Shown here: positions 1 to 37,560 of the stretch, in pieces
How the letters are laid out: each line of letters begins with the position of its first letter
Position numbering within the stretch: position 1 is the stretch's first letter
Source: an uncultured Planctomycetaceae bacterium
GTDB lineage: Bacteria; Planctomycetota; Planctomycetia; Pirellulales; UBA1268
Assembly (NCBI GenBank): GCA_903949225.1
Contig: CAJAYZ010000238.1
Coordinates: 1 to 37,560, forward strand
Direction: 5' to 3'
DNA length: 37,560 bases
Notes under the pieces: model-generated
Told to the model about the DNA's origin: nothing
What the model saw: the letters and a program-made list of their open reading frames with translations, nothing else
Databases searched by the model: none
Made by a program: the position numbers and the translations under genes

Positions 1-112
1 GGAGCCTGGGAGCCTGGGAGCCTGGGAGCCTGGGAGCCTGGGAGCCTGGGAGCCTGGGAGCCTGGGAGCCTGGGAGCCTGGGAGCCTGGGAGCCCGTGAG
101 TCTGGGAGCCCG
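1..112. repeat. 8-bp tandem microsatellite (GGAGCCTG)n with 11 perfect copies at 1-88 followed by 3 degenerate units; it runs off the left window edge
   Basis: Direct reading: GGAGCCTG repeats head-to-tail from base 1. Unit 12 is GGAGCCCG, followed by TGAGTCTG and GGAGCCCG. No + strand frame has a stop codon inside the array. Confidence 0.95.
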
Positions 113-271
113 TGAATCGTTCGCGCCTCGCGGGCGGGCGATCTGCCCGGGAGTGGCTTGCTGCCGGAGAGGGACGTACAACATCGATCACGGCATCCCC
201 CGCCCGTCGGTTGGGGTGTCTGAGGGCCCTCGATCGAGGAGCCCCGACGGCCATCGGGGGCGGAGGTGAGC

Positions 272-631
272 GTGGATGATTTTGTCGAGCCGCTGGGAAT
301 GCGGGTGCTGATCCGCAAGGACGAGAGCCGCCACAAGACGCGTGGGGGGATCGTTCTCCCCGACCAGGCGGAGATCCCCACGATCACGGGGCGCGTCGTC
401 GAGGTCAGTCTGCAGGTGGAGCGCGACGCAGACTTCCCGATCGAGAAGTACGACAAGGTCCTCTTCCACCCCAAGAACTCGATCCCTGTGGACTTCGAGC
501 AGGACAACCTGCTTTACGTCGTGCCGATCGAGGATGTCGTGGCCGTCTTCCGCCGCCACGATGCCCGCCGTCCCAGCCGGCGCGGGCCGGACGAGAAGGG
601 GGACGACGCCCCCGATGCCGGCGGCGACTGA
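272..631 (+). CDS. groES: GroES/Cpn10-like co-chaperonin with a charged C-terminal tail
   Basis: The translation PLGMRVLIRKDESRHKTRGGIVLPD...GRVVEV...YDKVLF...DVVAVF matches the GroES layout (PL.DRVLvk, mobile loop GGI.LP, G.V.avG, gD.V.F, .il A). GGAGG at 262-266 lies 5 nt before the GTG at 272. The in-frame GTG at 266 is an alternative start. Confidence 0.75.
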   Translation: MDDFVEPLGMRVLIRKDESRHKTRGGIVLPDQAEIPTITGRVVEVSLQVERDADFPIEKYDKVLFHPKNSIPVDFEQDNLLYVVPIEDVVAVFRRHDARRPSRRGPDEKGDDAPDAGGD

Positions 632-659
632 GCGGCTGAGGATCGCTCTCCAACGCCAC

Positions 660-1694
660 TCACGCCGGGGCTCGGCCGGGGCCCAGATCGCGGATCGAGT
701 CGGGCTCGTCGAACACCTGGAAGAGCCCGCGGGGGAGCCGGCGGGCAAGGCGATCGAGACGGCGGTCGAGCTTCCAGGCGGGCCTCCCGTGGCCATCGAC
801 CCGGCGGATCACGACTCCGGCCACCTGCGCCGGCTTGCGCCGGGCCACCGCCGTGTAGACGTCGGGGTCGCGCTCGCCGGAGTCGCCGACGAGGAGGAAG
901 CGACGGCGGGGGAAGTCGGCCATGATCTGCTCGATCACGCGCCGCTTCGATTTCTTCCGCGAGGGAAACCTCCCGAGTGGCGTCGAGTCTTTGAGGCGGA
1001 AGAGCTTCAGATGCATCGAGCCCGACGGCAGCCCGCATTCGGTGAAGAAGCCATCAAGGCAGGAGGCGAGTTGCCAGGGGCTCGCCGAGACATAGTGAAA
1101 CGCTGCCCCGTCGGCTTCCCAGCCGCGGTAAATCTCCGGCATGCCGGGGACGGCGCGGAACTCACGCAGGAGCGTGTTGGCGAGCAGCTCGCGGCGATTG
1201 CCGACGGCGGTCACCTTCACCGTGTCGTCGATGTCGGAGATCACCGACAGCCCCTCATCGTCGACCAGATGCACCCGCCCTGTCCCGCGTGACACCGTCT
1301 CCCCGCCGTCGTCGCCGGCCGGCTCGGTCGCCCAGGCGTCGTAGGCAATGGTCCGCGGCGCGCCGAGGGGGCCAGTCGGATCTTCGAGGTCGATCTCGAG
1401 ATGGAAGTGGCCCACCCGGTCGGTCGGCCCGGCCTCGATGACCTTTCCCCCGATCGCTACCGCGACGGCCGCACCGGGGATCCGCCGGAAGAGGAAGGCG
1501 TCGGAGCGGCGTCGGAAGACCTCCTGCCGCAACTGTTCCTCGTCGAGGTCGAAGAGCCGCCGGAAGACCGCCATCGCCAGAACGCGGCGCCTGCTCGTCG
1601 CCGGGAGCGGTCGGACCACCATTCCCGCCACGGTGGCACGCCACCGGGTGCCTCCGGCGATCCGACGGGCGTACGTGGGGAAGAGGACGATCAT
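660..1694 (-). CDS. APP1-family (DUF2183) phosphatidate phosphatase-like protein
   Basis: 344-aa ORF with an ATG start. It has the HAD-like DxDxT motif ISDIDDTVK, then FHYVSASPWQL and LVGDSGERDPDVY, which are typical of the APP1 catalytic domain. Confidence 0.7.
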   Translation of the reverse strand: MIVLFPTYARRIAGGTRWRATVAGMVVRPLPATSRRRVLAMAVFRRLFDLDEEQLRQEVFRRRSDAFLFRRIPGAAVAVAIGGKVIEAGPTDRVGHFHLEIDLEDPTGPLGAPRTIAYDAWATEPAGDDGGETVSRGTGRVHLVDDEGLSVISDIDDTVKVTAVGNRRELLANTLLREFRAVPGMPEIYRGWEADGAAFHYVSASPWQLASCLDGFFTECGLPSGSMHLKLFRLKDSTPLGRFPSRKKSKRRVIEQIMADFPRRRFLLVGDSGERDPDVYTAVARRKPAQVAGVVIRRVDGHGRPAWKLDRRLDRLARRLPRGLFQVFDEPDSIRDLGPGRAPA

Positions 1695-1901
1695 GGGGGG
1701 CCGTCGCGGGGTGGAGCCGGACAGTAAGGCTGGTCTGGATGGGGTGGGGGCCGGGATGTCGGGGGGGCGGAAGCGGGTAGCCGAGGGCGGGAAATCGCCC
1801 TATCTGCCGGAGATCCAGGTCCGCTTGCATGGGGTCGGGACGTCATTCTACAACGGTGGGCCCGGGAAGTTCCTCCCGGTCAGATCAGCCTGGAGAAGAG
1901 C

Positions 1902-1991
1902 ATGGGTGTCAAGAAGACGGGCAAGGGCAGGCGCAAACTTGGTCAGAAGAAGCGCCGCATGCGGGCCCGTATCCGCCACCGTAAGGGTTGA
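1902..1991 (+). CDS. 29-aa extremely basic small protein (MGVKKTGKGRRKLGQKKRRMRARIRHRKG), possibly a bS22/Thx-like small ribosomal protein
   Basis: Hand-translated ORF below the track's length cutoff. GGAGAAGAG lies just upstream of the ATG at 1902, and the TGA stop at 1989-1991 overlaps a perfect 8-bp stem hairpin. 16 of 29 residues are K/R/H. Confidence 0.45.
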   Translation: MGVKKTGKGRRKLGQKKRRMRARIRHRKG

Positions 1992-2009
1992 CGACGGGTT
2001 TCCGTCGTC
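1990..2009 (+). terminator. Stem-loop GACGACGG-GTTT-CCGTCGTC at the end of the small basic ORF
   Basis: Perfect 8-bp GC-rich stem with a 4-nt loop, read directly. No U-tract follows, so intrinsic-terminator function is uncertain. Confidence 0.35.
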
Positions 2010-2377
2010 GGGTGTCGTCGCTGATCTGCCGTATCTGGGGTGCCGATTCCGGGCCACCGGCCGGGATCGACGTCTATGCAACGGGTCCCGTCTTCGGTTC
2101 ACTCTCTGAGGCGTCCTCCCCGCGGGCCGTTGATCCTCCGGCCTGACTCAGGACAGTGGTCGAGGACCGAGGGCGAGGGTCGAGATGGCCTGCAGCGCAT
2201 CGGCCGCATGATCCGCAGGGTTGCCGTTCCCACCCCGCAACACGCTCAAACCTTGCTTCGCGATTTCCTTGCCGCGCCCACCCCGTGGGGTAGGGTTGCT
2301 TGGTTCCGCGGTGCAAGACATCGCGGATCGGCCGCCGCGCGACGACGCGTCGCGGCAACCCGCCAGGAGGCCTGTCG

Positions 2378-2920
2378 ATGCGCGTGCAGGAATGGATGCC
2401 CCGATTGCTGGGGTTTGGTGCGATGGCGATCGCCCTCTCGTCGACGGGCTGCAAGACCCTCAACGAGAGGTACATCAGCTTGGAGGTGTGGAAGTACGAG
2501 AAGTGCTTCGGCCACCTTCCCCCCGGATTTGTTCCCCCCGGGGCGATGGCGCAGGCCGCCGCTGCCCCTGCTGCACCCCGCGTCTGCGGTCAGGGGGGCA
2601 ACTGTGCTCAAGCCGCCCCGTGTGCCGGGAATGGTGGTGAGGTGGTGTCGATGGGAGGGGAGAACTGCAATTCCTGCCAGGGGGGCGTGCAGGGCGGGAT
2701 GATCGAGGGAGGCCTGCCCGCTGGCACGACGATCGTCCCTGGGAGTTCGACGATCCATCAGGGGGGCACGATGTTGCCGGGGGGCGCCGGAGCGCCGATC
2801 CTGCCGTCAGGGCCCGGCGGAGCGCCCGGCCCGGTGCCGAGCGCCGGCCTTCCCACGCCGGTGTCAGCGGTGAGCACGAGCCGTCCGGTGGTGATCTCCG
2901 ACGAGGTCGTCCTGCCGTAG
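2378..2920 (+). CDS. Gly/Pro/Cys-rich putative lipoprotein (hypothetical)
   Basis: AGGAGG at 2365-2370 precedes the ATG at 2378. The N-terminus MRVQEWMPRLLGFGAMAIALSSTGC looks like a signal peptide with a lipobox-like Cys. The remainder is low-complexity G/P/A with several Cys (CGQGGNC...PC...NCNSC). Confidence 0.6.
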   Translation: MRVQEWMPRLLGFGAMAIALSSTGCKTLNERYISLEVWKYEKCFGHLPPGFVPPGAMAQAAAAPAAPRVCGQGGNCAQAAPCAGNGGEVVSMGGENCNSCQGGVQGGMIEGGLPAGTTIVPGSSTIHQGGTMLPGGAGAPILPSGPGGAPGPVPSAGLPTPVSAVSTSRPVVISDEVVLP

Positions 2921-2973
2921 CTGCCCATGGACAATTCCCGCGCCGCTGGATGCGGCGGCCCGGTCGGGATGTG

Positions 2974-3774
2974 TCAGCCACGCGTCTCGGCGGGGCCGGG
3001 GAAGTCGTGGGCTTCGACGTCGCGTCGCCAGCGGCTGAGGGCCTCGGCGATTGTCGTCTTGGTGTCGGCGTAGCCGCGGACGAACTTCGGCACCCGCTCC
3101 GTCGACAGCCCGACGAGATCGTGAAACACGAGCACCTGGCCATCGCAGTGGGGCCCGGCGCCGATCCCGAACGTGGGAATCTCGAGGGCGGCGGAGATCG
3201 CTCGCGCGATCTCCTGCGGAACGCACTCGAGGACGACGGCGAAGGCTCCGGCGTCGGCCGCGGCGCGGGCGTCGGCCATCAGCCGCTCGGCGTCCCGCTG
3301 CATCCGGTAGCCGCCAAGTTGATGGACGGCCTGCGGCCTCAATCCGACATGCCCCATCACGGGGATGCCGGCGGCAGCGATGCCGGCGATGACGTCAGCC
3401 TGTCCGGCCGTTCCCTCGAGCTTCACACCCTGGCAGCCGGTCTCTTTGAGAATCCGGGCGCAGGCCTCGACGGCCGAGCGGACGCCGAGATGCTGGTAAG
3501 GAAAGGGGAGGTCGACGACCACCAGCGCATGGGCACTGGCTCTGACCACGATCTCGCCGTGGTAGATCATCTGATCGAGGGTGGCTGGGATCGTCGAATC
3601 GCGCCCGGCCACGACCATCGCCACACTGTCGCCAACGAGAATGCAGTCGACGCCGGCGCCATCGACGAGCTTGGCGGTCGGCCAATCGTAGGCGGTGATC
3701 ATGGAGAGGGGCCGGTGGTCCCGCTTCGCGGCCGCAAGGTCGAGGATGGTGACACGGCGGGTGGCGTTGGACAT
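2974..3774 (-). CDS. panB: 3-methyl-2-oxobutanoate hydroxymethyltransferase
   Basis: MSNATRRVTILDL...MITAYDWPTAKLVDGAGVDCILVGDSVAMVVAG...VVDLPF...GCQGVKLEG...GIPVMGHVGLRPQ...GGY is collinear with PanB over about 266 aa. I placed the start at the internal ATG (M39 of the track ORF). Confidence 0.9.
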   Translation of the reverse strand: MSNATRRVTILDLAAAKRDHRPLSMITAYDWPTAKLVDGAGVDCILVGDSVAMVVAGRDSTIPATLDQMIYHGEIVVRASAHALVVVDLPFPYQHLGVRSAVEACARILKETGCQGVKLEGTAGQADVIAGIAAAGIPVMGHVGLRPQAVHQLGGYRMQRDAERLMADARAAADAGAFAVVLECVPQEIARAISAALEIPTFGIGAGPHCDGQVLVFHDLVGLSTERVPKFVRGYADTKTTIAEALSRWRRDVEAHDFPGPAETRG

Positions 3775-3985
3775 GGTGTGCGGATGGGCTGGGGTGAGGT
3801 GGAAGGACCGGTAGAATCGATGTTCGGCAGCTGCAGTCGAGCGGTATAGTGGGTGCGGGGAGTCCAGTGTGGTCTGGCAGGGGAGCAATCACCAAATGGA
3901 CAGTCGCGGCAGATTTTCTGAGGGTTCTGGTTTCGGCTTTCCTCGATCGGGCAAGCTGTGCCGTGCATCGGGTGGCTTCAGAGGG

Positions 3986-4678
3986 ATGGCTGCCGGCTGG
4001 CGGACGATCCTCTCCGCCTTCGTGGGGATGGTGTTCTGCGCGGGGCCGGCGCTCGCCCAGCCGGCCGGGCCGCAGCGGCTCGAACAGGCCGATCGGGTGG
4101 GGACTTTGATGGGGATCGCTCCGGGCCGGCTCCAGGTCCGGCTCAAGAACACGGGAGACCTGTGGGTCGTGGCTGCCGCACCCGGCGCCACCGTCGAGGT
4201 CAACGGCACCGCCGCGCGGGAGATGCTCATGCCGAAGCAGTTTGTCGAGTGCTCCGTCGATCTCGATGACTTCGGCAAGGTGACGCAGCCGATCGCCAAG
4301 GTGATTTTTCCGGGCGGTGGCACGCCCGGTGTCGTGGGGAACGCCTCGGGGATCGCCGACCCGAAGGCGAAGCGTTCGCCAGGGAAGCGGCCGGCCGGGA
4401 CCTACCTCGTGAGCGGTTTCATCAAGTCGGTCGACGGCGACGAGATCACCGTTCAGGTCGGTCGCGACCGCTTCGAGATCCCGGTCGCCGCCGATGCCGA
4501 ACTCGAAGTCGCAACGGCAAGCCTCGCCGTCGCGGGGGTCGGTGACGAGGTCGAGCTCGAGGGGGAATATCTCCAGAAGGGGCAACTCATTGCCTCGTCG
4601 ATCAAGGTGACGCTCACCAATCCCCTCATGCCCCCGCCCGCCAAAGGAAAGGGGCGTCGCCCGGCCGCGACGCCGTAG
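3986..4678 (+). CDS. Secreted hypothetical protein with two internal beta-rich repeats
   Basis: Signal peptide MAAGWRTILSAFVGMVFCAGPALA-Q from the ATG at 3986. Two roughly 70-aa segments align to each other (G.i...g.l.V.l.....V...A.vEV.g.....V......G.....i.kV). Confidence 0.6.
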   Translation: MAAGWRTILSAFVGMVFCAGPALAQPAGPQRLEQADRVGTLMGIAPGRLQVRLKNTGDLWVVAAAPGATVEVNGTAAREMLMPKQFVECSVDLDDFGKVTQPIAKVIFPGGGTPGVVGNASGIADPKAKRSPGKRPAGTYLVSGFIKSVDGDEITVQVGRDRFEIPVAADAELEVATASLAVAGVGDEVELEGEYLQKGQLIASSIKVTLTNPLMPPPAKGKGRRPAATP

Positions 4679-4685
4679 CCCCCCG

Positions 4686-4733
4686 GTGTGCCGAGCCATC
4701 AGTGTGCCGAGCCATCAGTGTGCCGAGCCATCG
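4686..4733. repeat. 16-bp tandem repeat GTGTGCCGAGCCATCA x3 (last base of copy 3 differs)
   Basis: Read directly. It lies in the 80-bp gap between two convergent stop codons (4678 and 4759). Confidence 0.9.
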
Positions 4734-4758
4734 GCAGCGGGGACTGCGGGGGCGAGTG

Positions 4759-5307
4759 TCAACGGAGACCCTCGAGGAGCCGGCGGAGTTCATCCCCCTC
4801 GTCGTCGTCGTCCGTTTTTTCGTCCGACGAAGGGAGCCCACGGAGTGGCGCGGCGCCGGCGGAATCGACCGGCGCAGCCTCGACGGGAGCTTGCGGGGCG
4901 TCGTCCTCGAAACGGATGTCGATGTCGGAGCGGTCGTCGCCTCCGGGCCCGAGCGTTTCGGCGGCGGCGAGATCGTTGGCCCGGAGTTCCACGGTCGGCG
5001 TCTCGGCGAAGCGATCGTATTCCACGAGGAAACCGATGCTGCCGACCCGTACCAGAGCCCCAGGGGGGACGCGGAGCGGATGGTCGACCGGAACCACCGT
5101 CCCCTCCAGGTGGGTGCCGTTGGTCGAGCCCAGGTCGCGGACGAACACGACTCCATCCTCGACGGTGAACTGGCAGTGTCGGCGGCTGACTCGCTCATGC
5201 TGGATGCGGAATTTCGCCTCCCGGGTCCTTCCCACAAGCAGCGGCAGGCGGACCGTGTGGCTCCCCTTCTTCGATTCCGGCTCGACAACCACGAAGCGGA
5301 CGATCAT
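4759..5307 (-). CDS. FHA domain-containing protein with an acidic C-terminal tail
   Basis: LLVGRTREAKFRIQHERVSRRHCQFTVEDGVVFVRDLGSTNGTHLEG is a canonical FHA core (GR...VSR.H....DL.S.NGT). I placed the start at MIVRFVVVEP (M50 of the track ORF). Confidence 0.75.
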   Translation of the reverse strand: MIVRFVVVEPESKKGSHTVRLPLLVGRTREAKFRIQHERVSRRHCQFTVEDGVVFVRDLGSTNGTHLEGTVVPVDHPLRVPPGALVRVGSIGFLVEYDRFAETPTVELRANDLAAAETLGPGGDDRSDIDIRFEDDAPQAPVEAAPVDSAGAAPLRGLPSSDEKTDDDDEGDELRRLLEGLR

Positions 5308-5691
5308 CTTGCCCCCCACCCCAAAAGAACTCCCCCCCGGCCCCAGTTCCTTCTGCCGAAGCCGGGAAGAGAGGCTGATTGTAGGCAAATGTATGTTCTT
5401 CTTTCCTCCTCTTCCCGAAATGCCCATCTCCTCGGGGGCTGACCTTGCGGCCACCCCTGGGCCTTCCTAGAATCCTCCGGTTCCAGGCGGGGAGCCCGCC
5501 ATGAGAGCGTCGATTCCGGGCCGGCCAGAGACCGCAGAGCCGTAGGTTTTTGTCTGTTTCCTGATTCGGTCGTGATCCCGGCCTCCCGGCGCGGTAGGAT
5601 GATCGGCGACTTCGGGATCCTGTCCAACCGGTTGCGGTGGGCTGGTTTTCGGTCGTGCTTTTCCCGACAGTGGTTTTTGGTCTGTTGCAGT

Positions 5692-5764
5692 GCGGGTGTA
5701 GCTCAGTTGGTAGAGCACCACGTTGCCAACGTGGTTGTCGTGGGTTCGAATCCCATCACCCGCT
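5692..5764 (+). tRNA. tRNA-Gly (anticodon GCC)
   Basis: The acceptor stem GCGGGTG/CACCCGC, D-arm AGCTCAGTTGGTAGAGC, anticodon stem-loop CCACG-TTGCCAA-CGTGG and T-arm GTGGGTTCGAATCCCAT all fit a cloverleaf. The discriminator is T, and no CCA is encoded. Confidence 0.9.
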
Positions 5765-5767
5765 CTT

Positions 5768-5810
5768 GTTGCCCTTTCCGGTCCGTTTGAACCGTCCGCG
5801 GAAGGGCAAC
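5768..5810 (+). terminator. Hairpin immediately downstream of tRNA-Gly (GTTGCCCTTTCC...GGAAGGGCAAC)
   Basis: About 11 bp of pairing, including one G-U, around a loop of roughly 18 nt, read directly. There is no clear U-tract. Confidence 0.3.
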
Positions 5811-6051
5811 CTTCCAGGGGGGCTTGGCTCCCTTCGGGGGGCTGTTGCCGCTCCCGACTAGCTCACGCTCCCCGCCCTGCTTTCAGATGTGGGCAGGATC
5901 GTCAGCTGGCGGCCGATCAACCGAGGGGAGGGCTAGGTCTGCCTCGCCCTTCGTGGACGGCCACCGTACGATTCCCGTCGTTCGCTGTGTCGTGCCCGGT
6001 CAGTTTGCCGTCCCGATTCTCTTCTTCGCCCTCTCCGTCCCGGAAGCGTCC

Positions 6052-7542
6052 ATGTCTGATACCGCCGCGCTCGATTCCGCCACGTCCGCCGCCCCCCTTC
6101 CGGGAGAGCGGCCTCCGCTGAAGCTCGACGTCGCCATCGACAAAGTGTCGACCTGCCAGCGCAAGGTGCGCGTCTCGATTCCGCGCGAGGACATCGCCCG
6201 CTACCACGCCGAGTGCATCGGCGAGATGGTGCCGACGGCTCATCTCCCCGGATTCCGCCCCGGTCGGGCCCCGAAGGCGCTCGTCGGGAGCCGCTTCAAG
6301 ACGGAGCTTTCGGAGCAGATCCGCTCGAAGCTCCTCGCCGACGCCATGACGCAGGTTTCGGAGACGGAGAAGCTGTCGCCGATCAGCGAGCCCGAACTCG
6401 ACGTCGGTGCGATCGTCCTCCCCGAAGATGGGCCGATGACGTTCGAGTTTTCGATCGAGGTCCGCCCTGAGTTTGAGATGCCGCAGTGGAAGGGGCTCTC
6501 GATCAAGCGGCCGACTCGTGAGATCTCCGAGAAGGATGTCGACGAAGCCCTCGCCAACGTCCTCCGCGACCGCAGTCGGCTTGTGCCCCACGACGGGGCT
6601 CCCGTCGAGGGGGATCTCGTCGTGGCCAACCTCCGCTTCCTCGACGGCGACACCGTACTTTCCGAGGCCAACGAGGTCGAGATCGTCGTTCGCGAGAAGC
6701 TCTCGCTGGCGGATGCCGAGCTGCCGGGATTCGCCAAGCTCGTTGCCAAGGCCAAGCCGGGCAAGCCGGTGACGGCGCCGGTGACCATCTCGAGCGAAGC
6801 TGCCGTCGAGGCGCTCCGCGGCAAGGAAGTCACCTTGGAGCTGACCGTGGTCGAGGTGAAGAAGCTCGAGTTGCCGGAGCTCAACGAGGAGGTTCTCGGC
6901 GAACTCGGCCCGTTCGCCGATGGCGACGCCCTCCGTGCCGCCATCCGTGGGCAGCTCGACGGGCAGCTTGCCTGGCATCAGCGCCGTGAGGTCCGCAAGC
7001 AGGTCGCCAGTGCCCTGACCGCCTCGGCGAACTGGGATCTCCCCCCCGATCTCCTCCGCCGACAGAGCCAGCGTGAGCTGGAGCGGGCGATCCTCGAGCT
7101 GCGCCGAAGCGGCTTCGATGACGATTCGATCCGCCGCCATGTCAACCAACTGCGGCAGTCGGTGATGGCGAGCACCGCCAAGGCCCTCAAGGAGCACTTC
7201 ATCCTCGAGCGGATCGCCGAGGAGGAATCGATCGCGGAGACGGGAGCCGACTACGACGAGGAGATCCGCGCGATCGCCGCGCAGTCGGGCGAGTCGCCCC
7301 GTCGGGTGCGTGCCAGCCTCGAGAAGCGCGGCCTGATGGACGTCCTCCGCAATCAGATCATCGAGCGCAAGACCCTCGACCTGATCACGACCAGCGCTAC
7401 GTTCGCCGACACTCCCTTCGAGTTCCCCAAGCCCGACGCCGACGCCGTCGACCATGCGGTCTGCGGTGAGCTTGTGGGGGATGACGCGATCCCGACTGCC
7501 AATCATGCCGAGGCCTCTGCGGTGCGTGCCCCGAGGCGCTAA
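6052..7542 (+). CDS. tig: Trigger factor
   Basis: The N-terminal ribosome-binding signature GFRPGRAPK is present. Domain order and length (496 aa from the ATG at 6052) fit trigger factor, and clpP follows as in the classic tig-clpP arrangement. Confidence 0.9.
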
Positions 7543-7607
7543 AGCTCCGGCTTCCCACGTCCCCGGTCCCCCTTCGTTTGTCAAGCGTCCCCACCCGGGC
7601 CCCCACC

Positions 7608-8243
7608 ATGCACGACCGTCCCTTCGATCCGCGCTCGTCCAGCGCCTCCAGCGCCTCCCGCGACTACCAGCGGCAGAGGCAGATGACGCTCGGCGACCTG
7701 CTTCTCGAGAATCGGATCATCCTGCTCCAGGGGGAGATCTACGACGGCAACGCCAACGAGCTGGTCATGAAGCTGCTCTATCTCCAGAGCGACAACCGGC
7801 GCAAGGACATCCACTTCTACATCAACTCGCCCGGCGGCAGCGTCACGGCGACGATGGCGATCTACGACACGATGCAGATCCTTTCCTGCCCGGTGGCGAC
7901 CTACTGCGTGGGGATCGCCGCCAGTGGCGGGGCCGTGCTGCTCGCCGGTGGCGCCAAGGGGAAGCGTTTCGCCCTGCCGCACTCGAAGGTGATGATTCAC
8001 CAGCCCTACGGCCAGGTCGGCGGCCAGGTGAGCGACATCGAGATCCAGGCCGACGAGATCCTCAAGACCCGCTCCGTCCTCAACGAGATTTTGGCGGATC
8101 ACACCGGGCAACCGCTCGAGCGGATCGCCAGGGACACCGACCGGGACCGCTATCTCTCCGCCATTGAGGCGAAGGAGTACGGTCTTGTCGACGAGATCCT
8201 CACCAAGCCCCCAGTGACCGGCGACGACAAGGAGAAGGACTGA
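7608..8243 (+). CDS. clpP: ATP-dependent Clp protease proteolytic subunit, paralog 1 (N-terminally extended)
   Basis: [11 protein letters not shown]...[18 protein letters not shown]...[32 protein letters not shown]...DTDRD. The Ser/His/Asp triad positions are retained. The ATG at 7608 is preferred over the TTG at 7578. Confidence 0.85.
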
Positions 8244-8246
8244 CCG

Positions 8247-8849
8247 ATGCCTCTCATCCCTTACGTCATCGAGAAGAGCGGCCGCGAAGAGCGGGCGATG
8301 GACATCTACAGTCGCCTGCTCAAGGACCGGATCATCTTCCTCGGCAGTCAGGTCAACGACGAGGTCGCCAACGCGATCGTCGCGCAGTTGCTCTTTCTGC
8401 AGTCCGACGACCCGAAGTCCGACATCCACCTCTACATCAACAGCCCGGGCGGCAGCGTTACGGCCGGGTTGGCGATCTACGACACGATGCAGTTCGTGAC
8501 CTGCGACGTCGCCACGTACTGCATCGGTCAGTGTGCCTCGATGGGGGCGGTGCTCCTCACGGCGGGCGCTAAGGGGAAGCGGCGTGCTCTGCCGAACTCC
8601 CGGATCATGATCCACCAGCCGCTCGCCGGCATGGAGGGGACGGCGGAGGAGATCATGATCCACGCCAAGGAGTTCCGCTACATCAAGCAGCGGCTCAACA
8701 TGATCCTCCAAAAGCACACCGGCCAGCCGCTCGATGAGATCGAGAAGCACACCGACCGTGACAACTTCATGGCCGCCGAGAAGGCCCGCGAATACGGACT
8801 CATCGACGAGGTGATCGACAGGATGCCGACGGTCAAGAGCGTCACCTGA
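8247..8849 (+). CDS. clpP: ATP-dependent Clp protease proteolytic subunit, paralog 2 (canonical)
   Basis: [15 protein letters not shown]...[20 protein letters not shown]...[29 protein letters not shown]...DTDRDNFM. It starts 3 nt after the stop of paralog 1. Confidence 0.92.
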
Positions 8850-8922
8850 CGGCGGGCGTGACCGGTCCGGAGGACCGGGGGATCGTCGTGGCACAGACCG
8901 CCTGAGGCGCAGGAGGCGCATC

Positions 8923-9966
8923 ATGCACAGGTCCACTGGGAGCACCCGGGCCCCTCGAGGGGCGCGACCGATCCGCGCATCCCGCCGGGGAGCGGCGTGC
9001 CCTGCTGCCCTGTTGGCTGGCGCTCTTGTGGCGCTCGCTGGCTGCAAGACCGACCTCAACCAGCAACTCCTCGAACGGGAGCTGCGGATGCAGGAAGACC
9101 AGATCTACCACCTCCAGGACCAGCTCCAGTCGAGGAGTGCCCGCTTGGAGCGGACGGCAGGAGAGAACGAAAGCCTGCGGAGGCAGCTGGGCATCGGCGA
9201 AGGATCGTCAGCCCCGGCCCGAGCGTCTTCGGCGCCGACCTTCGTGCCCCCTCCTCCGCTGCCCAACGTGTCGGTGCCGGGGCTGACGGCGCCCGGGGGC
9301 TCAGGTGCCGCGCCGAGGGGCCTCCGCTTCGGGCCCGGTGGCGCCCCTTCATCGTCCCCGACGCTTCCCCCGCCCCTCACGCCGCCGCCGGCATCGCTGT
9401 CGGTCCCGCCGGGGGGAATGGTGCCGCCGAAGCTCGACGGTGTCCCCCCGCTCCCCAGCGCCGGGATGCCGCCCGCCGTGCGAAGGCTGTCGTTTGAGGA
9501 GAGTCTGGCCGGCGAGGCGCGGATCAGTCATCTCGTCGTCAACCCCGCGCGGACGGAGTGCTTCGATGCCGATGGCGATGGGGTGGCCGAGGGGCTCGCC
9601 CTCGTCGTCGAGCCCCGTGATGCCGACGAGCGCCTCGTGACGGCCGCCGGAGATGTCGTCGTGTTCGTCAATGATCCTGCCGTGCCACAGGGAGCGGGCC
9701 TGGTGCCGGCGGAGCCGACCGATCCCGGCGAGGGGGGCTGCATCGCCCGCTGGGACATCCCCGAGGCCGAGGCCCAGGGGCATTTTCGCCGCACGTCGCG
9801 GGCCCGCGGGCTCCACTTTCTCCTCCGCTGGCCCGGGCCCCCGCCCCAGTCGTCGACGGTCCATGTTCACGTCGTGATGACGACGTTCGACGGCAGCGTC
9901 CACCGGGTCGACGTGCCGGTGTCGGTGCACTCTTCCGGCGACATGCCGACGCACCCCACCGATTGA
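8923..9966 (+). CDS. Hypothetical lipoprotein with a coiled-coil segment, a Pro-rich linker and a C-terminal beta-rich domain
   Basis: The N-terminal signal has the lipobox LVALAGC. A heptad-like stretch LNQQLLERELRMQEDQIYHLQDQLQ is followed by PPPPLP-type low complexity. I recognised no family. Confidence 0.6.
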   Translation: MHRSTGSTRAPRGARPIRASRRGAACPAALLAGALVALAGCKTDLNQQLLERELRMQEDQIYHLQDQLQSRSARLERTAGENESLRRQLGIGEGSSAPARASSAPTFVPPPPLPNVSVPGLTAPGGSGAAPRGLRFGPGGAPSSSPTLPPPLTPPPASLSVPPGGMVPPKLDGVPPLPSAGMPPAVRRLSFEESLAGEARISHLVVNPARTECFDADGDGVAEGLALVVEPRDADERLVTAAGDVVVFVNDPAVPQGAGLVPAEPTDPGEGGCIARWDIPEAEAQGHFRRTSRARGLHFLLRWPGPPPQSSTVHVHVVMTTFDGSVHRVDVPVSVHSSGDMPTHPTD

Positions 9967-10005
9967 CCCCGACTTCCCCCGCCGGCTCTTCCGCTCGCGA
10001 CGGTG

Positions 10006-10039
10006 AAAAAAAGCGGGGCGCCGCCGTGCGACGCCCCGC
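10006..10039 (-). terminator. Rho-independent terminator of gap
   Basis: The minus strand reads GCGGGGCG-(11 nt loop)-CGCCCCGC followed by TTTTTTT. It lies about 30 nt downstream of the gap stop codon. Confidence 0.6.
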
Positions 10040-10069
10040 CGAAGATTCTGCTTCGCCCGTCGGGCCAAA

Positions 10070-11086
10070 TCAGAGGCCGCGATCCTCGAGGAAGTTGAGG
10101 AGGTCGGCGACACGGTTGGAATAGCCCCATTCGTTGTCGTACCAGCTGACGACCTTGACGAAGTTGCCCAGGCCGATCGTGTCGACAGCCGAGAAGATCG
10201 AGCTGTGCGGATCCCCCTTGAGGTCGGTGGAGACCAGCTCCTTGTCGGTGTAGCGGAGGATGCCCTTGAGGGGGCCCTCGGCCGCCTTCTTCATCACCGC
10301 GTTGATGTCAGCCGGCGAGGCTTCCTTGTTGAGGATCGCCGTGAAGTCGACGACGCTCACCGTCGGCGTCGGCACGCGGAACGCCATGCCGGTGAACTTC
10401 CCCTGGAGGGCCGGGATGACGAGACCGACGGCCCGTGCCGCACCGGTGCTCGACGGGACGATGTTGAGGGCCGCGGCCCGGGCATCGCGGAGATCCTTGG
10501 CGGCCGTGTCGACCGTCTTCTGGGAGTTGGTATAGGCGTGGACCGTCGTCAGCAGGCCGCGGTCGATGCCGTAGGTCTCGTGGAGCACCTTGGCGACCGG
10601 GGCGAGGCCGTTGGTCGTGCAGGAGGCGTTGGAGATGACATGGTGCTTGGAGGGGTCGTACATCTCGTTGTTGACGCCGAGGACGATCGTCAGATCCTCG
10701 TTCTTGGCCGGGGCCGAGATCACGACCTTCTTCACGCTCCCACGCTTGTGGGCGACCGCCTTGGTGGCGTCGGTGAAGAAGCCGGTGCTCTCGACGACCA
10801 CCTGCACCCCCTGGCTCGACCAGTCGATCGCGCCGGGATCCTTCTCGGCGAAGACCTTGATCTTCCGGCCGTCGACGACGAGGTCGTTCCCCTCGTAGGC
10901 GACGTGCCCCTTGAATGGACCGTAGTTGGAGTCGAACTCGAGGAGGTGGGCGTTCGTCTTGGCGTCGGTGAGGTCGTTGAGGGCGACGACCTGCACGTCG
11001 CCGTCGAGGCCGAACTTCTCGTAGATGGCCCGGTAGGTGAGGCGACCGATGCGGCCGAAACCGTTGATGCCGACGCGGATGGACAC
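10070..11086 (-). CDS. gap: Type I glyceraldehyde-3-phosphate dehydrogenase
   Basis: (M)SIRVGINGFGRIGR..., active site SNASCTTNGLAP, and the C-terminal WYDNEWGYSNR. A GTG start at 11086 is preceded by AGGAG with a 7-nt spacer. The longer track ORF adds a non-homologous Pro-rich leader. Confidence 0.9.
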   Translation of the reverse strand: MSIRVGINGFGRIGRLTYRAIYEKFGLDGDVQVVALNDLTDAKTNAHLLEFDSNYGPFKGHVAYEGNDLVVDGRKIKVFAEKDPGAIDWSSQGVQVVVESTGFFTDATKAVAHKRGSVKKVVISAPAKNEDLTIVLGVNNEMYDPSKHHVISNASCTTNGLAPVAKVLHETYGIDRGLLTTVHAYTNSQKTVDTAAKDLRDARAAALNIVPSSTGAARAVGLVIPALQGKFTGMAFRVPTPTVSVVDFTAILNKEASPADINAVMKKAAEGPLKGILRYTDKELVSTDLKGDPHSSIFSAVDTIGLGNFVKVVSWYDNEWGYSNRVADLLNFLEDRGL

Positions 11087-11371
11087 TGGCAGACTCCTGG
11101 GGCGGGGCGCCGGGGAGGGCGGGGCGCCGGGGGTGGGAACGGCCTCCTGCGACGATTGCAGGATTGGTGGCCGCGGTGGACGCGCGAGCAAATATACACC
11201 CGCTCGCCAGGGCCGCTCAAACAACCCGTGGGCTGTCCCGCCACGCTCCCATCCCGCCGGGGCGTCGCCGCCCCCCCGGACGGAGAGATTCCCGCTCTTT
11301 CCCGCCGCGTGGCGATCGGGAATACTGCGGGGCGTTCCCCGTGGCCCTGTCCGCCGCTCTTCCGAGATGCC

Positions 11372-12061
11372 ATGTCGACCCCCGTCATCCAGCTCGAGAA
11401 GGTGCGGAAGTCATTCGCGATGCCGGGGGGGGACCGGGTCGACGTCCTCGACATCGAAGCCTTCACGGTTGCCCCCGGCGAGCACCTCGCCCTCGAGGGG
11501 CAGAGCGGGTCGGGAAAGTCGACGCTCCTCAACGTCATCTCCGGGATCACCCGCCCCGATGCCGGGAGGGTGGTCATCGATGGCATCGATCTGGCCCGGC
11601 TCGACGAGGCCCGTCGCGACCGGGTGCGGGCCGACAAGCTCGGGATGGTGTTTCAGTCGTTCAACCTCCTCCCCGGGTTTACCGCCCTGGAGAATGTCCT
11701 CGTGGCGATGGCCTTCGGGTCCGGGCGTCCCGACCGGTCGCGGGCCATGGAGCTCCTCAGCGCGGTCGACCTCGGCCACCGCCTTCACCATCGCCCCGCG
11801 GAGCTCTCCACCGGCCAGCAGCAACGCGTGGCCGTGGCCCGGGCCCTCGCCAACCGGCCGCGGGTCGTCCTCGCCGATGAGCCGACCGCCAGCATCGATG
11901 CCGCCCACCAGCAGCAGGTGATCGATCTCCTCCGCACGACCTGCACCGACCACGGCGTGGCGCTCGTCGTCGTCACGCATGCCCCGGAGGTGTCGGCCCA
12001 ATTCCCCCGCCGGCTCCGTCTCGAGGACTTCAACCGCGCCGCCGCCGTCCACAAGCGCTGA
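11372..12061 (+). CDS. ABC transporter ATP-binding protein (MacB/LolD/FtsE-type)
   Basis: Walker A GQSGSGKST, signature LSTGQQQRVAVARAL, Walker B VVLADEPT and H-loop VVVTHA. This is only the 3' 229 codons of the 618-aa track ORF. Confidence 0.9.
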   Translation: MSTPVIQLEKVRKSFAMPGGDRVDVLDIEAFTVAPGEHLALEGQSGSGKSTLLNVISGITRPDAGRVVIDGIDLARLDEARRDRVRADKLGMVFQSFNLLPGFTALENVLVAMAFGSGRPDRSRAMELLSAVDLGHRLHHRPAELSTGQQQRVAVARALANRPRVVLADEPTASIDAAHQQQVIDLLRTTCTDHGVALVVVTHAPEVSAQFPRRLRLEDFNRAAAVHKR

Positions 12062-12087
12062 CCGTCTCTCCCCGCTGGTCACTCCCC

Positions 12088-13425
12088 ATGAACCTCCTCG
12101 GCATCGCCTGGCGCAACATTCGCCAGCGCCCCCTCACCAGCGCCCTGACGGCGGTGTCGCTGGCGCTCGGCGTGGCGCTGGTCGTGGCGACGCTCGTCAC
12201 CGGGAGAATCGTCCAGCAGGCCTTCGAGTCGGGGGCTGGGCTCGGCTACAACATGATCGTGGGGGCGAAGGGGAGCCCCCTCCAGCTCGTCCTCAACACC
12301 GTCTACTTGATCAGCAAACCGATCGAGAACGTCGGCTGGGACTTCTATGAGGAGTTCCTCCCGGCGGCGCGGCGCGCCGACGGGGTCGACGGGAAGTATG
12401 CCGCGAGCACCGGCGTGGCCGTCCCGACCTGCATGGGGGACTACTACCGCAGCTTCCGGGTCGTGGGAACGAACTCCGATTTCTTTGGCCGGCTCACGCG
12501 AGGCGACGGCGAGCCGTTCCGGTTCGCGGCGGGAGAGAATCTCCGCGACGATGACTTCTTCGCCGGCGTGATCGGCGCGAGTGTCGCCGACACCCTCGGC
12601 CTCAAAGTGGGAGATCCGTTCGCCCCCACCCACGGCGCCGATGACGGCAAGGTGCACGACCCGTTTCATGTCGTGGGGATCCTCGAGCGCACCTGGACGC
12701 CGATCGACCGCGGTGTGTTTGTCAACATGGAGGGTTTCTACCTCCAGGATGGCCATGCCAAGCCTCTGCCGGACGGGGTGGAGCCGGAGGTGACAACGAC
12801 CGTAGCCGCAGATGGCCAGACGCCGCAGGGGCCGGTACCGCTCCCGGCAAGTCAGCGGGAAGTGACGGCGATCCTCCTCGAGACCGCATCGCTGCCGGGG
12901 TTGCCGCCGGAACTGACGGCGATGGGCCTGCGGACGGCGATCAACGAGGGGCGTGACGCCCAGGCGGCGCTCCCGGTGGCAGAGATTCGTCAGCTCCTCG
13001 ATCTCTTCGTCCGGCCCCTCGAGCTCGTCCTCCTCATGGTCACGGCGCTGGTCGTGCTCGTGTCGGCGCTCGGCATCCTCATCAGCATGGTCGGCTCGTC
13101 GCTCGAGCGGAGCCGCGATGTGGCGATCATGCGCGCCCTGGGGGCACGCCGCGGTCATGTCCTGGCGACGGTCCTCATCGAGGCTGTGCTCCTCGCTGTC
13201 GGCGGGGGGCTGGTCGGCTGGGTGCTCGGGCATGCAATCGTGGCGGCGATCGGGCCTTGGATCGCCGCCAGCGCGGGGGTCAGGGCCGGGTTTTTCTCGT
13301 CGGCGCCCGAGGCCGAGGTCCTTCTCGTCCCGTTCCTCGTCCTCCTGGCGATCCTCGCGGCCTTGCTCCCGGCGCTGGCCGCCTACCGCACCGATGTCTC
13401 CCGGTGGCTGCAGGGCCCCGGCTGA
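12088..13425 (+). CDS. FtsX-family ABC permease with MacB-like topology (TM1, a roughly 250-aa periplasmic domain, then 3 C-terminal TMs)
   Basis: The N-terminus MNLLGIAWRNIRQRPLTSALTAVSLALGVAL is typical of MacB/LolCE permeases. The FtsX region ...MRALGARRGHVLATVLIEAVLL... has three hydrophobic helices. The gene starts 26 nt after the ATPase gene. Confidence 0.85.
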   Translation: MNLLGIAWRNIRQRPLTSALTAVSLALGVALVVATLVTGRIVQQAFESGAGLGYNMIVGAKGSPLQLVLNTVYLISKPIENVGWDFYEEFLPAARRADGVDGKYAASTGVAVPTCMGDYYRSFRVVGTNSDFFGRLTRGDGEPFRFAAGENLRDDDFFAGVIGASVADTLGLKVGDPFAPTHGADDGKVHDPFHVVGILERTWTPIDRGVFVNMEGFYLQDGHAKPLPDGVEPEVTTTVAADGQTPQGPVPLPASQREVTAILLETASLPGLPPELTAMGLRTAINEGRDAQAALPVAEIRQLLDLFVRPLELVLLMVTALVVLVSALGILISMVGSSLERSRDVAIMRALGARRGHVLATVLIEAVLLAVGGGLVGWVLGHAIVAAIGPWIAASAGVRAGFFSSAPEAEVLLVPFLVLLAILAALLPALAAYRTDVSRWLQGPG

Positions 13426-13524
13426 GCCCTGCCGGTCCCCCCGGGCGTGGCACGCGGGAGAAAACGGGATGGCGGTGGAGAAGCGGATTTCCCCCGGCGT
13501 TCCTGAGCCTGCTAAAATCGGGCC

Positions 13525-15129
13525 ATGAAACCCAACTCCCGCTCCGCGCGCCTTTCCCGCCTCGTGGTCGCTCTCCTAACCGTCTTCTTCACCGGCAGGA
13601 TGCCGGCCGCGTCGGCGTGCCCGTTTTGTTCGGCCGTGTCGCTGACGTTCTCGCAGGAGATCGCGCAGAGTCAGGTGGCCGTGATCGCCCGGCTCGTCGA
13701 GCCCCCGACCACCGCGTCGCTGTCACCCCGGTCTGACGGCCCGCTCCCCAAGGGGCGGTTCGTGGTCGTCGAAGCGCTCAAAGGGAATGATCTGCTCGAG
13801 GGGGCGGAGCTCCTCGATGTCGATGGCGTCCGCCAGATCGAGACGATCATGCTCGAGGTCAAGCCCGCCGGCACGACCTATCTCCTCATGGCTGTCGAGC
13901 CCCCGAAGCTCGTCTGGTCGAGCCCGATCCCGGTCAGCGATCGCGGGATCGACTATCTCAAGAAGCTCGCCGACCTCCCGGCCAAGGGGGCCGATCGGTT
14001 GGCGTTCTTCCAGAAGTATCTCGAGGATGCCGACGACACCCTGGCGCGCGACGCCTATGACGAGTTTGCGGTTGCCCCCTACGACGATGTCCGCGGCCTC
14101 GAGAGCCGGATGGACCCGACGCAACTGCTCGCCTGGATCGAGAATCCGAAGGTGCCCGCCAACCGGCGTCGTCTCTACGCCACGATGCTCGGGGTCTGCG
14201 GCACCAAGGCCGACGCCGATCGCATCGGGGCGATCCTTGCCAACACCGAGCCCGATCCGGCCAACGCCGAGGTGCGTTCGGGCCTCGACGCCCTCATCGC
14301 CTGCTATGTCACCCTCAAGGGCCCCGAGGGGCTCGACATGGTCGACACCCAGTTCCTCGACCGCAAGGGGCGGAATGTTCCCTTCACCGAAACCTACGCA
14401 GCGGTGATGGCGCTGCGGTTCCTCGGCGAGGAATCGACGGTGGTGCCACGGGAGCGGGTCCTGCAGTCATTGCGGATCCTCCTCGGCGAGCCGAAGCTCG
14501 CCGACCTCGTCATCGCCGATCTCGCTCGCTGGGAGGATTGGTCGGTCGTCGACCGGCTCGGCGAACTCTTCGAGAAGGCCGACGCCGACAACCTCTTCGT
14601 CCGCGAGCCGGTCGTGAACTACCTCAAGGCCTGCCCCGATCCCCACGCCGCCGAGGTGCTTGCGAAGCTCGAGAAGCTCGATCCCGAGGCGGTCCGCCGG
14701 GCGGCGACACTGGCCGGCTTTGCGGCGGCGCTTGCCGTGCCGAAGCCGGCTGAGGGTGCCCCCGCGGCCACCGAATCCGACGGTGATCCCGGCGACCCGT
14801 CCTCTCAGCCCGGAGGCGCGGCGCCTGCCGTGACGAGCCCGCCGGCCACCGAAGTCTCGGCGGCCGAAGCGGCGCTGGCCGCCCGCATCCCCCCGGTGTT
14901 GGGCGACGAGGATGCCACGGACGAAACCGTGGCGATCGATCCTGCCCGCGTCGAGGCCGGAGGGGAGCTGAAGGCTACTCCGATGGCACCGGCCATCGTG
15001 AATGGTGGATCGACGCCCGCCGCCAATCCGTGGGTGTCGACCTTGGGGCGGTGGTGCGGCGTAGCCCTCCTGCTGGCGGCGGTGGCGGTGCTGTCTCGGA
15101 TGGCGATGCGATCCTCCGGCGCCGCGTGA
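13525..15129 (+). CDS. Exported hypothetical protein: signal peptide, CPFC motif at the predicted mature N-terminus, helical-repeat-like body, Pro/Ala-rich linker and a C-terminal TM anchor
   Basis: MKPNSRSARLSRLVVALLTVFFTGRMPAASA-CPFC (Cys codons at 13618-13629). The body is rich in short Leu/Ala/Asp helices. The C-terminus WCGVALLLAAVAVLSRMAMR is hydrophobic then basic. It is a clear paralog of the 19377-20594 product. Confidence 0.7.
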   Translation: MKPNSRSARLSRLVVALLTVFFTGRMPAASACPFCSAVSLTFSQEIAQSQVAVIARLVEPPTTASLSPRSDGPLPKGRFVVVEALKGNDLLEGAELLDVDGVRQIETIMLEVKPAGTTYLLMAVEPPKLVWSSPIPVSDRGIDYLKKLADLPAKGADRLAFFQKYLEDADDTLARDAYDEFAVAPYDDVRGLESRMDPTQLLAWIENPKVPANRRRLYATMLGVCGTKADADRIGAILANTEPDPANAEVRSGLDALIACYVTLKGPEGLDMVDTQFLDRKGRNVPFTETYAAVMALRFLGEESTVVPRERVLQSLRILLGEPKLADLVIADLARWEDWSVVDRLGELFEKADADNLFVREPVVNYLKACPDPHAAEVLAKLEKLDPEAVRRAATLAGFAAALAVPKPAEGAPAATESDGDPGDPSSQPGGAAPAVTSPPATEVSAAEAALAARIPPVLGDEDATDETVAIDPARVEAGGELKATPMAPAIVNGGSTPAANPWVSTLGRWCGVALLLAAVAVLSRMAMRSSGAA

Positions 15130-15199
15130 AGGGCGCCCGGCCTTCGGATGAGGTCCTCCCGTTCCGCGCGATCAGTCCCCTGTTCCCCGGGAAGTTTCC

Positions 15200-15886
15200 A
15201 TGGCTGCCGGTCTCTTCGATACGCCCGAGTCGTCGGCCTCGGGCGATCTTCCTCCGATCGACGATGGCTATCGTGCCTTCGGAGGGGTGACGATCGCTGC
15301 GACCGTGCTCGCGCTCCTCTCCCCCTTGGGCTTCATCGATTGGTGGCTCCTGACGGTGCCGCTGCTGGCGGTTGTCCTCGGGCTCGTCGGCTGGCGCGAC
15401 ATCCTCGCTCGCCCGGATGTCCTCGCCGGCAAGGTGCTGGCGATCGGCTCAATGGTCGTCGGCAGCCTCCTGTTCGCCGGCGGCCTTTGGTACCAAGCGA
15501 CGGTCTACGCTCGCGAACTGCCACCGGGATTCGAGCGCCTCAACTACGCGGCCCTGCAGCCCGGGGAAGGGGAGCCGGCGAACATGATCCCGGAGTCAGC
15601 GGTGAAGATGCACGGTCGCGACGTCCTCCTGAAAGGTTACATGTATCCGGGAAAACAGCAGCGCGGCATCCGCCAGTTCCTCCTCGTGCGCGACCAGGGG
15701 GATTGCTGCTTCGGTGGCAATCCGAAGATCACCGACCGGGTGCTCGTGCAGATGGCCGACAAGCAGATGATCGAGTACACGCCGCGATTGCGGAAGATCG
15801 CGGGCCGGTTCTCGATCCGTCCTGCCGGGGCCGTCGATGTCGACGGCGGGGTGTTCTATCACCTGGAGGATGCCAGTGTCCGCTGA
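15200..15886 (+). CDS. Membrane-anchored CCFG-motif protein (DUF3299-like)
   Basis: Hydrophobic helices (VTIAATVLALLSPLGFIDWWLLTVPLLAVVLGLVGW and VLAIGSMVVGSLLFAGGLW) are followed by GYMYPGKQQRGIRQFLLVRDQGDCCFGG (CC at 15704-15709). The family assignment rests on motif resemblance only. Confidence 0.65.
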   Translation: MAAGLFDTPESSASGDLPPIDDGYRAFGGVTIAATVLALLSPLGFIDWWLLTVPLLAVVLGLVGWRDILARPDVLAGKVLAIGSMVVGSLLFAGGLWYQATVYARELPPGFERLNYAALQPGEGEPANMIPESAVKMHGRDVLLKGYMYPGKQQRGIRQFLLVRDQGDCCFGGNPKITDRVLVQMADKQMIEYTPRLRKIAGRFSIRPAGAVDVDGGVFYHLEDASVR

Positions 15887-16478
15887 CCGCCACGCCCGCC
15901 GGTGGTGGGCACTCGCCCTGCTGCTGACCTCCGTCACGATCGGCTGCGCGCCGGCGGAATCTCGGGTCGCGCCGCAGCAGCGCCCGGCCACGGGGGCCAG
16001 GGAGACAGGATCGGCCGCCGCGGGCGATCTGGCGCAGGAAGAAGCAGCGGGCGCTGCAGCGCCGGTCGTCGCGGTGAAGCCCCCGGCTGTTGCCACGGGC
16101 GATGGAAGGGTGCGGGAGATCACGTTCGACGATCTCAAGCTGCCACTGGAGAAGGGGGAGCCGTTTGATCGCGGGATCCTGCCGCCGGCGGTCGACGCCC
16201 TCCAGGGGCAGCGGGTGAGGATCCGCGGCTACATCCTCCCCAGCTTCCAGCAGCGCGGGATCACCCAGTTCGTGCTCGTCCGCGACAACATGGAATGCTG
16301 TTTCGGTCCCGGCGCGCTCCTCCATGACTGCGTCGTCGTGCGGATGCGGCCGGGCAAGTCGGCCGATTTCTCGATCCGCCCGGTGGCCGTGGCGGGATCG
16401 TTCCGGCTCGAGGAGCTCAAGGGCCCCGACGGCAAGCACTTGGCCGTCTACGCCATCGACGGCGACGCCGTGGAGTAA
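15870..16478 (+). CDS. Lipoprotein-type CCFG-motif protein (DUF3299-like), tandem paralog of the previous gene
   Basis: The signal WWALALLLTSVTIGC has a lipobox. The core is GYILPSFQQRGITQFVLVRDNMECCFGPG. The ATG at 15870 overlaps the upstream stop codon (15884-15886) by 17 nt. The GTG at 15876 is an alternative start. Confidence 0.65.
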   Translation: MPVSADRHARRWWALALLLTSVTIGCAPAESRVAPQQRPATGARETGSAAAGDLAQEEAAGAAAPVVAVKPPAVATGDGRVREITFDDLKLPLEKGEPFDRGILPPAVDALQGQRVRIRGYILPSFQQRGITQFVLVRDNMECCFGPGALLHDCVVVRMRPGKSADFSIRPVAVAGSFRLEELKGPDGKHLAVYAIDGDAVE

Positions 16479-16589
16479 GCCCTTTCGGGCATCCGTGAAC
16501 CACAGGCGGGCGTCTGTTACCATCACTTTGGCCTTTGATCGGCACGCCCGCCGCGCTCTGCGGTGATCCTCACTGCCCCAACGCCCGCC

Positions 16590-17384
16590 ATGCCCTTCGA
16601 CCTCTCCTGGTTCTACGACATCCCGACAGCCCGGGCGGCGCTGCTCATGGTGGGGGCGTTCGTCGCCTTCTACTGGGCCGGGGCGGTGGTCGTGCGGCCG
16701 ATCCTGCGGATATTCGTCCGCCGGGCGCCGGGGCTCAACGACCTCATCGGCTACATCCTCTCCTGCTTCTGCGTGTTTTACGGCCTGCTCCTCGGCCTGA
16801 TCGCCGTCACGGCCTATCAGAACGTCGAGTCGGCGGAGCAGAACGTCACCCGCGAGGCCGCGGCCCTCTCGGCCCTCTATGAGGACATGTCACGATATCC
16901 CGAGCCCCACGGCCAGGATCTCCGCTGGCTGATCCGCGACTACACGCGCTACGTCATCAAATATGCCTGGCCGTTGCAGCAACAGGGAATCATTCCGGAG
17001 GAGGGCACGATCCATGCCGAGGCCCTCTTCGATCGGCTCCTCGACTTCCAGCCCAAGACTCCCGGCGAGGAGATCCTCCATGCCGAGGCGCTGCGGCAGA
17101 TCAATCACTTCCTCGAATGCCGCCGGCTTCGCCTCCATTCCGTGCGGGCAGGATTGCCGCGGGCGATGTGGATCGTGATGTTCGTCGGGGCGTTTTTCAA
17201 CATCCTCCTCTGCTGGATGTTCGACACTCGCTTCCTCACCCAGCTCGTTCTCGGCGGGATTCTGGCCGCGTATCTGGGCTTGATGATGTACCTCATCGTC
17301 GACATGAATCAGCCCTTCCGCGGCGAGGTGAGTGTTTCGCCTGAGGCTTTTGAATTGCTCTACCAGCGGATGCTCGAGGACTGA
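16590..17384 (+). CDS. DUF4239-like integral membrane protein
   Basis: An N-terminal TM, a central soluble helical region and two C-terminal TMs ending ...DMNQPFRGEVSVSPEAFE match my recollection of DUF4239 proteins. The GTG at 16563 is an alternative start. Confidence 0.6.
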   Translation: MPFDLSWFYDIPTARAALLMVGAFVAFYWAGAVVVRPILRIFVRRAPGLNDLIGYILSCFCVFYGLLLGLIAVTAYQNVESAEQNVTREAAALSALYEDMSRYPEPHGQDLRWLIRDYTRYVIKYAWPLQQQGIIPEEGTIHAEALFDRLLDFQPKTPGEEILHAEALRQINHFLECRRLRLHSVRAGLPRAMWIVMFVGAFFNILLCWMFDTRFLTQLVLGGILAAYLGLMMYLIVDMNQPFRGEVSVSPEAFELLYQRMLED

Positions 17385-17385
17385 C

Positions 17386-18708
17386 ATGCCGGTCCCCCCC
17401 GACACCCAGCCCCTCAATCGCGGCGCCGTCACCCGGCGTGAAGCGCTCCGGTCCGGGGTTGCTGCCACGCTTGCCGCCGCGCGGGTGCTGGCGCCTTCGT
17501 TGTTTGTCGGCTGTTCGCTCGGCATCCCGCCGCGGGCACCGACGGTGAGGATCGGGCTGCTCCATTCGCAGACCGGGCCGCTGGCGATCGGCTCGACGTC
17601 GCTGCGCGACGTCGAGCTCGATGCCGTGGAGCGCTTCAACGCCGCCGGCGGAATCCTCGGATTCTCGATCGATCCCCGCGCCCCCGACCCCCGGTCGCGG
17701 ACCGACCTGTTCCCCAAGCGGGCCACGACGCTCCTCGATGACGGGGCTGTGGCGCTGTTCGGTTGCTGGTCGAGCGCCAGCCGCAAGGCGGTGCTTCCGA
17801 TCGTCGAGGAGCGCGACAGCCTCCTCTTTTATCCGGTGCAGTATGAGGGGAACGAGAGCTCGCGAAACGTGATCTATGGCGGGCAGGTGCCCAACCAGCA
17901 GGTCCTCCCGGCCCTCGATTGGCTGCGGAGTGGGCCGGGGGGGGAGCGAAAGAAGTTTTTCCTCCTCGGCTCCGACTATGTCTACCCACGGACGACGAAC
18001 TTTATCGTGCGGAAGTGGCTTGCCGGCACCGGCGTCGAAATCGTCGGCGAGGAATATTTTTCCCTCGACAGCAAAGACTTCGCCCCGGTGGTAGCCCGCA
18101 TCCGCGAGCGCGGGGCCGACTGCATCCTCAATACCGTCAACGGCTCCGGGAACATCGCGCTGTTTGCGGCGCTGGCGGAGGCCGGGATCGATCCGGCGAA
18201 GGTTCCCCTGGTGTCGACGAGCGTCTCGGAGGACGACCTGCGGAGCATGCCGGCCGCCCATTCGGCTGGCCACTGGGTCCTGTCGAGCTACTTCCAGACC
18301 GTCGACACGCCCGCAAACGCCGCCTGGATGGCCGGCTTCCGTAGCGAGTTTGGCGAGGATCGCGTCTTCGGCGATTCGATGGAGGCCGCCTGGTGCCTGA
18401 TCAACCTCTGGAAGGTGGCGGTCGAGCAGGCAGGGTCGTTTAGCACCGAGGCGGTTCGCCAGGTGTTTGCCGCCGGGATCGGGTTCGATGGCCCAGGGGG
18501 ACGCATGACGATCGATCCCGCCACGCAGCACGCCACGAAACACTTCCGGCTGGGACGGGTGCGTCCCGATCGGCTCTGCGACGTCGTTGTTTCGTCGGAT
18601 GGTCCGCTCGCTCCCGACCCCTATCCGCAGGTCGCGTTCCCCGGGTGGAAATGCGATTGGACGAAGGGGGGGCTCCAGCCCGGCCAGGAGGTGTCGATCG
18701 ATGGTTGA
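17386..18708 (+). CDS. UrtA/AmiC-family (urea/short amide) periplasmic binding protein with a Tat-like signal and a lipobox-like Cys
   Basis: TRREALRSGVAATLAAARVLAPSLFVGC is followed by IGLLHSQTGPLAI..TSL.D.EL.AVE..NAAGGILG...LFGCWSSASRKAVLPIVEE...LFYPVQYEGNE...NQQ..PALDWL...FFLLGSDYVYPRTTN...SYFQTVDTPAN. This is strongly collinear with UrtA/AmiC. The ATG lies 1 nt after the upstream stop. Confidence 0.85.
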   Translation: MPVPPDTQPLNRGAVTRREALRSGVAATLAAARVLAPSLFVGCSLGIPPRAPTVRIGLLHSQTGPLAIGSTSLRDVELDAVERFNAAGGILGFSIDPRAPDPRSRTDLFPKRATTLLDDGAVALFGCWSSASRKAVLPIVEERDSLLFYPVQYEGNESSRNVIYGGQVPNQQVLPALDWLRSGPGGERKKFFLLGSDYVYPRTTNFIVRKWLAGTGVEIVGEEYFSLDSKDFAPVVARIRERGADCILNTVNGSGNIALFAALAEAGIDPAKVPLVSTSVSEDDLRSMPAAHSAGHWVLSSYFQTVDTPANAAWMAGFRSEFGEDRVFGDSMEAAWCLINLWKVAVEQAGSFSTEAVRQVFAAGIGFDGPGGRMTIDPATQHATKHFRLGRVRPDRLCDVVVSSDGPLAPDPYPQVAFPGWKCDWTKGGLQPGQEVSIDG

Positions 18709-19375
18709 GTTCGACATCGAGGTCTCCGAGGGATGCCGCTGGCTCAAGGTCATCCTCGACGACGATGACGTCCGCACCGAGCGCGGCGCGCTCTATCGGA
18801 TGAGCGGCGACATCGAGATGGACGTGCCGCTGCCGTCACCGCGGGCGATGTTTGTTTCGATGTTCTCCGACGAATCGGTGGTCCGGCCGCGGTACGTGGG
18901 CACGGGGGAGCTTTATCTCGATTCGACCTTCGGCGGCTACCACATCTTCGACGTCCAGCAGGGGGAGCGCTGGATCCTCGAGCATCGTTGCTTCTGGGCC
19001 TCCGAAGGGGAGGTGAAACTCGCGATCCACCGCGAGCGGCTCTGGACGTCGTACTGGGCCGGCGAGGGATTGCTCTGGTACAAGACGGCGCTGGTTGGTG
19101 AGGGGAAAGTGGTCCTGAGCGTCGACGGCCCTGTCGAGGAGATCGAGCTCGACAACGAGCGGGTCGTGCTCGACGGGGGATTCGCGGTGGCCCGGACCAG
19201 CGGGATCACGATGCGGATGAAGCGCCCCGCCCGCTCCTATCTAAGCCACTGGCTGTCCGGGCAGAAGCTGTCGTGCGTTTACGAAGGGACCGGACGGCTG
19301 TTCATCTGTGCCGTTCCTTACTGGCGGCAGCGATTGCAGAAGTCGAAGGAAGCCGACTCCCTTGCGTACGGCTGA
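18701..19375 (+). CDS. AIM24-family (DUF124) protein
   Basis: MVEFDIEV...LKVILDDDDVRTERGALYRMSGDIEMDV...GTGELYLDSTFGGYHIFDV..GERWILEHRCFWASEGEVKL...GEGKVVLSVDGPVEEIEL...VVLDGGFAVA fits the AIM24 pattern. AGGAGG lies 9 nt upstream. The start overlaps the binding-protein stop by 8 nt (ATGGTTGA). Confidence 0.7.
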   Translation: MVEFDIEVSEGCRWLKVILDDDDVRTERGALYRMSGDIEMDVPLPSPRAMFVSMFSDESVVRPRYVGTGELYLDSTFGGYHIFDVQQGERWILEHRCFWASEGEVKLAIHRERLWTSYWAGEGLLWYKTALVGEGKVVLSVDGPVEEIELDNERVVLDGGFAVARTSGITMRMKRPARSYLSHWLSGQKLSCVYEGTGRLFICAVPYWRQRLQKSKEADSLAYG

Positions 19376-19376
19376 G

Positions 19377-20594
19377 ATGCTTGGCCTCGATCACCTACCG
19401 GGCCGGTCAGGGCATGGGTGCCAATCGGATCGCTTTCCTATGCCGTCGGGCCGAGGGCCCGGAATCTTTCGGCTGCTCGGTCTCGCCGCAGTGCTCCTCA
19501 TCCTCCCGGCGATCTCGAGCGAAGCCTGTCCGTTCTGCGGGCCTGTTGGCGATTCGCTGGCCCGGCGCCGCGACTCGGCAGGCTACGTCTGTATCGCCGA
19601 GGCTGCGGATCGGGCCCGGCCCGACGCTTCCGGACTCCTCGCCGGCTCGTTCCGGGTGATCCAGGTGCTGCCCGACACTCCCGGCCGGGTCGACGGCGAG
19701 CCCCCCACGCTGGTCACCGCCCGGGTGGCAGCGCCGGTGGAGGGGACGGCGGTGCTGTTCGGATCGGCCGAGTCGCCCGTGCGCTGGACAGCGGTGGCGG
19801 CGGACGAGACGCTCCTCGGGCATGTCGTTACGGCGCCAGCGATCACGGAGCCTGTCGGCGAACGGCTCGCGTGGTTTGCTGCCCGCCTCGAGCATCCCGA
19901 GCCGGCGATCGCCGACGATGCCTTCGCGGAGTTTGCCGTCGCCCCTTTCCCGGCTGTCCGCGAGGCGGCGGCGGCACTCGCGGCGCGGCCTCTGGCGACC
20001 TGGGTGGCCGATCCTGCCACCGACCAACGGCGAAGGGGATTCTATGGACTGGCGCTCGGCGTCGTCGTGGCGGAGGGATCGTCCGGCGGGAAGAGGCTGT
20101 CGTCAGCCGCTCTCCGGGCGGCACTCGAGACGGCTGGCGGTGACTTCCGTGCCGGGGCTGACGGGCTGATGGCGGGGATCCTCGTCGCCGAGGGCGTCGA
20201 TGGGCTCGATTGGCTCGCCGACCGGGCCAGTCCCGATCGGCCGGTCGATCAGCGTCAGCTCCTTGCGGCCCTCCGTTTCGCCCGTGAGTATCTCACCGGG
20301 ACGATTCCCCCCGCGAGGATCTCCGCGGTGACGGCGGAACTCGCCCAAAGCCCGGCGGTGGCTGCCCTAGCGATCATCGATTTGGCCCGCGCGGAGGCTT
20401 GGGAAGAGGTCGATGCGGTGGCAGCGTGGTGGGATGCGGCCGCCGACGATCCGCTCATCCGTCGTGCCGTCGCCGGGTATCTCGTTGCCTGCCCGTCGGC
20501 TGCGGCGCGGGAGCACCTCGATCGGATTGGCCGAGAGGATCCGGCGGCCTTGGCCGCCGCCCGAGCGGCGGCGGACTTACCGCTGGGACGCTGA
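19377..20594 (+). CDS. Exported hypothetical protein, second CPFC-motif paralog (no C-terminal anchor)
   Basis: ...GIFRLLGLAAVLLILPAISSEA-CPFC (Cys codons at 19527-19538). It shares blocks with the 13525-15129 product (see findings). The ATG at 19377 is 1 nt after the AIM24 stop. The ATG at 19440 would give a more canonical signal peptide (MPSGRGPGIFRLLGLAAVLLIL...). Confidence 0.65.
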   Translation: MLGLDHLPGRSGHGCQSDRFPMPSGRGPGIFRLLGLAAVLLILPAISSEACPFCGPVGDSLARRRDSAGYVCIAEAADRARPDASGLLAGSFRVIQVLPDTPGRVDGEPPTLVTARVAAPVEGTAVLFGSAESPVRWTAVAADETLLGHVVTAPAITEPVGERLAWFAARLEHPEPAIADDAFAEFAVAPFPAVREAAAALAARPLATWVADPATDQRRRGFYGLALGVVVAEGSSGGKRLSSAALRAALETAGGDFRAGADGLMAGILVAEGVDGLDWLADRASPDRPVDQRQLLAALRFAREYLTGTIPPARISAVTAELAQSPAVAALAIIDLARAEAWEEVDAVAAWWDAAADDPLIRRAVAGYLVACPSAAAREHLDRIGREDPAALAAARAAADLPLGR

Positions 20595-20639
20595 AGGCCG
20601 CGTTGGCGTCGGCCGACGAAGCGTTTCCCCGACGACGGG

Positions 20640-22982
20640 TTACCGGCCCTGCGTTGCCGCGGCATCGGCGGGGGTGCTGATGACCCGTCCCGACGGAGCG
20701 CTTTCGGCCTTCCAGCCGGTGAGGGCATTGCCCCAGGGCTTTGCCGATTCCAGCGTGATCTGCGAGACCGGCATGAGCACCGACGGCACGGCCGGCGGGA
20801 GCAGCGCGGCGGCGGCGGGGCTGGCGGCCTTCGCGGGATTCGGCAGCGGAGCGGGCGTCGGAATCTCCTCGAGCGGATTGCCACCGGCCGGAGCCTTGCC
20901 GTCGCCGGCCGGCTTGGGCGCGGGGGTCGACGTCTCCTCGTTCGTGGCCGGATCACGGGGGGGGAGTTGCTGGGCCCCTGTCCCGGCGCCGATGCCGTCG
21001 AAGTCCTGCGTGATCGGCCCGCGGCTGAAGACGCCAGGGCGGGAGTGGCCGTAGTCGAGGAACAGGCTGGCGTCCCGCTGCCGGGCCCGGCGGTAGGAAT
21101 CGAAGTAGGCCTTGCCGGGCCACGGGCCTTCGGCGAGGAACACGCCGTTGTATTCGAGGAGCGAGCCTTTGCGGAAATGGAGCTGGGCGATCGAGCGGTT
21201 GTAATCGACGACCGAGCGGTAGTAGGCGCTCTCGGCGTCGGCCCGACGGCGCTGGGCGTCGAGGAGCTGGTCGAGGGTCACGGTGCCGGCATCATAGGCC
21301 GCCTGGACCGCCTCCACCTGCCGCTCGGAGGCAACGCGGCGATTGAAGTTTGTCTGCGAGAGGGCGAAGTTCGTGTCGACGTTCCGCACCGCTTCGACCA
21401 GCGCGTGCGACACTTCCATCTCCTCGTCTTGGAGCCGGGAGCGTTCACGGGCGAGCTGGAGCTGATAGTTGCGGACGGTGGAGAGCTCGCGGCGGAAGCC
21501 GATCGGCATGAGGAACTGTGCCCCGGCCTGCCATTCCTGAAACCTCCCGCTGGAGAGCGTCGAGTAGGCGTCGGTGCCGTTGAGCGGGTCGAGACCTTCG
21601 GCGTTGTAGGGGCTGTAGTTCTGATTGATGAGCTCCTGACCCATGCCGAGGAACCGGTAATAGCCGTTCATGTCGAGCCGGGGGAGAAGGAGGTTCTTCG
21701 AAGCAACGAGCTCGAGCTCCTTCTGCTTGACCACCCACTTCTGTCGACGGAGCTCCGCCGACCGGGAGAGCGATTCGACGAGCGACTGCTGCCAATCGAA
21801 GGTGACTCGGGCCGTCGTCGGCTCGTCGGAGGGGCGGATGAGCCGGCCGTCGGAGGCCGAGAGCCCCATCATGTAGCGAAGCCTGTTCTCGCTCCGGTAG
21901 ACGTCGGTGAGCGCGTTCTCAACGTCGCTGCGGAAGAAGAAGTACTGCTCGCGGGCCTGGGCCTCCTTGTCAGCTTCTCCGCCGCGCGACTGCTCGACGT
22001 AGAGGGCGTGGACCTTGCGCCATGCCTCCAGCGCGCTGTCGCGGCCGGCCTTGCGGGCCTCGAGATTGCGGTAGGCGAAGTAGAGTTCCCAGTACGCCTG
22101 CTCGGTGTCGCTGACCATATTGCGGACACCGATCTCGAAGTCGGCCAGCGACTGATCAGCGAGCACGCGGGCAATGAGCACGCCGCGGAAGTTAGGGCGA
22201 CCGTTGATGTTGTTGAAAGCGTCGGGGCCGGCGATCCGGTTGTAGGTCAGCCCCGCGCCCTGGAGGAGGGGCTGGTTGAAGGTGAAGTCGTAGTTGGTGA
22301 GCCATGTCGACGGCACGCCGTCTTGGCGGATTGGGGAGTTGTTATTGTCGTAGACGGTCTGGTTTTGGATCCCGAACGTGCTGCCGGTCGCCGACACCTT
22401 GCTGATCCCGGTCGTCCACGTGCCGATGTCGCCGAGGAGTTTCTGCTGGAAGATCTGCGTGCCGACGCCGCCGACGTTCTGCGGCCGGTTCTGCCGGGCC
22501 CAGGTGAGCGAGCTGGAGAGCTGGGCATCAAACGACGCAAGCGCGCTCTCGACGCCGCGGAAGGGGTCGGTCTCGCTGATCGCCGGATCGTAGACGGTGG
22601 GGTAGGCGGCCGGATTGGTGAGCAGCGACACCGCCGGCTCGCCGGCCTGGGGCCGTGGGCCACCGAAGCTCTGGAAGCGGCCTCCGAGGCTCCTGAGCAC
22701 TTTGCCATTCTCGAGTGCCGTCCGGATGGCGTCCTCGAGCGACACCTCCCAGACCTGGTCGAAGTTGGCGTTGGAGAGCGTGAGCGGCTCGATCGTGCCG
22801 GCCGCCTCGTCGAGCGGCTGGTGGACCGTGTCGGGGTACTCGATCTTCTGGATGGCACCGACGTAGTGCGAGAGGTCGCCGTCCTCGAAGAAGTAGAACG
22901 GCTGCCGCGGGGCGCAACCGCTGGCCACGAGCGTGAGGCTCGTCATGACCGTCCAGGCTCGTCGCAGCAGGAGGTTTGGCAC
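20640..22982 (-). CDS. TolC-family outer membrane efflux protein (lipoprotein type) with a long Pro/Ala-rich C-terminal tail
   Basis: A GTG start at 22982 gives (M)PNLLLRRAWTVMTSLTLVASGC. The body has the typical OEP repeats (LSLEDAIRTALENG..., FNQPLLQGAG, LADFEI..R....D.EQAYWELY.A..NLEA, ...AQLHFRKGSLLEYN). The last approximately 150 aa are P/A/G-rich. The ATG at 22946 is an alternative start. Confidence 0.8.
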   Translation of the reverse strand: MPNLLLRRAWTVMTSLTLVASGCAPRQPFYFFEDGDLSHYVGAIQKIEYPDTVHQPLDEAAGTIEPLTLSNANFDQVWEVSLEDAIRTALENGKVLRSLGGRFQSFGGPRPQAGEPAVSLLTNPAAYPTVYDPAISETDPFRGVESALASFDAQLSSSLTWARQNRPQNVGGVGTQIFQQKLLGDIGTWTTGISKVSATGSTFGIQNQTVYDNNNSPIRQDGVPSTWLTNYDFTFNQPLLQGAGLTYNRIAGPDAFNNINGRPNFRGVLIARVLADQSLADFEIGVRNMVSDTEQAYWELYFAYRNLEARKAGRDSALEAWRKVHALYVEQSRGGEADKEAQAREQYFFFRSDVENALTDVYRSENRLRYMMGLSASDGRLIRPSDEPTTARVTFDWQQSLVESLSRSAELRRQKWVVKQKELELVASKNLLLPRLDMNGYYRFLGMGQELINQNYSPYNAEGLDPLNGTDAYSTLSSGRFQEWQAGAQFLMPIGFRRELSTVRNYQLQLARERSRLQDEEMEVSHALVEAVRNVDTNFALSQTNFNRRVASERQVEAVQAAYDAGTVTLDQLLDAQRRRADAESAYYRSVVDYNRSIAQLHFRKGSLLEYNGVFLAEGPWPGKAYFDSYRRARQRDASLFLDYGHSRPGVFSRGPITQDFDGIGAGTGAQQLPPRDPATNEETSTPAPKPAGDGKAPAGGNPLEEIPTPAPLPNPAKAASPAAAALLPPAVPSVLMPVSQITLESAKPWGNALTGWKAESAPSGRVISTPADAAATQGR

Positions 22983-23034
22983 GGTTGGGGGTCCGGCGTA
23001 CGGGCATTGAGGATCACGGTGATTCAAAAGCTGC

Positions 23035-23132
23035 CGCTGCGCCCAAGGGGTTCGCCCGTCGAAGCCGACGGACCGATCCCGACGCAGTGCCCCCCGACGC
23101 TGCATCCGACTCGCGTGCACTTGGGCGCAGCG
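23035..23132. repeat. 13-bp perfect inverted repeat (CGCTGCGCCCAAG / CTTGGGCGCAGCG) flanking 72 nt
   Basis: The arms at 23035-23047 and 23120-23132 were read directly, with an internal small hairpin CGTCG-AAGC-CGACG. It lies between the apbE stop and the TolC-like start, both on the minus strand. Confidence 0.85.
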
Positions 23133-23248
23133 ACGGCACGGGTGTTATCGTCGGCGTAACCGTCAAACTTCGGGGAATCGTCACCCCTTCCGGCAAAGTC
23201 GCCCGGTGCGGAGGAATGGGCAAGAAGGTGGGCAGGAAAGGTGGTTTT

Positions 23249-24256
23249 TTAGCGCTGTAGAGGGCGAGTGCGTTCCCCAACACCCGGCCAGCGACTCGTC
23301 TGCACCTCGCGGACGATCCTTTCACCGTCCCCGTCCACCGAAACGAACCGCCCGGCGCAGCCTGCCTGGTTTTCCAGGAGCGTCCGGCCGCGGACCGGCC
23401 CGAGGACATTCGCCGCGGTCGCCAGGGCATCGGCGGTGGTGGCGTCCGCGGCGATGACCGTCACCGCTGCCGGCCCGTCGATGCCGATCCCGGTGCGGGG
23501 ATCGACGATGTGGCTGTAGCGGCGGCCGCCGATCGCGACCGACTGCCTCGCATCCCCGCTGGTGGTGATCGCCGCGTGGGCGAGAAGCACCTCCCCGGTC
23601 ATGGCCGCCGGCGTGCCGGGGATCGGGTCGATCGCGATCCGCCACCCCTCCTCCCCGGGTGGCGCTCCCGAGGCTCCGACATCACCCGAGGCATCGACGA
23701 GGGCCGAGTCGATTCCCTGCTCGGAGAGGATTGCCAGGGCCCGGTCGATCGCATAGCCCATCCCAATGCCGCCGAGATCGAGTCGCATCCGCGGGCGGGT
23801 GAGCCGGACGCCGCGGGGGGCGGCGACGAGCACGAGGGCTCCGGCTCCCACCGCCGCCCGGGCGGCGTCGAGCTTCGCAGGGAGCGGGAGGGCACCGGAT
23901 CGGCGAGACTGACGCCAGAGGGTCGTCAGCGGCCCGACGGTCGGGTCGAAGGCACCGTCACTGGCGTCGCGGAACGCCACGGCGCGGGTGAGGACCTCCC
24001 ACATCTCGTCGCTCACTGGCACAGGGCTTTCCATCGGGGCCGCGGCCGAGAGCCGGGAGAGCTCGGAGTCGGGACGGTAGTCGGAGAGGATCGCCTCGAG
24101 CCGTTCGACCTCGTCGAGGGCCGCTGCCACCCCCCGCTCGCCGGCGGCAGGCCTGGCGGCGTAGACGGTGACGGTCCAGGGAACCCCCATCAGCCGCCGG
24201 CCGCCGGAGATGCGAACCAGCGGCACGTCGGCAGCCGACATGGTATTTTTCTTCAT
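23249..24256 (-). CDS. apbE: FAD:protein FMN transferase (ApbE family)
   Basis: RLMGVPWTVTVYA...ELSRL...FDPTVGPL..LW...LDLGGIGMGYAIDRA...SALVDASGD...HIVDPRTG... is collinear with ApbE. The ATG at 24256 is preceded by GGAGGGGAG. The upstream part of the 520-aa track ORF is an antisense shadow. Confidence 0.85.
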   Translation of the reverse strand: MKKNTMSAADVPLVRISGGRRLMGVPWTVTVYAARPAAGERGVAAALDEVERLEAILSDYRPDSELSRLSAAAPMESPVPVSDEMWEVLTRAVAFRDASDGAFDPTVGPLTTLWRQSRRSGALPLPAKLDAARAAVGAGALVLVAAPRGVRLTRPRMRLDLGGIGMGYAIDRALAILSEQGIDSALVDASGDVGASGAPPGEEGWRIAIDPIPGTPAAMTGEVLLAHAAITTSGDARQSVAIGGRRYSHIVDPRTGIGIDGPAAVTVIAADATTADALATAANVLGPVRGRTLLENQAGCAGRFVSVDGDGERIVREVQTSRWPGVGERTRPLQR

Positions 24257-24742
24257 ATGGAACTCTCCCCTCCGCCGGTCGTGATTCGTTTCGACTGCAC
24301 GCCCCTGCGTGCCCTCGCTCGTGCCGAGGTGCCGGCCGAGGCATCGCCCCGGTTCCGCGCGCTGGTCGGGCGGATGCAGGCCGCGGTCGCCAAGCATGGC
24401 GTCCGCAATGCCTATTATCTCACGAACGCCTCCTGCACGTTCCGGTTCACGAATGCCCCGGAGCGTGGATGGGTGGCCTTCGATGTCGAAGGAACCGTCC
24501 TGACCGACGATCTCGACACCCACACGGTGGGGAGCGATCTGACGGTGAAGCTCACCAAGGAAACCTGCGACTGGCTGACGCAGCCGGCCGTTGCCTGGCT
24601 CGACCTCAGCGTCCGCCGTGCGGTCGAGGCGGAGTTCGACCGCTACATCGCCGCCGGCGATCTGGGGCGGACGCTCGAGCGACTGGCCCGCGAACAGGCC
24701 GACAGCGATGCCGCCGGCGGGTTCCTCGGGATGAATCTGTAA
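24257..24742 (+). CDS. Hypothetical 161-aa protein, divergent from apbE
   Basis: This frame has strong G/C third-position bias from the ATG at 24257 to the TAA at 24740-24742. I recognised no family. The start is uncertain; the GTG at 24281 and the ATG at 24374 are alternatives. Confidence 0.5.
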   Translation: MELSPPPVVIRFDCTPLRALARAEVPAEASPRFRALVGRMQAAVAKHGVRNAYYLTNASCTFRFTNAPERGWVAFDVEGTVLTDDLDTHTVGSDLTVKLTKETCDWLTQPAVAWLDLSVRRAVEAEFDRYIAAGDLGRTLERLAREQADSDAAGGFLGMNL

Positions 24743-24751
24743 AGAGCGCGG

Positions 24752-24798
24752 ACGAAGCCATCCCTGGCCTTCGTGAAAAAGGTGGTTGGCACCTTTTT
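24752..24798. terminator. Bidirectional terminator region between convergent genes (two hairpins)
   Basis: ACGAAGCC-ATCCCT-GGCCTTCGT is followed by AAAAAGGTG-GTTGG-CACCTTTTT. The second stem is flanked by A5 and T5, so it reads as hairpin plus U-tract on both strands. Confidence 0.55.
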
Positions 24799-24804
24799 CC
24801 TCCT

Positions 24805-25791
24805 TTACCACCGATGGTGGACCAGCGGTCGGATCGCGTCGTCGTAGATCGCCTGGACGGCGGCGATCGTGTGGGCGTCGAGGGGGGGAAAATCAGCGGC
24901 TTCGGCGTTGGCCTGTACCTGCTCGGGGCTTCGTCCCCCCGGGATCACGGTCGTGACGGCCTCGAACGAGAGGATCCACTGGAGCGCGAACTGCGTCAGC
25001 GTGGCGCCGGCTGGTACCAGGGGACGGAGCCGTTCGACGGCCTCGAGCCCAGTTTCGTAGTCGACCCCCGAGAACGTCTCACCGCGGTCGAACATCGCGC
25101 CCTCACGGTTGAAGAGGCGGTGATCCCCTTCGGGGAAGGCGCTCGTGCGGGAGAACTTTCCACACAACATTCCACTCGCCAGCGGCACCCGGGCGATGAC
25201 CGCCACGTTCCGCCGCAACGCCTGCTCGAAGAACAACTCCGCTGGCCGGAGCCGGAAGGCATTGAAGATGATCTGCACCGACTGGACATTCGGATACTCG
25301 ATCGCCTTGAGGGCTTCCTCAACCTTCTCGACGCTCACGCCATAGAAGCGGATCTTCCCGGCCTTCACGAGACCGTCGAGGGCCTCGAAGACCTCGGGGC
25401 GGTAATAGACCTCCGTCGGCGGGCAGTGGAGCTGGACGAGGTCGAGGCAGTCGACGGCGAGGTTCGTCAGGCTGCGGTCGACGAAGGCCGCGAGATTCGC
25501 GGCGTTGTAGCCGTCGGCGGTGTGCGGGGAGAGCCGGCGGCCAGCCTTCGTGACGACATGGAACGGCTCCGACCGTTCGCGGCGGAGGCGCGCAATCAGG
25601 CGCTCGGAGAGGCCGTCGCCGTAGACGTCGGCGGTATCGAAGAAGTTGATGCCGGCGTCGAGGGCTGCATGGAGCGCGGCAAGAGAGGCGTTCTCGTCGG
25701 CGCCTCCCCACTGGCCGCCACCGATGGCCCAGGCGCCGAAGCCGATCTCCGAAACATTCCACCCCGTCCGACCGAAAGTGCGTGTGTTCAT
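24805..25791 (-). CDS. Aldo/keto reductase
   Basis: MNTRTFGRTGWNVSEIGFGAWAIGG...ALDAGINFFDTADVYGDGLSE...VVTK...LDLVQLH...GKIRFYGVS... is a typical AKR of 328 aa from the internal ATG. Confidence 0.9.
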   Translation of the reverse strand: MNTRTFGRTGWNVSEIGFGAWAIGGGQWGGADENASLAALHAALDAGINFFDTADVYGDGLSERLIARLRRERSEPFHVVTKAGRRLSPHTADGYNAANLAAFVDRSLTNLAVDCLDLVQLHCPPTEVYYRPEVFEALDGLVKAGKIRFYGVSVEKVEEALKAIEYPNVQSVQIIFNAFRLRPAELFFEQALRRNVAVIARVPLASGMLCGKFSRTSAFPEGDHRLFNREGAMFDRGETFSGVDYETGLEAVERLRPLVPAGATLTQFALQWILSFEAVTTVIPGGRSPEQVQANAEAADFPPLDAHTIAAVQAIYDDAIRPLVHHRW

Positions 25792-25851
25792 GATGGGTGA
25801 AGTGTGGCCGGCCGGGTGGGGCGGATTCAAGCGGGTGCTATCCTTTTCGCC

Positions 25852-26589
25852 ATGACAACGGCACCCCATCCCCCAAGGGCGATCATCGTCGGGGCCTCCT
25901 CAGGCATCGGGGCGGCCGTGGCCCGGCAGCTCGCCGACGACGGATGGGCCCTCGGACTCGCAGCACGGAGGGAGGCGCGGCTCGCCAATCTCGCCGACGA
26001 ACTCTCGGCGCGGTACCCAGGGCGCACGTTCCTCCACAGGGCGATCGACCTTCGCGACGGCGACGCGGCGGTCGAGCACTTCGATCGGCTCGTCGCCGAC
26101 CTCGGCGGCGTCGAACTCGTCGTCGTCTCTTCGGGCGTCGGCCACGAGAATCCTCCCCTCGATTGGCCCCCGGAAGCGGAGACGGTGGCGGTCAATGTCG
26201 CCGGGTTTACGGCGATCGCCGTGGCGGCGATGCGGCATTTCGAGGCCCGTCGGTCGGGGCACCTTGTCGGCCTCTCCTCCCTGGCCGCCCTCCATGGCCA
26301 TGGCGACGCGCCTGCCTACGGCGCGAGCAAGGCGTTCGTGAGCCGCTACCTCCAGGCGCTCCGCCACCGGGTCGCCGCCCGGAAGCTCCCCATCGCCATC
26401 ACCGACATCCAGGCCGGCTTCGTCGACACGGCCATGGCGAAGGGGGAAGGGTTGTTTTGGGTGGCGCCGGTGGAGAAGGCGGCTCGGCAGATCGTGGCAG
26501 CGATCCGGCGGAAACGCTCTCACGTCTATGTCACGCGCCGCTGGCGGATCGTGGCCTGGCTGCTGCGGATCCTCCCCGACACATGGTGA
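25852..26589 (+). CDS. SDR-family oxidoreductase
   Basis: The cofactor motif IIVGASSGIGAAVA, the NVAG segment, and the catalytic S...YGASK are present. The protein is about 245 aa from the ATG at 25852. Confidence 0.85.
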   Translation: MTTAPHPPRAIIVGASSGIGAAVARQLADDGWALGLAARREARLANLADELSARYPGRTFLHRAIDLRDGDAAVEHFDRLVADLGGVELVVVSSGVGHENPPLDWPPEAETVAVNVAGFTAIAVAAMRHFEARRSGHLVGLSSLAALHGHGDAPAYGASKAFVSRYLQALRHRVAARKLPIAITDIQAGFVDTAMAKGEGLFWVAPVEKAARQIVAAIRRKRSHVYVTRRWRIVAWLLRILPDTW

Positions 26590-26672
26590 ATGGGGGAGGA
26601 TCCTCTGCCGGCGCTGAGGTAGAATCCCATCGAGCGCTTGCCACGATCGGGTGAGCGGGCGGGGGTGAGGCG

Positions 26673-29129
26673 ATGGCGGCAAGAAGGAGCGTGTGGAGCA
26701 GGGGCGCAGCGGTCGCCGCGGCGATCGCCGGCGGTGCTCTCTGGTTCGCCGTCTGTTCTTTTCCTTCCCTCCCCGCGGCGGAACCCGGGCCGGCCGCGGT
26801 CGATGAGGGCTTTGCCGAGACGATCGTGCCGCTGCTGGCGGCCCGTTGCCTGGCGTGCCACTCCGCCGACCACGAGATCAACGGCGGCCTCCGCCTCGAT
26901 CTTCGTGACGGTTGGGCACAGGGGGGCGACTCCGGGCCGGCGATCGTGCCGGGGGAGCCTGACCAAAGCCTGCTGGTGCGGGCGATCCGCTGGGATCCCG
27001 GGGCGCCCCAGATGCCCCCCGACGGCAAGCTCGCGGCGGAGGAGATCGCGATCATCGAGGCTTGGGTGCGCCGTGGGGCCCACGATCCCCGTGGCGGCTC
27101 GATCGGGCCACGCTCGCGTCTCCTTCCCGGCGCGACGAAGGGGATGACAGCCGAGGAGGGGAGACGGTTTTGGAGTTTCGCGCCACTGTCCGACCCGGCG
27201 TTGCCGGAGGTAGCCGATCCCGACTGGAACCGTGATCCGATCGACCGCTTCATCCGCGCCCGCCTCGACGCCGCCGGCCTCCGGCCGCAGGCGGAGGCTC
27301 TCCCCGAGGTGCTCGCCAGGAGGATTACCGAGGACCTCACCGGTCTGCCACCGACCCCCGAGGAGACCGATGCCTTCGTCGCCGCCCATGCCCGCGATCC
27401 CGATGGGGCGGTGGCGGAACTCGTCGATCGACTCCTCGCTGATCCCGCCTTCGGCGAACGGTTCGGCCGCCACTGGCTCGATCTCGCCCGATTCGCCGAA
27501 TCGAGCGGCGGCGGTCGCACGCTCCTCTTCAAGGATGCGTGGCGCTATCGTGACTGGGTGGTCGCCGCAGTCAACGCCGACATCGCCTTCGATCGGTTCG
27601 TCGCGGCCCAACTCGCCGGTGACCTCCTCGCCGCCGACGGCACGGCCGACCCTGCCGTCGTCGAGGGAAATCTGGTCGCCACCGGCTTCCTCGCGCTCGG
27701 CCCCACGAATTACGAGGAGCAGGACAAGGCCCAACTCCGCTTCGACATCATCGACGAACAGTTGGAGACGATCGGACGCACCTTCCTCGGGCTGTCGATC
27801 GGCTGCAGCCGCTGCCACGATCATCCCTATGATCCGATCACGCACGCCGATTACCACGCGCTGGCCGGGATCCTCTCGAGCACGAAGACACTCCTCAACG
27901 AGACCGACAACGTCGCACGCTGGATCGCCCGGCCGCTTCTCGAGCCGGCGTCGATCGCCTCGCGCCGCGCCGAGATCGACACCGCAACCGCCCGGCTCAA
28001 GGCAGAGCGCACCAAGCTGAAGAAGGAGACCGCCGACACTCCCCCAAACGCCGACGGGGTGACTCCCGCCGCAGCGCGCTCGGCGGAGATCGAGGCCGAG
28101 CTCGGCCGGCTCGGCGCGGAGCTGCCACCGCGGCTGACGGCGATGATCGTCGAGGATCGCGCCGACGCGGCCGACACCGCGATCCGGGTCCGCGGGATCG
28201 AAAAGAATCGTGGCCGGGTCGTCCCCCGGGGCATGCCTGAGGTGTTTGCCGTTGATCTCGCCATCCCGACTGGGTCGAGCGGCCGGAGGGAACTGGCGGC
28301 TTGGATCGGCCGGCCCGAGTCGGCGCTTCCACAGCGCGTGCTCGTGAACCGTGTGTGGGGATGGCTCCTCGGCCGCGGCATCGTTCCCACGGTCGACAAC
28401 TTCGGGGTTAGCGGCGATCCCCCGTCACATCCGGAGCTCCTCGACTGGCTCGCACGCCGCTTCATCGCCAACGGCTCGCGGCTCAAGCCGCTCGTCCGGG
28501 AGATCGTCCTCTCGCGGACCTACCGCCAGGCCGCGGCGGAGGGCTCCGCGGACGGGAACCGGCTCTGGAGCGGGGCCGTGCGGCGCCGCCTCGATGCCGA
28601 ACAGATCCGCGATGGCCTGCTTGCGGCTGCAGGCCGGCTCGATCGCACCGTCGGCGGCCTGTCAATCGTCGGGGCCGGCGACATCGACGCCAACGACACC
28701 GCCGCGCAGTCGATCGAGTATGGCTACGTCTTTGACGACGTCCGCCGCAGTGTCTACACCCCCGCCTTTCGCAACCGCCGGCCTGCGTTGTTCGAGGTCT
28801 TCGACTTTGCCGACATCAACGCCTCCAGCGGGACAAGGACGACGAGCACCGTCGCCTCGCAGAGCTTGTTTCTCGCCAATGACCCGTTCGTCGTCGCCGC
28901 CTGTCGGGCCGTTGCCGGGCGGGTTGTTGCCGGGCGGGTTGTTGCCGAGGCGGAATCGGACGAGGCGCGGATCGAGCGGGCCTTCCGGCTCCTCCTCGCG
29001 CGACGTCCGTCGGCCGGGGAACGTGAGGCGGCCGTGGCGTTCCTCGCGCGCACCGACGGTGAGATCGAGAGCTGGACGGTGCTTTGTCAGTCGATCGTCT
29101 CGAGTCCCGATTTTCGATTTCTCGATTGA
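26673..29129 (+). CDS. Planctomycete-type PSCyt1 (CxxCH) / DUF1549 / DUF1553 domain protein
   Basis: A signal peptide is followed by the CLACH heme-binding motif with GGLRLD...GGDSGPAIVPG...SLL. The DUF1549-like block is NRDPIDRFI..RL...GL.P...A....L.RR...DLTGLPPTPEE..AF. The DUF1553-like block is CSRCHDHPYDPI...DYH. Confidence 0.85.
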   Translation: MAARRSVWSRGAAVAAAIAGGALWFAVCSFPSLPAAEPGPAAVDEGFAETIVPLLAARCLACHSADHEINGGLRLDLRDGWAQGGDSGPAIVPGEPDQSLLVRAIRWDPGAPQMPPDGKLAAEEIAIIEAWVRRGAHDPRGGSIGPRSRLLPGATKGMTAEEGRRFWSFAPLSDPALPEVADPDWNRDPIDRFIRARLDAAGLRPQAEALPEVLARRITEDLTGLPPTPEETDAFVAAHARDPDGAVAELVDRLLADPAFGERFGRHWLDLARFAESSGGGRTLLFKDAWRYRDWVVAAVNADIAFDRFVAAQLAGDLLAADGTADPAVVEGNLVATGFLALGPTNYEEQDKAQLRFDIIDEQLETIGRTFLGLSIGCSRCHDHPYDPITHADYHALAGILSSTKTLLNETDNVARWIARPLLEPASIASRRAEIDTATARLKAERTKLKKETADTPPNADGVTPAAARSAEIEAELGRLGAELPPRLTAMIVEDRADAADTAIRVRGIEKNRGRVVPRGMPEVFAVDLAIPTGSSGRRELAAWIGRPESALPQRVLVNRVWGWLLGRGIVPTVDNFGVSGDPPSHPELLDWLARRFIANGSRLKPLVREIVLSRTYRQAAAEGSADGNRLWSGAVRRRLDAEQIRDGLLAAAGRLDRTVGGLSIVGAGDIDANDTAAQSIEYGYVFDDVRRSVYTPAFRNRRPALFEVFDFADINASSGTRTTSTVASQSLFLANDPFVVAACRAVAGRVVAGRVVAEAESDEARIERAFRLLLARRPSAGEREAAVAFLARTDGEIESWTVLCQSIVSSPDFRFLD
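28911..28949 (+). repeat. In-frame 15-bp tandem duplication (GTTGCCGGGCGGGTT x2 plus a partial third copy) inside the PSCyt gene
   Basis: Read directly. It encodes VAGRV-VAGRV-VAE. Confidence 0.85.
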
Positions 29130-29176
29130 CGATGGTGGCGCCATCGCCGTTGGGTGCTCCCCAGAGAGGTTTTGCC

Positions 29177-30595
29177 ATGACTACACCTGCCGCGGCGTCA
29201 CCGGTCGTCCTGTCGCGGCGTGCGGCACTTGGGCGTGCCGGGTGCGGATTTGGAGCGCTGGCTTGGGCTGGCCTCAACGCCCGCCATGCCGCCGCCACGA
29301 TCGGCCCTCACCTTCCCCTCCGCGCCAAGCGGATGATCTTCCTGTTCATGGCTGGAGGGGTGAGCCAGGTCGACAGCTTCGACCGCAAGCCGCGGCTCAC
29401 GACCGACGACGGCAAGCAGATGCCGTTTGGCGACCTCCGCAGCCTCGCCAAGACGGGGAAGAGCCCGCCCCAGCGCGTCATGAAGCCGCTGTGGAAGTTT
29501 TCCAGGCGCGGGGAGAGCGGCCTTTGGGTTTCCGATCTCTTCCCGGCGATGGCGGAGATTGCCGACGATCTGTGCGTCGTCCGCAGTCTCCACACCGAGG
29601 GAATAGCCCACGGCCCGGCGACGCTCTTCCTTCACTGCGGCGCCACCACGGCCGTGCGGCCGTCACTCGGAGCCTGGCTCGATTACGGTCTCGCCACCGA
29701 GAACGACGATCTCCCCGGCTTTGTTAGCCTCTCGCCGAGCCTCGGCAACGGCGGACCGCGCAATCACGGGACCGCCTTCCTCCCGCCGATCCACCAGGGC
29801 ACGGCCATCGGGCGTGCCGGTGTGCCTGCGCGCGAAGGCGGGATCCGTAATCTCGCGCCGCCGCGTGGTGGGCTGCTGGCAGCGGCCGGCCGTGATCTGC
29901 TCGCCGGGATCAATGCGGCCCAGGCCGAGGCCCGTCCCGGCGACACCGAACTCGAAGCGGTGATCGCTGCCGGTGAGCTTGCGACGCGGATGGAGTCGGC
30001 AGCGCCACGCGTCCTCGACCTCGCCGGTGAGACAGCCGAGACGCTTGCCCTCTACGGGATCGACGGCGGCCCGGCCGACAACTTCGGCCGCCAATGCCTC
30101 CTCGCCCGCCGCCTGTGCGAGGCCGGCGTGCGCTTCGTGCAGGTGAACTACACCGACAACTCCAACAACCCGGCCTGGGACCAGCACTCCGACATGCCGA
30201 GGCATGCTGTCCACGCCCGCGCCACCGATCAGCCGGTGGCCGCCTTGGTGCGCGATCTGAAGCGGCGCGGATTGCTCGACGACACGATCGTCTGGTGGGG
30301 GAGCGAGTTCGGCCGCACGCCTTACGCTCAAGACAACGGCACAGGCCGCGACCACAACCCTGCCGGGTTCACAATCTGGCTGGCCGGAGGGGGCTTTCGG
30401 GCCGGCCATGCCCACGGAGAAACCGACGACTACGGCCACCACGCCGTCGTCGACCGGGTCCACATGCACGATCTTCACGCCACGCTCCTAGCGGCGCTCG
30501 GCCTCGACCACACCCGGCTCACCTTCCGGCACGCCGGTCGCGATCACCGCCTCACCGACGTCGCCGGCCGCGTCGAGGACCGGCTCTTCGCCTGA
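29177..30595 (+). CDS. DUF1501 (sulfatase-like) protein with a Tat signal
   Basis: MTTPAAASPVVLSRRAALGRAGCGFGALAWAG is followed by KRMIFLFMAGGVSQVDSFD.KP...HGPA......G...PS.GAW..YGL....LP.FV...WDQH...GSEFGRTP....GRDH.P.GF..W.AGGG...G...GETD, the usual DUF1501 pattern. It sits 47 nt downstream of its usual DUF1549/1553 partner. Confidence 0.85.
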   Translation: MTTPAAASPVVLSRRAALGRAGCGFGALAWAGLNARHAAATIGPHLPLRAKRMIFLFMAGGVSQVDSFDRKPRLTTDDGKQMPFGDLRSLAKTGKSPPQRVMKPLWKFSRRGESGLWVSDLFPAMAEIADDLCVVRSLHTEGIAHGPATLFLHCGATTAVRPSLGAWLDYGLATENDDLPGFVSLSPSLGNGGPRNHGTAFLPPIHQGTAIGRAGVPAREGGIRNLAPPRGGLLAAAGRDLLAGINAAQAEARPGDTELEAVIAAGELATRMESAAPRVLDLAGETAETLALYGIDGGPADNFGRQCLLARRLCEAGVRFVQVNYTDNSNNPAWDQHSDMPRHAVHARATDQPVAALVRDLKRRGLLDDTIVWWGSEFGRTPYAQDNGTGRDHNPAGFTIWLAGGGFRAGHAHGETDDYGHHAVVDRVHMHDLHATLLAALGLDHTRLTFRHAGRDHRLTDVAGRVEDRLFA

Positions 30596-30598
30596 GCG

Positions 30599-31981
30599 TC
30601 AGGGGAGCGTTTCGAGATCGATCGTCGGCCGTTTTGCCGGTGGCGGATCGAGCGTGAACACGCTCCCGAGCTTCACCGGCGGCGAGAAGAACCCGCAATT
30701 TCGAAGGAAAAATCCATCCCCTTCGATGCCGCCGGCATAGTCGAGCCGGTGGCCACCGGAGGCTGTGGCATCACCGGTGAACCGGGCCGTGCTGATCGGA
30801 TGCCAGGTGCCTTCGGTGTCCCGCACCCATTGGTTGGCGTAGCGTCCGCGGCGGCCGACGTTGCCGGTGGTGTCGAGGAAGTTCTCGAGAAAGGAATGGA
30901 AGCCGGTGAGGTGGCGATCGGTGCGCGGTCGCTGGAACGAGGCGATCAACCGCCACGATTCCCCCTCGCCGAACCAGGAGGTGTAGGTTGTCGTGCCGTC
31001 GCCGGCCGGTTCGACGCGCGTCAGGAAGCGGTAGGTGAGGCCGGCCTTCCAGGGATGGACAAGAAAGCTCTGGCCGCCGCTCCCCTCGTTGCCGAACTCG
31101 CCGGTCCGCACGCCATCCCCTTTGCGGAGCAGGATGACGCGGTCGGCCTCGGGCACTTTCGTCGGATCGTCGGTCGTGAACGGACTCCAGACGGAGAACA
31201 GGACGCGCCGCTCGGCCGGCCCGTTGACCTGCATGCCGAAGTAGCCCTCTCCGAAGCCGTTGGCCATGAAGAAGCTTCCCAGCGCGTCCTCACCCTCCGG
31301 AACGGTCACCTCGCCGTAGGCGTATTCGATCTCCTTCTCCGCCGGGAGCGAGTAACCGAGGTGCACCGAGGGACCGCGACGGCCCCAGTAGTACATCGCG
31401 CCGTCGTTGGTCGTGACCGCGGAGACGGCAAGGTCGGGCGTCTCCGAGCGAATCCGCAGCACCGGGTTGCTCGCGAAGGCCCCCCCCTCTCGGCGCACTC
31501 CATGGATCTCGGCCTTCACGTAGCCGGGGCCCGCGAGGGAAAATCGCCCGAAGCGGGCGGTCGAAGAATCGTCACCGGAGAGTTCGGCTGTGACGGCAGT
31601 GTCGCCGATTGTCAGAACGACCTCGGCCCGCCCGCCGGTCTCCGCTGAAACCAGTTCCACCTCGGCTTCGGTCGGCAGGTCGACGTGAAACCAGACGCTC
31701 CAGGTCGTCTCGGGATCGTGCCAGCGGACCTCAGCCCCGCCGCGTGCGAGCCCGTCGTTCGAGCCCGGCTTGGAGGTCACCGCGTAGGCATTACCGCCGA
31801 AGGGAACGGACCATTCGGTCGCCTCGACCGATCGCGGATCGGCCCCCTGACCGAGGAGCGGCGCGAGGGCGAGCAAGCAACCGGCGATCAGCCATCGTCC
31901 GCCAAGATGTTCTTGAAGGCTGCTCCGTCGGCCCAGGCCACGCTGATCCTGGGGTTTGTGTACGGGGGAATCGCTTGGCAT
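30599..31981 (-). CDS. Secreted DUF5077/DUF3472-like protein
   Basis: The signal is WLIAGCLLALAPLLGQGA. The C-terminal half, with ANGFGEGYFGMQVNGPAERRVLFSVWSP...GNEGSGGQS...W.AG.TY.F......, resembles DUF3472. The ATG lies 1 nt after the stop of the upstream TPR gene (TGAcATG). Confidence 0.65.
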   Translation of the reverse strand: MPSDSPVHKPQDQRGLGRRSSLQEHLGGRWLIAGCLLALAPLLGQGADPRSVEATEWSVPFGGNAYAVTSKPGSNDGLARGGAEVRWHDPETTWSVWFHVDLPTEAEVELVSAETGGRAEVVLTIGDTAVTAELSGDDSSTARFGRFSLAGPGYVKAEIHGVRREGGAFASNPVLRIRSETPDLAVSAVTTNDGAMYYWGRRGPSVHLGYSLPAEKEIEYAYGEVTVPEGEDALGSFFMANGFGEGYFGMQVNGPAERRVLFSVWSPFTTDDPTKVPEADRVILLRKGDGVRTGEFGNEGSGGQSFLVHPWKAGLTYRFLTRVEPAGDGTTTYTSWFGEGESWRLIASFQRPRTDRHLTGFHSFLENFLDTTGNVGRRGRYANQWVRDTEGTWHPISTARFTGDATASGGHRLDYAGGIEGDGFFLRNCGFFSPPVKLGSVFTLDPPPAKRPTIDLETLP

Positions 31982-31982
31982 G

Positions 31983-34900
31983 TCAGCTCTTTCCATCCGC
32001 GGAAGCGAGGAACGACTCCACCCGCTCCAATCGCGAGGCATCGTCGGGGCTGAGGCGTTCCTGACCGAGCCCCAGGGCCTTGGCCCGGGCGAACGACGCG
32101 CGGGCACCGGGGAGATCGGAGACCTCGGCCTGGATTGCGGCCATGTGGAGGAGCTTGAGGGGGGAAGGGGAGAGGACGGCGTCGTTCATGTCCTCGAGCG
32201 CGAGGATCGTCTGCCCCTTGGCCAGACGGATCAGTGCCCGTGTGTCGAGGATGTCGGGGAGGGGGCCGAGTTCCAGGATCGCCTTCTCGACAAACTCGAG
32301 CGCCTGATCGGCCGTCTCCGGCCGGGCAAGAATCCAGGCGAGATTGGCGGCCACGATTCCGGCTTGGACATCTCCCAGGCCCCCGGAGGTGAGCAGTTGG
32401 CGGTAGTCCTCCTCCGCCTCGGCGGTGTGGCCGAGGGCCTCCTTGGCGATCGCGGCTTGGAGCAGCGTCTCGCCCGAGCCCGGGTTCTCCCGGCTCGCTG
32501 CCTCGATCCACCCCACAACTTGTTCGTCGATCGCGGGGTCGGACGTGGTCTCCGCGTGGCGGAGGATCACCGCCAGCGCCTCGAGGAACATCGCGACCGA
32601 CACCTTGCCCCGAACTGTCCCGAGCATCTCGATTGCTTCAACGGTGCGATGCTGGCGGCCGAGCGACATGGCCTGAGCAGCCACCCCCTCCGGCGACATC
32701 GTCGCGTAGCTCTCGAGAACCTTGTCTGCCGCTTCGGGGAAGCCGAGTTCGGCGGCGATCCGGGCCGCCGACAGCTGGCGGGGGGCGTTCTGCGCGTTCA
32801 GCGGTTCGTCGTCGAAGAGCTTCGCCACCACCCGGCTGGCCCGGTCGCGGTCTCCTTCGGCAAGGGCAAGCTTCGCCTCGAGGCGGATCGTCGCCTGGAG
32901 ATCGGGGGCCGATTCTTGGAGGCGGCGGAGCCACCCCTTCGCCTCCGCGAAATCCTGCTCGTTGATGAACAGCTCGATAATCGTTCCCAGGATAGCCGTG
33001 CTCGCGTTGGCTGAGGAAGCGATGGCCCGCAGCTCTTCGCGGGCCTTCGGCCGATTGCCGACGAGTGATTGGATCCGGGCCTGGCTGATCCGTTCGTCGA
33101 TCGTCAGCGGGCGCCGCTTGGCGAGCGACTCGAAGAGTGTCTGGGCCTGACGCCAGCTGGCCGGGTCGTTCCTGTTCATCAGCAGGCTGATCGAAAGCGC
33201 GGTATCGTCGAGGTATTGGAGCCCCTGCTGGTCGACATTTTTCCCGAGAACGGCGAGCGCTTCCTGGAGATCGATGTAGCGGGGGCTCGTGGCCAGTTGG
33301 GAGGCCAGCGCGCGGCGGGCCCAAAAAACGGTCGGACTTCCCTGCACCGATTCCAGGGCGATGATCCGCCGCAGTTCTTTCTGGGCCTCAGCGGGGCGAT
33401 TGCGGCGCATGAGGAGATCGACGAGGCGTCGGGCGGCCACGAGATCGTCGGGGGACTTTTCGACGGCCTCCTTTGCAGCGAGCTCGGTTGCCTCGGGATC
33501 GCCGAGCGCCTCGTCGGCGGCCCTTTGGAACCGCTCGCGGGCGTCTCCCTGGAGCACCGCGAGCGCCTGACGGGAGGTTTCCGCCAGGCGTTCGCCAGCT
33601 CCGCCAGAGGCCTGCAGTCGCAGGAGCGATAACCAGGCCGCCTCGTTGTCGGGCGCCGCTTCCGTCGCCCGCCGGCCGACCTGCTCGGCCTCCTCCGGCC
33701 GGCCACAGGAGGCCAGCAACCGCGAGTACCACATCAACTGCTGCACGTCTTGGCAATCCTCCGGCGTCAGGGAAGCGCCGATCTGGAGGGCGACATCAGT
33801 CCGGCCGGCGGCGGCGAGGACCTGCGCCCGGATTCGGTCGATCACTGGGCCCCCGGCATCGCCGAGCGAGGCGATCACCGGCGCCGCCTCGTCGAGACGA
33901 CCGGCGGCCGTCAGCAAGATCGCCAGCCGGCGACGTGCAAACGGCAAGGTCTCACCGAGCTCGACAGCTCGCCGGAGGTGACCGATGGCGCCGCTGGGGT
34001 CGCCTTGGAGCTCCGCGATTGCCCCCTGCATCCGTGGCACCTCGGACCAGCTCTCCCGTTCCGCGCCGGCCACGGTGAGCAGATCTCGGGCCTCCGCGAG
34101 TGCGGCCAGATCCTCGGCGGACAGGGCAGCGGTGGGGGAGTCGGCCGCCTGCATTCCCTGTCGCTTCGCGCGGACGGCCACGATCCTGGAAACGGCGGTG
34201 GCGAGCTTCGCTGTGGAGCTGGTCGGGCCGGCGACGCGGACGATCTCTGCGGTCTGCCGCGCGACCTCTTCGACGGCGTCGCGTTCCGCGGCGAGCTCAA
34301 GCACCACCTGACGAACGGCCAGATCGGCTGGACGCCGGGCGAGGAGCGTGCCGGCGATGCGCTCGGCGTTGCTGACGTTGCCCCGGCCGACATGGATCGC
34401 GATCAGTTGGCGGGCACAGCGGTCGGAGGCGGGGCCGGTCACTCGCCCCATCCGCGCCTCGAGGTCGGTGAGCCATTCCCCGGCCTCGGAGGGAGGAGCC
34501 GTCGCCGCCAGTCTCGCCTCGGCCTCGAGGACCTCGGGGGTGTCGCGGATCGTTTCATCGGCGTTGGTGAGCCTGGCCCGCGCGTCTTCGACCTGGCCAG
34601 CCGCGACGAGGAGGAGGAGGCTCTGGGCGAAGAGCGATGGGCTATCAGGATGATCGGCGATGAGGGCGTCGGAGGCGGCACGGGCCTCGTCGAGCTTGTC
34701 TTTCGCGGAGAGGATATCGATCTTCATCAGTCCGATCTGGATCGGATCGGCGTCAGGCTTGGCGGCGATCGTGTCGGCCAGCGCGTCGACCTTCGTCCAG
34801 TCGCGACGATCGGCGTTGCGGCTGAGCCGGTCACGGATCCGGAGGCGGAGGAGCGTCTTGAGCAGCAACGGATTGGCGTCGAGTTTGTCGGGAGGCGTCT

Positions 34901-36320
34901 GGGCAGCCAACTCCTCCGCGATCACCAGGGCCTCCTGCCAACGCTGAGCCAAGTCGAGCGAGACCATCTCGGTGAATCTGGCGCCGAGCGACTCTGGGGC
35001 ATCGGCGAAGGCCCGCTTTCGGGCATCGTTGGCCTGATCGCGTTGGCCGAGTCCACTGTGGCAGGTCGACATGAACAGGTCGACACGGCGCGTCATCGTC
35101 GCATCGTTGGCGACCTGCGGCCTGACCCGATCCCAGATTTTCATCGCCTCGAACCAACGCTGTTCGGACATGGCCACGACGGCCTCGGCCCACAGGACCG
35201 GCACGGCATCCTTGCCGAGCAGCGGCTGCGATTCGGTGATCAGCGGGCGGAGTTCCTCGAAGCGTTTTCCATCCGAGAGGCCGAGGAGGAGATCGGCCCT
35301 GAATGCCGGGTTGGAAGGGAACGCGGCCACGGCATCGCGAAGGATGCTGATCAAACCGTCGACATTCCCCTTCGACCGCGCCAGATACGCCTTGGCGGCA
35401 AACACATCGGCGGAGTCCGTCACATCGCCGAGCGGACCGGCGAGGATTTCCGCGGCGCGGTCGAGACGATTCCCGACGATGGCCAAGCGAAGCTCGAGCA
35501 GGGCCACGTCCTGATCGTCGGGGGCCAGAGCCCGGGCTTTCTCCGCAGCCTCGATCGCCGCCTCTGCCTGCTTGTGCCCCATCCGCCACGTCGCCAGGAT
35601 CTTCCAGGTGCTGACGTCGTCGGGGGCGAACTCCATCATCCGATCGATGATCCGCTCGGCCGTCTTCGGATCCCGGCGGTGCCTCTCGAGAATCTCCGCG
35701 AGGGCAGCAAAGGATTCGGGATGCCCCGGAGCCGGCTGGAAGGCGGGGTCGAACTGCTTCGTGCGCCGATCGAAGCCGGTCAGCGCGGCGAGAACCTCCT
35801 CCGCGTCGTCGAACTGTCCCATCTGCGCCGCGGTGGCCGCAAACATGAGATCGATCCGCCGGGTGTCGTCGTTCGCTTCGCCGTCGGGGCGGCGCTCGCG
35901 AATCATGGCGAGGTGTTCGTTCGCGGAACGGATCGAATCGGCATCGCCGATGCGGGCGAGGAGGTTGGCCAGTTTCTCGCGGAGGTCGTCCGCGTCGGGG
36001 GCTTTGCGGACGGCGACCTCGAGGGCCGCGACGGTCGCGCCGACGACGCGGGGGTTTGCCTTGCCCGCATCGACCTGACCGAGGAGGAGTTCGGCATACT
36101 CGCGTTGCCGCGGGGCGTCGTCCGGACGGAGAGCGACATACCGGCTCAGGAGACGGATCGCTTCGTCGTTGTTCCCCTCGTCGATCTGCCGCTTGGCCTG
36201 ACGGGCCATGTCCTCTGCGTTGCGCCGCACCTGGAATCGATGGAGGACGTACGTACCCGCCACCCCTCCGATGAGAAGGAGGGCGATGGCAATGAGGAGC
36301 GGCACGTTGACGCGTCGCAT
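31983..36320 (-). CDS. Giant (about 1445 aa) N-terminally membrane-anchored TPR-repeat protein
   Basis: MRRVNVPLLIAIALLLIGGVAGTYVL is followed by many degenerate 34-residue Ala/Leu/Arg-rich repeats (A...L...L...P.d..a...La......g....A). I placed the start at M22 of the track ORF. Confidence 0.8.
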   Translation of the reverse strand: MRRVNVPLLIAIALLLIGGVAGTYVLHRFQVRRNAEDMARQAKRQIDEGNNDEAIRLLSRYVALRPDDAPRQREYAELLLGQVDAGKANPRVVGATVAALEVAVRKAPDADDLREKLANLLARIGDADSIRSANEHLAMIRERRPDGEANDDTRRIDLMFAATAAQMGQFDDAEEVLAALTGFDRRTKQFDPAFQPAPGHPESFAALAEILERHRRDPKTAERIIDRMMEFAPDDVSTWKILATWRMGHKQAEAAIEAAEKARALAPDDQDVALLELRLAIVGNRLDRAAEILAGPLGDVTDSADVFAAKAYLARSKGNVDGLISILRDAVAAFPSNPAFRADLLLGLSDGKRFEELRPLITESQPLLGKDAVPVLWAEAVVAMSEQRWFEAMKIWDRVRPQVANDATMTRRVDLFMSTCHSGLGQRDQANDARKRAFADAPESLGARFTEMVSLDLAQRWQEALVIAEELAAQTPPDKLDANPLLLKTLLRLRIRDRLSRNADRRDWTKVDALADTIAAKPDADPIQIGLMKIDILSAKDKLDEARAASDALIADHPDSPSLFAQSLLLLVAAGQVEDARARLTNADETIRDTPEVLEAEARLAATAPPSEAGEWLTDLEARMGRVTGPASDRCARQLIAIHVGRGNVSNAERIAGTLLARRPADLAVRQVVLELAAERDAVEEVARQTAEIVRVAGPTSSTAKLATAVSRIVAVRAKRQGMQAADSPTAALSAEDLAALAEARDLLTVAGAERESWSEVPRMQGAIAELQGDPSGAIGHLRRAVELGETLPFARRRLAILLTAAGRLDEAAPVIASLGDAGGPVIDRIRAQVLAAAGRTDVALQIGASLTPEDCQDVQQLMWYSRLLASCGRPEEAEQVGRRATEAAPDNEAAWLSLLRLQASGGAGERLAETSRQALAVLQGDARERFQRAADEALGDPEATELAAKEAVEKSPDDLVAARRLVDLLMRRNRPAEAQKELRRIIALESVQGSPTVFWARRALASQLATSPRYIDLQEALAVLGKNVDQQGLQYLDDTALSISLLMNRNDPASWRQAQTLFESLAKRRPLTIDERISQARIQSLVGNRPKAREELRAIASSANASTAILGTIIELFINEQDFAEAKGWLRRLQESAPDLQATIRLEAKLALAEGDRDRASRVVAKLFDDEPLNAQNAPRQLSAARIAAELGFPEAADKVLESYATMSPEGVAAQAMSLGRQHRTVEAIEMLGTVRGKVSVAMFLEALAVILRHAETTSDPAIDEQVVGWIEAASRENPGSGETLLQAAIAKEALGHTAEAEEDYRQLLTSGGLGDVQAGIVAANLAWILARPETADQALEFVEKAILELGPLPDILDTRALIRLAKGQTILALEDMNDAVLSPSPLKLLHMAAIQAEVSDLPGARASFARAKALGLGQERLSPDDASRLERVESFLASADGKS

Positions 36321-36516
36321 GGCGGGGCCTTGGGGGGACCGGGGAGTGGAGCAAGCCGAGGGTGGAGGGGCCGTCGGAGCCAATTCTACAGGGTCAGGGA
36401 GGCTGCGGAGAACGTCTCTGCCGCTTTCGCCGCTGTTCCGGCGGGCCTCGGGTGGAACGATGCCACCGGTGGTCCCGGAGCCGGCTCAGTCGCGGCTGAC
36501 TTTTTCCACAGCCGGC

Positions 36517-37560
36517 TCACGGGGCCGATGCAGGCACCATCCACGCCAGAGGGCCCGTCTGCAGCCAGACGAGCAGGCCGACGAGCACCGCCAGCGCGAG
36601 GCTGTGGGGGAAGACCCTCCGCAGGATCGCCCCCTCCCGGCGATCGATGCCGGTGGCCGTGGCGGCGACGACGATGCTCTGGGCGTCGATCATCTTTCCC
36701 ATCACGCCGCCTGTGCTGTTGGCGGTGCAGATGAGGAGGGGATCGAGTCCGAGCTGCTCTGCGGTGACGCGCTGGAGGCTGCCGAACATCGCGTTGCTCG
36801 AGGTATCAGAGCCGGTGAGGGCAACTCCGAGCCAGCCGAGGAGCGCCGCGAACAACGGGTAGGCGGGGCCCGTGCGCGTCATCGCCAGACCGAGGATCAC
36901 GTCGGTCCCCGAGTAGCGGGTGACGAAGGCGAGCGCCAGCATCGCGGCAATCGTCACCAGGGGGACAACGAGCCGGGAGAGATTCTCCCCCCAGATCCGC
37001 CAGGCTCGGCGCGGAGCGATTCCCAGCCATGGAATGGCGACCAGCGCCGCCAGGAGGATGCCGGTGCCGGCGGCGGAGAGCCAGTTGAGCCGGTAGACGG
37101 CACGCTCGAGTTCCCGGTCGAGATGGGTTGCAGGGGTGACCTTCGCGACCGCCTCGTGGAGACGGGGAACGGGGAACTCCGGCGCCACCGCCGCGACCGG
37201 CACGATGCCCGCGAGGATGCTCTCAGGCTTGGCCTCGAGCCCGGCCTTCACTGGCGGCAATCCCCAGGCGAACACGGCCAGCGAGAGAAACACCCACGGC
37301 ATCCAGGCCCACACGATCCTGACCGGAGGATCGAGCGCCTCGGGGCTGGTTGCCGCGGAGGGCATCTCCGCCGCGCCGTAGCGCCAGCAATCCCTCGGCT
37401 GCCAGACCCGCATGAAGGCCGCCAGGCAGGCCAGGCTCACCAGCCCGCCGACGACGTCAACGAGCGCCGGGCCGACGAGGTTCGCCACGCCCGCCTGCAC
37501 CAGCGCGAACGACGCCCCGCAGACGAGGACTGCAGGCCAGACGCCGATGAGCCCCTTCCA
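36517..37560 (-). CDS. L-lactate/glycolate permease (LctP family), 5'-truncated by the window edge
   Basis: The frame stays open to base 37560 (…WKGLIGVWPAVLVCGASFALVQAGVANLVGP…). The C-terminal block SDTSSNAMFGSLQ...A..LG..P.L..A.NS.GGVMGKMI..QSI.VA..A is characteristic of lactate permeases. Confidence 0.8.
   Translation of the reverse strand, partial: WKGLIGVWPAVLVCGASFALVQAGVANLVGPALVDVVGGLVSLACLAAFMRVWQPRDCWRYGAAEMPSAATSPEALDPPVRIVWAWMPWVFLSLAVFAWGLPPVKAGLEAKPESILAGIVPVAAVAPEFPVPRLHEAVAKVTPATHLDRELERAVYRLNWLSAAGTGILLAALVAIPWLGIAPRRAWRIWGENLSRLVVPLVTIAAMLALAFVTRYSGTDVILGLAMTRTGPAYPLFAALLGWLGVALTGSDTSSNAMFGSLQRVTAEQLGLDPLLICTANSTGGVMGKMIDAQSIVVAATATGIDRREGAILRRVFPHSLALAVLVGLLVWLQTGPLAWMVPASAP

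Follow-up and report, generated by a model that had tools for sequence, protein, structure and literature searches.

Two bacterial operon types pair an FtsX-type ABC transporter with a DUF3299 protein, namely ZrgABCDE of Vibrio cholerae and V. parahaemolyticus and PA4063-PA4066 of Pseudomonas aeruginosa. ZrgE, the DUF3299 protein of the former, is encoded in a Zur-induced operon with its ABC genes (PMC9817125). PA4064/PA4065 constitute a MacB-type transporter that affects Co and pyochelin handling, and in Proteobacteria, homologs of the DUF3299 protein PA4066 are said always to accompany such ABC pairs (PMC11481552). A sequence-only reading of 37,560 nucleotides from an uncultured Planctomycetaceae bacterium (the whole stretch is referred to as the window) had proposed that nine co-directional genes, here g1 to g9, form a single envelope system, with a composition matched by no described system. 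The claim of novelty holds only by half: a MacB-type ABC pair combined with DUF3299 already makes up the core of two Zur-regulated operon types, ZrgABCDE and PA4063-PA4066 (PMC9817125, PMC11481552). The row itself is a composite of two units, not one system.

All nine + strand ORFs are present between positions 11372 and 20594 with a third-position GC content of 0.80-0.85, and they are conserved at more than 80 related loci. The gene row is confirmed, as are the spacers originally given for it (26, 99, 70, -17, 84 or 111, 1, -8 and 1 nt). Terminator-like sites across the row do not exceed chance. No HlyD-type adaptor was found among the window ORFs scanned, as had been reported. The Pfam families ABC_tran (g1), FtsX plus MacB_PCD (g2), DUF3299 (g5) and AIM24 (g8) were matched as predicted. 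DUF4239 was also matched (g6; PF14023, since renamed Bestrophin-like), whereas the Peripla_BP_6 expected for g7 is outscored by Peripla_BP_5.

The ABC pair was assigned correctly to the MacB (type VII, mechanotransmission) class. g1 (11372..12061) encodes an ATPase of LolD/MacB/FtsE type (ABC_tran, 120 bits), with best NCBIfam matches to LolD, YbbA, DevA, FtsE and MacB, every one under its cut-off. g2 (12088..13425) encodes a four-helix FtsX-family permease with a MacB-like periplasmic core domain (FtsX 56.7 bits, MacB_PCD 43.6 bits), for which the closest solved chains are 5xu1, MacB, YtrF and LolE. It falls far under the lolCE, FtsX and MacB equivalog models, scoring 31.8 bits for lolCE (cut-off 362) and 16-24 bits for the FtsX models (cut-offs 225-255). 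In the window, the region upstream of g1 showed no Zur-like box.

The products of g3 (13525..15129) and g9 (19440..20594) are paralogs, as first read (28% identity over about 390 aa, E 2e-21). In g3, a signal peptide is followed by the CPFC motif (13618-13629), a beta domain, a HEAT/ARM solenoid, a disordered linker and a C-terminal membrane helix; g9 (CPFC at 19527-19538) is a soluble version. Domain searches were as uninformative as anticipated, giving only a sub-threshold HEAT_2 match for g3 and no Pfam match for g9, and no relative of the family was found in Pfam or the PDB. For the AF2 model of g3 (mean pLDDT 78.6; the CPFC segment is of low confidence, pLDDT about 57-61), Foldseek returned generic ARM/HEAT matches only, together with an OB-like match for the N-domain. 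The family comprises 2211 clusters at 50% identity. By g3 numbering C32, P33, F34 and C35 never vary and C370-P371 hardly ever; CPFC is carried by about 95% of homologs, and nearly all have Ala or Gly directly ahead of the first Cys. The start of g9 is most likely ATG 19440 rather than 19377, the position chosen earlier. From this ATG a normal signal peptide, MPSGRGPGIFRLLGLAAVLLILPAISSEA, runs directly into CPFC, and the g8-g9 spacer therefore becomes about 64 nt. The other starts stand. An extended -10-like motif, TGCTAAAAT (13510..13518, + strand), lies 6 nt ahead of the g3 start codon and is kept in close relatives. It is one of only two TGnTAnnnT sites within 11000-21000, against a background density of 0.011 per 100 nt.

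The CCFG genes g4 (15200..15886; motif at 15704-15715) and g5 (15870..16478; motif at 16296-16307) were likewise identified correctly as paralogs (36% identity over 88 aa, E 3e-17). g5 is an exported protein, probably a lipoprotein, with a lipobox-like TIGC; it matches Pfam DUF3299 (24.6-24.8 bits, cut-off 22) and PA4066 (PDB 4hsp, E 6e-4). In g4 the CCFG domain follows a multi-helix N-terminal membrane anchor that weakly matches DUF4190. Both are divergent DUF3299 proteins with an OB fold, from the same family as ZrgE and PA4066. The first Cys of the CC pair aligns with the single Cys of PA4066, the Cys-x-His of PA4066 is replaced here by Cys-Cys, and CCFG is invariant across every homolog seen. 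Note that the CC pair contains the only two cysteines of g4, and therefore it cannot be a usual structural disulfide formed with a remote cysteine.

Six genes (g1, g2, g3, g4, g5 and g9) form a core that distant Planctomycetota keep amid unrelated flanks, an uncharacterised envelope module widespread in planctomycetes. To this extent the predicted co-occurrence in related genomes holds, and it does not extend to g6-g8 or to the TolC-like gene downstream. The order is g1-g2-g3-g4-g5-g9 in L085 and L089 and g1-g2-CPFC-CPFC-g4-g5 in L086. Loci designated type A came from soil, marine and freshwater metagenomes (L119, L121, L139, L151, L164 and L167), and in distant loci of this type g1 is 57-60% identical. 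CPFC and CCFG genes co-occur with near-perfect fidelity over distant lineages. The tightest link is that of a CPFC gene immediately upstream of a membrane-anchored, g4-like CCFG gene (27 of 28 evaluable metagenome loci). An ABC pair is seen at only some of the evaluable CPFC-CCFG metagenome loci, and at those lacking ABC genes CPFC and CCFG are the only families in common. In every lineage examined the flanks are purely housekeeping genes, for example SecA and SmpB, and no Zur/Fur, CobW, ZnuA, TonB receptor or P-type ATPase was found near the module.

The remaining genes of the row behave differently from this core. g6 (16563..17384; alternative start 16590) encodes a Bestrophin-like membrane protein (208 bits), g7 (17386..18708) a UrtA/AmiC-like binding protein with a Tat signal and lipobox (Peripla_BP_5, 407 bits), and g8 (18701..19375) an AIM24-family protein (111.8 bits) without an export signal. 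The closest structures to g7 are 8tg1, UrtA proteins (282-325 bits) and AmiC. The g7-g8 overlap is -8 nt in the window and, as estimated by tblastn, -6 to -7 nt in 48 of 48 related loci. All three genes are missing from five close relatives (L047, L059, L063, L065 and L068), from all distant loci and from every locus whose CPFC homologs reach at most 50% identity. Where they are missing, g9 directly follows g5, both in these close relatives and in distant L085, L089, L119, L139 and L164. An extended -10-like motif, TGTTACCAT (16515..16523, + strand), precedes g6; of 59 related loci, 51 have TGnTAnnnT ahead of g6, and 0-1 have it ahead of g2, g4, g5, g7, g8 and g9. Judged from these comparisons, g6-g8 are an unrelated three-gene insert of one lineage, with a putative promoter of its own and without demonstrable link to the six-gene unit. 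The convergent gene just downstream (20640..23120, - strand) does encode a TolC-like outer-membrane lipoprotein, as had been noted (Pfam OEP, 69.5 bits; lipobox LVASGC). Its place in the system is not upheld, since it is kept as a neighbor in the close clade only, and no OEP domain or TolC-like homolog adjoins the module in distant loci.

We propose that unit 1 (g1-g5 and g9) is a Planctomycetota-wide envelope module and that unit 2 (g6-g8) is an insert, and we assign this reading, including the mechanism below, a probability of about 0.5. The g1 ATPase and g2 permease, with its large periplasmic domain, would act as a split MacB-type transporter for which four exported partners are encoded alongside. 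The DUF3299 proteins g4, held at the inner membrane by its N-terminal helices, and g5 would dock on the periplasmic domain of g2, as proposed for ZrgE/PA4066 with ZrgB/PA4065. ATP hydrolysis by g1 would then be transmitted through g2 to the periplasmic assembly. Cargo may be bound and handed on by the vicinal Cys-Cys of the DUF3299 proteins and by the Cys-Pro-Phe-Cys that opens the mature N-termini of g3, tethered by its C-terminal helix, and of g9. The cargo would most likely be a thiophilic metal, as ion or chelate, and cysteine ligands would replace the His-rich ZrgA/PA4063. A thiol-based metal or redox role is plausible: the likeness to Zrg favors it, as does the invariance of the cysteine pairs, and the housekeeping context lends it no support. 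Zn binding by PA4066 was not evident (PMC11481552) and zrgE knockouts have no phenotype (PMC9820375), which counts against the metal reading.

A single dedicated envelope system made up of all nine genes, and perhaps of the TolC-like gene too, is very improbable. Their spacing is tight or overlapping, above all from g6 to g9, no terminator-like site stands out, and most of the 80 closest loci keep the nine-gene order. In these same loci the tig-clpP-gap and ApbE genes on the flanks are retained as well, and hence this conservation reflects general synteny of close relatives. The absence of g6-g8 from five of these loci and from the distant ones, and of the OEP gene from distant loci, contradicts a nine-gene system, and the conserved promoter-like motif of g6 also argues against it. 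It is unlikely, too, that the ABC pair and the CPFC/CCFG module are neighbors with no functional connection. CPFC-CCFG pairs do exist without nearby ABC genes: L087 and L090 are examples, as are at least 11 loci from metagenomes in which the 3.7-8.6 kb upstream contain none. In L015, L044 and L067 the g1-g2 block has the opposite orientation, so that g3 needs its own promoter at those loci, and promoter-like elements are separate for g1 and g3. The pair may thus be a facultative neighbor. The inverted block is nevertheless still adjoining, ABC-FtsX-CPFC-CCFG adjacency recurs amid unrelated flanks (L085, L086, L089, L119, L164 and L167), and DUF3299 genes of Proteobacteria are described as accompanying FtsX-type ABC pairs throughout (PMC11481552). 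In the odd locus L109, an ABC ATPase is still paired with a g4-like gene, which also counts against independence.

Two further explanations assign the cysteines other tasks. CPYC and CPFC are redox-active motifs in glutaredoxins, and the CP[FY]C of this family resembles glutaredoxin/Dsb-type active sites. The cysteine pairs could serve a periplasmic thiol-disulfide relay or quality-control module in which the ABC pair is optional, and not as metal ligands. The invariance of C-P-x-C at the mature N-terminus (g3, g9) and of the vicinal CC (g4, g5), a context that is housekeeping and not metal-regulated, and the pairs lacking adjoining ABC genes all suit this explanation. We consider it improbable: the modeled fold, an OB-like beta domain with a HEAT solenoid, is not thioredoxin-like, Pfam detects no Dsb or thioredoxin domain in the module, and its DUF3299 relatives from the Zrg and PA4063-66 systems are connected with metal starvation (PMC9817125, PMC11481552). 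Distinctly unlikely is a LolCDE/FtsEX-like action, in which g1/g2 would extract, position or activate the CPFC proteins and g5 as lipoproteins and the cysteines would serve acylation or sorting. Type VII ABC systems such as LolCDE and FtsEX commonly work on periplasmic protein partners, which favors such an action, as do the [A/G]-C signal-peptide junction of nearly all CPFC homologs, the lipobox-like junctions of g5, g7 and the OEP protein, and a housekeeping context with neighbors such as SecA and SmpB. It is opposed by the low equivalog scores of g2, by an atypical lipobox in g9 (Glu at -2 relative to Cys) and by the unusual combination that a lipid-anchored N-terminus and a C-terminal helix would make in g3; it also leaves the invariant P-F-C and the CC pair unexplained.

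Among known systems, MacAB-TolC shares with the module a MacB-type permease with periplasmic core and FtsX domains and, in the window, an adjoining TolC-like lipoprotein gene. The module differs in that no HlyD/MacA membrane-fusion adaptor was found among the window ORFs scanned, ATPase and permease are separate polypeptides, and TolC-like adjacency is limited to the close clade. LolCDE and FtsEX resemble it in ATPase type (best NCBIfam matches LolD and FtsE), permease architecture and the idea of cytoplasmic ATP hydrolysis driving periplasmic partners; g2 is remote from both by score, and no LolA, EnvC or PcsB-type partner is present. Mer-type thiol relays use a CxxC in MerP, a vicinal CC in MerT and a C-terminal CC in MerA. 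The module, too, places CxxC and vicinal Cys-Cys on exported or membrane proteins, which would suit hand-over of a thiophilic metal; unlike Mer, it has neither MerR nor MerA, its sequences and folds are unrelated to those of Mer, and its locus looks like a housekeeping one and is not set in a resistance island. The likeness to UrtA/AmiC concerns g7 only, which scores 394 bits with the UrtA equivalog model (cut-off 492.75), has no urtBCDE within the window and no amiR nearby, and is coupled to Bestrophin-like and AIM24 genes. Of the known systems, the Zur-regulated, poorly understood ZrgABCDE/PA4063-PA4066 type comes closest. Both have a separate ATPase, a four-helix FtsX/MacB_PCD permease, an adjoining gene for an uncharacterised periplasmic DUF3299 OB-fold protein (ZrgE/PA4066; here g5) and an operon without a MacA-type adaptor. 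The module departs from that type in lacking a detected Zur box or metal-related context, in occurring also without adjoining ABC genes, and in having two DUF3299 paralogs, one membrane-anchored, with Cys-Cys for Cys-x-His. In place of ZrgA/PA4063 (DUF2796, His-rich and Zn-binding) and ZrgD (DUF2607), it has two members of a large unannotated CPFC-HEAT family with no Zrg counterpart.

The window has a GC content of 65-72% and carries typical planctomycete content, including PSCyt1/PSCyt2/PSD1, DUF1501 and giant TPR proteins. Nine co-directional ORFs (g1 to g9, + strand, 11372-20594) have third-position GC of 0.80-0.85. This row, with the spacers listed in the earlier sequence-only reading, was confirmed; the interpretation given there was retained for genes and spacers and not for a single nine-gene system. 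The start of g9 was revised to ATG 19440, which is most likely instead of the one proposed, and a canonical signal peptide then ends just before the CPFC motif. The domain scan proposed in that reading was run against Pfam and NCBIfam and assigned g1, g2, g5, g6, g7 and g8, with nothing for g9. A 347-aa protein encoded at 8923-9966 (+) has a coiled-coil N-terminal part, a Pro-rich middle and no Pfam match, and its position between clpP2 and gap is kept in all close relatives at 36-94% identity.

The best 80 genome loci and those from the first look-ups were close relatives (57-98% identity in g3), in which the flanking tig-clpP-gap and ApbE genes are also kept. Because these relatives retain housekeeping flanks too, their nine-gene order says little about function, and synteny at 57% identity or above was rejected as evidence for functional linkage. 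Five close loci (L047, L059, L063, L065 and L068) are without g6-g8, with g9 directly after g5. Note that the MAG records L004, L009, L010, L012, L016, L037 and L041, titled 'Candidatus Kuenenia stuttgartiensis', and L013, titled 'uncultured Chitinophaga', are probably taxonomic mislabels; the locus in each is of Pirellulales type at 68% GC, and protein identity to the window reaches 98%.

In more distant relatives, with g3 homologs 41-50% identical, the flanks are unrelated. Gene order was ABC-FtsX-CPFC-g4-g5-g9 in L085 and L089 and ABC-FtsX-CPFC-CPFC-g4-g5 in L086; L087 and L090 carry CPFC(-CPFC)-g4 and have no ABC gene closer than 10 kb. When metagenomes were scanned with a distant member's CCFG domain as seed, 80 loci from soil, marine and freshwater sources were obtained, and counts were taken on the 30 that were at least 6 kb long. 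A CPFC gene lay directly upstream of the g4-like gene in 27 of 28 evaluable loci. The ABC pair was found upstream in six of the 30, and at least 11 loci had 3.7-8.6 kb of upstream sequence without it; among ABC-less loci, only the CPFC and CCFG families recurred. A divergently oriented gene for a PQQ_2/BamB-like beta-propeller lies upstream of the module without ABC genes in two related lineages (L087, 8160-9689 (-); L091, 6110-7669 (-)).

The absence of g6-g8 from the five close loci and from all 30 metagenome loci contradicts the view of the nine genes as a single system. Neighborhood conservation, suggested as a check in the sequence-only reading, extends to distant loci for the core (g1-g5 plus g9) and not for g6-g8 or the TolC-like gene. 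The row is composed of three layers. The invariant layer is a pair, one CPFC-HEAT protein and one membrane-anchored CC-DUF3299 protein. The common six-gene form (type A) has in addition a MacB-type ABC pair and one further gene each for a CC-DUF3299 and a CPFC protein. The clade-specific additions are the cassette g6-g8 and the neighboring TolC-like gene.

Within the cassette, g6 corresponds to PF14023, currently named Bestrophin-like and formerly DUF4239, for which a literature search returned nothing usable. A search for g6 homologs, aimed at finding the g6-g8 trio elsewhere, gave only same-clade matches (at least 67% identity). g7 is a UrtA-like Peripla_BP_5 protein with a twin-arginine signal, and g8 is AIM24 (Pfam). 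Assignment of g7 to a UrtABCDE urea importer was rejected on its score against the UrtA equivalog TIGR03407 (394 bits, cut-off 492.75) and for want of adjacent urtBCDE, no branched-chain-type permease or ATPase genes being present in the window. We conclude that g6-g8 are a cassette inserted in this freshwater Pirellulales clade specifically, with a probable promoter of its own.

The convergent gene downstream of g9 (20640-23120 (-)) encodes a TolC-like lipoprotein. At 826 aa it is far longer than typical OEP proteins, and its C-terminal tail comprises ∼150 Pro- and Ala-rich residues. The gene adjoins the module in the window and the close clade, and neither L085-L090 nor the 30 metagenome loci, which also lack g6, g7 and g8, have an OEP gene in this position. 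Convergent downstream genes of distant loci were checked as cryptic TolC-like proteins and are not OEP. The lack of an HlyD-type adaptor reported earlier holds for every window ORF scanned, and the genes called in L085, L086 and L089 likewise encode no HlyD-type domain. A MacAB-TolC tripartite pump was rejected, as there is no MacA/HlyD adaptor and the TolC association is not conserved. Downstream of the TolC-like gene are an ApbE flavin-transferase gene (23249-24400 (-)), with no obvious flavoprotein target nearby, and a 162-aa ORF without Pfam matches that overlaps it or diverges from it (24254-24742 (+)); both are conserved in the relatives L001 and L002.

Extended -10 sites (TGnTAnnnT) have a background of 0.011 per 100 nt in GC-rich loci. 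Only two occur in 11000-21000, one at 13510, 6 nt upstream of the start codon of g3, and one at 16515, in front of g6. The motif is found upstream of g6 in 51/59 relatives and upstream of g3 in 15/79, and upstream of g2, g4, g5, g7, g8 or g9 in 0-1 loci. A clear -35/-10 pair lies just before g1 in relatives. These signals point to three or more probable promoters in the row, serving g1-g2, g3-g5 and g6 onward. Scans of the region for terminators and sigma-70 consensus gave nothing above chance; since no terminators exceed chance, read-through between units is possible. The -10 boxes lie only ∼6-12 nt before start codons (13510-13518 in the window; upstream of g1 in relatives), a distance that suggests leaderless or very-short-leader transcripts in the clade. 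In the window, the region ahead of g1 contains no Zur/Fur-like operator and no AT-rich palindrome. About 12 of 55 relatives have, ∼52 nt ahead of the g1 start, a palindrome that overlaps the promoter's -35 box and could be an operator; examples are CAAAAACG-CC-CGTTTTTG and variants such as GAAATC-N5-GATTTC (L041, L035, L019, L001, L020, L073, L083, L076).

The first two genes of the row encode a split MacB-type ABC pair of the kind found in Zrg/PA4063-PA4066-type systems. g1 is an ATPase of the LolD/MacB/FtsE type (ABC_tran 120 bits, above cut-off; Pfam, NCBIfam), and g2 is a four-helix FtsX permease with a MacB periplasmic core domain (FtsX 56.7 bits, MacB_PCD 43.6 bits, both above cut-offs). 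LolCDE and FtsEX identity was ruled out by equivalog scores far below cut-off: g2 gave 31.8 bits with the lolCE equivalog TIGR02212 (cut-off 362.45), and the LolD model gave 193.8 bits (cut-off 307.75). L015, L044 and L067 carry [gap, g1, g2] in the opposite orientation to g3 and the genes after it. The ABC genes and the CPFC/CCFG genes are therefore divergently transcribed there, while remaining adjacent.

g3 and g9 are paralogs (E 2e-21). The scan gave only a sub-threshold HEAT_2 match for g3 (Pfam), and the family has no Pfam model; a CPFC profile found no relative among PDB sequences. Clustered at 50% identity, the g3 family comprises 2211 clusters at E≤1e-3 and 632 at E≤1e-30; every member is annotated as hypothetical and belongs to Planctomycetia, Pirellulales or Planctomycetaceae. 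C32-P-F-C35 of g3 directly follows the predicted signal-peptide cleavage site; neither this motif nor C370-P371 varies in the close alignment, and both are almost invariant in the wide one. In the AlphaFold2 model of g3 (mean pLDDT 78.6), the signal helix is followed by the CPFC tail, which is modeled at low confidence, then by a beta domain (∼40-130), a HEAT/ARM solenoid (139-403), a disordered linker of ∼100 residues and a membrane helix at the C-terminus; g9 has the same architecture without the membrane anchor. Foldseek returned only generic HEAT/ARM proteins and, for the N-domain, a weak OB-like match (1jb3, agrin NtA/N-TIMP). A TIMP-like reading was rejected because the beta domain is without partner cysteines. 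Profile-profile comparison gave no relationship between the CPFC and CCFG families.

g4 and g5 are likewise paralogs (E 3e-17), with a common C-terminal domain of ∼100 residues and an invariant “LVRD..xCCFG” motif. g5 matches DUF3299 (PF11736) at 24.6-24.8 bits, just above the gathering cut-off of 22, and a g4-type homolog in the metagenome locus L109 does so at 24.4 bits. All 14 g4/g5-type representatives match when weak matches are taken at E≤5, 12 of them at E≤0.01. The window's g4 scanned alone gave no DUF3299 match at E≤0.01, and its putative assignment follows from its paralogy to g5, the weak matches and the L109 homolog. g5 also matches PDB 4hsp (E 6e-4), the structure of P. aeruginosa PA4066 (PMC8561739). 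In this alignment the first Cys of the CC pair falls on the sole Cys of PA4066, and Cys-x-His of PA4066 is replaced by Cys-Cys in the CCFG proteins. The only cysteines of g4 are those of the vicinal pair, a fact that supports a ligand or redox role for it. L109 is itself a variant locus (9058-10684): its g4-like (DUF4190 + DUF3299) gene comes immediately after one for an ABC ATPase, with no recognizable FtsX permease or CPFC gene. Pfam DUF1980_C gave a weak match in 3 of the 14 CCFG proteins, a hint of kinship between DUF3299 and the domain at the C-terminus of the putative permease subunits DUF1980/TIGR03943. The latter likewise carry a CC motif; a literature search on DUF1980/TIGR03943 found nothing usable.

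Tentatively, and with a probability of roughly one in four, CPFC-HEAT and CC-DUF3299 proteins may constitute a previously unrecognized periplasmic cysteine relay, widespread among Planctomycetota, that can be coupled to a MacB-type mechanotransmission ABC pair for ATP-powered hand-over. One cysteine pair, a CxxC, would sit where the mature HEAT scaffold protein begins; the other, a vicinal Cys-Cys, would lie on an OB fold. Coupled in this way, the relay would hand a thiophilic metal, or reducing equivalents, across the periplasm. The main reading, rated about as likely as not, is that the ABC pair acts as a type VII machine and that its periplasmic domain cooperates with the DUF3299 and CPFC proteins, whose invariant cysteine pairs would bind cargo and pass it on. 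By analogy with Zrg/PA4063-66, a thiophilic metal or metal chelate would be the most likely cargo. Several observations weigh against relying strongly on this mechanism. Many loci carry the CPFC-CCFG pair without ABC genes, and the window has no Zur-like box. Whichever lineage was examined, the module has housekeeping neighbors (SmpB, RidA, pyruvate kinase, UvrC, NAD synthase, SecA), with no metal-homeostasis gene among 20 flanking genes of distant loci. Vibrio and Pseudomonas DUF3299 proteins showed no metal binding or knockout phenotype (PMC11481552, PMC9820375).

That the cysteine pairs serve purely as a redox relay is doubtful: the CPFC proteins gave no thioredoxin-type Pfam match, and a fold test for a thioredoxin-type oxidoreductase failed (AF2, Foldseek), the predicted order being coil, beta domain and HEAT solenoid with no thioredoxin fold, so that a thioredoxin/glutaredoxin-like enzyme was rejected on the model. 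The many loci with the pair and without ABC genes also favor an ABC pair that is independent of the CPFC-CCFG module, which we regard as unlikely. Equivalog scores so far below cut-off make Lol/FtsEX-like action on lipoprotein partners unlikely as well.

If the cysteine relay is real, it would be the first mechanistic role for the DUF3299/ZrgE/PA4066 family. The finding overturns nothing; it defines a widespread, unannotated cysteine-motif module and reduces it to a minimal unit for biochemistry, one CPFC gene plus one CC-DUF3299 gene. Tight spacing in the nine-gene row did not mean one system, and comparative data were what split core from insert. DUF3299 proteins of pathogen zinc-starvation regulons (ZrgE, PA4066) have been reported always beside MacB-like ABC pairs. 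The same pairing now turns up in a distant phylum, where its partners are different and cysteine-based. Among them is a family of >2000 sequence clusters that has no annotation and carries an invariant CPFC at the N-terminus. This provides a second, independent entry point to DUF3299 and type VII ABC function in the periplasm.

A MacB-type ABC pair with DUF3299 is the core of the Zur-regulated Vibrio zrgABCDE and of PA4063-PA4066 of P. aeruginosa (PMC9817125, PMC11481552). The DUF3299 gene of the former, zrgE, is induced 76-fold by Zn limitation (PMC9817125). In the latter, PA4064/PA4065 have been modeled as a MacB-type transporter and implicated in cobalt-pyochelin export, PA4066 has a solved OB-like structure with no evident Zn binding, and its homologs are reportedly linked invariably to MacB-type ABC pairs (PMC11481552, PMC8561739, PMC9820375). 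The His-rich DUF2796 domain of ZrgA/PA4063 is absent from the nine products and flanking ORFs, and no His-rich loops were seen in the nine translations. The planctomycete module has in common with these systems a MacB-type ABC pair and an adjacent periplasmic DUF3299 protein. Unlike them, it is without ZrgA/PA4063 and ZrgD, and has instead two DUF3299 paralogs with Cys-Cys, plus the CPFC-HEAT family.

Follow-up and report, generated by a model that had tools for sequence, protein, structure and literature searches.

The closest characterised system to the locus described here is the PA4063-66 module of Pseudomonas aeruginosa, together with the ZrgABCDE module of Vibrio. In these Zur-regulated modules, a MacB-type ABC transporter and a DUF3299 protein are paired with a periplasmic metal-binding protein, PA4063 or ZrgA, and the systems affect Zn/Co homeostasis (PMC9817125, PMC11481552, PMC8561739). 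The substrate of the proteobacterial system is debated.

The six genes of interest lie in a planctomycete window of 37,560 nucleotides, which is the whole stretch of DNA that was analysed. They share with PA4063-66 and ZrgABCDE a split MacB-type ABC transporter with a separate ATPase and FtsX/MacB_PCD permease (PMC9817125, PMC11481552, PMC8561739), and also a periplasmic OB-fold DUF3299 protein plus further periplasmic accessory proteins. However, this operon lacks the His-rich zinc-binding protein ZrgA/PA4063 (DUF2796) and instead encodes two proteins that we call A and B. In addition, there are two DUF3299 paralogs (D1 and D2), which carry CCFG where PA4066 has ACIH. Unlike the situation in the proteobacterial modules, no Zur-type operator was seen in the region upstream of the module, nor was any metal-responsive operator or riboswitch, and the promoter there resembles the ordinary sigma-70 type.

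Conserved operon and partner proteins

11372..12061, + strand, ABC ATPase, MacB/LolD-type nucleotide-binding subunit (Pfam ABC_tran, E 1.5e-34)
12088..13425, + strand, MacB-type (type VII) ABC permease, FtsX plus MacB periplasmic core (FtsX E 3e-15, MacB_PCD E 5.5e-11)
13525..15129, + strand, protein A, long membrane-tethered CPFC-OB-HEAT paralog, 534 aa (ORF, GC3 0.85, AlphaFold pLDDT 78)
15200..15886, + strand, D1, membrane-anchored DUF3299-like protein and paralog of D2, vicinal Cys-Cys CCFG at 15704-15709
15837..16478, + strand, D2, DUF3299 protein, probable lipoprotein (VTIGC), CCFG at 16296-16301 (Pfam DUF3299, E 2.9e-5, above cut-off)
19377..20594, + strand, protein B, short soluble CPFC-OB-HEAT paralog, 405 aa from ATG 19377 (ORF, homologs)
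20640..23120, - strand, TolC-like outer-membrane efflux protein, convergent with B (Pfam OEP, E 4.4e-19)

In 50 of 61 loci the gene directly before A, in the same orientation, encodes the permease, and D1 and D2 follow A in all 58 loci with enough sequence, D1 being found in distant loci as well. B is located downstream in 26 of 31 loci. The ATPase gene lies upstream of the permease and A both in the window and in the distant loci L083, L084 and L089. All six genes are contiguous in L084, whose A protein is ~45% identical, while L083 and L089 also have the five-gene ABC-A-D1-D2 block and L088 has a D1-D2-B block. Two CCFG-type DUF3299 proteins are present at every CPFC locus with enough sequence except the distant L086, where a B-type gene stands alone. 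The ancestral unit comprises the ATPase, the MacB-type permease, A, the two DUF3299 proteins and B. The 4 kb that the first-pass annotation placed between A and B are present in the window, but they are in part a lineage-specific insertion, and B directly follows D2 in more divergent loci. The TolC-like gene adjoins B in most Pirellulales loci and is absent from that place in L084; its product is a possible, not universal, partner of the module.

Cys/His motifs are found in every periplasmic partner. The vicinal cysteines of the DUF3299 proteins are invariant, the CCFG motif being at least 90% conserved, and D2 matches the PA4066 structure (PDB 4hsp, E 5.8e-4) with CCFG aligned to ACIH. A periplasmic cysteine and three histidines of the permease, C115 (12430), H182 (12631), H190 (12655) and H223 (12754), are invariant, being conserved in 66/66 orthologs that include those of L083 and L084. 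The closest solved relatives of the permease are MacB-like Spr0695, MacB, YtrF, LolE, FtsX and HrtB, and the best NCBIfam matches of the ATPase, all below cut-offs, are LolD, YbbA, DevA and MacB. An UrtA-like protein encoded in the window carries the lipobox-like site LFVGC. The conserved operon, with its MacB-type ABC transporter and Cys-Cys DUF3299 pair, is the strongest clue to the function of A and B and was overlooked in the first-pass annotation.

Paralogy, domain architecture and the CPFC tip

Both open reading frames reported in the first-pass annotation are present, and their products are true paralogs, as had been suggested there. BLASTP aligns A (13525-15129) and B (19377/19440-20594) with 28% identity over 389 aa (E 1e-21), and the two remain collinear from their signal peptides through to where B ends. 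The start of B is more likely ATG 19440 (MPSGRG...), as in most homologs, giving 384 aa and a normal 29-residue signal peptide. No model in Pfam or NCBIfam covers this CPFC-OB-HEAT family, which is represented by ~2,600 clusters at 50% identity and whose named matches all come from Planctomycetia or Pirellulales MAGs. There are more than 2,171 homologs of A and 472 of B. The parts of the two proteins are as follows.

13525..13617, + strand, signal peptide of A, aa 1-31 (...PAASA), predicted signal peptidase I cut (basic n-region, hydrophobic core, AxA)
13618..13629, + strand, CPFC of A, aa 32-35, predicted mature N-terminus (invariance in homologs)
13642..13929, + strand, OB-type beta-barrel of A, aa ~40-135, NtA/TIMP-like fold (AlphaFold, Foldseek)
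13939..14733, + strand, HEAT/ARM-like repeat domain of A, aa 139-403 (HEAT_2, Foldseek, conserved columns)
14734..15030, + strand, disordered Pro/Ala/acidic linker of A, aa 404-502 (pLDDT below 50)
15031..15108, + strand, C-terminal transmembrane anchor of A, aa 503-528 (predicted helix; transmembrane segment in 70/72 long-type members)
19527..19538, + strand, CPFC of B, predicted mature N-terminus (118/118 full-length close homologs)
19557..19799, + strand, OB-type beta-barrel of B, mature aa 11-91 (AlphaFold model, Foldseek)
19806..20576, + strand, HEAT/ARM-like repeat domain of B, mature aa 94-350 (model, Foldseek)

The CPFC motif hardly varies within the family: 120/120 close homologs of A have it, as do 118/118 full-length close homologs of B and all 100 sequences of a diverse alignment (A3). 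Among 143 diverse representatives carrying the motif, both cysteines are retained in 142 and the full C-P-F-C in ~138, and the extended motif reads C-P-F-C-[ST]-A-V-x-[PQ]-T-[LF]. This conservation is far beyond chance.

The signal peptides had been described as ending directly before CPFC, and the junctions ...GRMPAASA/CPFC in A and ...PAISSEA/CPFC in B agree with this. The cleavage site is predicted from position statistics over the 143 diverse sequences, of which 134 have A/S/L/V/T/G at position -3 and 127 have A/G/S/C/T at position -1. At -2 there is no constraint, with R, E, Q and W among the residues there, and Pro is enriched at -6 to -4. Since the -3/-1 pattern is that of signal peptidase I, cleavage is predicted to occur directly before Cys1. 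In ~11% of members the AxA site is located one residue further upstream, which probably leaves one extra residue before Cys1. Thus, the first cysteine is predicted to be the mature N-terminus or to lie one residue from it. The signal peptide of A has neither a twin-arginine motif nor a lipobox.

In the AlphaFold models of A and B, a five-stranded OB barrel is fused to HEAT repeats. This barrel, overlooked in the earlier reading, occupies the stretch of ~100 residues that separates the CPFC tip from the helical repeats. In A a short helix precedes five to six strands, and in mature B (pLDDT 95.1, pTM 0.91; 88 for the ten N-terminal residues) helix 11-17 is followed by five strands. The best Foldseek matches of the A barrel in the PDB are agrin NtA domains (1jb3, 1pxu, 1jc7 and 3i70; E ~1e-3, TM ~0.6), with TIMP-1/-2 as further matches (E ~1e-2). 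Among the matches listed for B, the only non-helical ones are NtA (1jc7, E 0.1, and 3i70) and TIMP-1 (9sop_A). No enzyme fold appears in either model.

The helical body proposed in the first-pass annotation is well founded, since Foldseek returns HEAT/ARM structures for both models and the C-terminal 260 residues match HEAT_2, as in PBS-lyase-type proteins, in 68/100 family members, the match of A itself being sub-threshold in Pfam. This part resembles alphaRep, deoxyhypusine hydroxylase and importin-alpha structures. However, the conserved His/Glu metal sites of deoxyhypusine hydroxylase are missing from it, and, unlike in other HEAT_2 proteins, a secreted OB domain with a CPFC tip comes before it. 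The repeats include many invariant charged residues and, in A, a conserved motif A-x-D-A-[FY]-x-E-F-A-x-A-P. A third cysteine is located in this domain (C370 of A, within ACP at 14632-14634; 20490-20492 in B), and it cannot be an obligatory third ligand because it is just 86% conserved.

The two proteins differ in how they end, as had been noticed. In the model of A, residues 410-500 are disordered and a C-terminal helix spans 503-528, whereas B stops directly after the shared domain. A C-terminal transmembrane segment is present in 70 of the 72 long representatives and absent from 68 of the 71 short ones, and the division into tethered and soluble forms is thus both real and ancient. The linker varies widely in sequence and from ~60 to 350 aa in length. 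Its short motif RIPPVLGDEDATDE..IDP is lineage-specific, since 109/120 close homologs have it but no diverse homolog does.

Alternative readings of the tip

CPFC and CPYC form the active-site pattern of glutaredoxins, and DsbA, which is likewise periplasmic, has CPHC. Perhaps, then, the tip is a redox-active dithiol/disulfide with which A and B oxidise, reduce or sense disulfides, for example by exchange with the DUF3299 vicinal Cys-Cys or by serving the transporter as a redox switch. The middle two residues are invariant, just as they are in redox CxxC families; this, the vicinal cysteines of the partners and faint Pfam matches (Glutaredoxin in 3/100 members, Redoxin in 2/100) all point this way, and CcmH is a precedent for a periplasmic CxxC reductase that lacks a thioredoxin fold. 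We nevertheless consider this reading unlikely. The models show no thioredoxin fold, and the motif opens the chain instead of following a beta strand and capping the N-terminus of a long helix. In addition, the operon encodes no DsbB/DsbD-type electron partner, and an ATP-driven ABC partner would be unexpected for a thiol-disulfide relay. A purely structural role is a little less likely still. Here a C1-C4 disulfide would staple the N-terminus, leaving the cysteines with no chemistry of their own, and A and B would stand in for a MacA-type adaptor, as scaffolds or adaptors that hold partners of the ABC machine in the HEAT groove. HEAT/ARM folds are typical protein-binding scaffolds, the invariant charged residues are consistent with this, and the operon has no membrane-fusion (HlyD) adaptor despite the nearby TolC-like gene. 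However, a staple rarely needs four invariant residues at a fixed cleavage position across ~2,600 clusters, and the co-occurrence of CCFG and Cys/His motifs in all partners would be a coincidence.

The fold matches raise another candidate. TIMPs inhibit metalloproteinases, and I38 inhibitors inhibit serralysins, by chelating the catalytic zinc through the alpha-amine and carbonyl of the N-terminal residue, and A and B might act on a periplasmic metalloenzyme in this manner, with Cys1 as the chelator and the OB barrel as the wedge. NtA and TIMP-1/-2 are the only non-helical matches among those listed for both paralogs, the cysteine is at an N-terminus made by signal peptidase as in TIMPs, and the order of Cys tip, short helix and first barrel strand is the same as in the TIMP layout; in agrin NtA, too, an N-terminal segment with Cys and a short helix come before an OB-type barrel. 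Yet the fold similarity is modest (TM 0.47-0.61, E 1e-3 to 0.2), no sequence similarity was found, and TIMPs have C-x-C where A and B have C-x-x-C. Conserved cysteines are missing from the barrel, and with them the defining TIMP disulfides, C1-C70 and C3-C99; a HEAT domain is also attached to it. With no known protease partner, no metalloprotease gene in the window or the related loci examined, and a probable extra N-terminal residue in ~11% of members, such inhibition is very unlikely. Heme or tetrapyrrole chaperoning is slightly harder still to credit, being suggested by motif resemblance: both conserved cysteine sites are Cys-Pro (CPF and the later ACP), as in heme-regulatory motifs, HrtB (7w78) is among the solved relatives of the permease, and the permease carries its invariant Cys and three His. 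The MacB-type transporter HrtBA and the OB-fold protein CcmE offer parallels, and Planctomycetes are rich in c-type cytochromes. However, CcmE is not among the best 50 fold matches listed for either model, the motif is not CxxCH and position +5 is never His, and no heme-related genes are consistently adjacent at the loci examined. Finally, Cys at +1, Ala at -1 and the sub-cut-off LolD match of the ATPase could suggest that Cys1 is lipid-modified and that the adjacent LolD-like ABC transporter sorts A and B. This is extremely improbable, given that R, E, Q or W is frequent at -2 and that Ala, not Leu, predominates at -3, which follows the AxA rule and not a lipobox. The organism appears to use normal lipoboxes, since D2 and the UrtA-like protein show lipobox-like sites, and the permease matches LolC/E solely in the generic FtsX domain.

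A candidate carrier pair for thiophilic cargo

We tentatively favour, at somewhat less than an even chance, the reading that A and B are a tethered and a soluble carrier for a thiophilic cargo, because an invariant CPFC tip is combined with an ABC-pump operon. Metal binding by A and B is putative, and several observations weigh against the reading. CxxC is usually a disulfide in the oxidising periplasm, and invariance of the middle P and F is what redox-active CxxC motifs or recognition epitopes typically show, more so than metal sites of the HMA type. The incompletely conserved third cysteine, the probable extra residue ahead of Cys1 in some members, the lone B-type gene of L086 and the upstream region, with its sigma-70-like promoter and no metal-responsive operator or riboswitch found, also count against it. 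So does the crystal structure of the related PA4066, in which no zinc site is evident (PMC11481552).

The first-pass annotation had read A and B as a possible hand-off pair. CPFC conservation, cleavage site and the possibility of an enzyme fold were checked, and none of the results refuted this idea, which is supported in part. The analysis shows the paralogy of A and B, the conservation of the motif, the pattern at the cleavage site, the fold, the tether split, the linkage in an operon and the Cys/His motifs of the periplasmic partners. What we infer is the chemistry and the hand-off, along with free thiols, cargo binding, cargo identity, transport direction and physical contacts.

Two kinds of system offer parallels for a carrier pair. 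The CxxC of MerP passes Hg to the Cys-Cys pair of MerT, and the OB-fold protein CusF works with CusCBA; a small periplasmic carrier feeding a soft metal to a membrane machine, and a CxxC facing a vicinal Cys-Cys, would mirror these arrangements. Unlike in those metallochaperones, the metal cargo of A and B is presumed; neither the sequences nor the folds specifically match CusF or HMA domains, and CusF uses His/Met ligands. In LolCDE-LolA-LolB, a type VII ABC transporter works with carriers of paralogous structure, one soluble and one membrane-attached. The likeness is conceptual, as the folds of the carriers are not related, neither A nor B is a lipoprotein and the permease is not a LolC/E ortholog.

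In the proposed carrier mechanism, A and B would be the periplasmic accessories of the module formed by the ABC ATPase, the MacB-type permease, the membrane-anchored and lipoprotein DUF3299 proteins and the pair itself. Both would leave the cytoplasm through Sec, and signal peptidase I would cleave them immediately ahead of Cys1, so that a C-P-F-C tip, with two thiols beside a free alpha-amine, is exposed on a rigid OB-plus-HEAT body. A would be held on the inner membrane by its C-terminal helix through the long flexible linker, while B would be free in the periplasm. The tip may bind and exchange the cargo, most likely a metal ion or metal chelate, which might travel among the periplasmic Cys/His cluster of the permease, the vicinal Cys-Cys of the DUF3299 proteins and the CPFC tips. 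Energy would come from ATP-driven mechanotransmission by the MacB-type transporter. Such a scheme resembles the Lol pathway, with a tethered carrier relaying cargo to a soluble one.

The paralogs A and B and their family

There are two CPFC proteins encoded in the window, a long one (A) and a short one (B), and both lie in a gene array that also includes an ABC transporter and two DUF3299 or DUF3299-like proteins (D1 and D2).

11372-12061, + strand: ABC ATPase, first gene of the array
12088-13425, + strand: FtsX/MacB_PCD permease, after the ATPase and before A
13525-15129, + strand: A, an ORF of 534 amino acids (GC3 0.85, coding-typical codon-position G+C)
15200-15886, + strand: D1, after A
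15837-16478, + strand: D2, a DUF3299 protein after D1, with a 50-nt overlap with D1 if translation starts at ATG 15837
16563-19375: bestrophin-like, orphan UrtA-like binding protein and AIM24-family genes, in this order, between D2 and B
19377-20594, + strand: B, an ORF of 405 amino acids (GC3 0.77, coding-typical codon-position G+C)
20640-23120, - strand: TolC-like gene, convergent with B

The G+C content of the window is about 68%, and ORFs that overlap A and B, whether in another frame or on the reverse strand, are artefacts commonly met in high-GC DNA. As the first-pass annotation had proposed, A and B are diverged paralogs: they align collinearly from their signal peptides as far as the C-terminus of B, with 28% identity over 389 residues (BLASTP, E 1e-21), and each carries a basic and hydrophobic N-terminal segment followed by Ala and then CPFC. 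The start codon of B is most likely the ATG at 19440 (MPSGRG...) rather than that at 19377, because CPFC is found at residue 25-30 in most homologs and several close homologs begin at the later position.

In library scans, A and B matched no Pfam or NCBIfam family except HEAT_2, below threshold (18.9 bits for A alone, under the gathering score of 27.7), and no sequence in the whole PDB was matched by profile at E up to 10, leaving no solved relative. There are nevertheless more than 2,171 homologs of A and 472 of B in a word-indexed database. A joint profile recovers 2,614 clusters at 50% identity (E up to 1e-3), or 1,025 at E up to 1e-30, and relatives occur at 506 places in a collection with one genome per species. 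Family members are annotated as "hypothetical protein" at most. All named sources in the cluster look-ups and the profile search are Planctomycetia or Pirellulales MAGs, the other records being unlabelled or misnamed; among the MAGs, a single contig shares 98% identity with the window. Eight loci (L003, L005, L009, L010, L014, L030, L038 and L066), with up to 98% identity to the window, come from MAG records named as Candidatus Kuenenia stuttgartiensis, Chitinophaga or Chitinophagaceae; for records with this planctomycete locus, such titles are likely wrong. A and B define an unnamed planctomycete-wide family.

The family is split into two ancient classes. A C-terminal hydrophobic anchor is present in 70 of the 72 representatives of the long form, in which a low-complexity linker spans 60 to 350 amino acids, and is absent from 68 of the 71 representatives of the short form. 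These counts, together with a predicted C-terminal helix in A (residues 503-528), bear out the earlier suggestion of one tethered and one soluble paralog. The classes also differ in the signature after the motif, which is ...T-F-x-E-E-[IM] in long forms and ...T-L-A-Q-R-R in short ones. Within the linker of A (window 14734-15030), a short motif, RIPPVLGDEDATDE..IDP, is shared by 109 of 120 close homologs and by no diverse member. In a different long-type subfamily (proteins P0249, P0272, P0275, P0285, P0292, P0303 and P0306), a C-terminal LLWSVxNGWFERLI[FY] is conserved.

The CPFC motif and the predicted fold

The CPFC motif is present in 120 of 120 close A-type homologs and in 118 of 118 full-length B-type homologs. 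Among diverse representatives it is found in 143 of 147, the remaining four being truncated at the N-terminus, and about 138 of these 143 carry CPFC itself; the others have CDFC (two), CPLC, CPSC or CPFW.

Residues at each position in 143 aligned motif regions of diverse members, with the first Cys of CPFC (Cys1) as +1
-6 to -4: Pro enriched
-3: A84, S14, L14, V12, T6, G4
-2: free; includes R18, E8, Q8, W7
-1: A111, G8, S5
+1: C143
+2: P141
+3: F141
+4: C142
+5: S/T/A/G/N/P/D/E/K among residues listed
+6: A105
+10: T119
+11: L or F

As judged from these position statistics, the residues preceding CPFC fit the AxA pattern of signal peptidase I. This pattern stands immediately ahead of Cys1 in about 89% of the 143 diverse members, in which Cys1 is predicted to be the first mature residue. 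In the other members, about 11%, position -1 holds a bulky residue; an AxA site then mostly lies one residue upstream, and in those with the shifted AxA the Cys would be residue 2 of the mature chain.

The AlphaFold model of full-length A (pLDDT 78) contains the following elements.

N-terminus: signal helix
Residues 42-48: short helix
Residues 51-124: barrel of five to six strands
Residues 139-403: HEAT-like helices
Residues 410-500: disordered linker
Residues 503-528: C-terminal helix

Mature B, modelled from a 100-sequence alignment, has a short helix, a five-stranded barrel and HEAT helices (pLDDT 95.1, pTM 0.91). The first ten residues have a pLDDT of 88, and therefore the CPFC tip is predicted to be ordered. 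When the models were compared with PDB structures by Foldseek, the top matches were those of the barrel of A to the agrin NtA domain (1jb3, 1pxu, 1jc7 and 3i70; E about 1e-3, TM about 0.6, 125-131 columns) and TIMP-1 and TIMP-2 (E about 1e-2), and the remaining matches of A were HEAT/ARM proteins. For B, NtA and TIMP-1 were the only non-helical matches among those listed, and they were weaker (E 0.1-0.24). Over both paralogs, the NtA and TIMP matches range from TM 0.35 to 0.61 and from E 9e-4 to 0.24. The models thus suggest that the N-terminal domain is an OB barrel with an NTR/TIMP-like layout. Kinship of this domain with the OB domain of DUF3299 was rejected, with an hhalign probability below 1%. 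The helical body had been described as HEAT/ARM-like from its sequence, and this description holds, given that HEAT_2 matches 68 of 100 members (best E 1.5e-9) and that Foldseek returned HEAT/ARM structures. To our knowledge, the combination of a CPFC tip at a processed N-terminus with an NTR-like OB barrel and HEAT repeats is undescribed.

An ABC/DUF3299 module

Gene neighbourhoods were counted by tblastn in 80 genome loci (L003-L082). D1 and D2 follow A at all 58 loci with enough sequence, the permease lies directly upstream of A at 50 of 61 (the others having an inverted ABC pair or a gap of several kb), and a B-type gene is located downstream at 26 of 31. In more divergent loci (e.g. L044, L050, L066, L068, L076, L080 and L081), D2 is followed by B without intervening genes, which marks the three genes separating them in the window as a lineage-specific insertion. 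A locus about 45% identical (L084) has contiguous ABC, permease, A, D1, D2 and B genes and lacks the TolC-like gene. Two other distant loci of about 45% identity (L083 and L089) carry ABC, permease, A, D1 and D2, a third (L088) has D1, D2 and B, and a fourth (L086) has B by itself. A and B very probably work as parts of this ABC/DUF3299 module.

Several neighbouring genes have features of their own. In the UrtA-like protein, a lipobox-like LFVGC comes after a Tat-like TRREAL motif. The TolC-like protein is unusually long (826 amino acids) and carries a Pro/Ala-rich extension at the C-terminus and a lipobox-like LVASGC close to the N-terminus; its gene is syntenic in many loci with an ApbE-family gene (23249-24811, - strand). 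Located at 26673-30595 is a PSCyt1/PSCyt2/PSD1 gene (818 amino acids) and then a DUF1501 gene (503 amino acids), a typical planctomycete pair that also occurs near the family members of L083 and L086.

The periplasm-exposed partners carry conserved Cys or His residues. D1 and D2 are themselves paralogous; D1 has N-terminal TM segments, and D2 has a lipobox-like VTIGC. D2 scores above the Pfam cut-off for DUF3299 and matches PDB 4hsp, which is the OB-fold protein PA4066 of P. aeruginosa (PMC8561739). The most conserved element of D1 and D2 (at least 90%) is CCFG, which aligns with ACIH of PA4066 and recurs in both DUF3299 genes wherever a distant locus carries them. It includes an invariant vicinal Cys-Cys pair:

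15704-15709, + strand: Cys-Cys of D1
16296-16301, + strand: Cys-Cys of D2

In the periplasmic domain of the permease, C115 (12430), H182 (12631), H190 (12655) and H223 (12754) are conserved in 66 of 66 orthologs and form a candidate ligand cluster. Thus, with CPFC, CCFG and the permease residues, each periplasm-exposed component of the module has an invariant Cys or His motif.

Among characterised systems, PA4063-66 of Pseudomonas and ZrgABCDE of Vibrio come closest; in both, a split MacB-type ABC transporter is combined with DUF3299 and a periplasmic zinc/cobalt-binding protein. These systems are Zur-regulated and aid growth under zinc limitation, and the Pseudomonas system has lately been proposed to be a cobalt-pyochelin exporter (PMC9817125, PMC11481552, PMC8561739). 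The module described here likewise has a separate ATPase, an FtsX/MacB_PCD permease and co-encoded DUF3299, and is a variant of this known, poorly understood type of ABC system. However, the His-rich DUF2796 protein (ZrgA/PA4063) is missing from the operon genes of the window and from the called genes of L001, L083, L084 and L089, and the CPFC proteins are present in its place as added periplasmic components. In DUF3299, a Cys-Cys motif stands where PA4066 has Cys-x-His. No metal-type operator or riboswitch was recognised upstream: alignment of the upstream regions revealed no conserved palindrome and Rfam found no riboswitch. In relatives, sigma-70-like hexamers (TTGACA...TAGAAT-like) occur just 5' of the ABC ATPase start, in the region corresponding to 11225-11371. 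A conserved TTGAGC-N18-TATATT promoter of the divergent GAPDH gene is located at 11191-11220 (- strand).

Possible functions of the CPFC proteins

The functional interpretation offered by the first-pass annotation survives the checks of motif conservation, cleavage position and fold that it had set for itself, and the chemistry is putative. Our preferred reading, which we hold tentatively, is a relay in which A, B, the DUF3299 proteins and the permease pass on a thiol-bound cargo. A rigid OB-HEAT body would carry the C-P-F-C tip bared by signal peptidase, and A, on a long leash, would form a carrier pair with soluble B. The two DUF3299 proteins and the Cys/His cluster of the permease would take part with them in the exchange of a cargo that is thiophilic and most probably a metal or metal chelate, and mechanical energy would come from the MacB-type ABC transporter.

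Other explanations give CPFC a different role. That it is a redox-active dithiol on a non-thioredoxin scaffold seems rather unlikely. The modelled OB barrel and HEAT helices include no beta-alpha-beta fold and no PDB sequence match was found, which excludes the thioredoxin superfamily (Grx/DsbA) and settles the earlier question of a known enzyme fold; Pfam Glutaredoxin and Redoxin match faintly, in only 3 and 2 of 100 members. It is doubtful that the motif forms only a structural disulfide on a scaffold protein. A third Cys (C370 of A, in ACP) is kept in 86 of 100 diverse sequences, and conservation of only 86% rules it out as an obligatory partner of CPFC. A TIMP-like inhibitor that chelates zinc through its N-terminus would be in keeping with mature chains that, as in TIMP, are predicted from the position statistics to begin with Cys, but we consider it improbable. 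The N-terminal cysteines of TIMP-1 are bonded to barrel cysteines (C1-C70 and C3-C99). By contrast, the barrel of A and B has no conserved Cys, the sole other conserved one being in the last HEAT repeat (86%), and therefore the TIMP disulfides are absent. Moreover, the Pfam TIMP and NTR models are missing from the listed 25 families with the most matches in 100 members (E up to 1) and from the matches of A and B alone, and neither the window nor six related loci contained a neighbouring metalloprotease gene.

Heme handling of the Cys-Pro type is quite improbable. Both conserved Cys sites are Cys-Pro, namely CPF (A 13618-13626; B 19527-19535) and ACP (A 14632-14637; B 20490-20495), and we take these dipeptides to resemble heme-regulatory motifs. 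A c-type cytochrome CxxCH site was rejected because His is absent among the residues listed at +5. Finally, lipidation of A and B is hardly credible, as Ala at -3 (84 of 143) and residues such as R18, E8, Q8 and W7 at -2 fail the lipobox [LVI][ASTVI][GAS]C.

The thiol-cargo relay can be extended to a more speculative reading, to which we give only a modest chance, wherein the module is a planctomycete-wide, Lol-like system for periplasmic trafficking of thiophilic cargo (a metal ion, metal chelate or heme) via NTR/TIMP-like OB-HEAT carriers with an N-terminal working site. A type VII ABC mechanotransducer would load or unload two carrier pairs, each with a tethered and a mobile member. In one pair, a bacterial OB module of NTR/TIMP-like kind would be joined to HEAT repeats, and the site at work would be the N-terminus made by signal peptidase, comprising the alpha-amine and the two C-P-F-C thiols, and cargo would be exchanged with the vicinal Cys-Cys of the variant DUF3299. 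If true, this would be the first mechanistic handle on the DUF3299/MacB-type (Zrg, PA4063-66) systems. The conserved Cys/His motifs of all periplasmic components are clear mutational targets and make the relay model testable. A and B would also represent a rare bacterial instance in which, as in TIMPs, a signal-peptidase cut makes the functional site.

Follow-up and report, generated by a model that had tools for sequence, protein, structure and literature searches.

The window, by which we mean the whole stretch of 37,560 nucleotides analysed from an uncultured Planctomycetaceae bacterium, encodes two adjacent proteins, A and B, whose assignment to the DUF3299 family with its OB-like fold is supported by profile and fold searches. 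Their genes belong to a five-gene module that is conserved across planctomycetes and consists of an ATPase, an FtsX/MacB-type permease, a protein with a CPFC motif (CPFC protein), A and B. The module is a Cys variant of a known and functionally unexplained system, and it probably represents a Cys-based rewiring of a His-based one. It is reasonably probable that it is the planctomycete counterpart of PA4064-PA4066 of Pseudomonas aeruginosa and of ZrgBC/ZrgE of Vibrio, and that it handles thiophilic cargo by means of cysteines. The positions of the features are listed in Table 1.

Table 1. Features of the module and of its downstream neighbours in the window.
Feature	Position	Strand	Remarks
ABC ATPase subunit (PA4064-like, LolD/MacB-type nucleotide-binding domain)	11372..12061	+	first gene of the module
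FtsX/MacB-type permease, periplasmic MacB_PCD domain (PA4065-like)	12088..13425	+	
Secreted 534-aa CPFC protein	13525..15129	+	signal peptide, HEAT-like helical body, Pro/Ala-rich linker, C-terminal TM anchor
CPFC motif of the 534-aa protein	13618-13629	+	predicted mature N-terminus CPFCSAVSLTF
Protein A	15200..15886	+	three N-terminal TM helices, C-terminal periplasmic DUF3299-fold OB-like domain (predicted)
TM helices of A	~15272-15496	+	from hydropathy
DUF3299-fold domain of A	~15554-15883	+	
Signature loop of A, VRDQGDCCFG	15686..15715	+	Cys169-Cys170 at 15704-15709
Protein B	15870..16478	+	lipoprotein-type signal, low-complexity linker, C-terminal DUF3299 domain
Lipobox of B, VTIGC	15933-15947	+	
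DUF3299 domain of B	~16119-16475	+	
Signature loop of B, VRDNMECCFG	16278..16331 (including Cys154)	+	Cys143-Cys144 at 16296-16301
Third Cys154 (in HDC), specific for B-type proteins	16329-16331	+	
Second CPFC paralogue	19440..20594	+	signal peptide, then CPFCGPV at 19527-19538
TolC-like outer-membrane efflux protein	20640..23120	-	convergent with the second CPFC gene; Pfam OEP E=4.4e-19

Both A and B are encoded by plus-strand ORFs with GC3 values of coding type (0.82 for A and 0.86 for B). Comparison of the two proteins by BLASTP revealed 36% identity over 88 aa (E=3e-17), and they have the core GY(M/I)xPxxQQRGIxQF(L/V)LVRDxxxCCFG...D.V.V.M...R...AG.F in common. Judged by this similarity A and B are paralogues, in agreement with the sequence-only reading, which had described them as overlapping tandem paralogues with a shared core. 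The different anchors that it had proposed were also found: hydropathy analysis of A identified three hydrophobic segments between residues ~25 and 99, and B carries a lipobox with Cys26 within LLLTSVTIGC. A Pfam profile scan additionally detected a DUF4190-like N-terminus in A. A twin-arginine signal (ARRWW) in B was considered as well and dropped; it was not kept in the other B-type proteins read. The overlap of 17 nt reported for the two genes depends on the start of B. It holds for ATG 15870, but would amount to 50 nt for the longest ORF, which begins at 15837, and to 11 nt for the alternative start GTG 15876. This GTG is at least as likely to be the start as the ATG, because GGAGGA is located 5 nt upstream and most orthologues were called with a length of 200 aa.

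The gathering score of the profile PF11736 (DUF3299) is 22 bits. Protein B exceeded this threshold with 24.6 bits (E=2.9e-5, profile positions 43-137 of 139), whereas A stayed below it with 15.7 bits for the full length and 17.9 bits for the domain only; at the level of this profile the proposed DUF3299 link was thus recovered for B and not for A. A profile search demonstrated that 88 of the 103 family members match PF11736, and the profile of the family itself identified PA4066 (PDB 4HSP) with E=8.2e-5. Using phmmer, B also matched 4hsp_A (E=5.6e-4), and full-length A against the PDB gave nothing meaningful. A model of the A domain, built by AlphaFold with the 103-sequence alignment, reached a pLDDT of 87.4 and a pTM of 0.83; a single-sequence model of B was unusable (pLDDT 42.5). 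When the A-domain model was compared with the PDB by Foldseek, 4HSP, an OB-like barrel and the one DUF3299 member with a solved structure, was the top match (E=2.4e-6, probability 1.0, TM 0.68) and the sole one at E<=1e-3, the remaining matches being generic OB folds. A is assigned to DUF3299 because of its paralogy to B, the match between the family profile and 4HSP, and its fold, and the link to DUF3299 suggested earlier is borne out by these results.

The sequence-only reading had offered a new small family as the other outcome, in which A and B would stand apart from DUF3299 and the resemblance would be convergent. The low score of A alone and the missing canonical His and PPPP-NQ residues would fit such a family. 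From the profile and model comparisons we consider it extremely improbable, since B lies above the threshold, most family members match PF11736, 4HSP stands out in the profile search as well as in the fold search, and the ABC genes next to A-B have their homologues beside PA4066. Moreover, the family is not new because orthologues of B already carry precomputed PF11736 assignments and the NCBI label 'DUF3299 domain-containing protein', as do many of the 2327 homologues of B with respect to PF11736/DUF3299. None of the 742 homologues of A is named DUF3299, and the many A-type proteins that currently bear the labels 'hypothetical' or 'DUF4190' gain a family assignment.

The canonical motif FLLVPxxGxCxH had been given correctly in the sequence-only reading: in six of six canonical sequences read, the C, the H and P(P/S)PPP-NQ were kept. 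The canonical loop LVP-x-x-G-A-C-x-H-x-PPPP-x-N-Q does not occur in A and B, in which the His and PPPP-NQ are absent and the Cys is kept. CCFG lies opposite C-I-H-V, and D-C or D-R opposite the N-Q of the canonical PPPPxNQ. The first Cys of the A/B loop faces the one Cys that is conserved in canonical DUF3299. This alignment showed the first Cys to be the sole polar motif residue common to A/B and canonical DUF3299 proteins (GAC-x-H-x-PPPP-NQ). The Cys-Cys pair, on whose conservation the earlier proposal depended, was present in 240/240 closest homologues and in the 150 best representatives of 50%-identity clusters without exception, and CCFGPGAALYDC, from the region of the B signature loop, was typical of 134 of these 150. 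A diverse alignment of 103 sequences showed D57, C61, C62, F63 and G64 to be invariant in all of them. As far as the alignments tell, none of the inspected homologues deviates from the D-x3-C-C-F-G loop, and the Cys-Cys pair is not due to chance.

PA4066 has the same OB-like fold as A and B, is periplasmic as these are predicted to be, and shares with them the core GY..P....F.LV....C....V....G.F....Y. PA4066 occurs singly and is soluble, and its motif reads GAC-I-H-V-PPPP-S-NQ, whereas the window encodes a TM-anchored and a lipid-anchored copy, both of which show RD-x3-CCFG and lack the His and PPPP-NQ. PA4066 forms oligomers, and evident Zn binding was not seen. The PA4063-PA4066 operon is Zur-regulated and contains PA4063 (DUF2796), in place of which the window has the CPFC/HEAT-like protein. 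Like the window, the ZrgABCDE system of Vibrio combines a DUF3299 protein with a MacB-type ATPase/permease pair; it is Zur-regulated, has the canonical Cys-x-His motif instead of Cys-Cys, and contains ZrgA (DUF2796, His-rich) and ZrgD, both absent in the window. The DUF3299 protein of Vibrio is ZrgE and not, as the sequence-only reading had it, ZrgD; the latter belongs to DUF2607 (PMC9817125). A plasmid of Sulfitobacter sp. S190 encodes a permease and an ATPase followed by two adjacent canonical DUF3299 genes with a 7-nt overlap. These two copies are soluble proteins with ordinary signal peptides and the canonical GACxHxPPPPxNQ, and DUF2796 is present. The L4 island of V. vulnificus lists permease, ATPase, DUF3299 and DUF3299 (PMC12777771). 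Duplication of DUF3299 into a pair is a recurring event, as the tandem pairs of Sulfitobacter and V. vulnificus indicate.

A weak cross-match was obtained with the C-terminal domain of DUF1980 (PF21537), for 4 of the 103 members at E<=0.01 and down to 5.7e-4. B also matched TIGR03943 (putative permease subunit) over GY...FVLVRD..CCF with E=0.018, but the score of 14.5 bits is below the cut-off of 88.8, and the partner permease and the domain context differ. A Cys-Cys motif probably also occurs in the DUF1980 C-terminal family.

The conservation of the module was analysed in 163 related loci, and the counts refer to testable loci (130, 92 and 70, respectively). A adjoins B in 126 of 130, a CPFC gene is located upstream of A-B in 90 of 92, and 62 of 70 contain the ABC pair, so that the earlier expectation of ABC genes beside the homologues was confirmed. 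The module is kept despite differing flanking genes and a GC content ranging from 47% to 69%, and 4-nt overlaps are seen at three of the four junctions between its genes in L085. It was seen in every planctomycete lineage sampled, and 425 confirmed stretches in species-representative genomes demonstrate its lineage-wide presence. It often stands beside GAPDH and looks constitutive.

The ATPase, which keeps its place ahead of the permease in related loci, matched Pfam ABC_tran (E=1.5e-34) and is 42% identical to PA4064 (E=7e-52). The permease matched FtsX (E=3e-15) and MacB_PCD (E=5.5e-11) and shows 30% identity to PA4065 over 372 aa (E=1e-40); the PA4066 gene directly follows those of PA4064 and PA4065, which likewise are a split MacB-type ATPase and permease. 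Within the segment THGADDGKVH (12628-12657) the residues H182 and H190 do not vary among 75 permeases, PA4065 being one of them, and they are common to the planctomycete permeases, PA4065 and one Sulfitobacter permease. Cys115 is present in at least 93% of the 75 permeases and is replaced by Ser in PA4065. The NCBIfam scores of the permease (16-59 bits against cut-offs of 225-966) place it at a distance from LolC/E, FtsX and MacB; the equivalog scores were 31.8 bits versus 362 for lolCE, 37.5 versus 966 for MacB and 16-25 versus 225-255 for FtsX.

For the handling of thiophilic cargo we propose the following arrangement. A would be held in the inner membrane by its three TM helices and B by a lipid anchor, both facing the periplasm. 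An A-B hetero-oligomer may dock on the MacB-type permease at its periplasmic domain, which carries His182, His190 and the clade-specific Cys115, and the Cys-Cys/Asp loops of A and B could form thiolate sites together with the N-terminus of the CPFC protein. At such sites, thiophilic cargo would be bound or passed on, the likeliest candidate being a metal ion or a metal chelate, and ATP-driven movement of the permease might then expel the cargo from the periplasm or relocate it within the periplasm. Adjacent cysteines in the oxidising periplasm may instead form a disulfide, which runs counter to the metal reading.

The module could also be a housekeeping envelope machine without a metal role, in which the pump extracts or moves a lipoprotein, a lipid or a peptide, A and B serve as structural adaptors, and the Cys-Cys pair is a vicinal disulfide or a redox switch shaping a tight loop. 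LolCDE and FtsEX, members of the MacB family, work as envelope machines. The lineage-wide presence, the variable and non-metal flanking genes, the lack of a detected metal-type regulation signal and the TolC-like gene near many loci are in line with this explanation, the constitutive look and the frequent proximity to GAPDH fit it as well as they fit metal handling, and the helical CxxC-containing protein could be a redox partner. We nevertheless rate it as rather unlikely: the permease is distant from LolC/E, FtsX and MacB and clearly PA4065-like with the invariant His pair, the system of PA4065 responds to zinc and cobalt (PMC11481552), and His-rich inserts of orthologous permeases point to metals. 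The periplasmic permease loop of L082 contains an insertion of 18 His, the only strongly His-rich loop among the loci, and a permease-specific scan detected smaller His/Asp clusters at the equivalent position in L085, L067, L054, L092 and L014. Most of the His-rich stretches from a scan across all loci were off-frame artefacts of high-GC DNA and were discarded.

The direction of transport was judged from the characterized systems. PA4063-66 and the Zrg systems respond to zinc limitation (PMC11481552, PMC9817125, PMC9820375), and single knockouts of zrgE had no phenotype (PMC9820375). ZrgABC supports the growth of Vibrio under zinc limitation, and DUF3299 proteins were considered as possible binding proteins (PMC9820375, PMC10393844). 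Import was the first proposal for ZrgABCDE and PA4063-66, and applied to the window it would mean that A and B, both periplasm-facing, capture a solute such as a scarce metal and deliver it to the ABC permease, which would carry it into the cytoplasm. We regard this as very unlikely for several reasons. To our knowledge, there is no transmembrane import pathway for the four-TM FtsX/MacB architecture. Membrane-tethered OB domains are unlike known solute-binding proteins, and the binding role in Vibrio falls to ZrgA (PMC9820375), which has no homologue in the window. In addition, PA4064/65 was modelled and re-interpreted as a MacB-type exporter (PMC11481552).

Comparison of 24 proteins of the window with Pfam gave no match to DUF2796 (ZrgA/PA4063). 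In the five-gene modules mapped at related loci, the stretch from the ATPase to B is too tight for an additional gene, and the slot between the permease and the DUF3299 genes is held by the unrelated CPFC protein. Upstream of position 11372 neither a Zur/Fur-type operator nor a riboswitch was found in the window, and no Zur motif is defined for Planctomycetota. The divergent promoter of GAPDH accounts for the only sigma-70-like site in this region. An AT-rich palindrome is absent, the sole inverted repeat is GC-rich, 16 nt long and 75% complementary, and Rfam gave 0 matches. A palindrome of the type AAAAC-N(2-6)-GTTTT overlaps a TTGACA -35 element in a subset of relatives. It was set aside as evidence for regulation, since neither the window nor its closest relatives contain it. 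The flanking genes in the window and in divergent loci are variable, and no metal-homeostasis genes were found among them. With no ZrgA/PA4063-like gene, detectable Zur box or metal-related flanks, the zinc link of the A-B module is therefore unproven.

The DUF3299 proteins PA4066 and ZrgE are encoded in strongly zinc-regulated operons of pathogens, and the transport direction of the associated MacB-type pump is disputed. The planctomycete version, with more than 3000 sequence clusters, is a natural experiment in which His and PPPP-NQ were replaced and one Cys was never lost where inspected. This invariant Cys and the two periplasmic His of the permease are concrete targets in the tractable Pseudomonas and Vibrio systems. 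The analysis also defines the five-gene module including a family of CPFC proteins with more than 2000 members.

The 534-aa CPFC protein gave only a weak HEAT_2 match in Pfam, and its 2171 homologues are all unnamed. The ACPFC motif is present in 120/120 closest homologues, and C32, P33, F34, C35 and C370 are invariant in an alignment of 23 CPFC proteins. The second CPFC paralogue, whose start at M45 was inferred from its signal peptide, is ~28-31% identical to the 534-aa protein (tblastn maps). Its gene stands directly after B or overlaps it in L056, L076, L096, L107, L119 and L129, and it is possibly part of the ancestral module. Genes for bestrophin-like, UrtA-like and AIM24-like proteins stand after B in the window and were not counted as members of the module, because several lineages lack them in the interval from B to the second CPFC gene. 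A TolC-like gene was detected in 30 of the 49 loci with a second CPFC gene more than 40% identical to that of the window; many of these loci end too early to show whether it follows. It is located downstream of this gene in metagenome loci too and is absent from marine-clade loci. The TolC-like protein is a possible partner of the module.

The module might be an undescribed envelope machine that is widespread in Planctomycetota, in which the heteromeric A-B pair of Cys-Cys OB-fold proteins and the helical CPFC protein form a Cys relay to the MacB-type pump. A thiophilic metal, or a cargo reactive towards thiols, would be relayed, possibly onward to the TolC-like channel and without a classical membrane-fusion adaptor. 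We think this unlikely. If it were true, the invariant Cys that A and B share with PA4066 and ZrgE would turn out to be the functional residue long sought for DUF3299 as a whole, which would help to decide what the Zur-regulated Zrg and PA4063-66 systems do.

A fusion of A and B was sought as a sign of physical interaction, and one homologue of 384 aa (P0154) contains both motifs. It was rejected as a true A-B fusion; the junction reads like a frameshift, and the sequence comes from a 2-kb contig. A second sequence with two CCFG motifs is P0339.

Proteins A (membrane-anchored) and B (lipobox-bearing) are paralogues (36% identity across 88 aa, E=3e-17), and the overlapping tandem pair with a common core described in the sequence-only reading was borne out. 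The same applies to the different anchors, as A has three hydrophobic N-terminal helices (residues ~25 to 99) and the signal peptide of B terminates in the lipobox VTIGC. Based on the positive charge of the loop joining helices 2 and 3, the C-terminal domain of A is predicted to lie on the periplasmic side. The 17-nt gene overlap claimed earlier holds with the ATG start of B at 15870; since a candidate GTG start at 15876 has a GGAGGA 5 nt upstream and fits the 200-aa length of most orthologues, an overlap of 11 nt is equally possible. A 384-aa protein from a 2-kb metagenome contig (P0154) that carries both CCFG motifs was rejected as an A-B fusion because its junction (…RLRKMAACSTISRMPLSGDRLL…) is more in keeping with a frameshift artefact than with a genuine fusion.

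The proposed link of both proteins to DUF3299 was supported. B scored 24.6 bits (E=2.9e-5) against the Pfam model (PF11736), over the curated threshold of 22, and A remained under it (15.7 bits for the whole protein, 17.9 for its isolated domain). B also matched PDB chain 4hsp_A by sequence (E=5.6e-4), and a profile built on 103 diverse members of the family, 88 of which match PF11736 at E<=0.01, found the same chain over 98 residues (E=8.2e-5). Using the alignment of these members, a confident AlphaFold model of the A domain was obtained (pLDDT 87.4, pTM 0.83). A Foldseek search of the PDB with this model returned 4HSP, entitled 'DUF3299 family protein (PA4066) from P. aeruginosa', as the sole match at E<=1e-3 (E=2.4e-6, probability 1.0, TM 0.68), and the matches below it were generic OB folds throughout. 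Taken together, the Pfam score of B, the sequence and profile matches to 4HSP and the fold of the A model identify A and B as DUF3299-fold proteins. The alternative of a new small family falls away, since B orthologues already carry the DUF3299 label in Pfam and NCBI. The A subfamily is currently unrecognised as DUF3299; all 742 A-type homologues are labelled 'hypothetical' or 'DUF4190'.

The Asp/Cys-Cys loop of both domains is invariant. The motif VRD-x3-CCFG was kept in 240/240 closest homologues and in 150/150 best 50%-identity cluster representatives, one of which reads CCYG, so that the expected conservation of the pair was confirmed. No variation occurs at D57, C61, C62, F63 and G64 in the 103-sequence alignment, and conservation at R56 and D71 reaches at least 90%. 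A profile of the A and B domains matches 3067 representative clusters at E<=1e-3 (1134 at E<=1e-10). At the sequence level two clear subfamilies can be distinguished: A-type members combine CCFGGNPKxTDR with TM helices at the N-terminus, three in the majority of full-length sequences, and B-type members a signal peptide or lipobox with CCFGPGAALYDC, which brings a third Cys. Six canonical DUF3299 sequences from annotated records (PA4066, two from Sulfitobacter, and those from Vibrio, Rhizobium and Catenovulum) all contain LVP-xx-GAC-x-H-x-P(P/S)PPP-NQ. The pair corresponds to the canonical Cys/His at its first Cys, the sole motif residue common to both types; the His is replaced by Phe, the second Cys occupies an aliphatic position, and D-C or D-R stands for N-Q.

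The window has a GC content of 66-70% and contains PSCyt1/PSCyt2/PSD1 and DUF1501 genes, as typical for its source lineage Planctomycetota. The five module genes form a closely packed run with coding-type GC3.

Features of the window, in order of position
Feature	Position	Strand	Remark
269-aa protein	3869-4678	+	unrelated to module
Single tRNA	5692-5764	+	ordinary feature
Two tandem ClpP paralogues	7578-8849	+	3' of trigger factor; ordinary feature
Divergent GAPDH promoter	11191-11220	-	TTGAGC-N18-TATATT
ABC ATPase	11372-12061	+	module
FtsX/MacB_PCD permease	12088-13425	+	module
Permease Cys115	12427-12441		TCMGD
Permease H182 and H190	12628-12657		THGADDGKVH
CPFC protein, secreted, 534 aa	13525-15129	+	module
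Protein A	15200-15886	+	module
Protein B	15870-16478	+	module
Three genes between B and second CPFC gene	16563-19375
Second CPFC paralogue	19440-20594
TolC-like outer-membrane efflux protein, 826 aa	20640-23120	-
ApbE-like flavin transferase	23249-24300	-	downstream of TolC-like gene; ordinary feature

A scan of species-representative genomes yielded 425 related stretches. The best 80 of these are labelled Planctomycetota, mostly Pirellulales/Planctomycetaceae freshwater MAGs, the exceptions being a MAG without classification and two assigned to relatives of Chitinophaga, seemingly mislabelled. A further 80 loci, with GC as low as 47%, came from a metagenome scan that was seeded with a divergent member. 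Mapping of the window's proteins onto the loci of both scans showed that A adjoins B in 126/130 testable loci and that a CPFC protein is located upstream in 90/92. Adjacency to ABC genes, on which the earlier proposal depended, was found as well: both genes are present in 62/70 testable loci, and in two further loci the permease is set off by an insertion and lies at the edge of the locus. The flanks vary by lineage (SmpB, DUF1501, lipoyl synthase, DUF4432, cyclophilin, Ser/Thr kinase), and in one locus (L085) a 4-nt overlap occurs at three of the four junctions between the genes. Co-occurrence, variable flanks and tight junctions demonstrate that the five genes behave as a single unit, in which the genes of A and B are obligatorily linked to those of a PA4065-type MacB permease and the CPFC protein. 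Several MAG contigs 92-99% identical to the window's locus (L002, L004, L006, L007 and others) were deposited as 'Candidatus Kuenenia stuttgartiensis', and L033 and L037 (76-79% identical) under names related to Chitinophaga; all of these assignments are apparently taxonomic errors.

The CPFC family comprises >2000 members, all unnamed, with a HEAT-like body and faint similarity to HEAT_2 only. As the signal peptide ends in xxA directly before the invariant CPFCSAVSLTF, the predicted mature protein would begin with Cys-Pro-Phe-Cys; another invariant Cys is located near the C-terminus. Both CPFC proteins of the window are secreted and paralogous. In several lineages the second gene lies directly 3' of B, and it is mostly in convergent orientation to the TolC-like gene. 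This pairing was seen again in many related loci, but a gene for a membrane-fusion (HlyD-type) adaptor was not found near the TolC-like gene. B is separated from the second CPFC gene by genes for bestrophin-like (PF14023), UrtA-like periplasmic binding (without UrtBCDE) and AIM24/TIGR00266-like proteins. Several lineages lack them there, which suggests that these genes were inserted into, or lost from, an older B-CPFC layout. The adjacency of the ApbE-like and TolC-like genes is kept in relatives. The 269-aa protein has a DUF5666 domain at 26 bits (gathering score 27).

PA4064 and the ATPase share 42% identity (E=7e-52), PA4065 and the permease 30% over 372 aa (E=1e-40), and against LolCE, MacB and FtsX models the permease scored far under the cut-offs. 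Two of its periplasmic histidines, H182 and H190, do not vary among 75 aligned permeases, PA4065 and a Sulfitobacter homologue included; Cys115 is kept by at least 93% of this set, with Ser in PA4065. PA4064/65 were re-read as a MacB-type exporter with cobalt-pyochelin as proposed cargo (PMC11481552), and PA4066 was described as an OB-like oligomer in which zinc binding was not evident. The Vibrio member is ZrgE (PMC9817125), not ZrgD as the sequence-only reading had it, and single zrgE mutants have no phenotype. In Pseudomonas and Sulfitobacter the operon starts with a DUF2796 gene (PA4063/ZrgA type), whereas none is present in the window and the planctomycete module has the CPFC family instead. 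Tandem DUF3299 genes with canonical motifs occur 3' of ABC genes in a V. vulnificus island (PMC12777771). As a canonical tandem with a 7-nt overlap also follows DUF2796, ATPase and permease genes on a Sulfitobacter sp. S190 plasmid (L165, 4791-5791), duplication beside the pump recurs in the family. The copy on a Rhizobium plasmid (L167) stands alone, without ABC genes, and a Catenovulum copy (L168) adjoins a MerC-domain gene. The planctomycete system is a Cys-based, duplicated, membrane-tethered variant of a known, functionally unexplained system, and its chief value lies in the residues nominated for experiments on the whole DUF3299 family.

A and B may assemble into a hetero-oligomer at the permease's periplasmic domain, where their thiolates, together with the CPFC protein and the permease His/Cys, would act on a thiophilic cargo, with a metal or metal chelate as the likeliest candidate, for the pump to move out of the periplasm or within it. 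A hint at a metal cargo comes from a divergent module with 55% GC, whose orthologous permease (L082, 6346-7824) has a 94-aa periplasmic loop with 18 His and 24 Asp/Glu (…HQHDPDHAHDETEAAAHDEHDHAEHDHSSHAQHDHSAHAH…), as against a 42-aa loop with one His at this site in the window's permease. Smaller His/Asp clusters at this site (L085, L067, L054, L092, L014) and, by analogy, the zinc/cobalt biology of homologous operons point in the same direction. A serious rival is an envelope function without metal, in which the Cys-Cys pair would be a disulfide of structural or redox importance: neither a Zur-type operator nor a riboswitch or metal-related neighbour of the module was found, the module looks constitutive and lineage-wide, and no DUF3299 protein is known to bind a ligand. 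Many relatives have a TTGACA/-10 pair at most ~10 nt from the ATPase ATG, in some overlapped at the -35 by an AAAAC-N(2-6)-GTTTT palindrome (loci with promoter or palindrome: L013, L014, L017, L045, L052, L074, L060, L023). Both elements are missing from the window and its closest relatives; the divergent GAPDH promoter is conserved across relatives.
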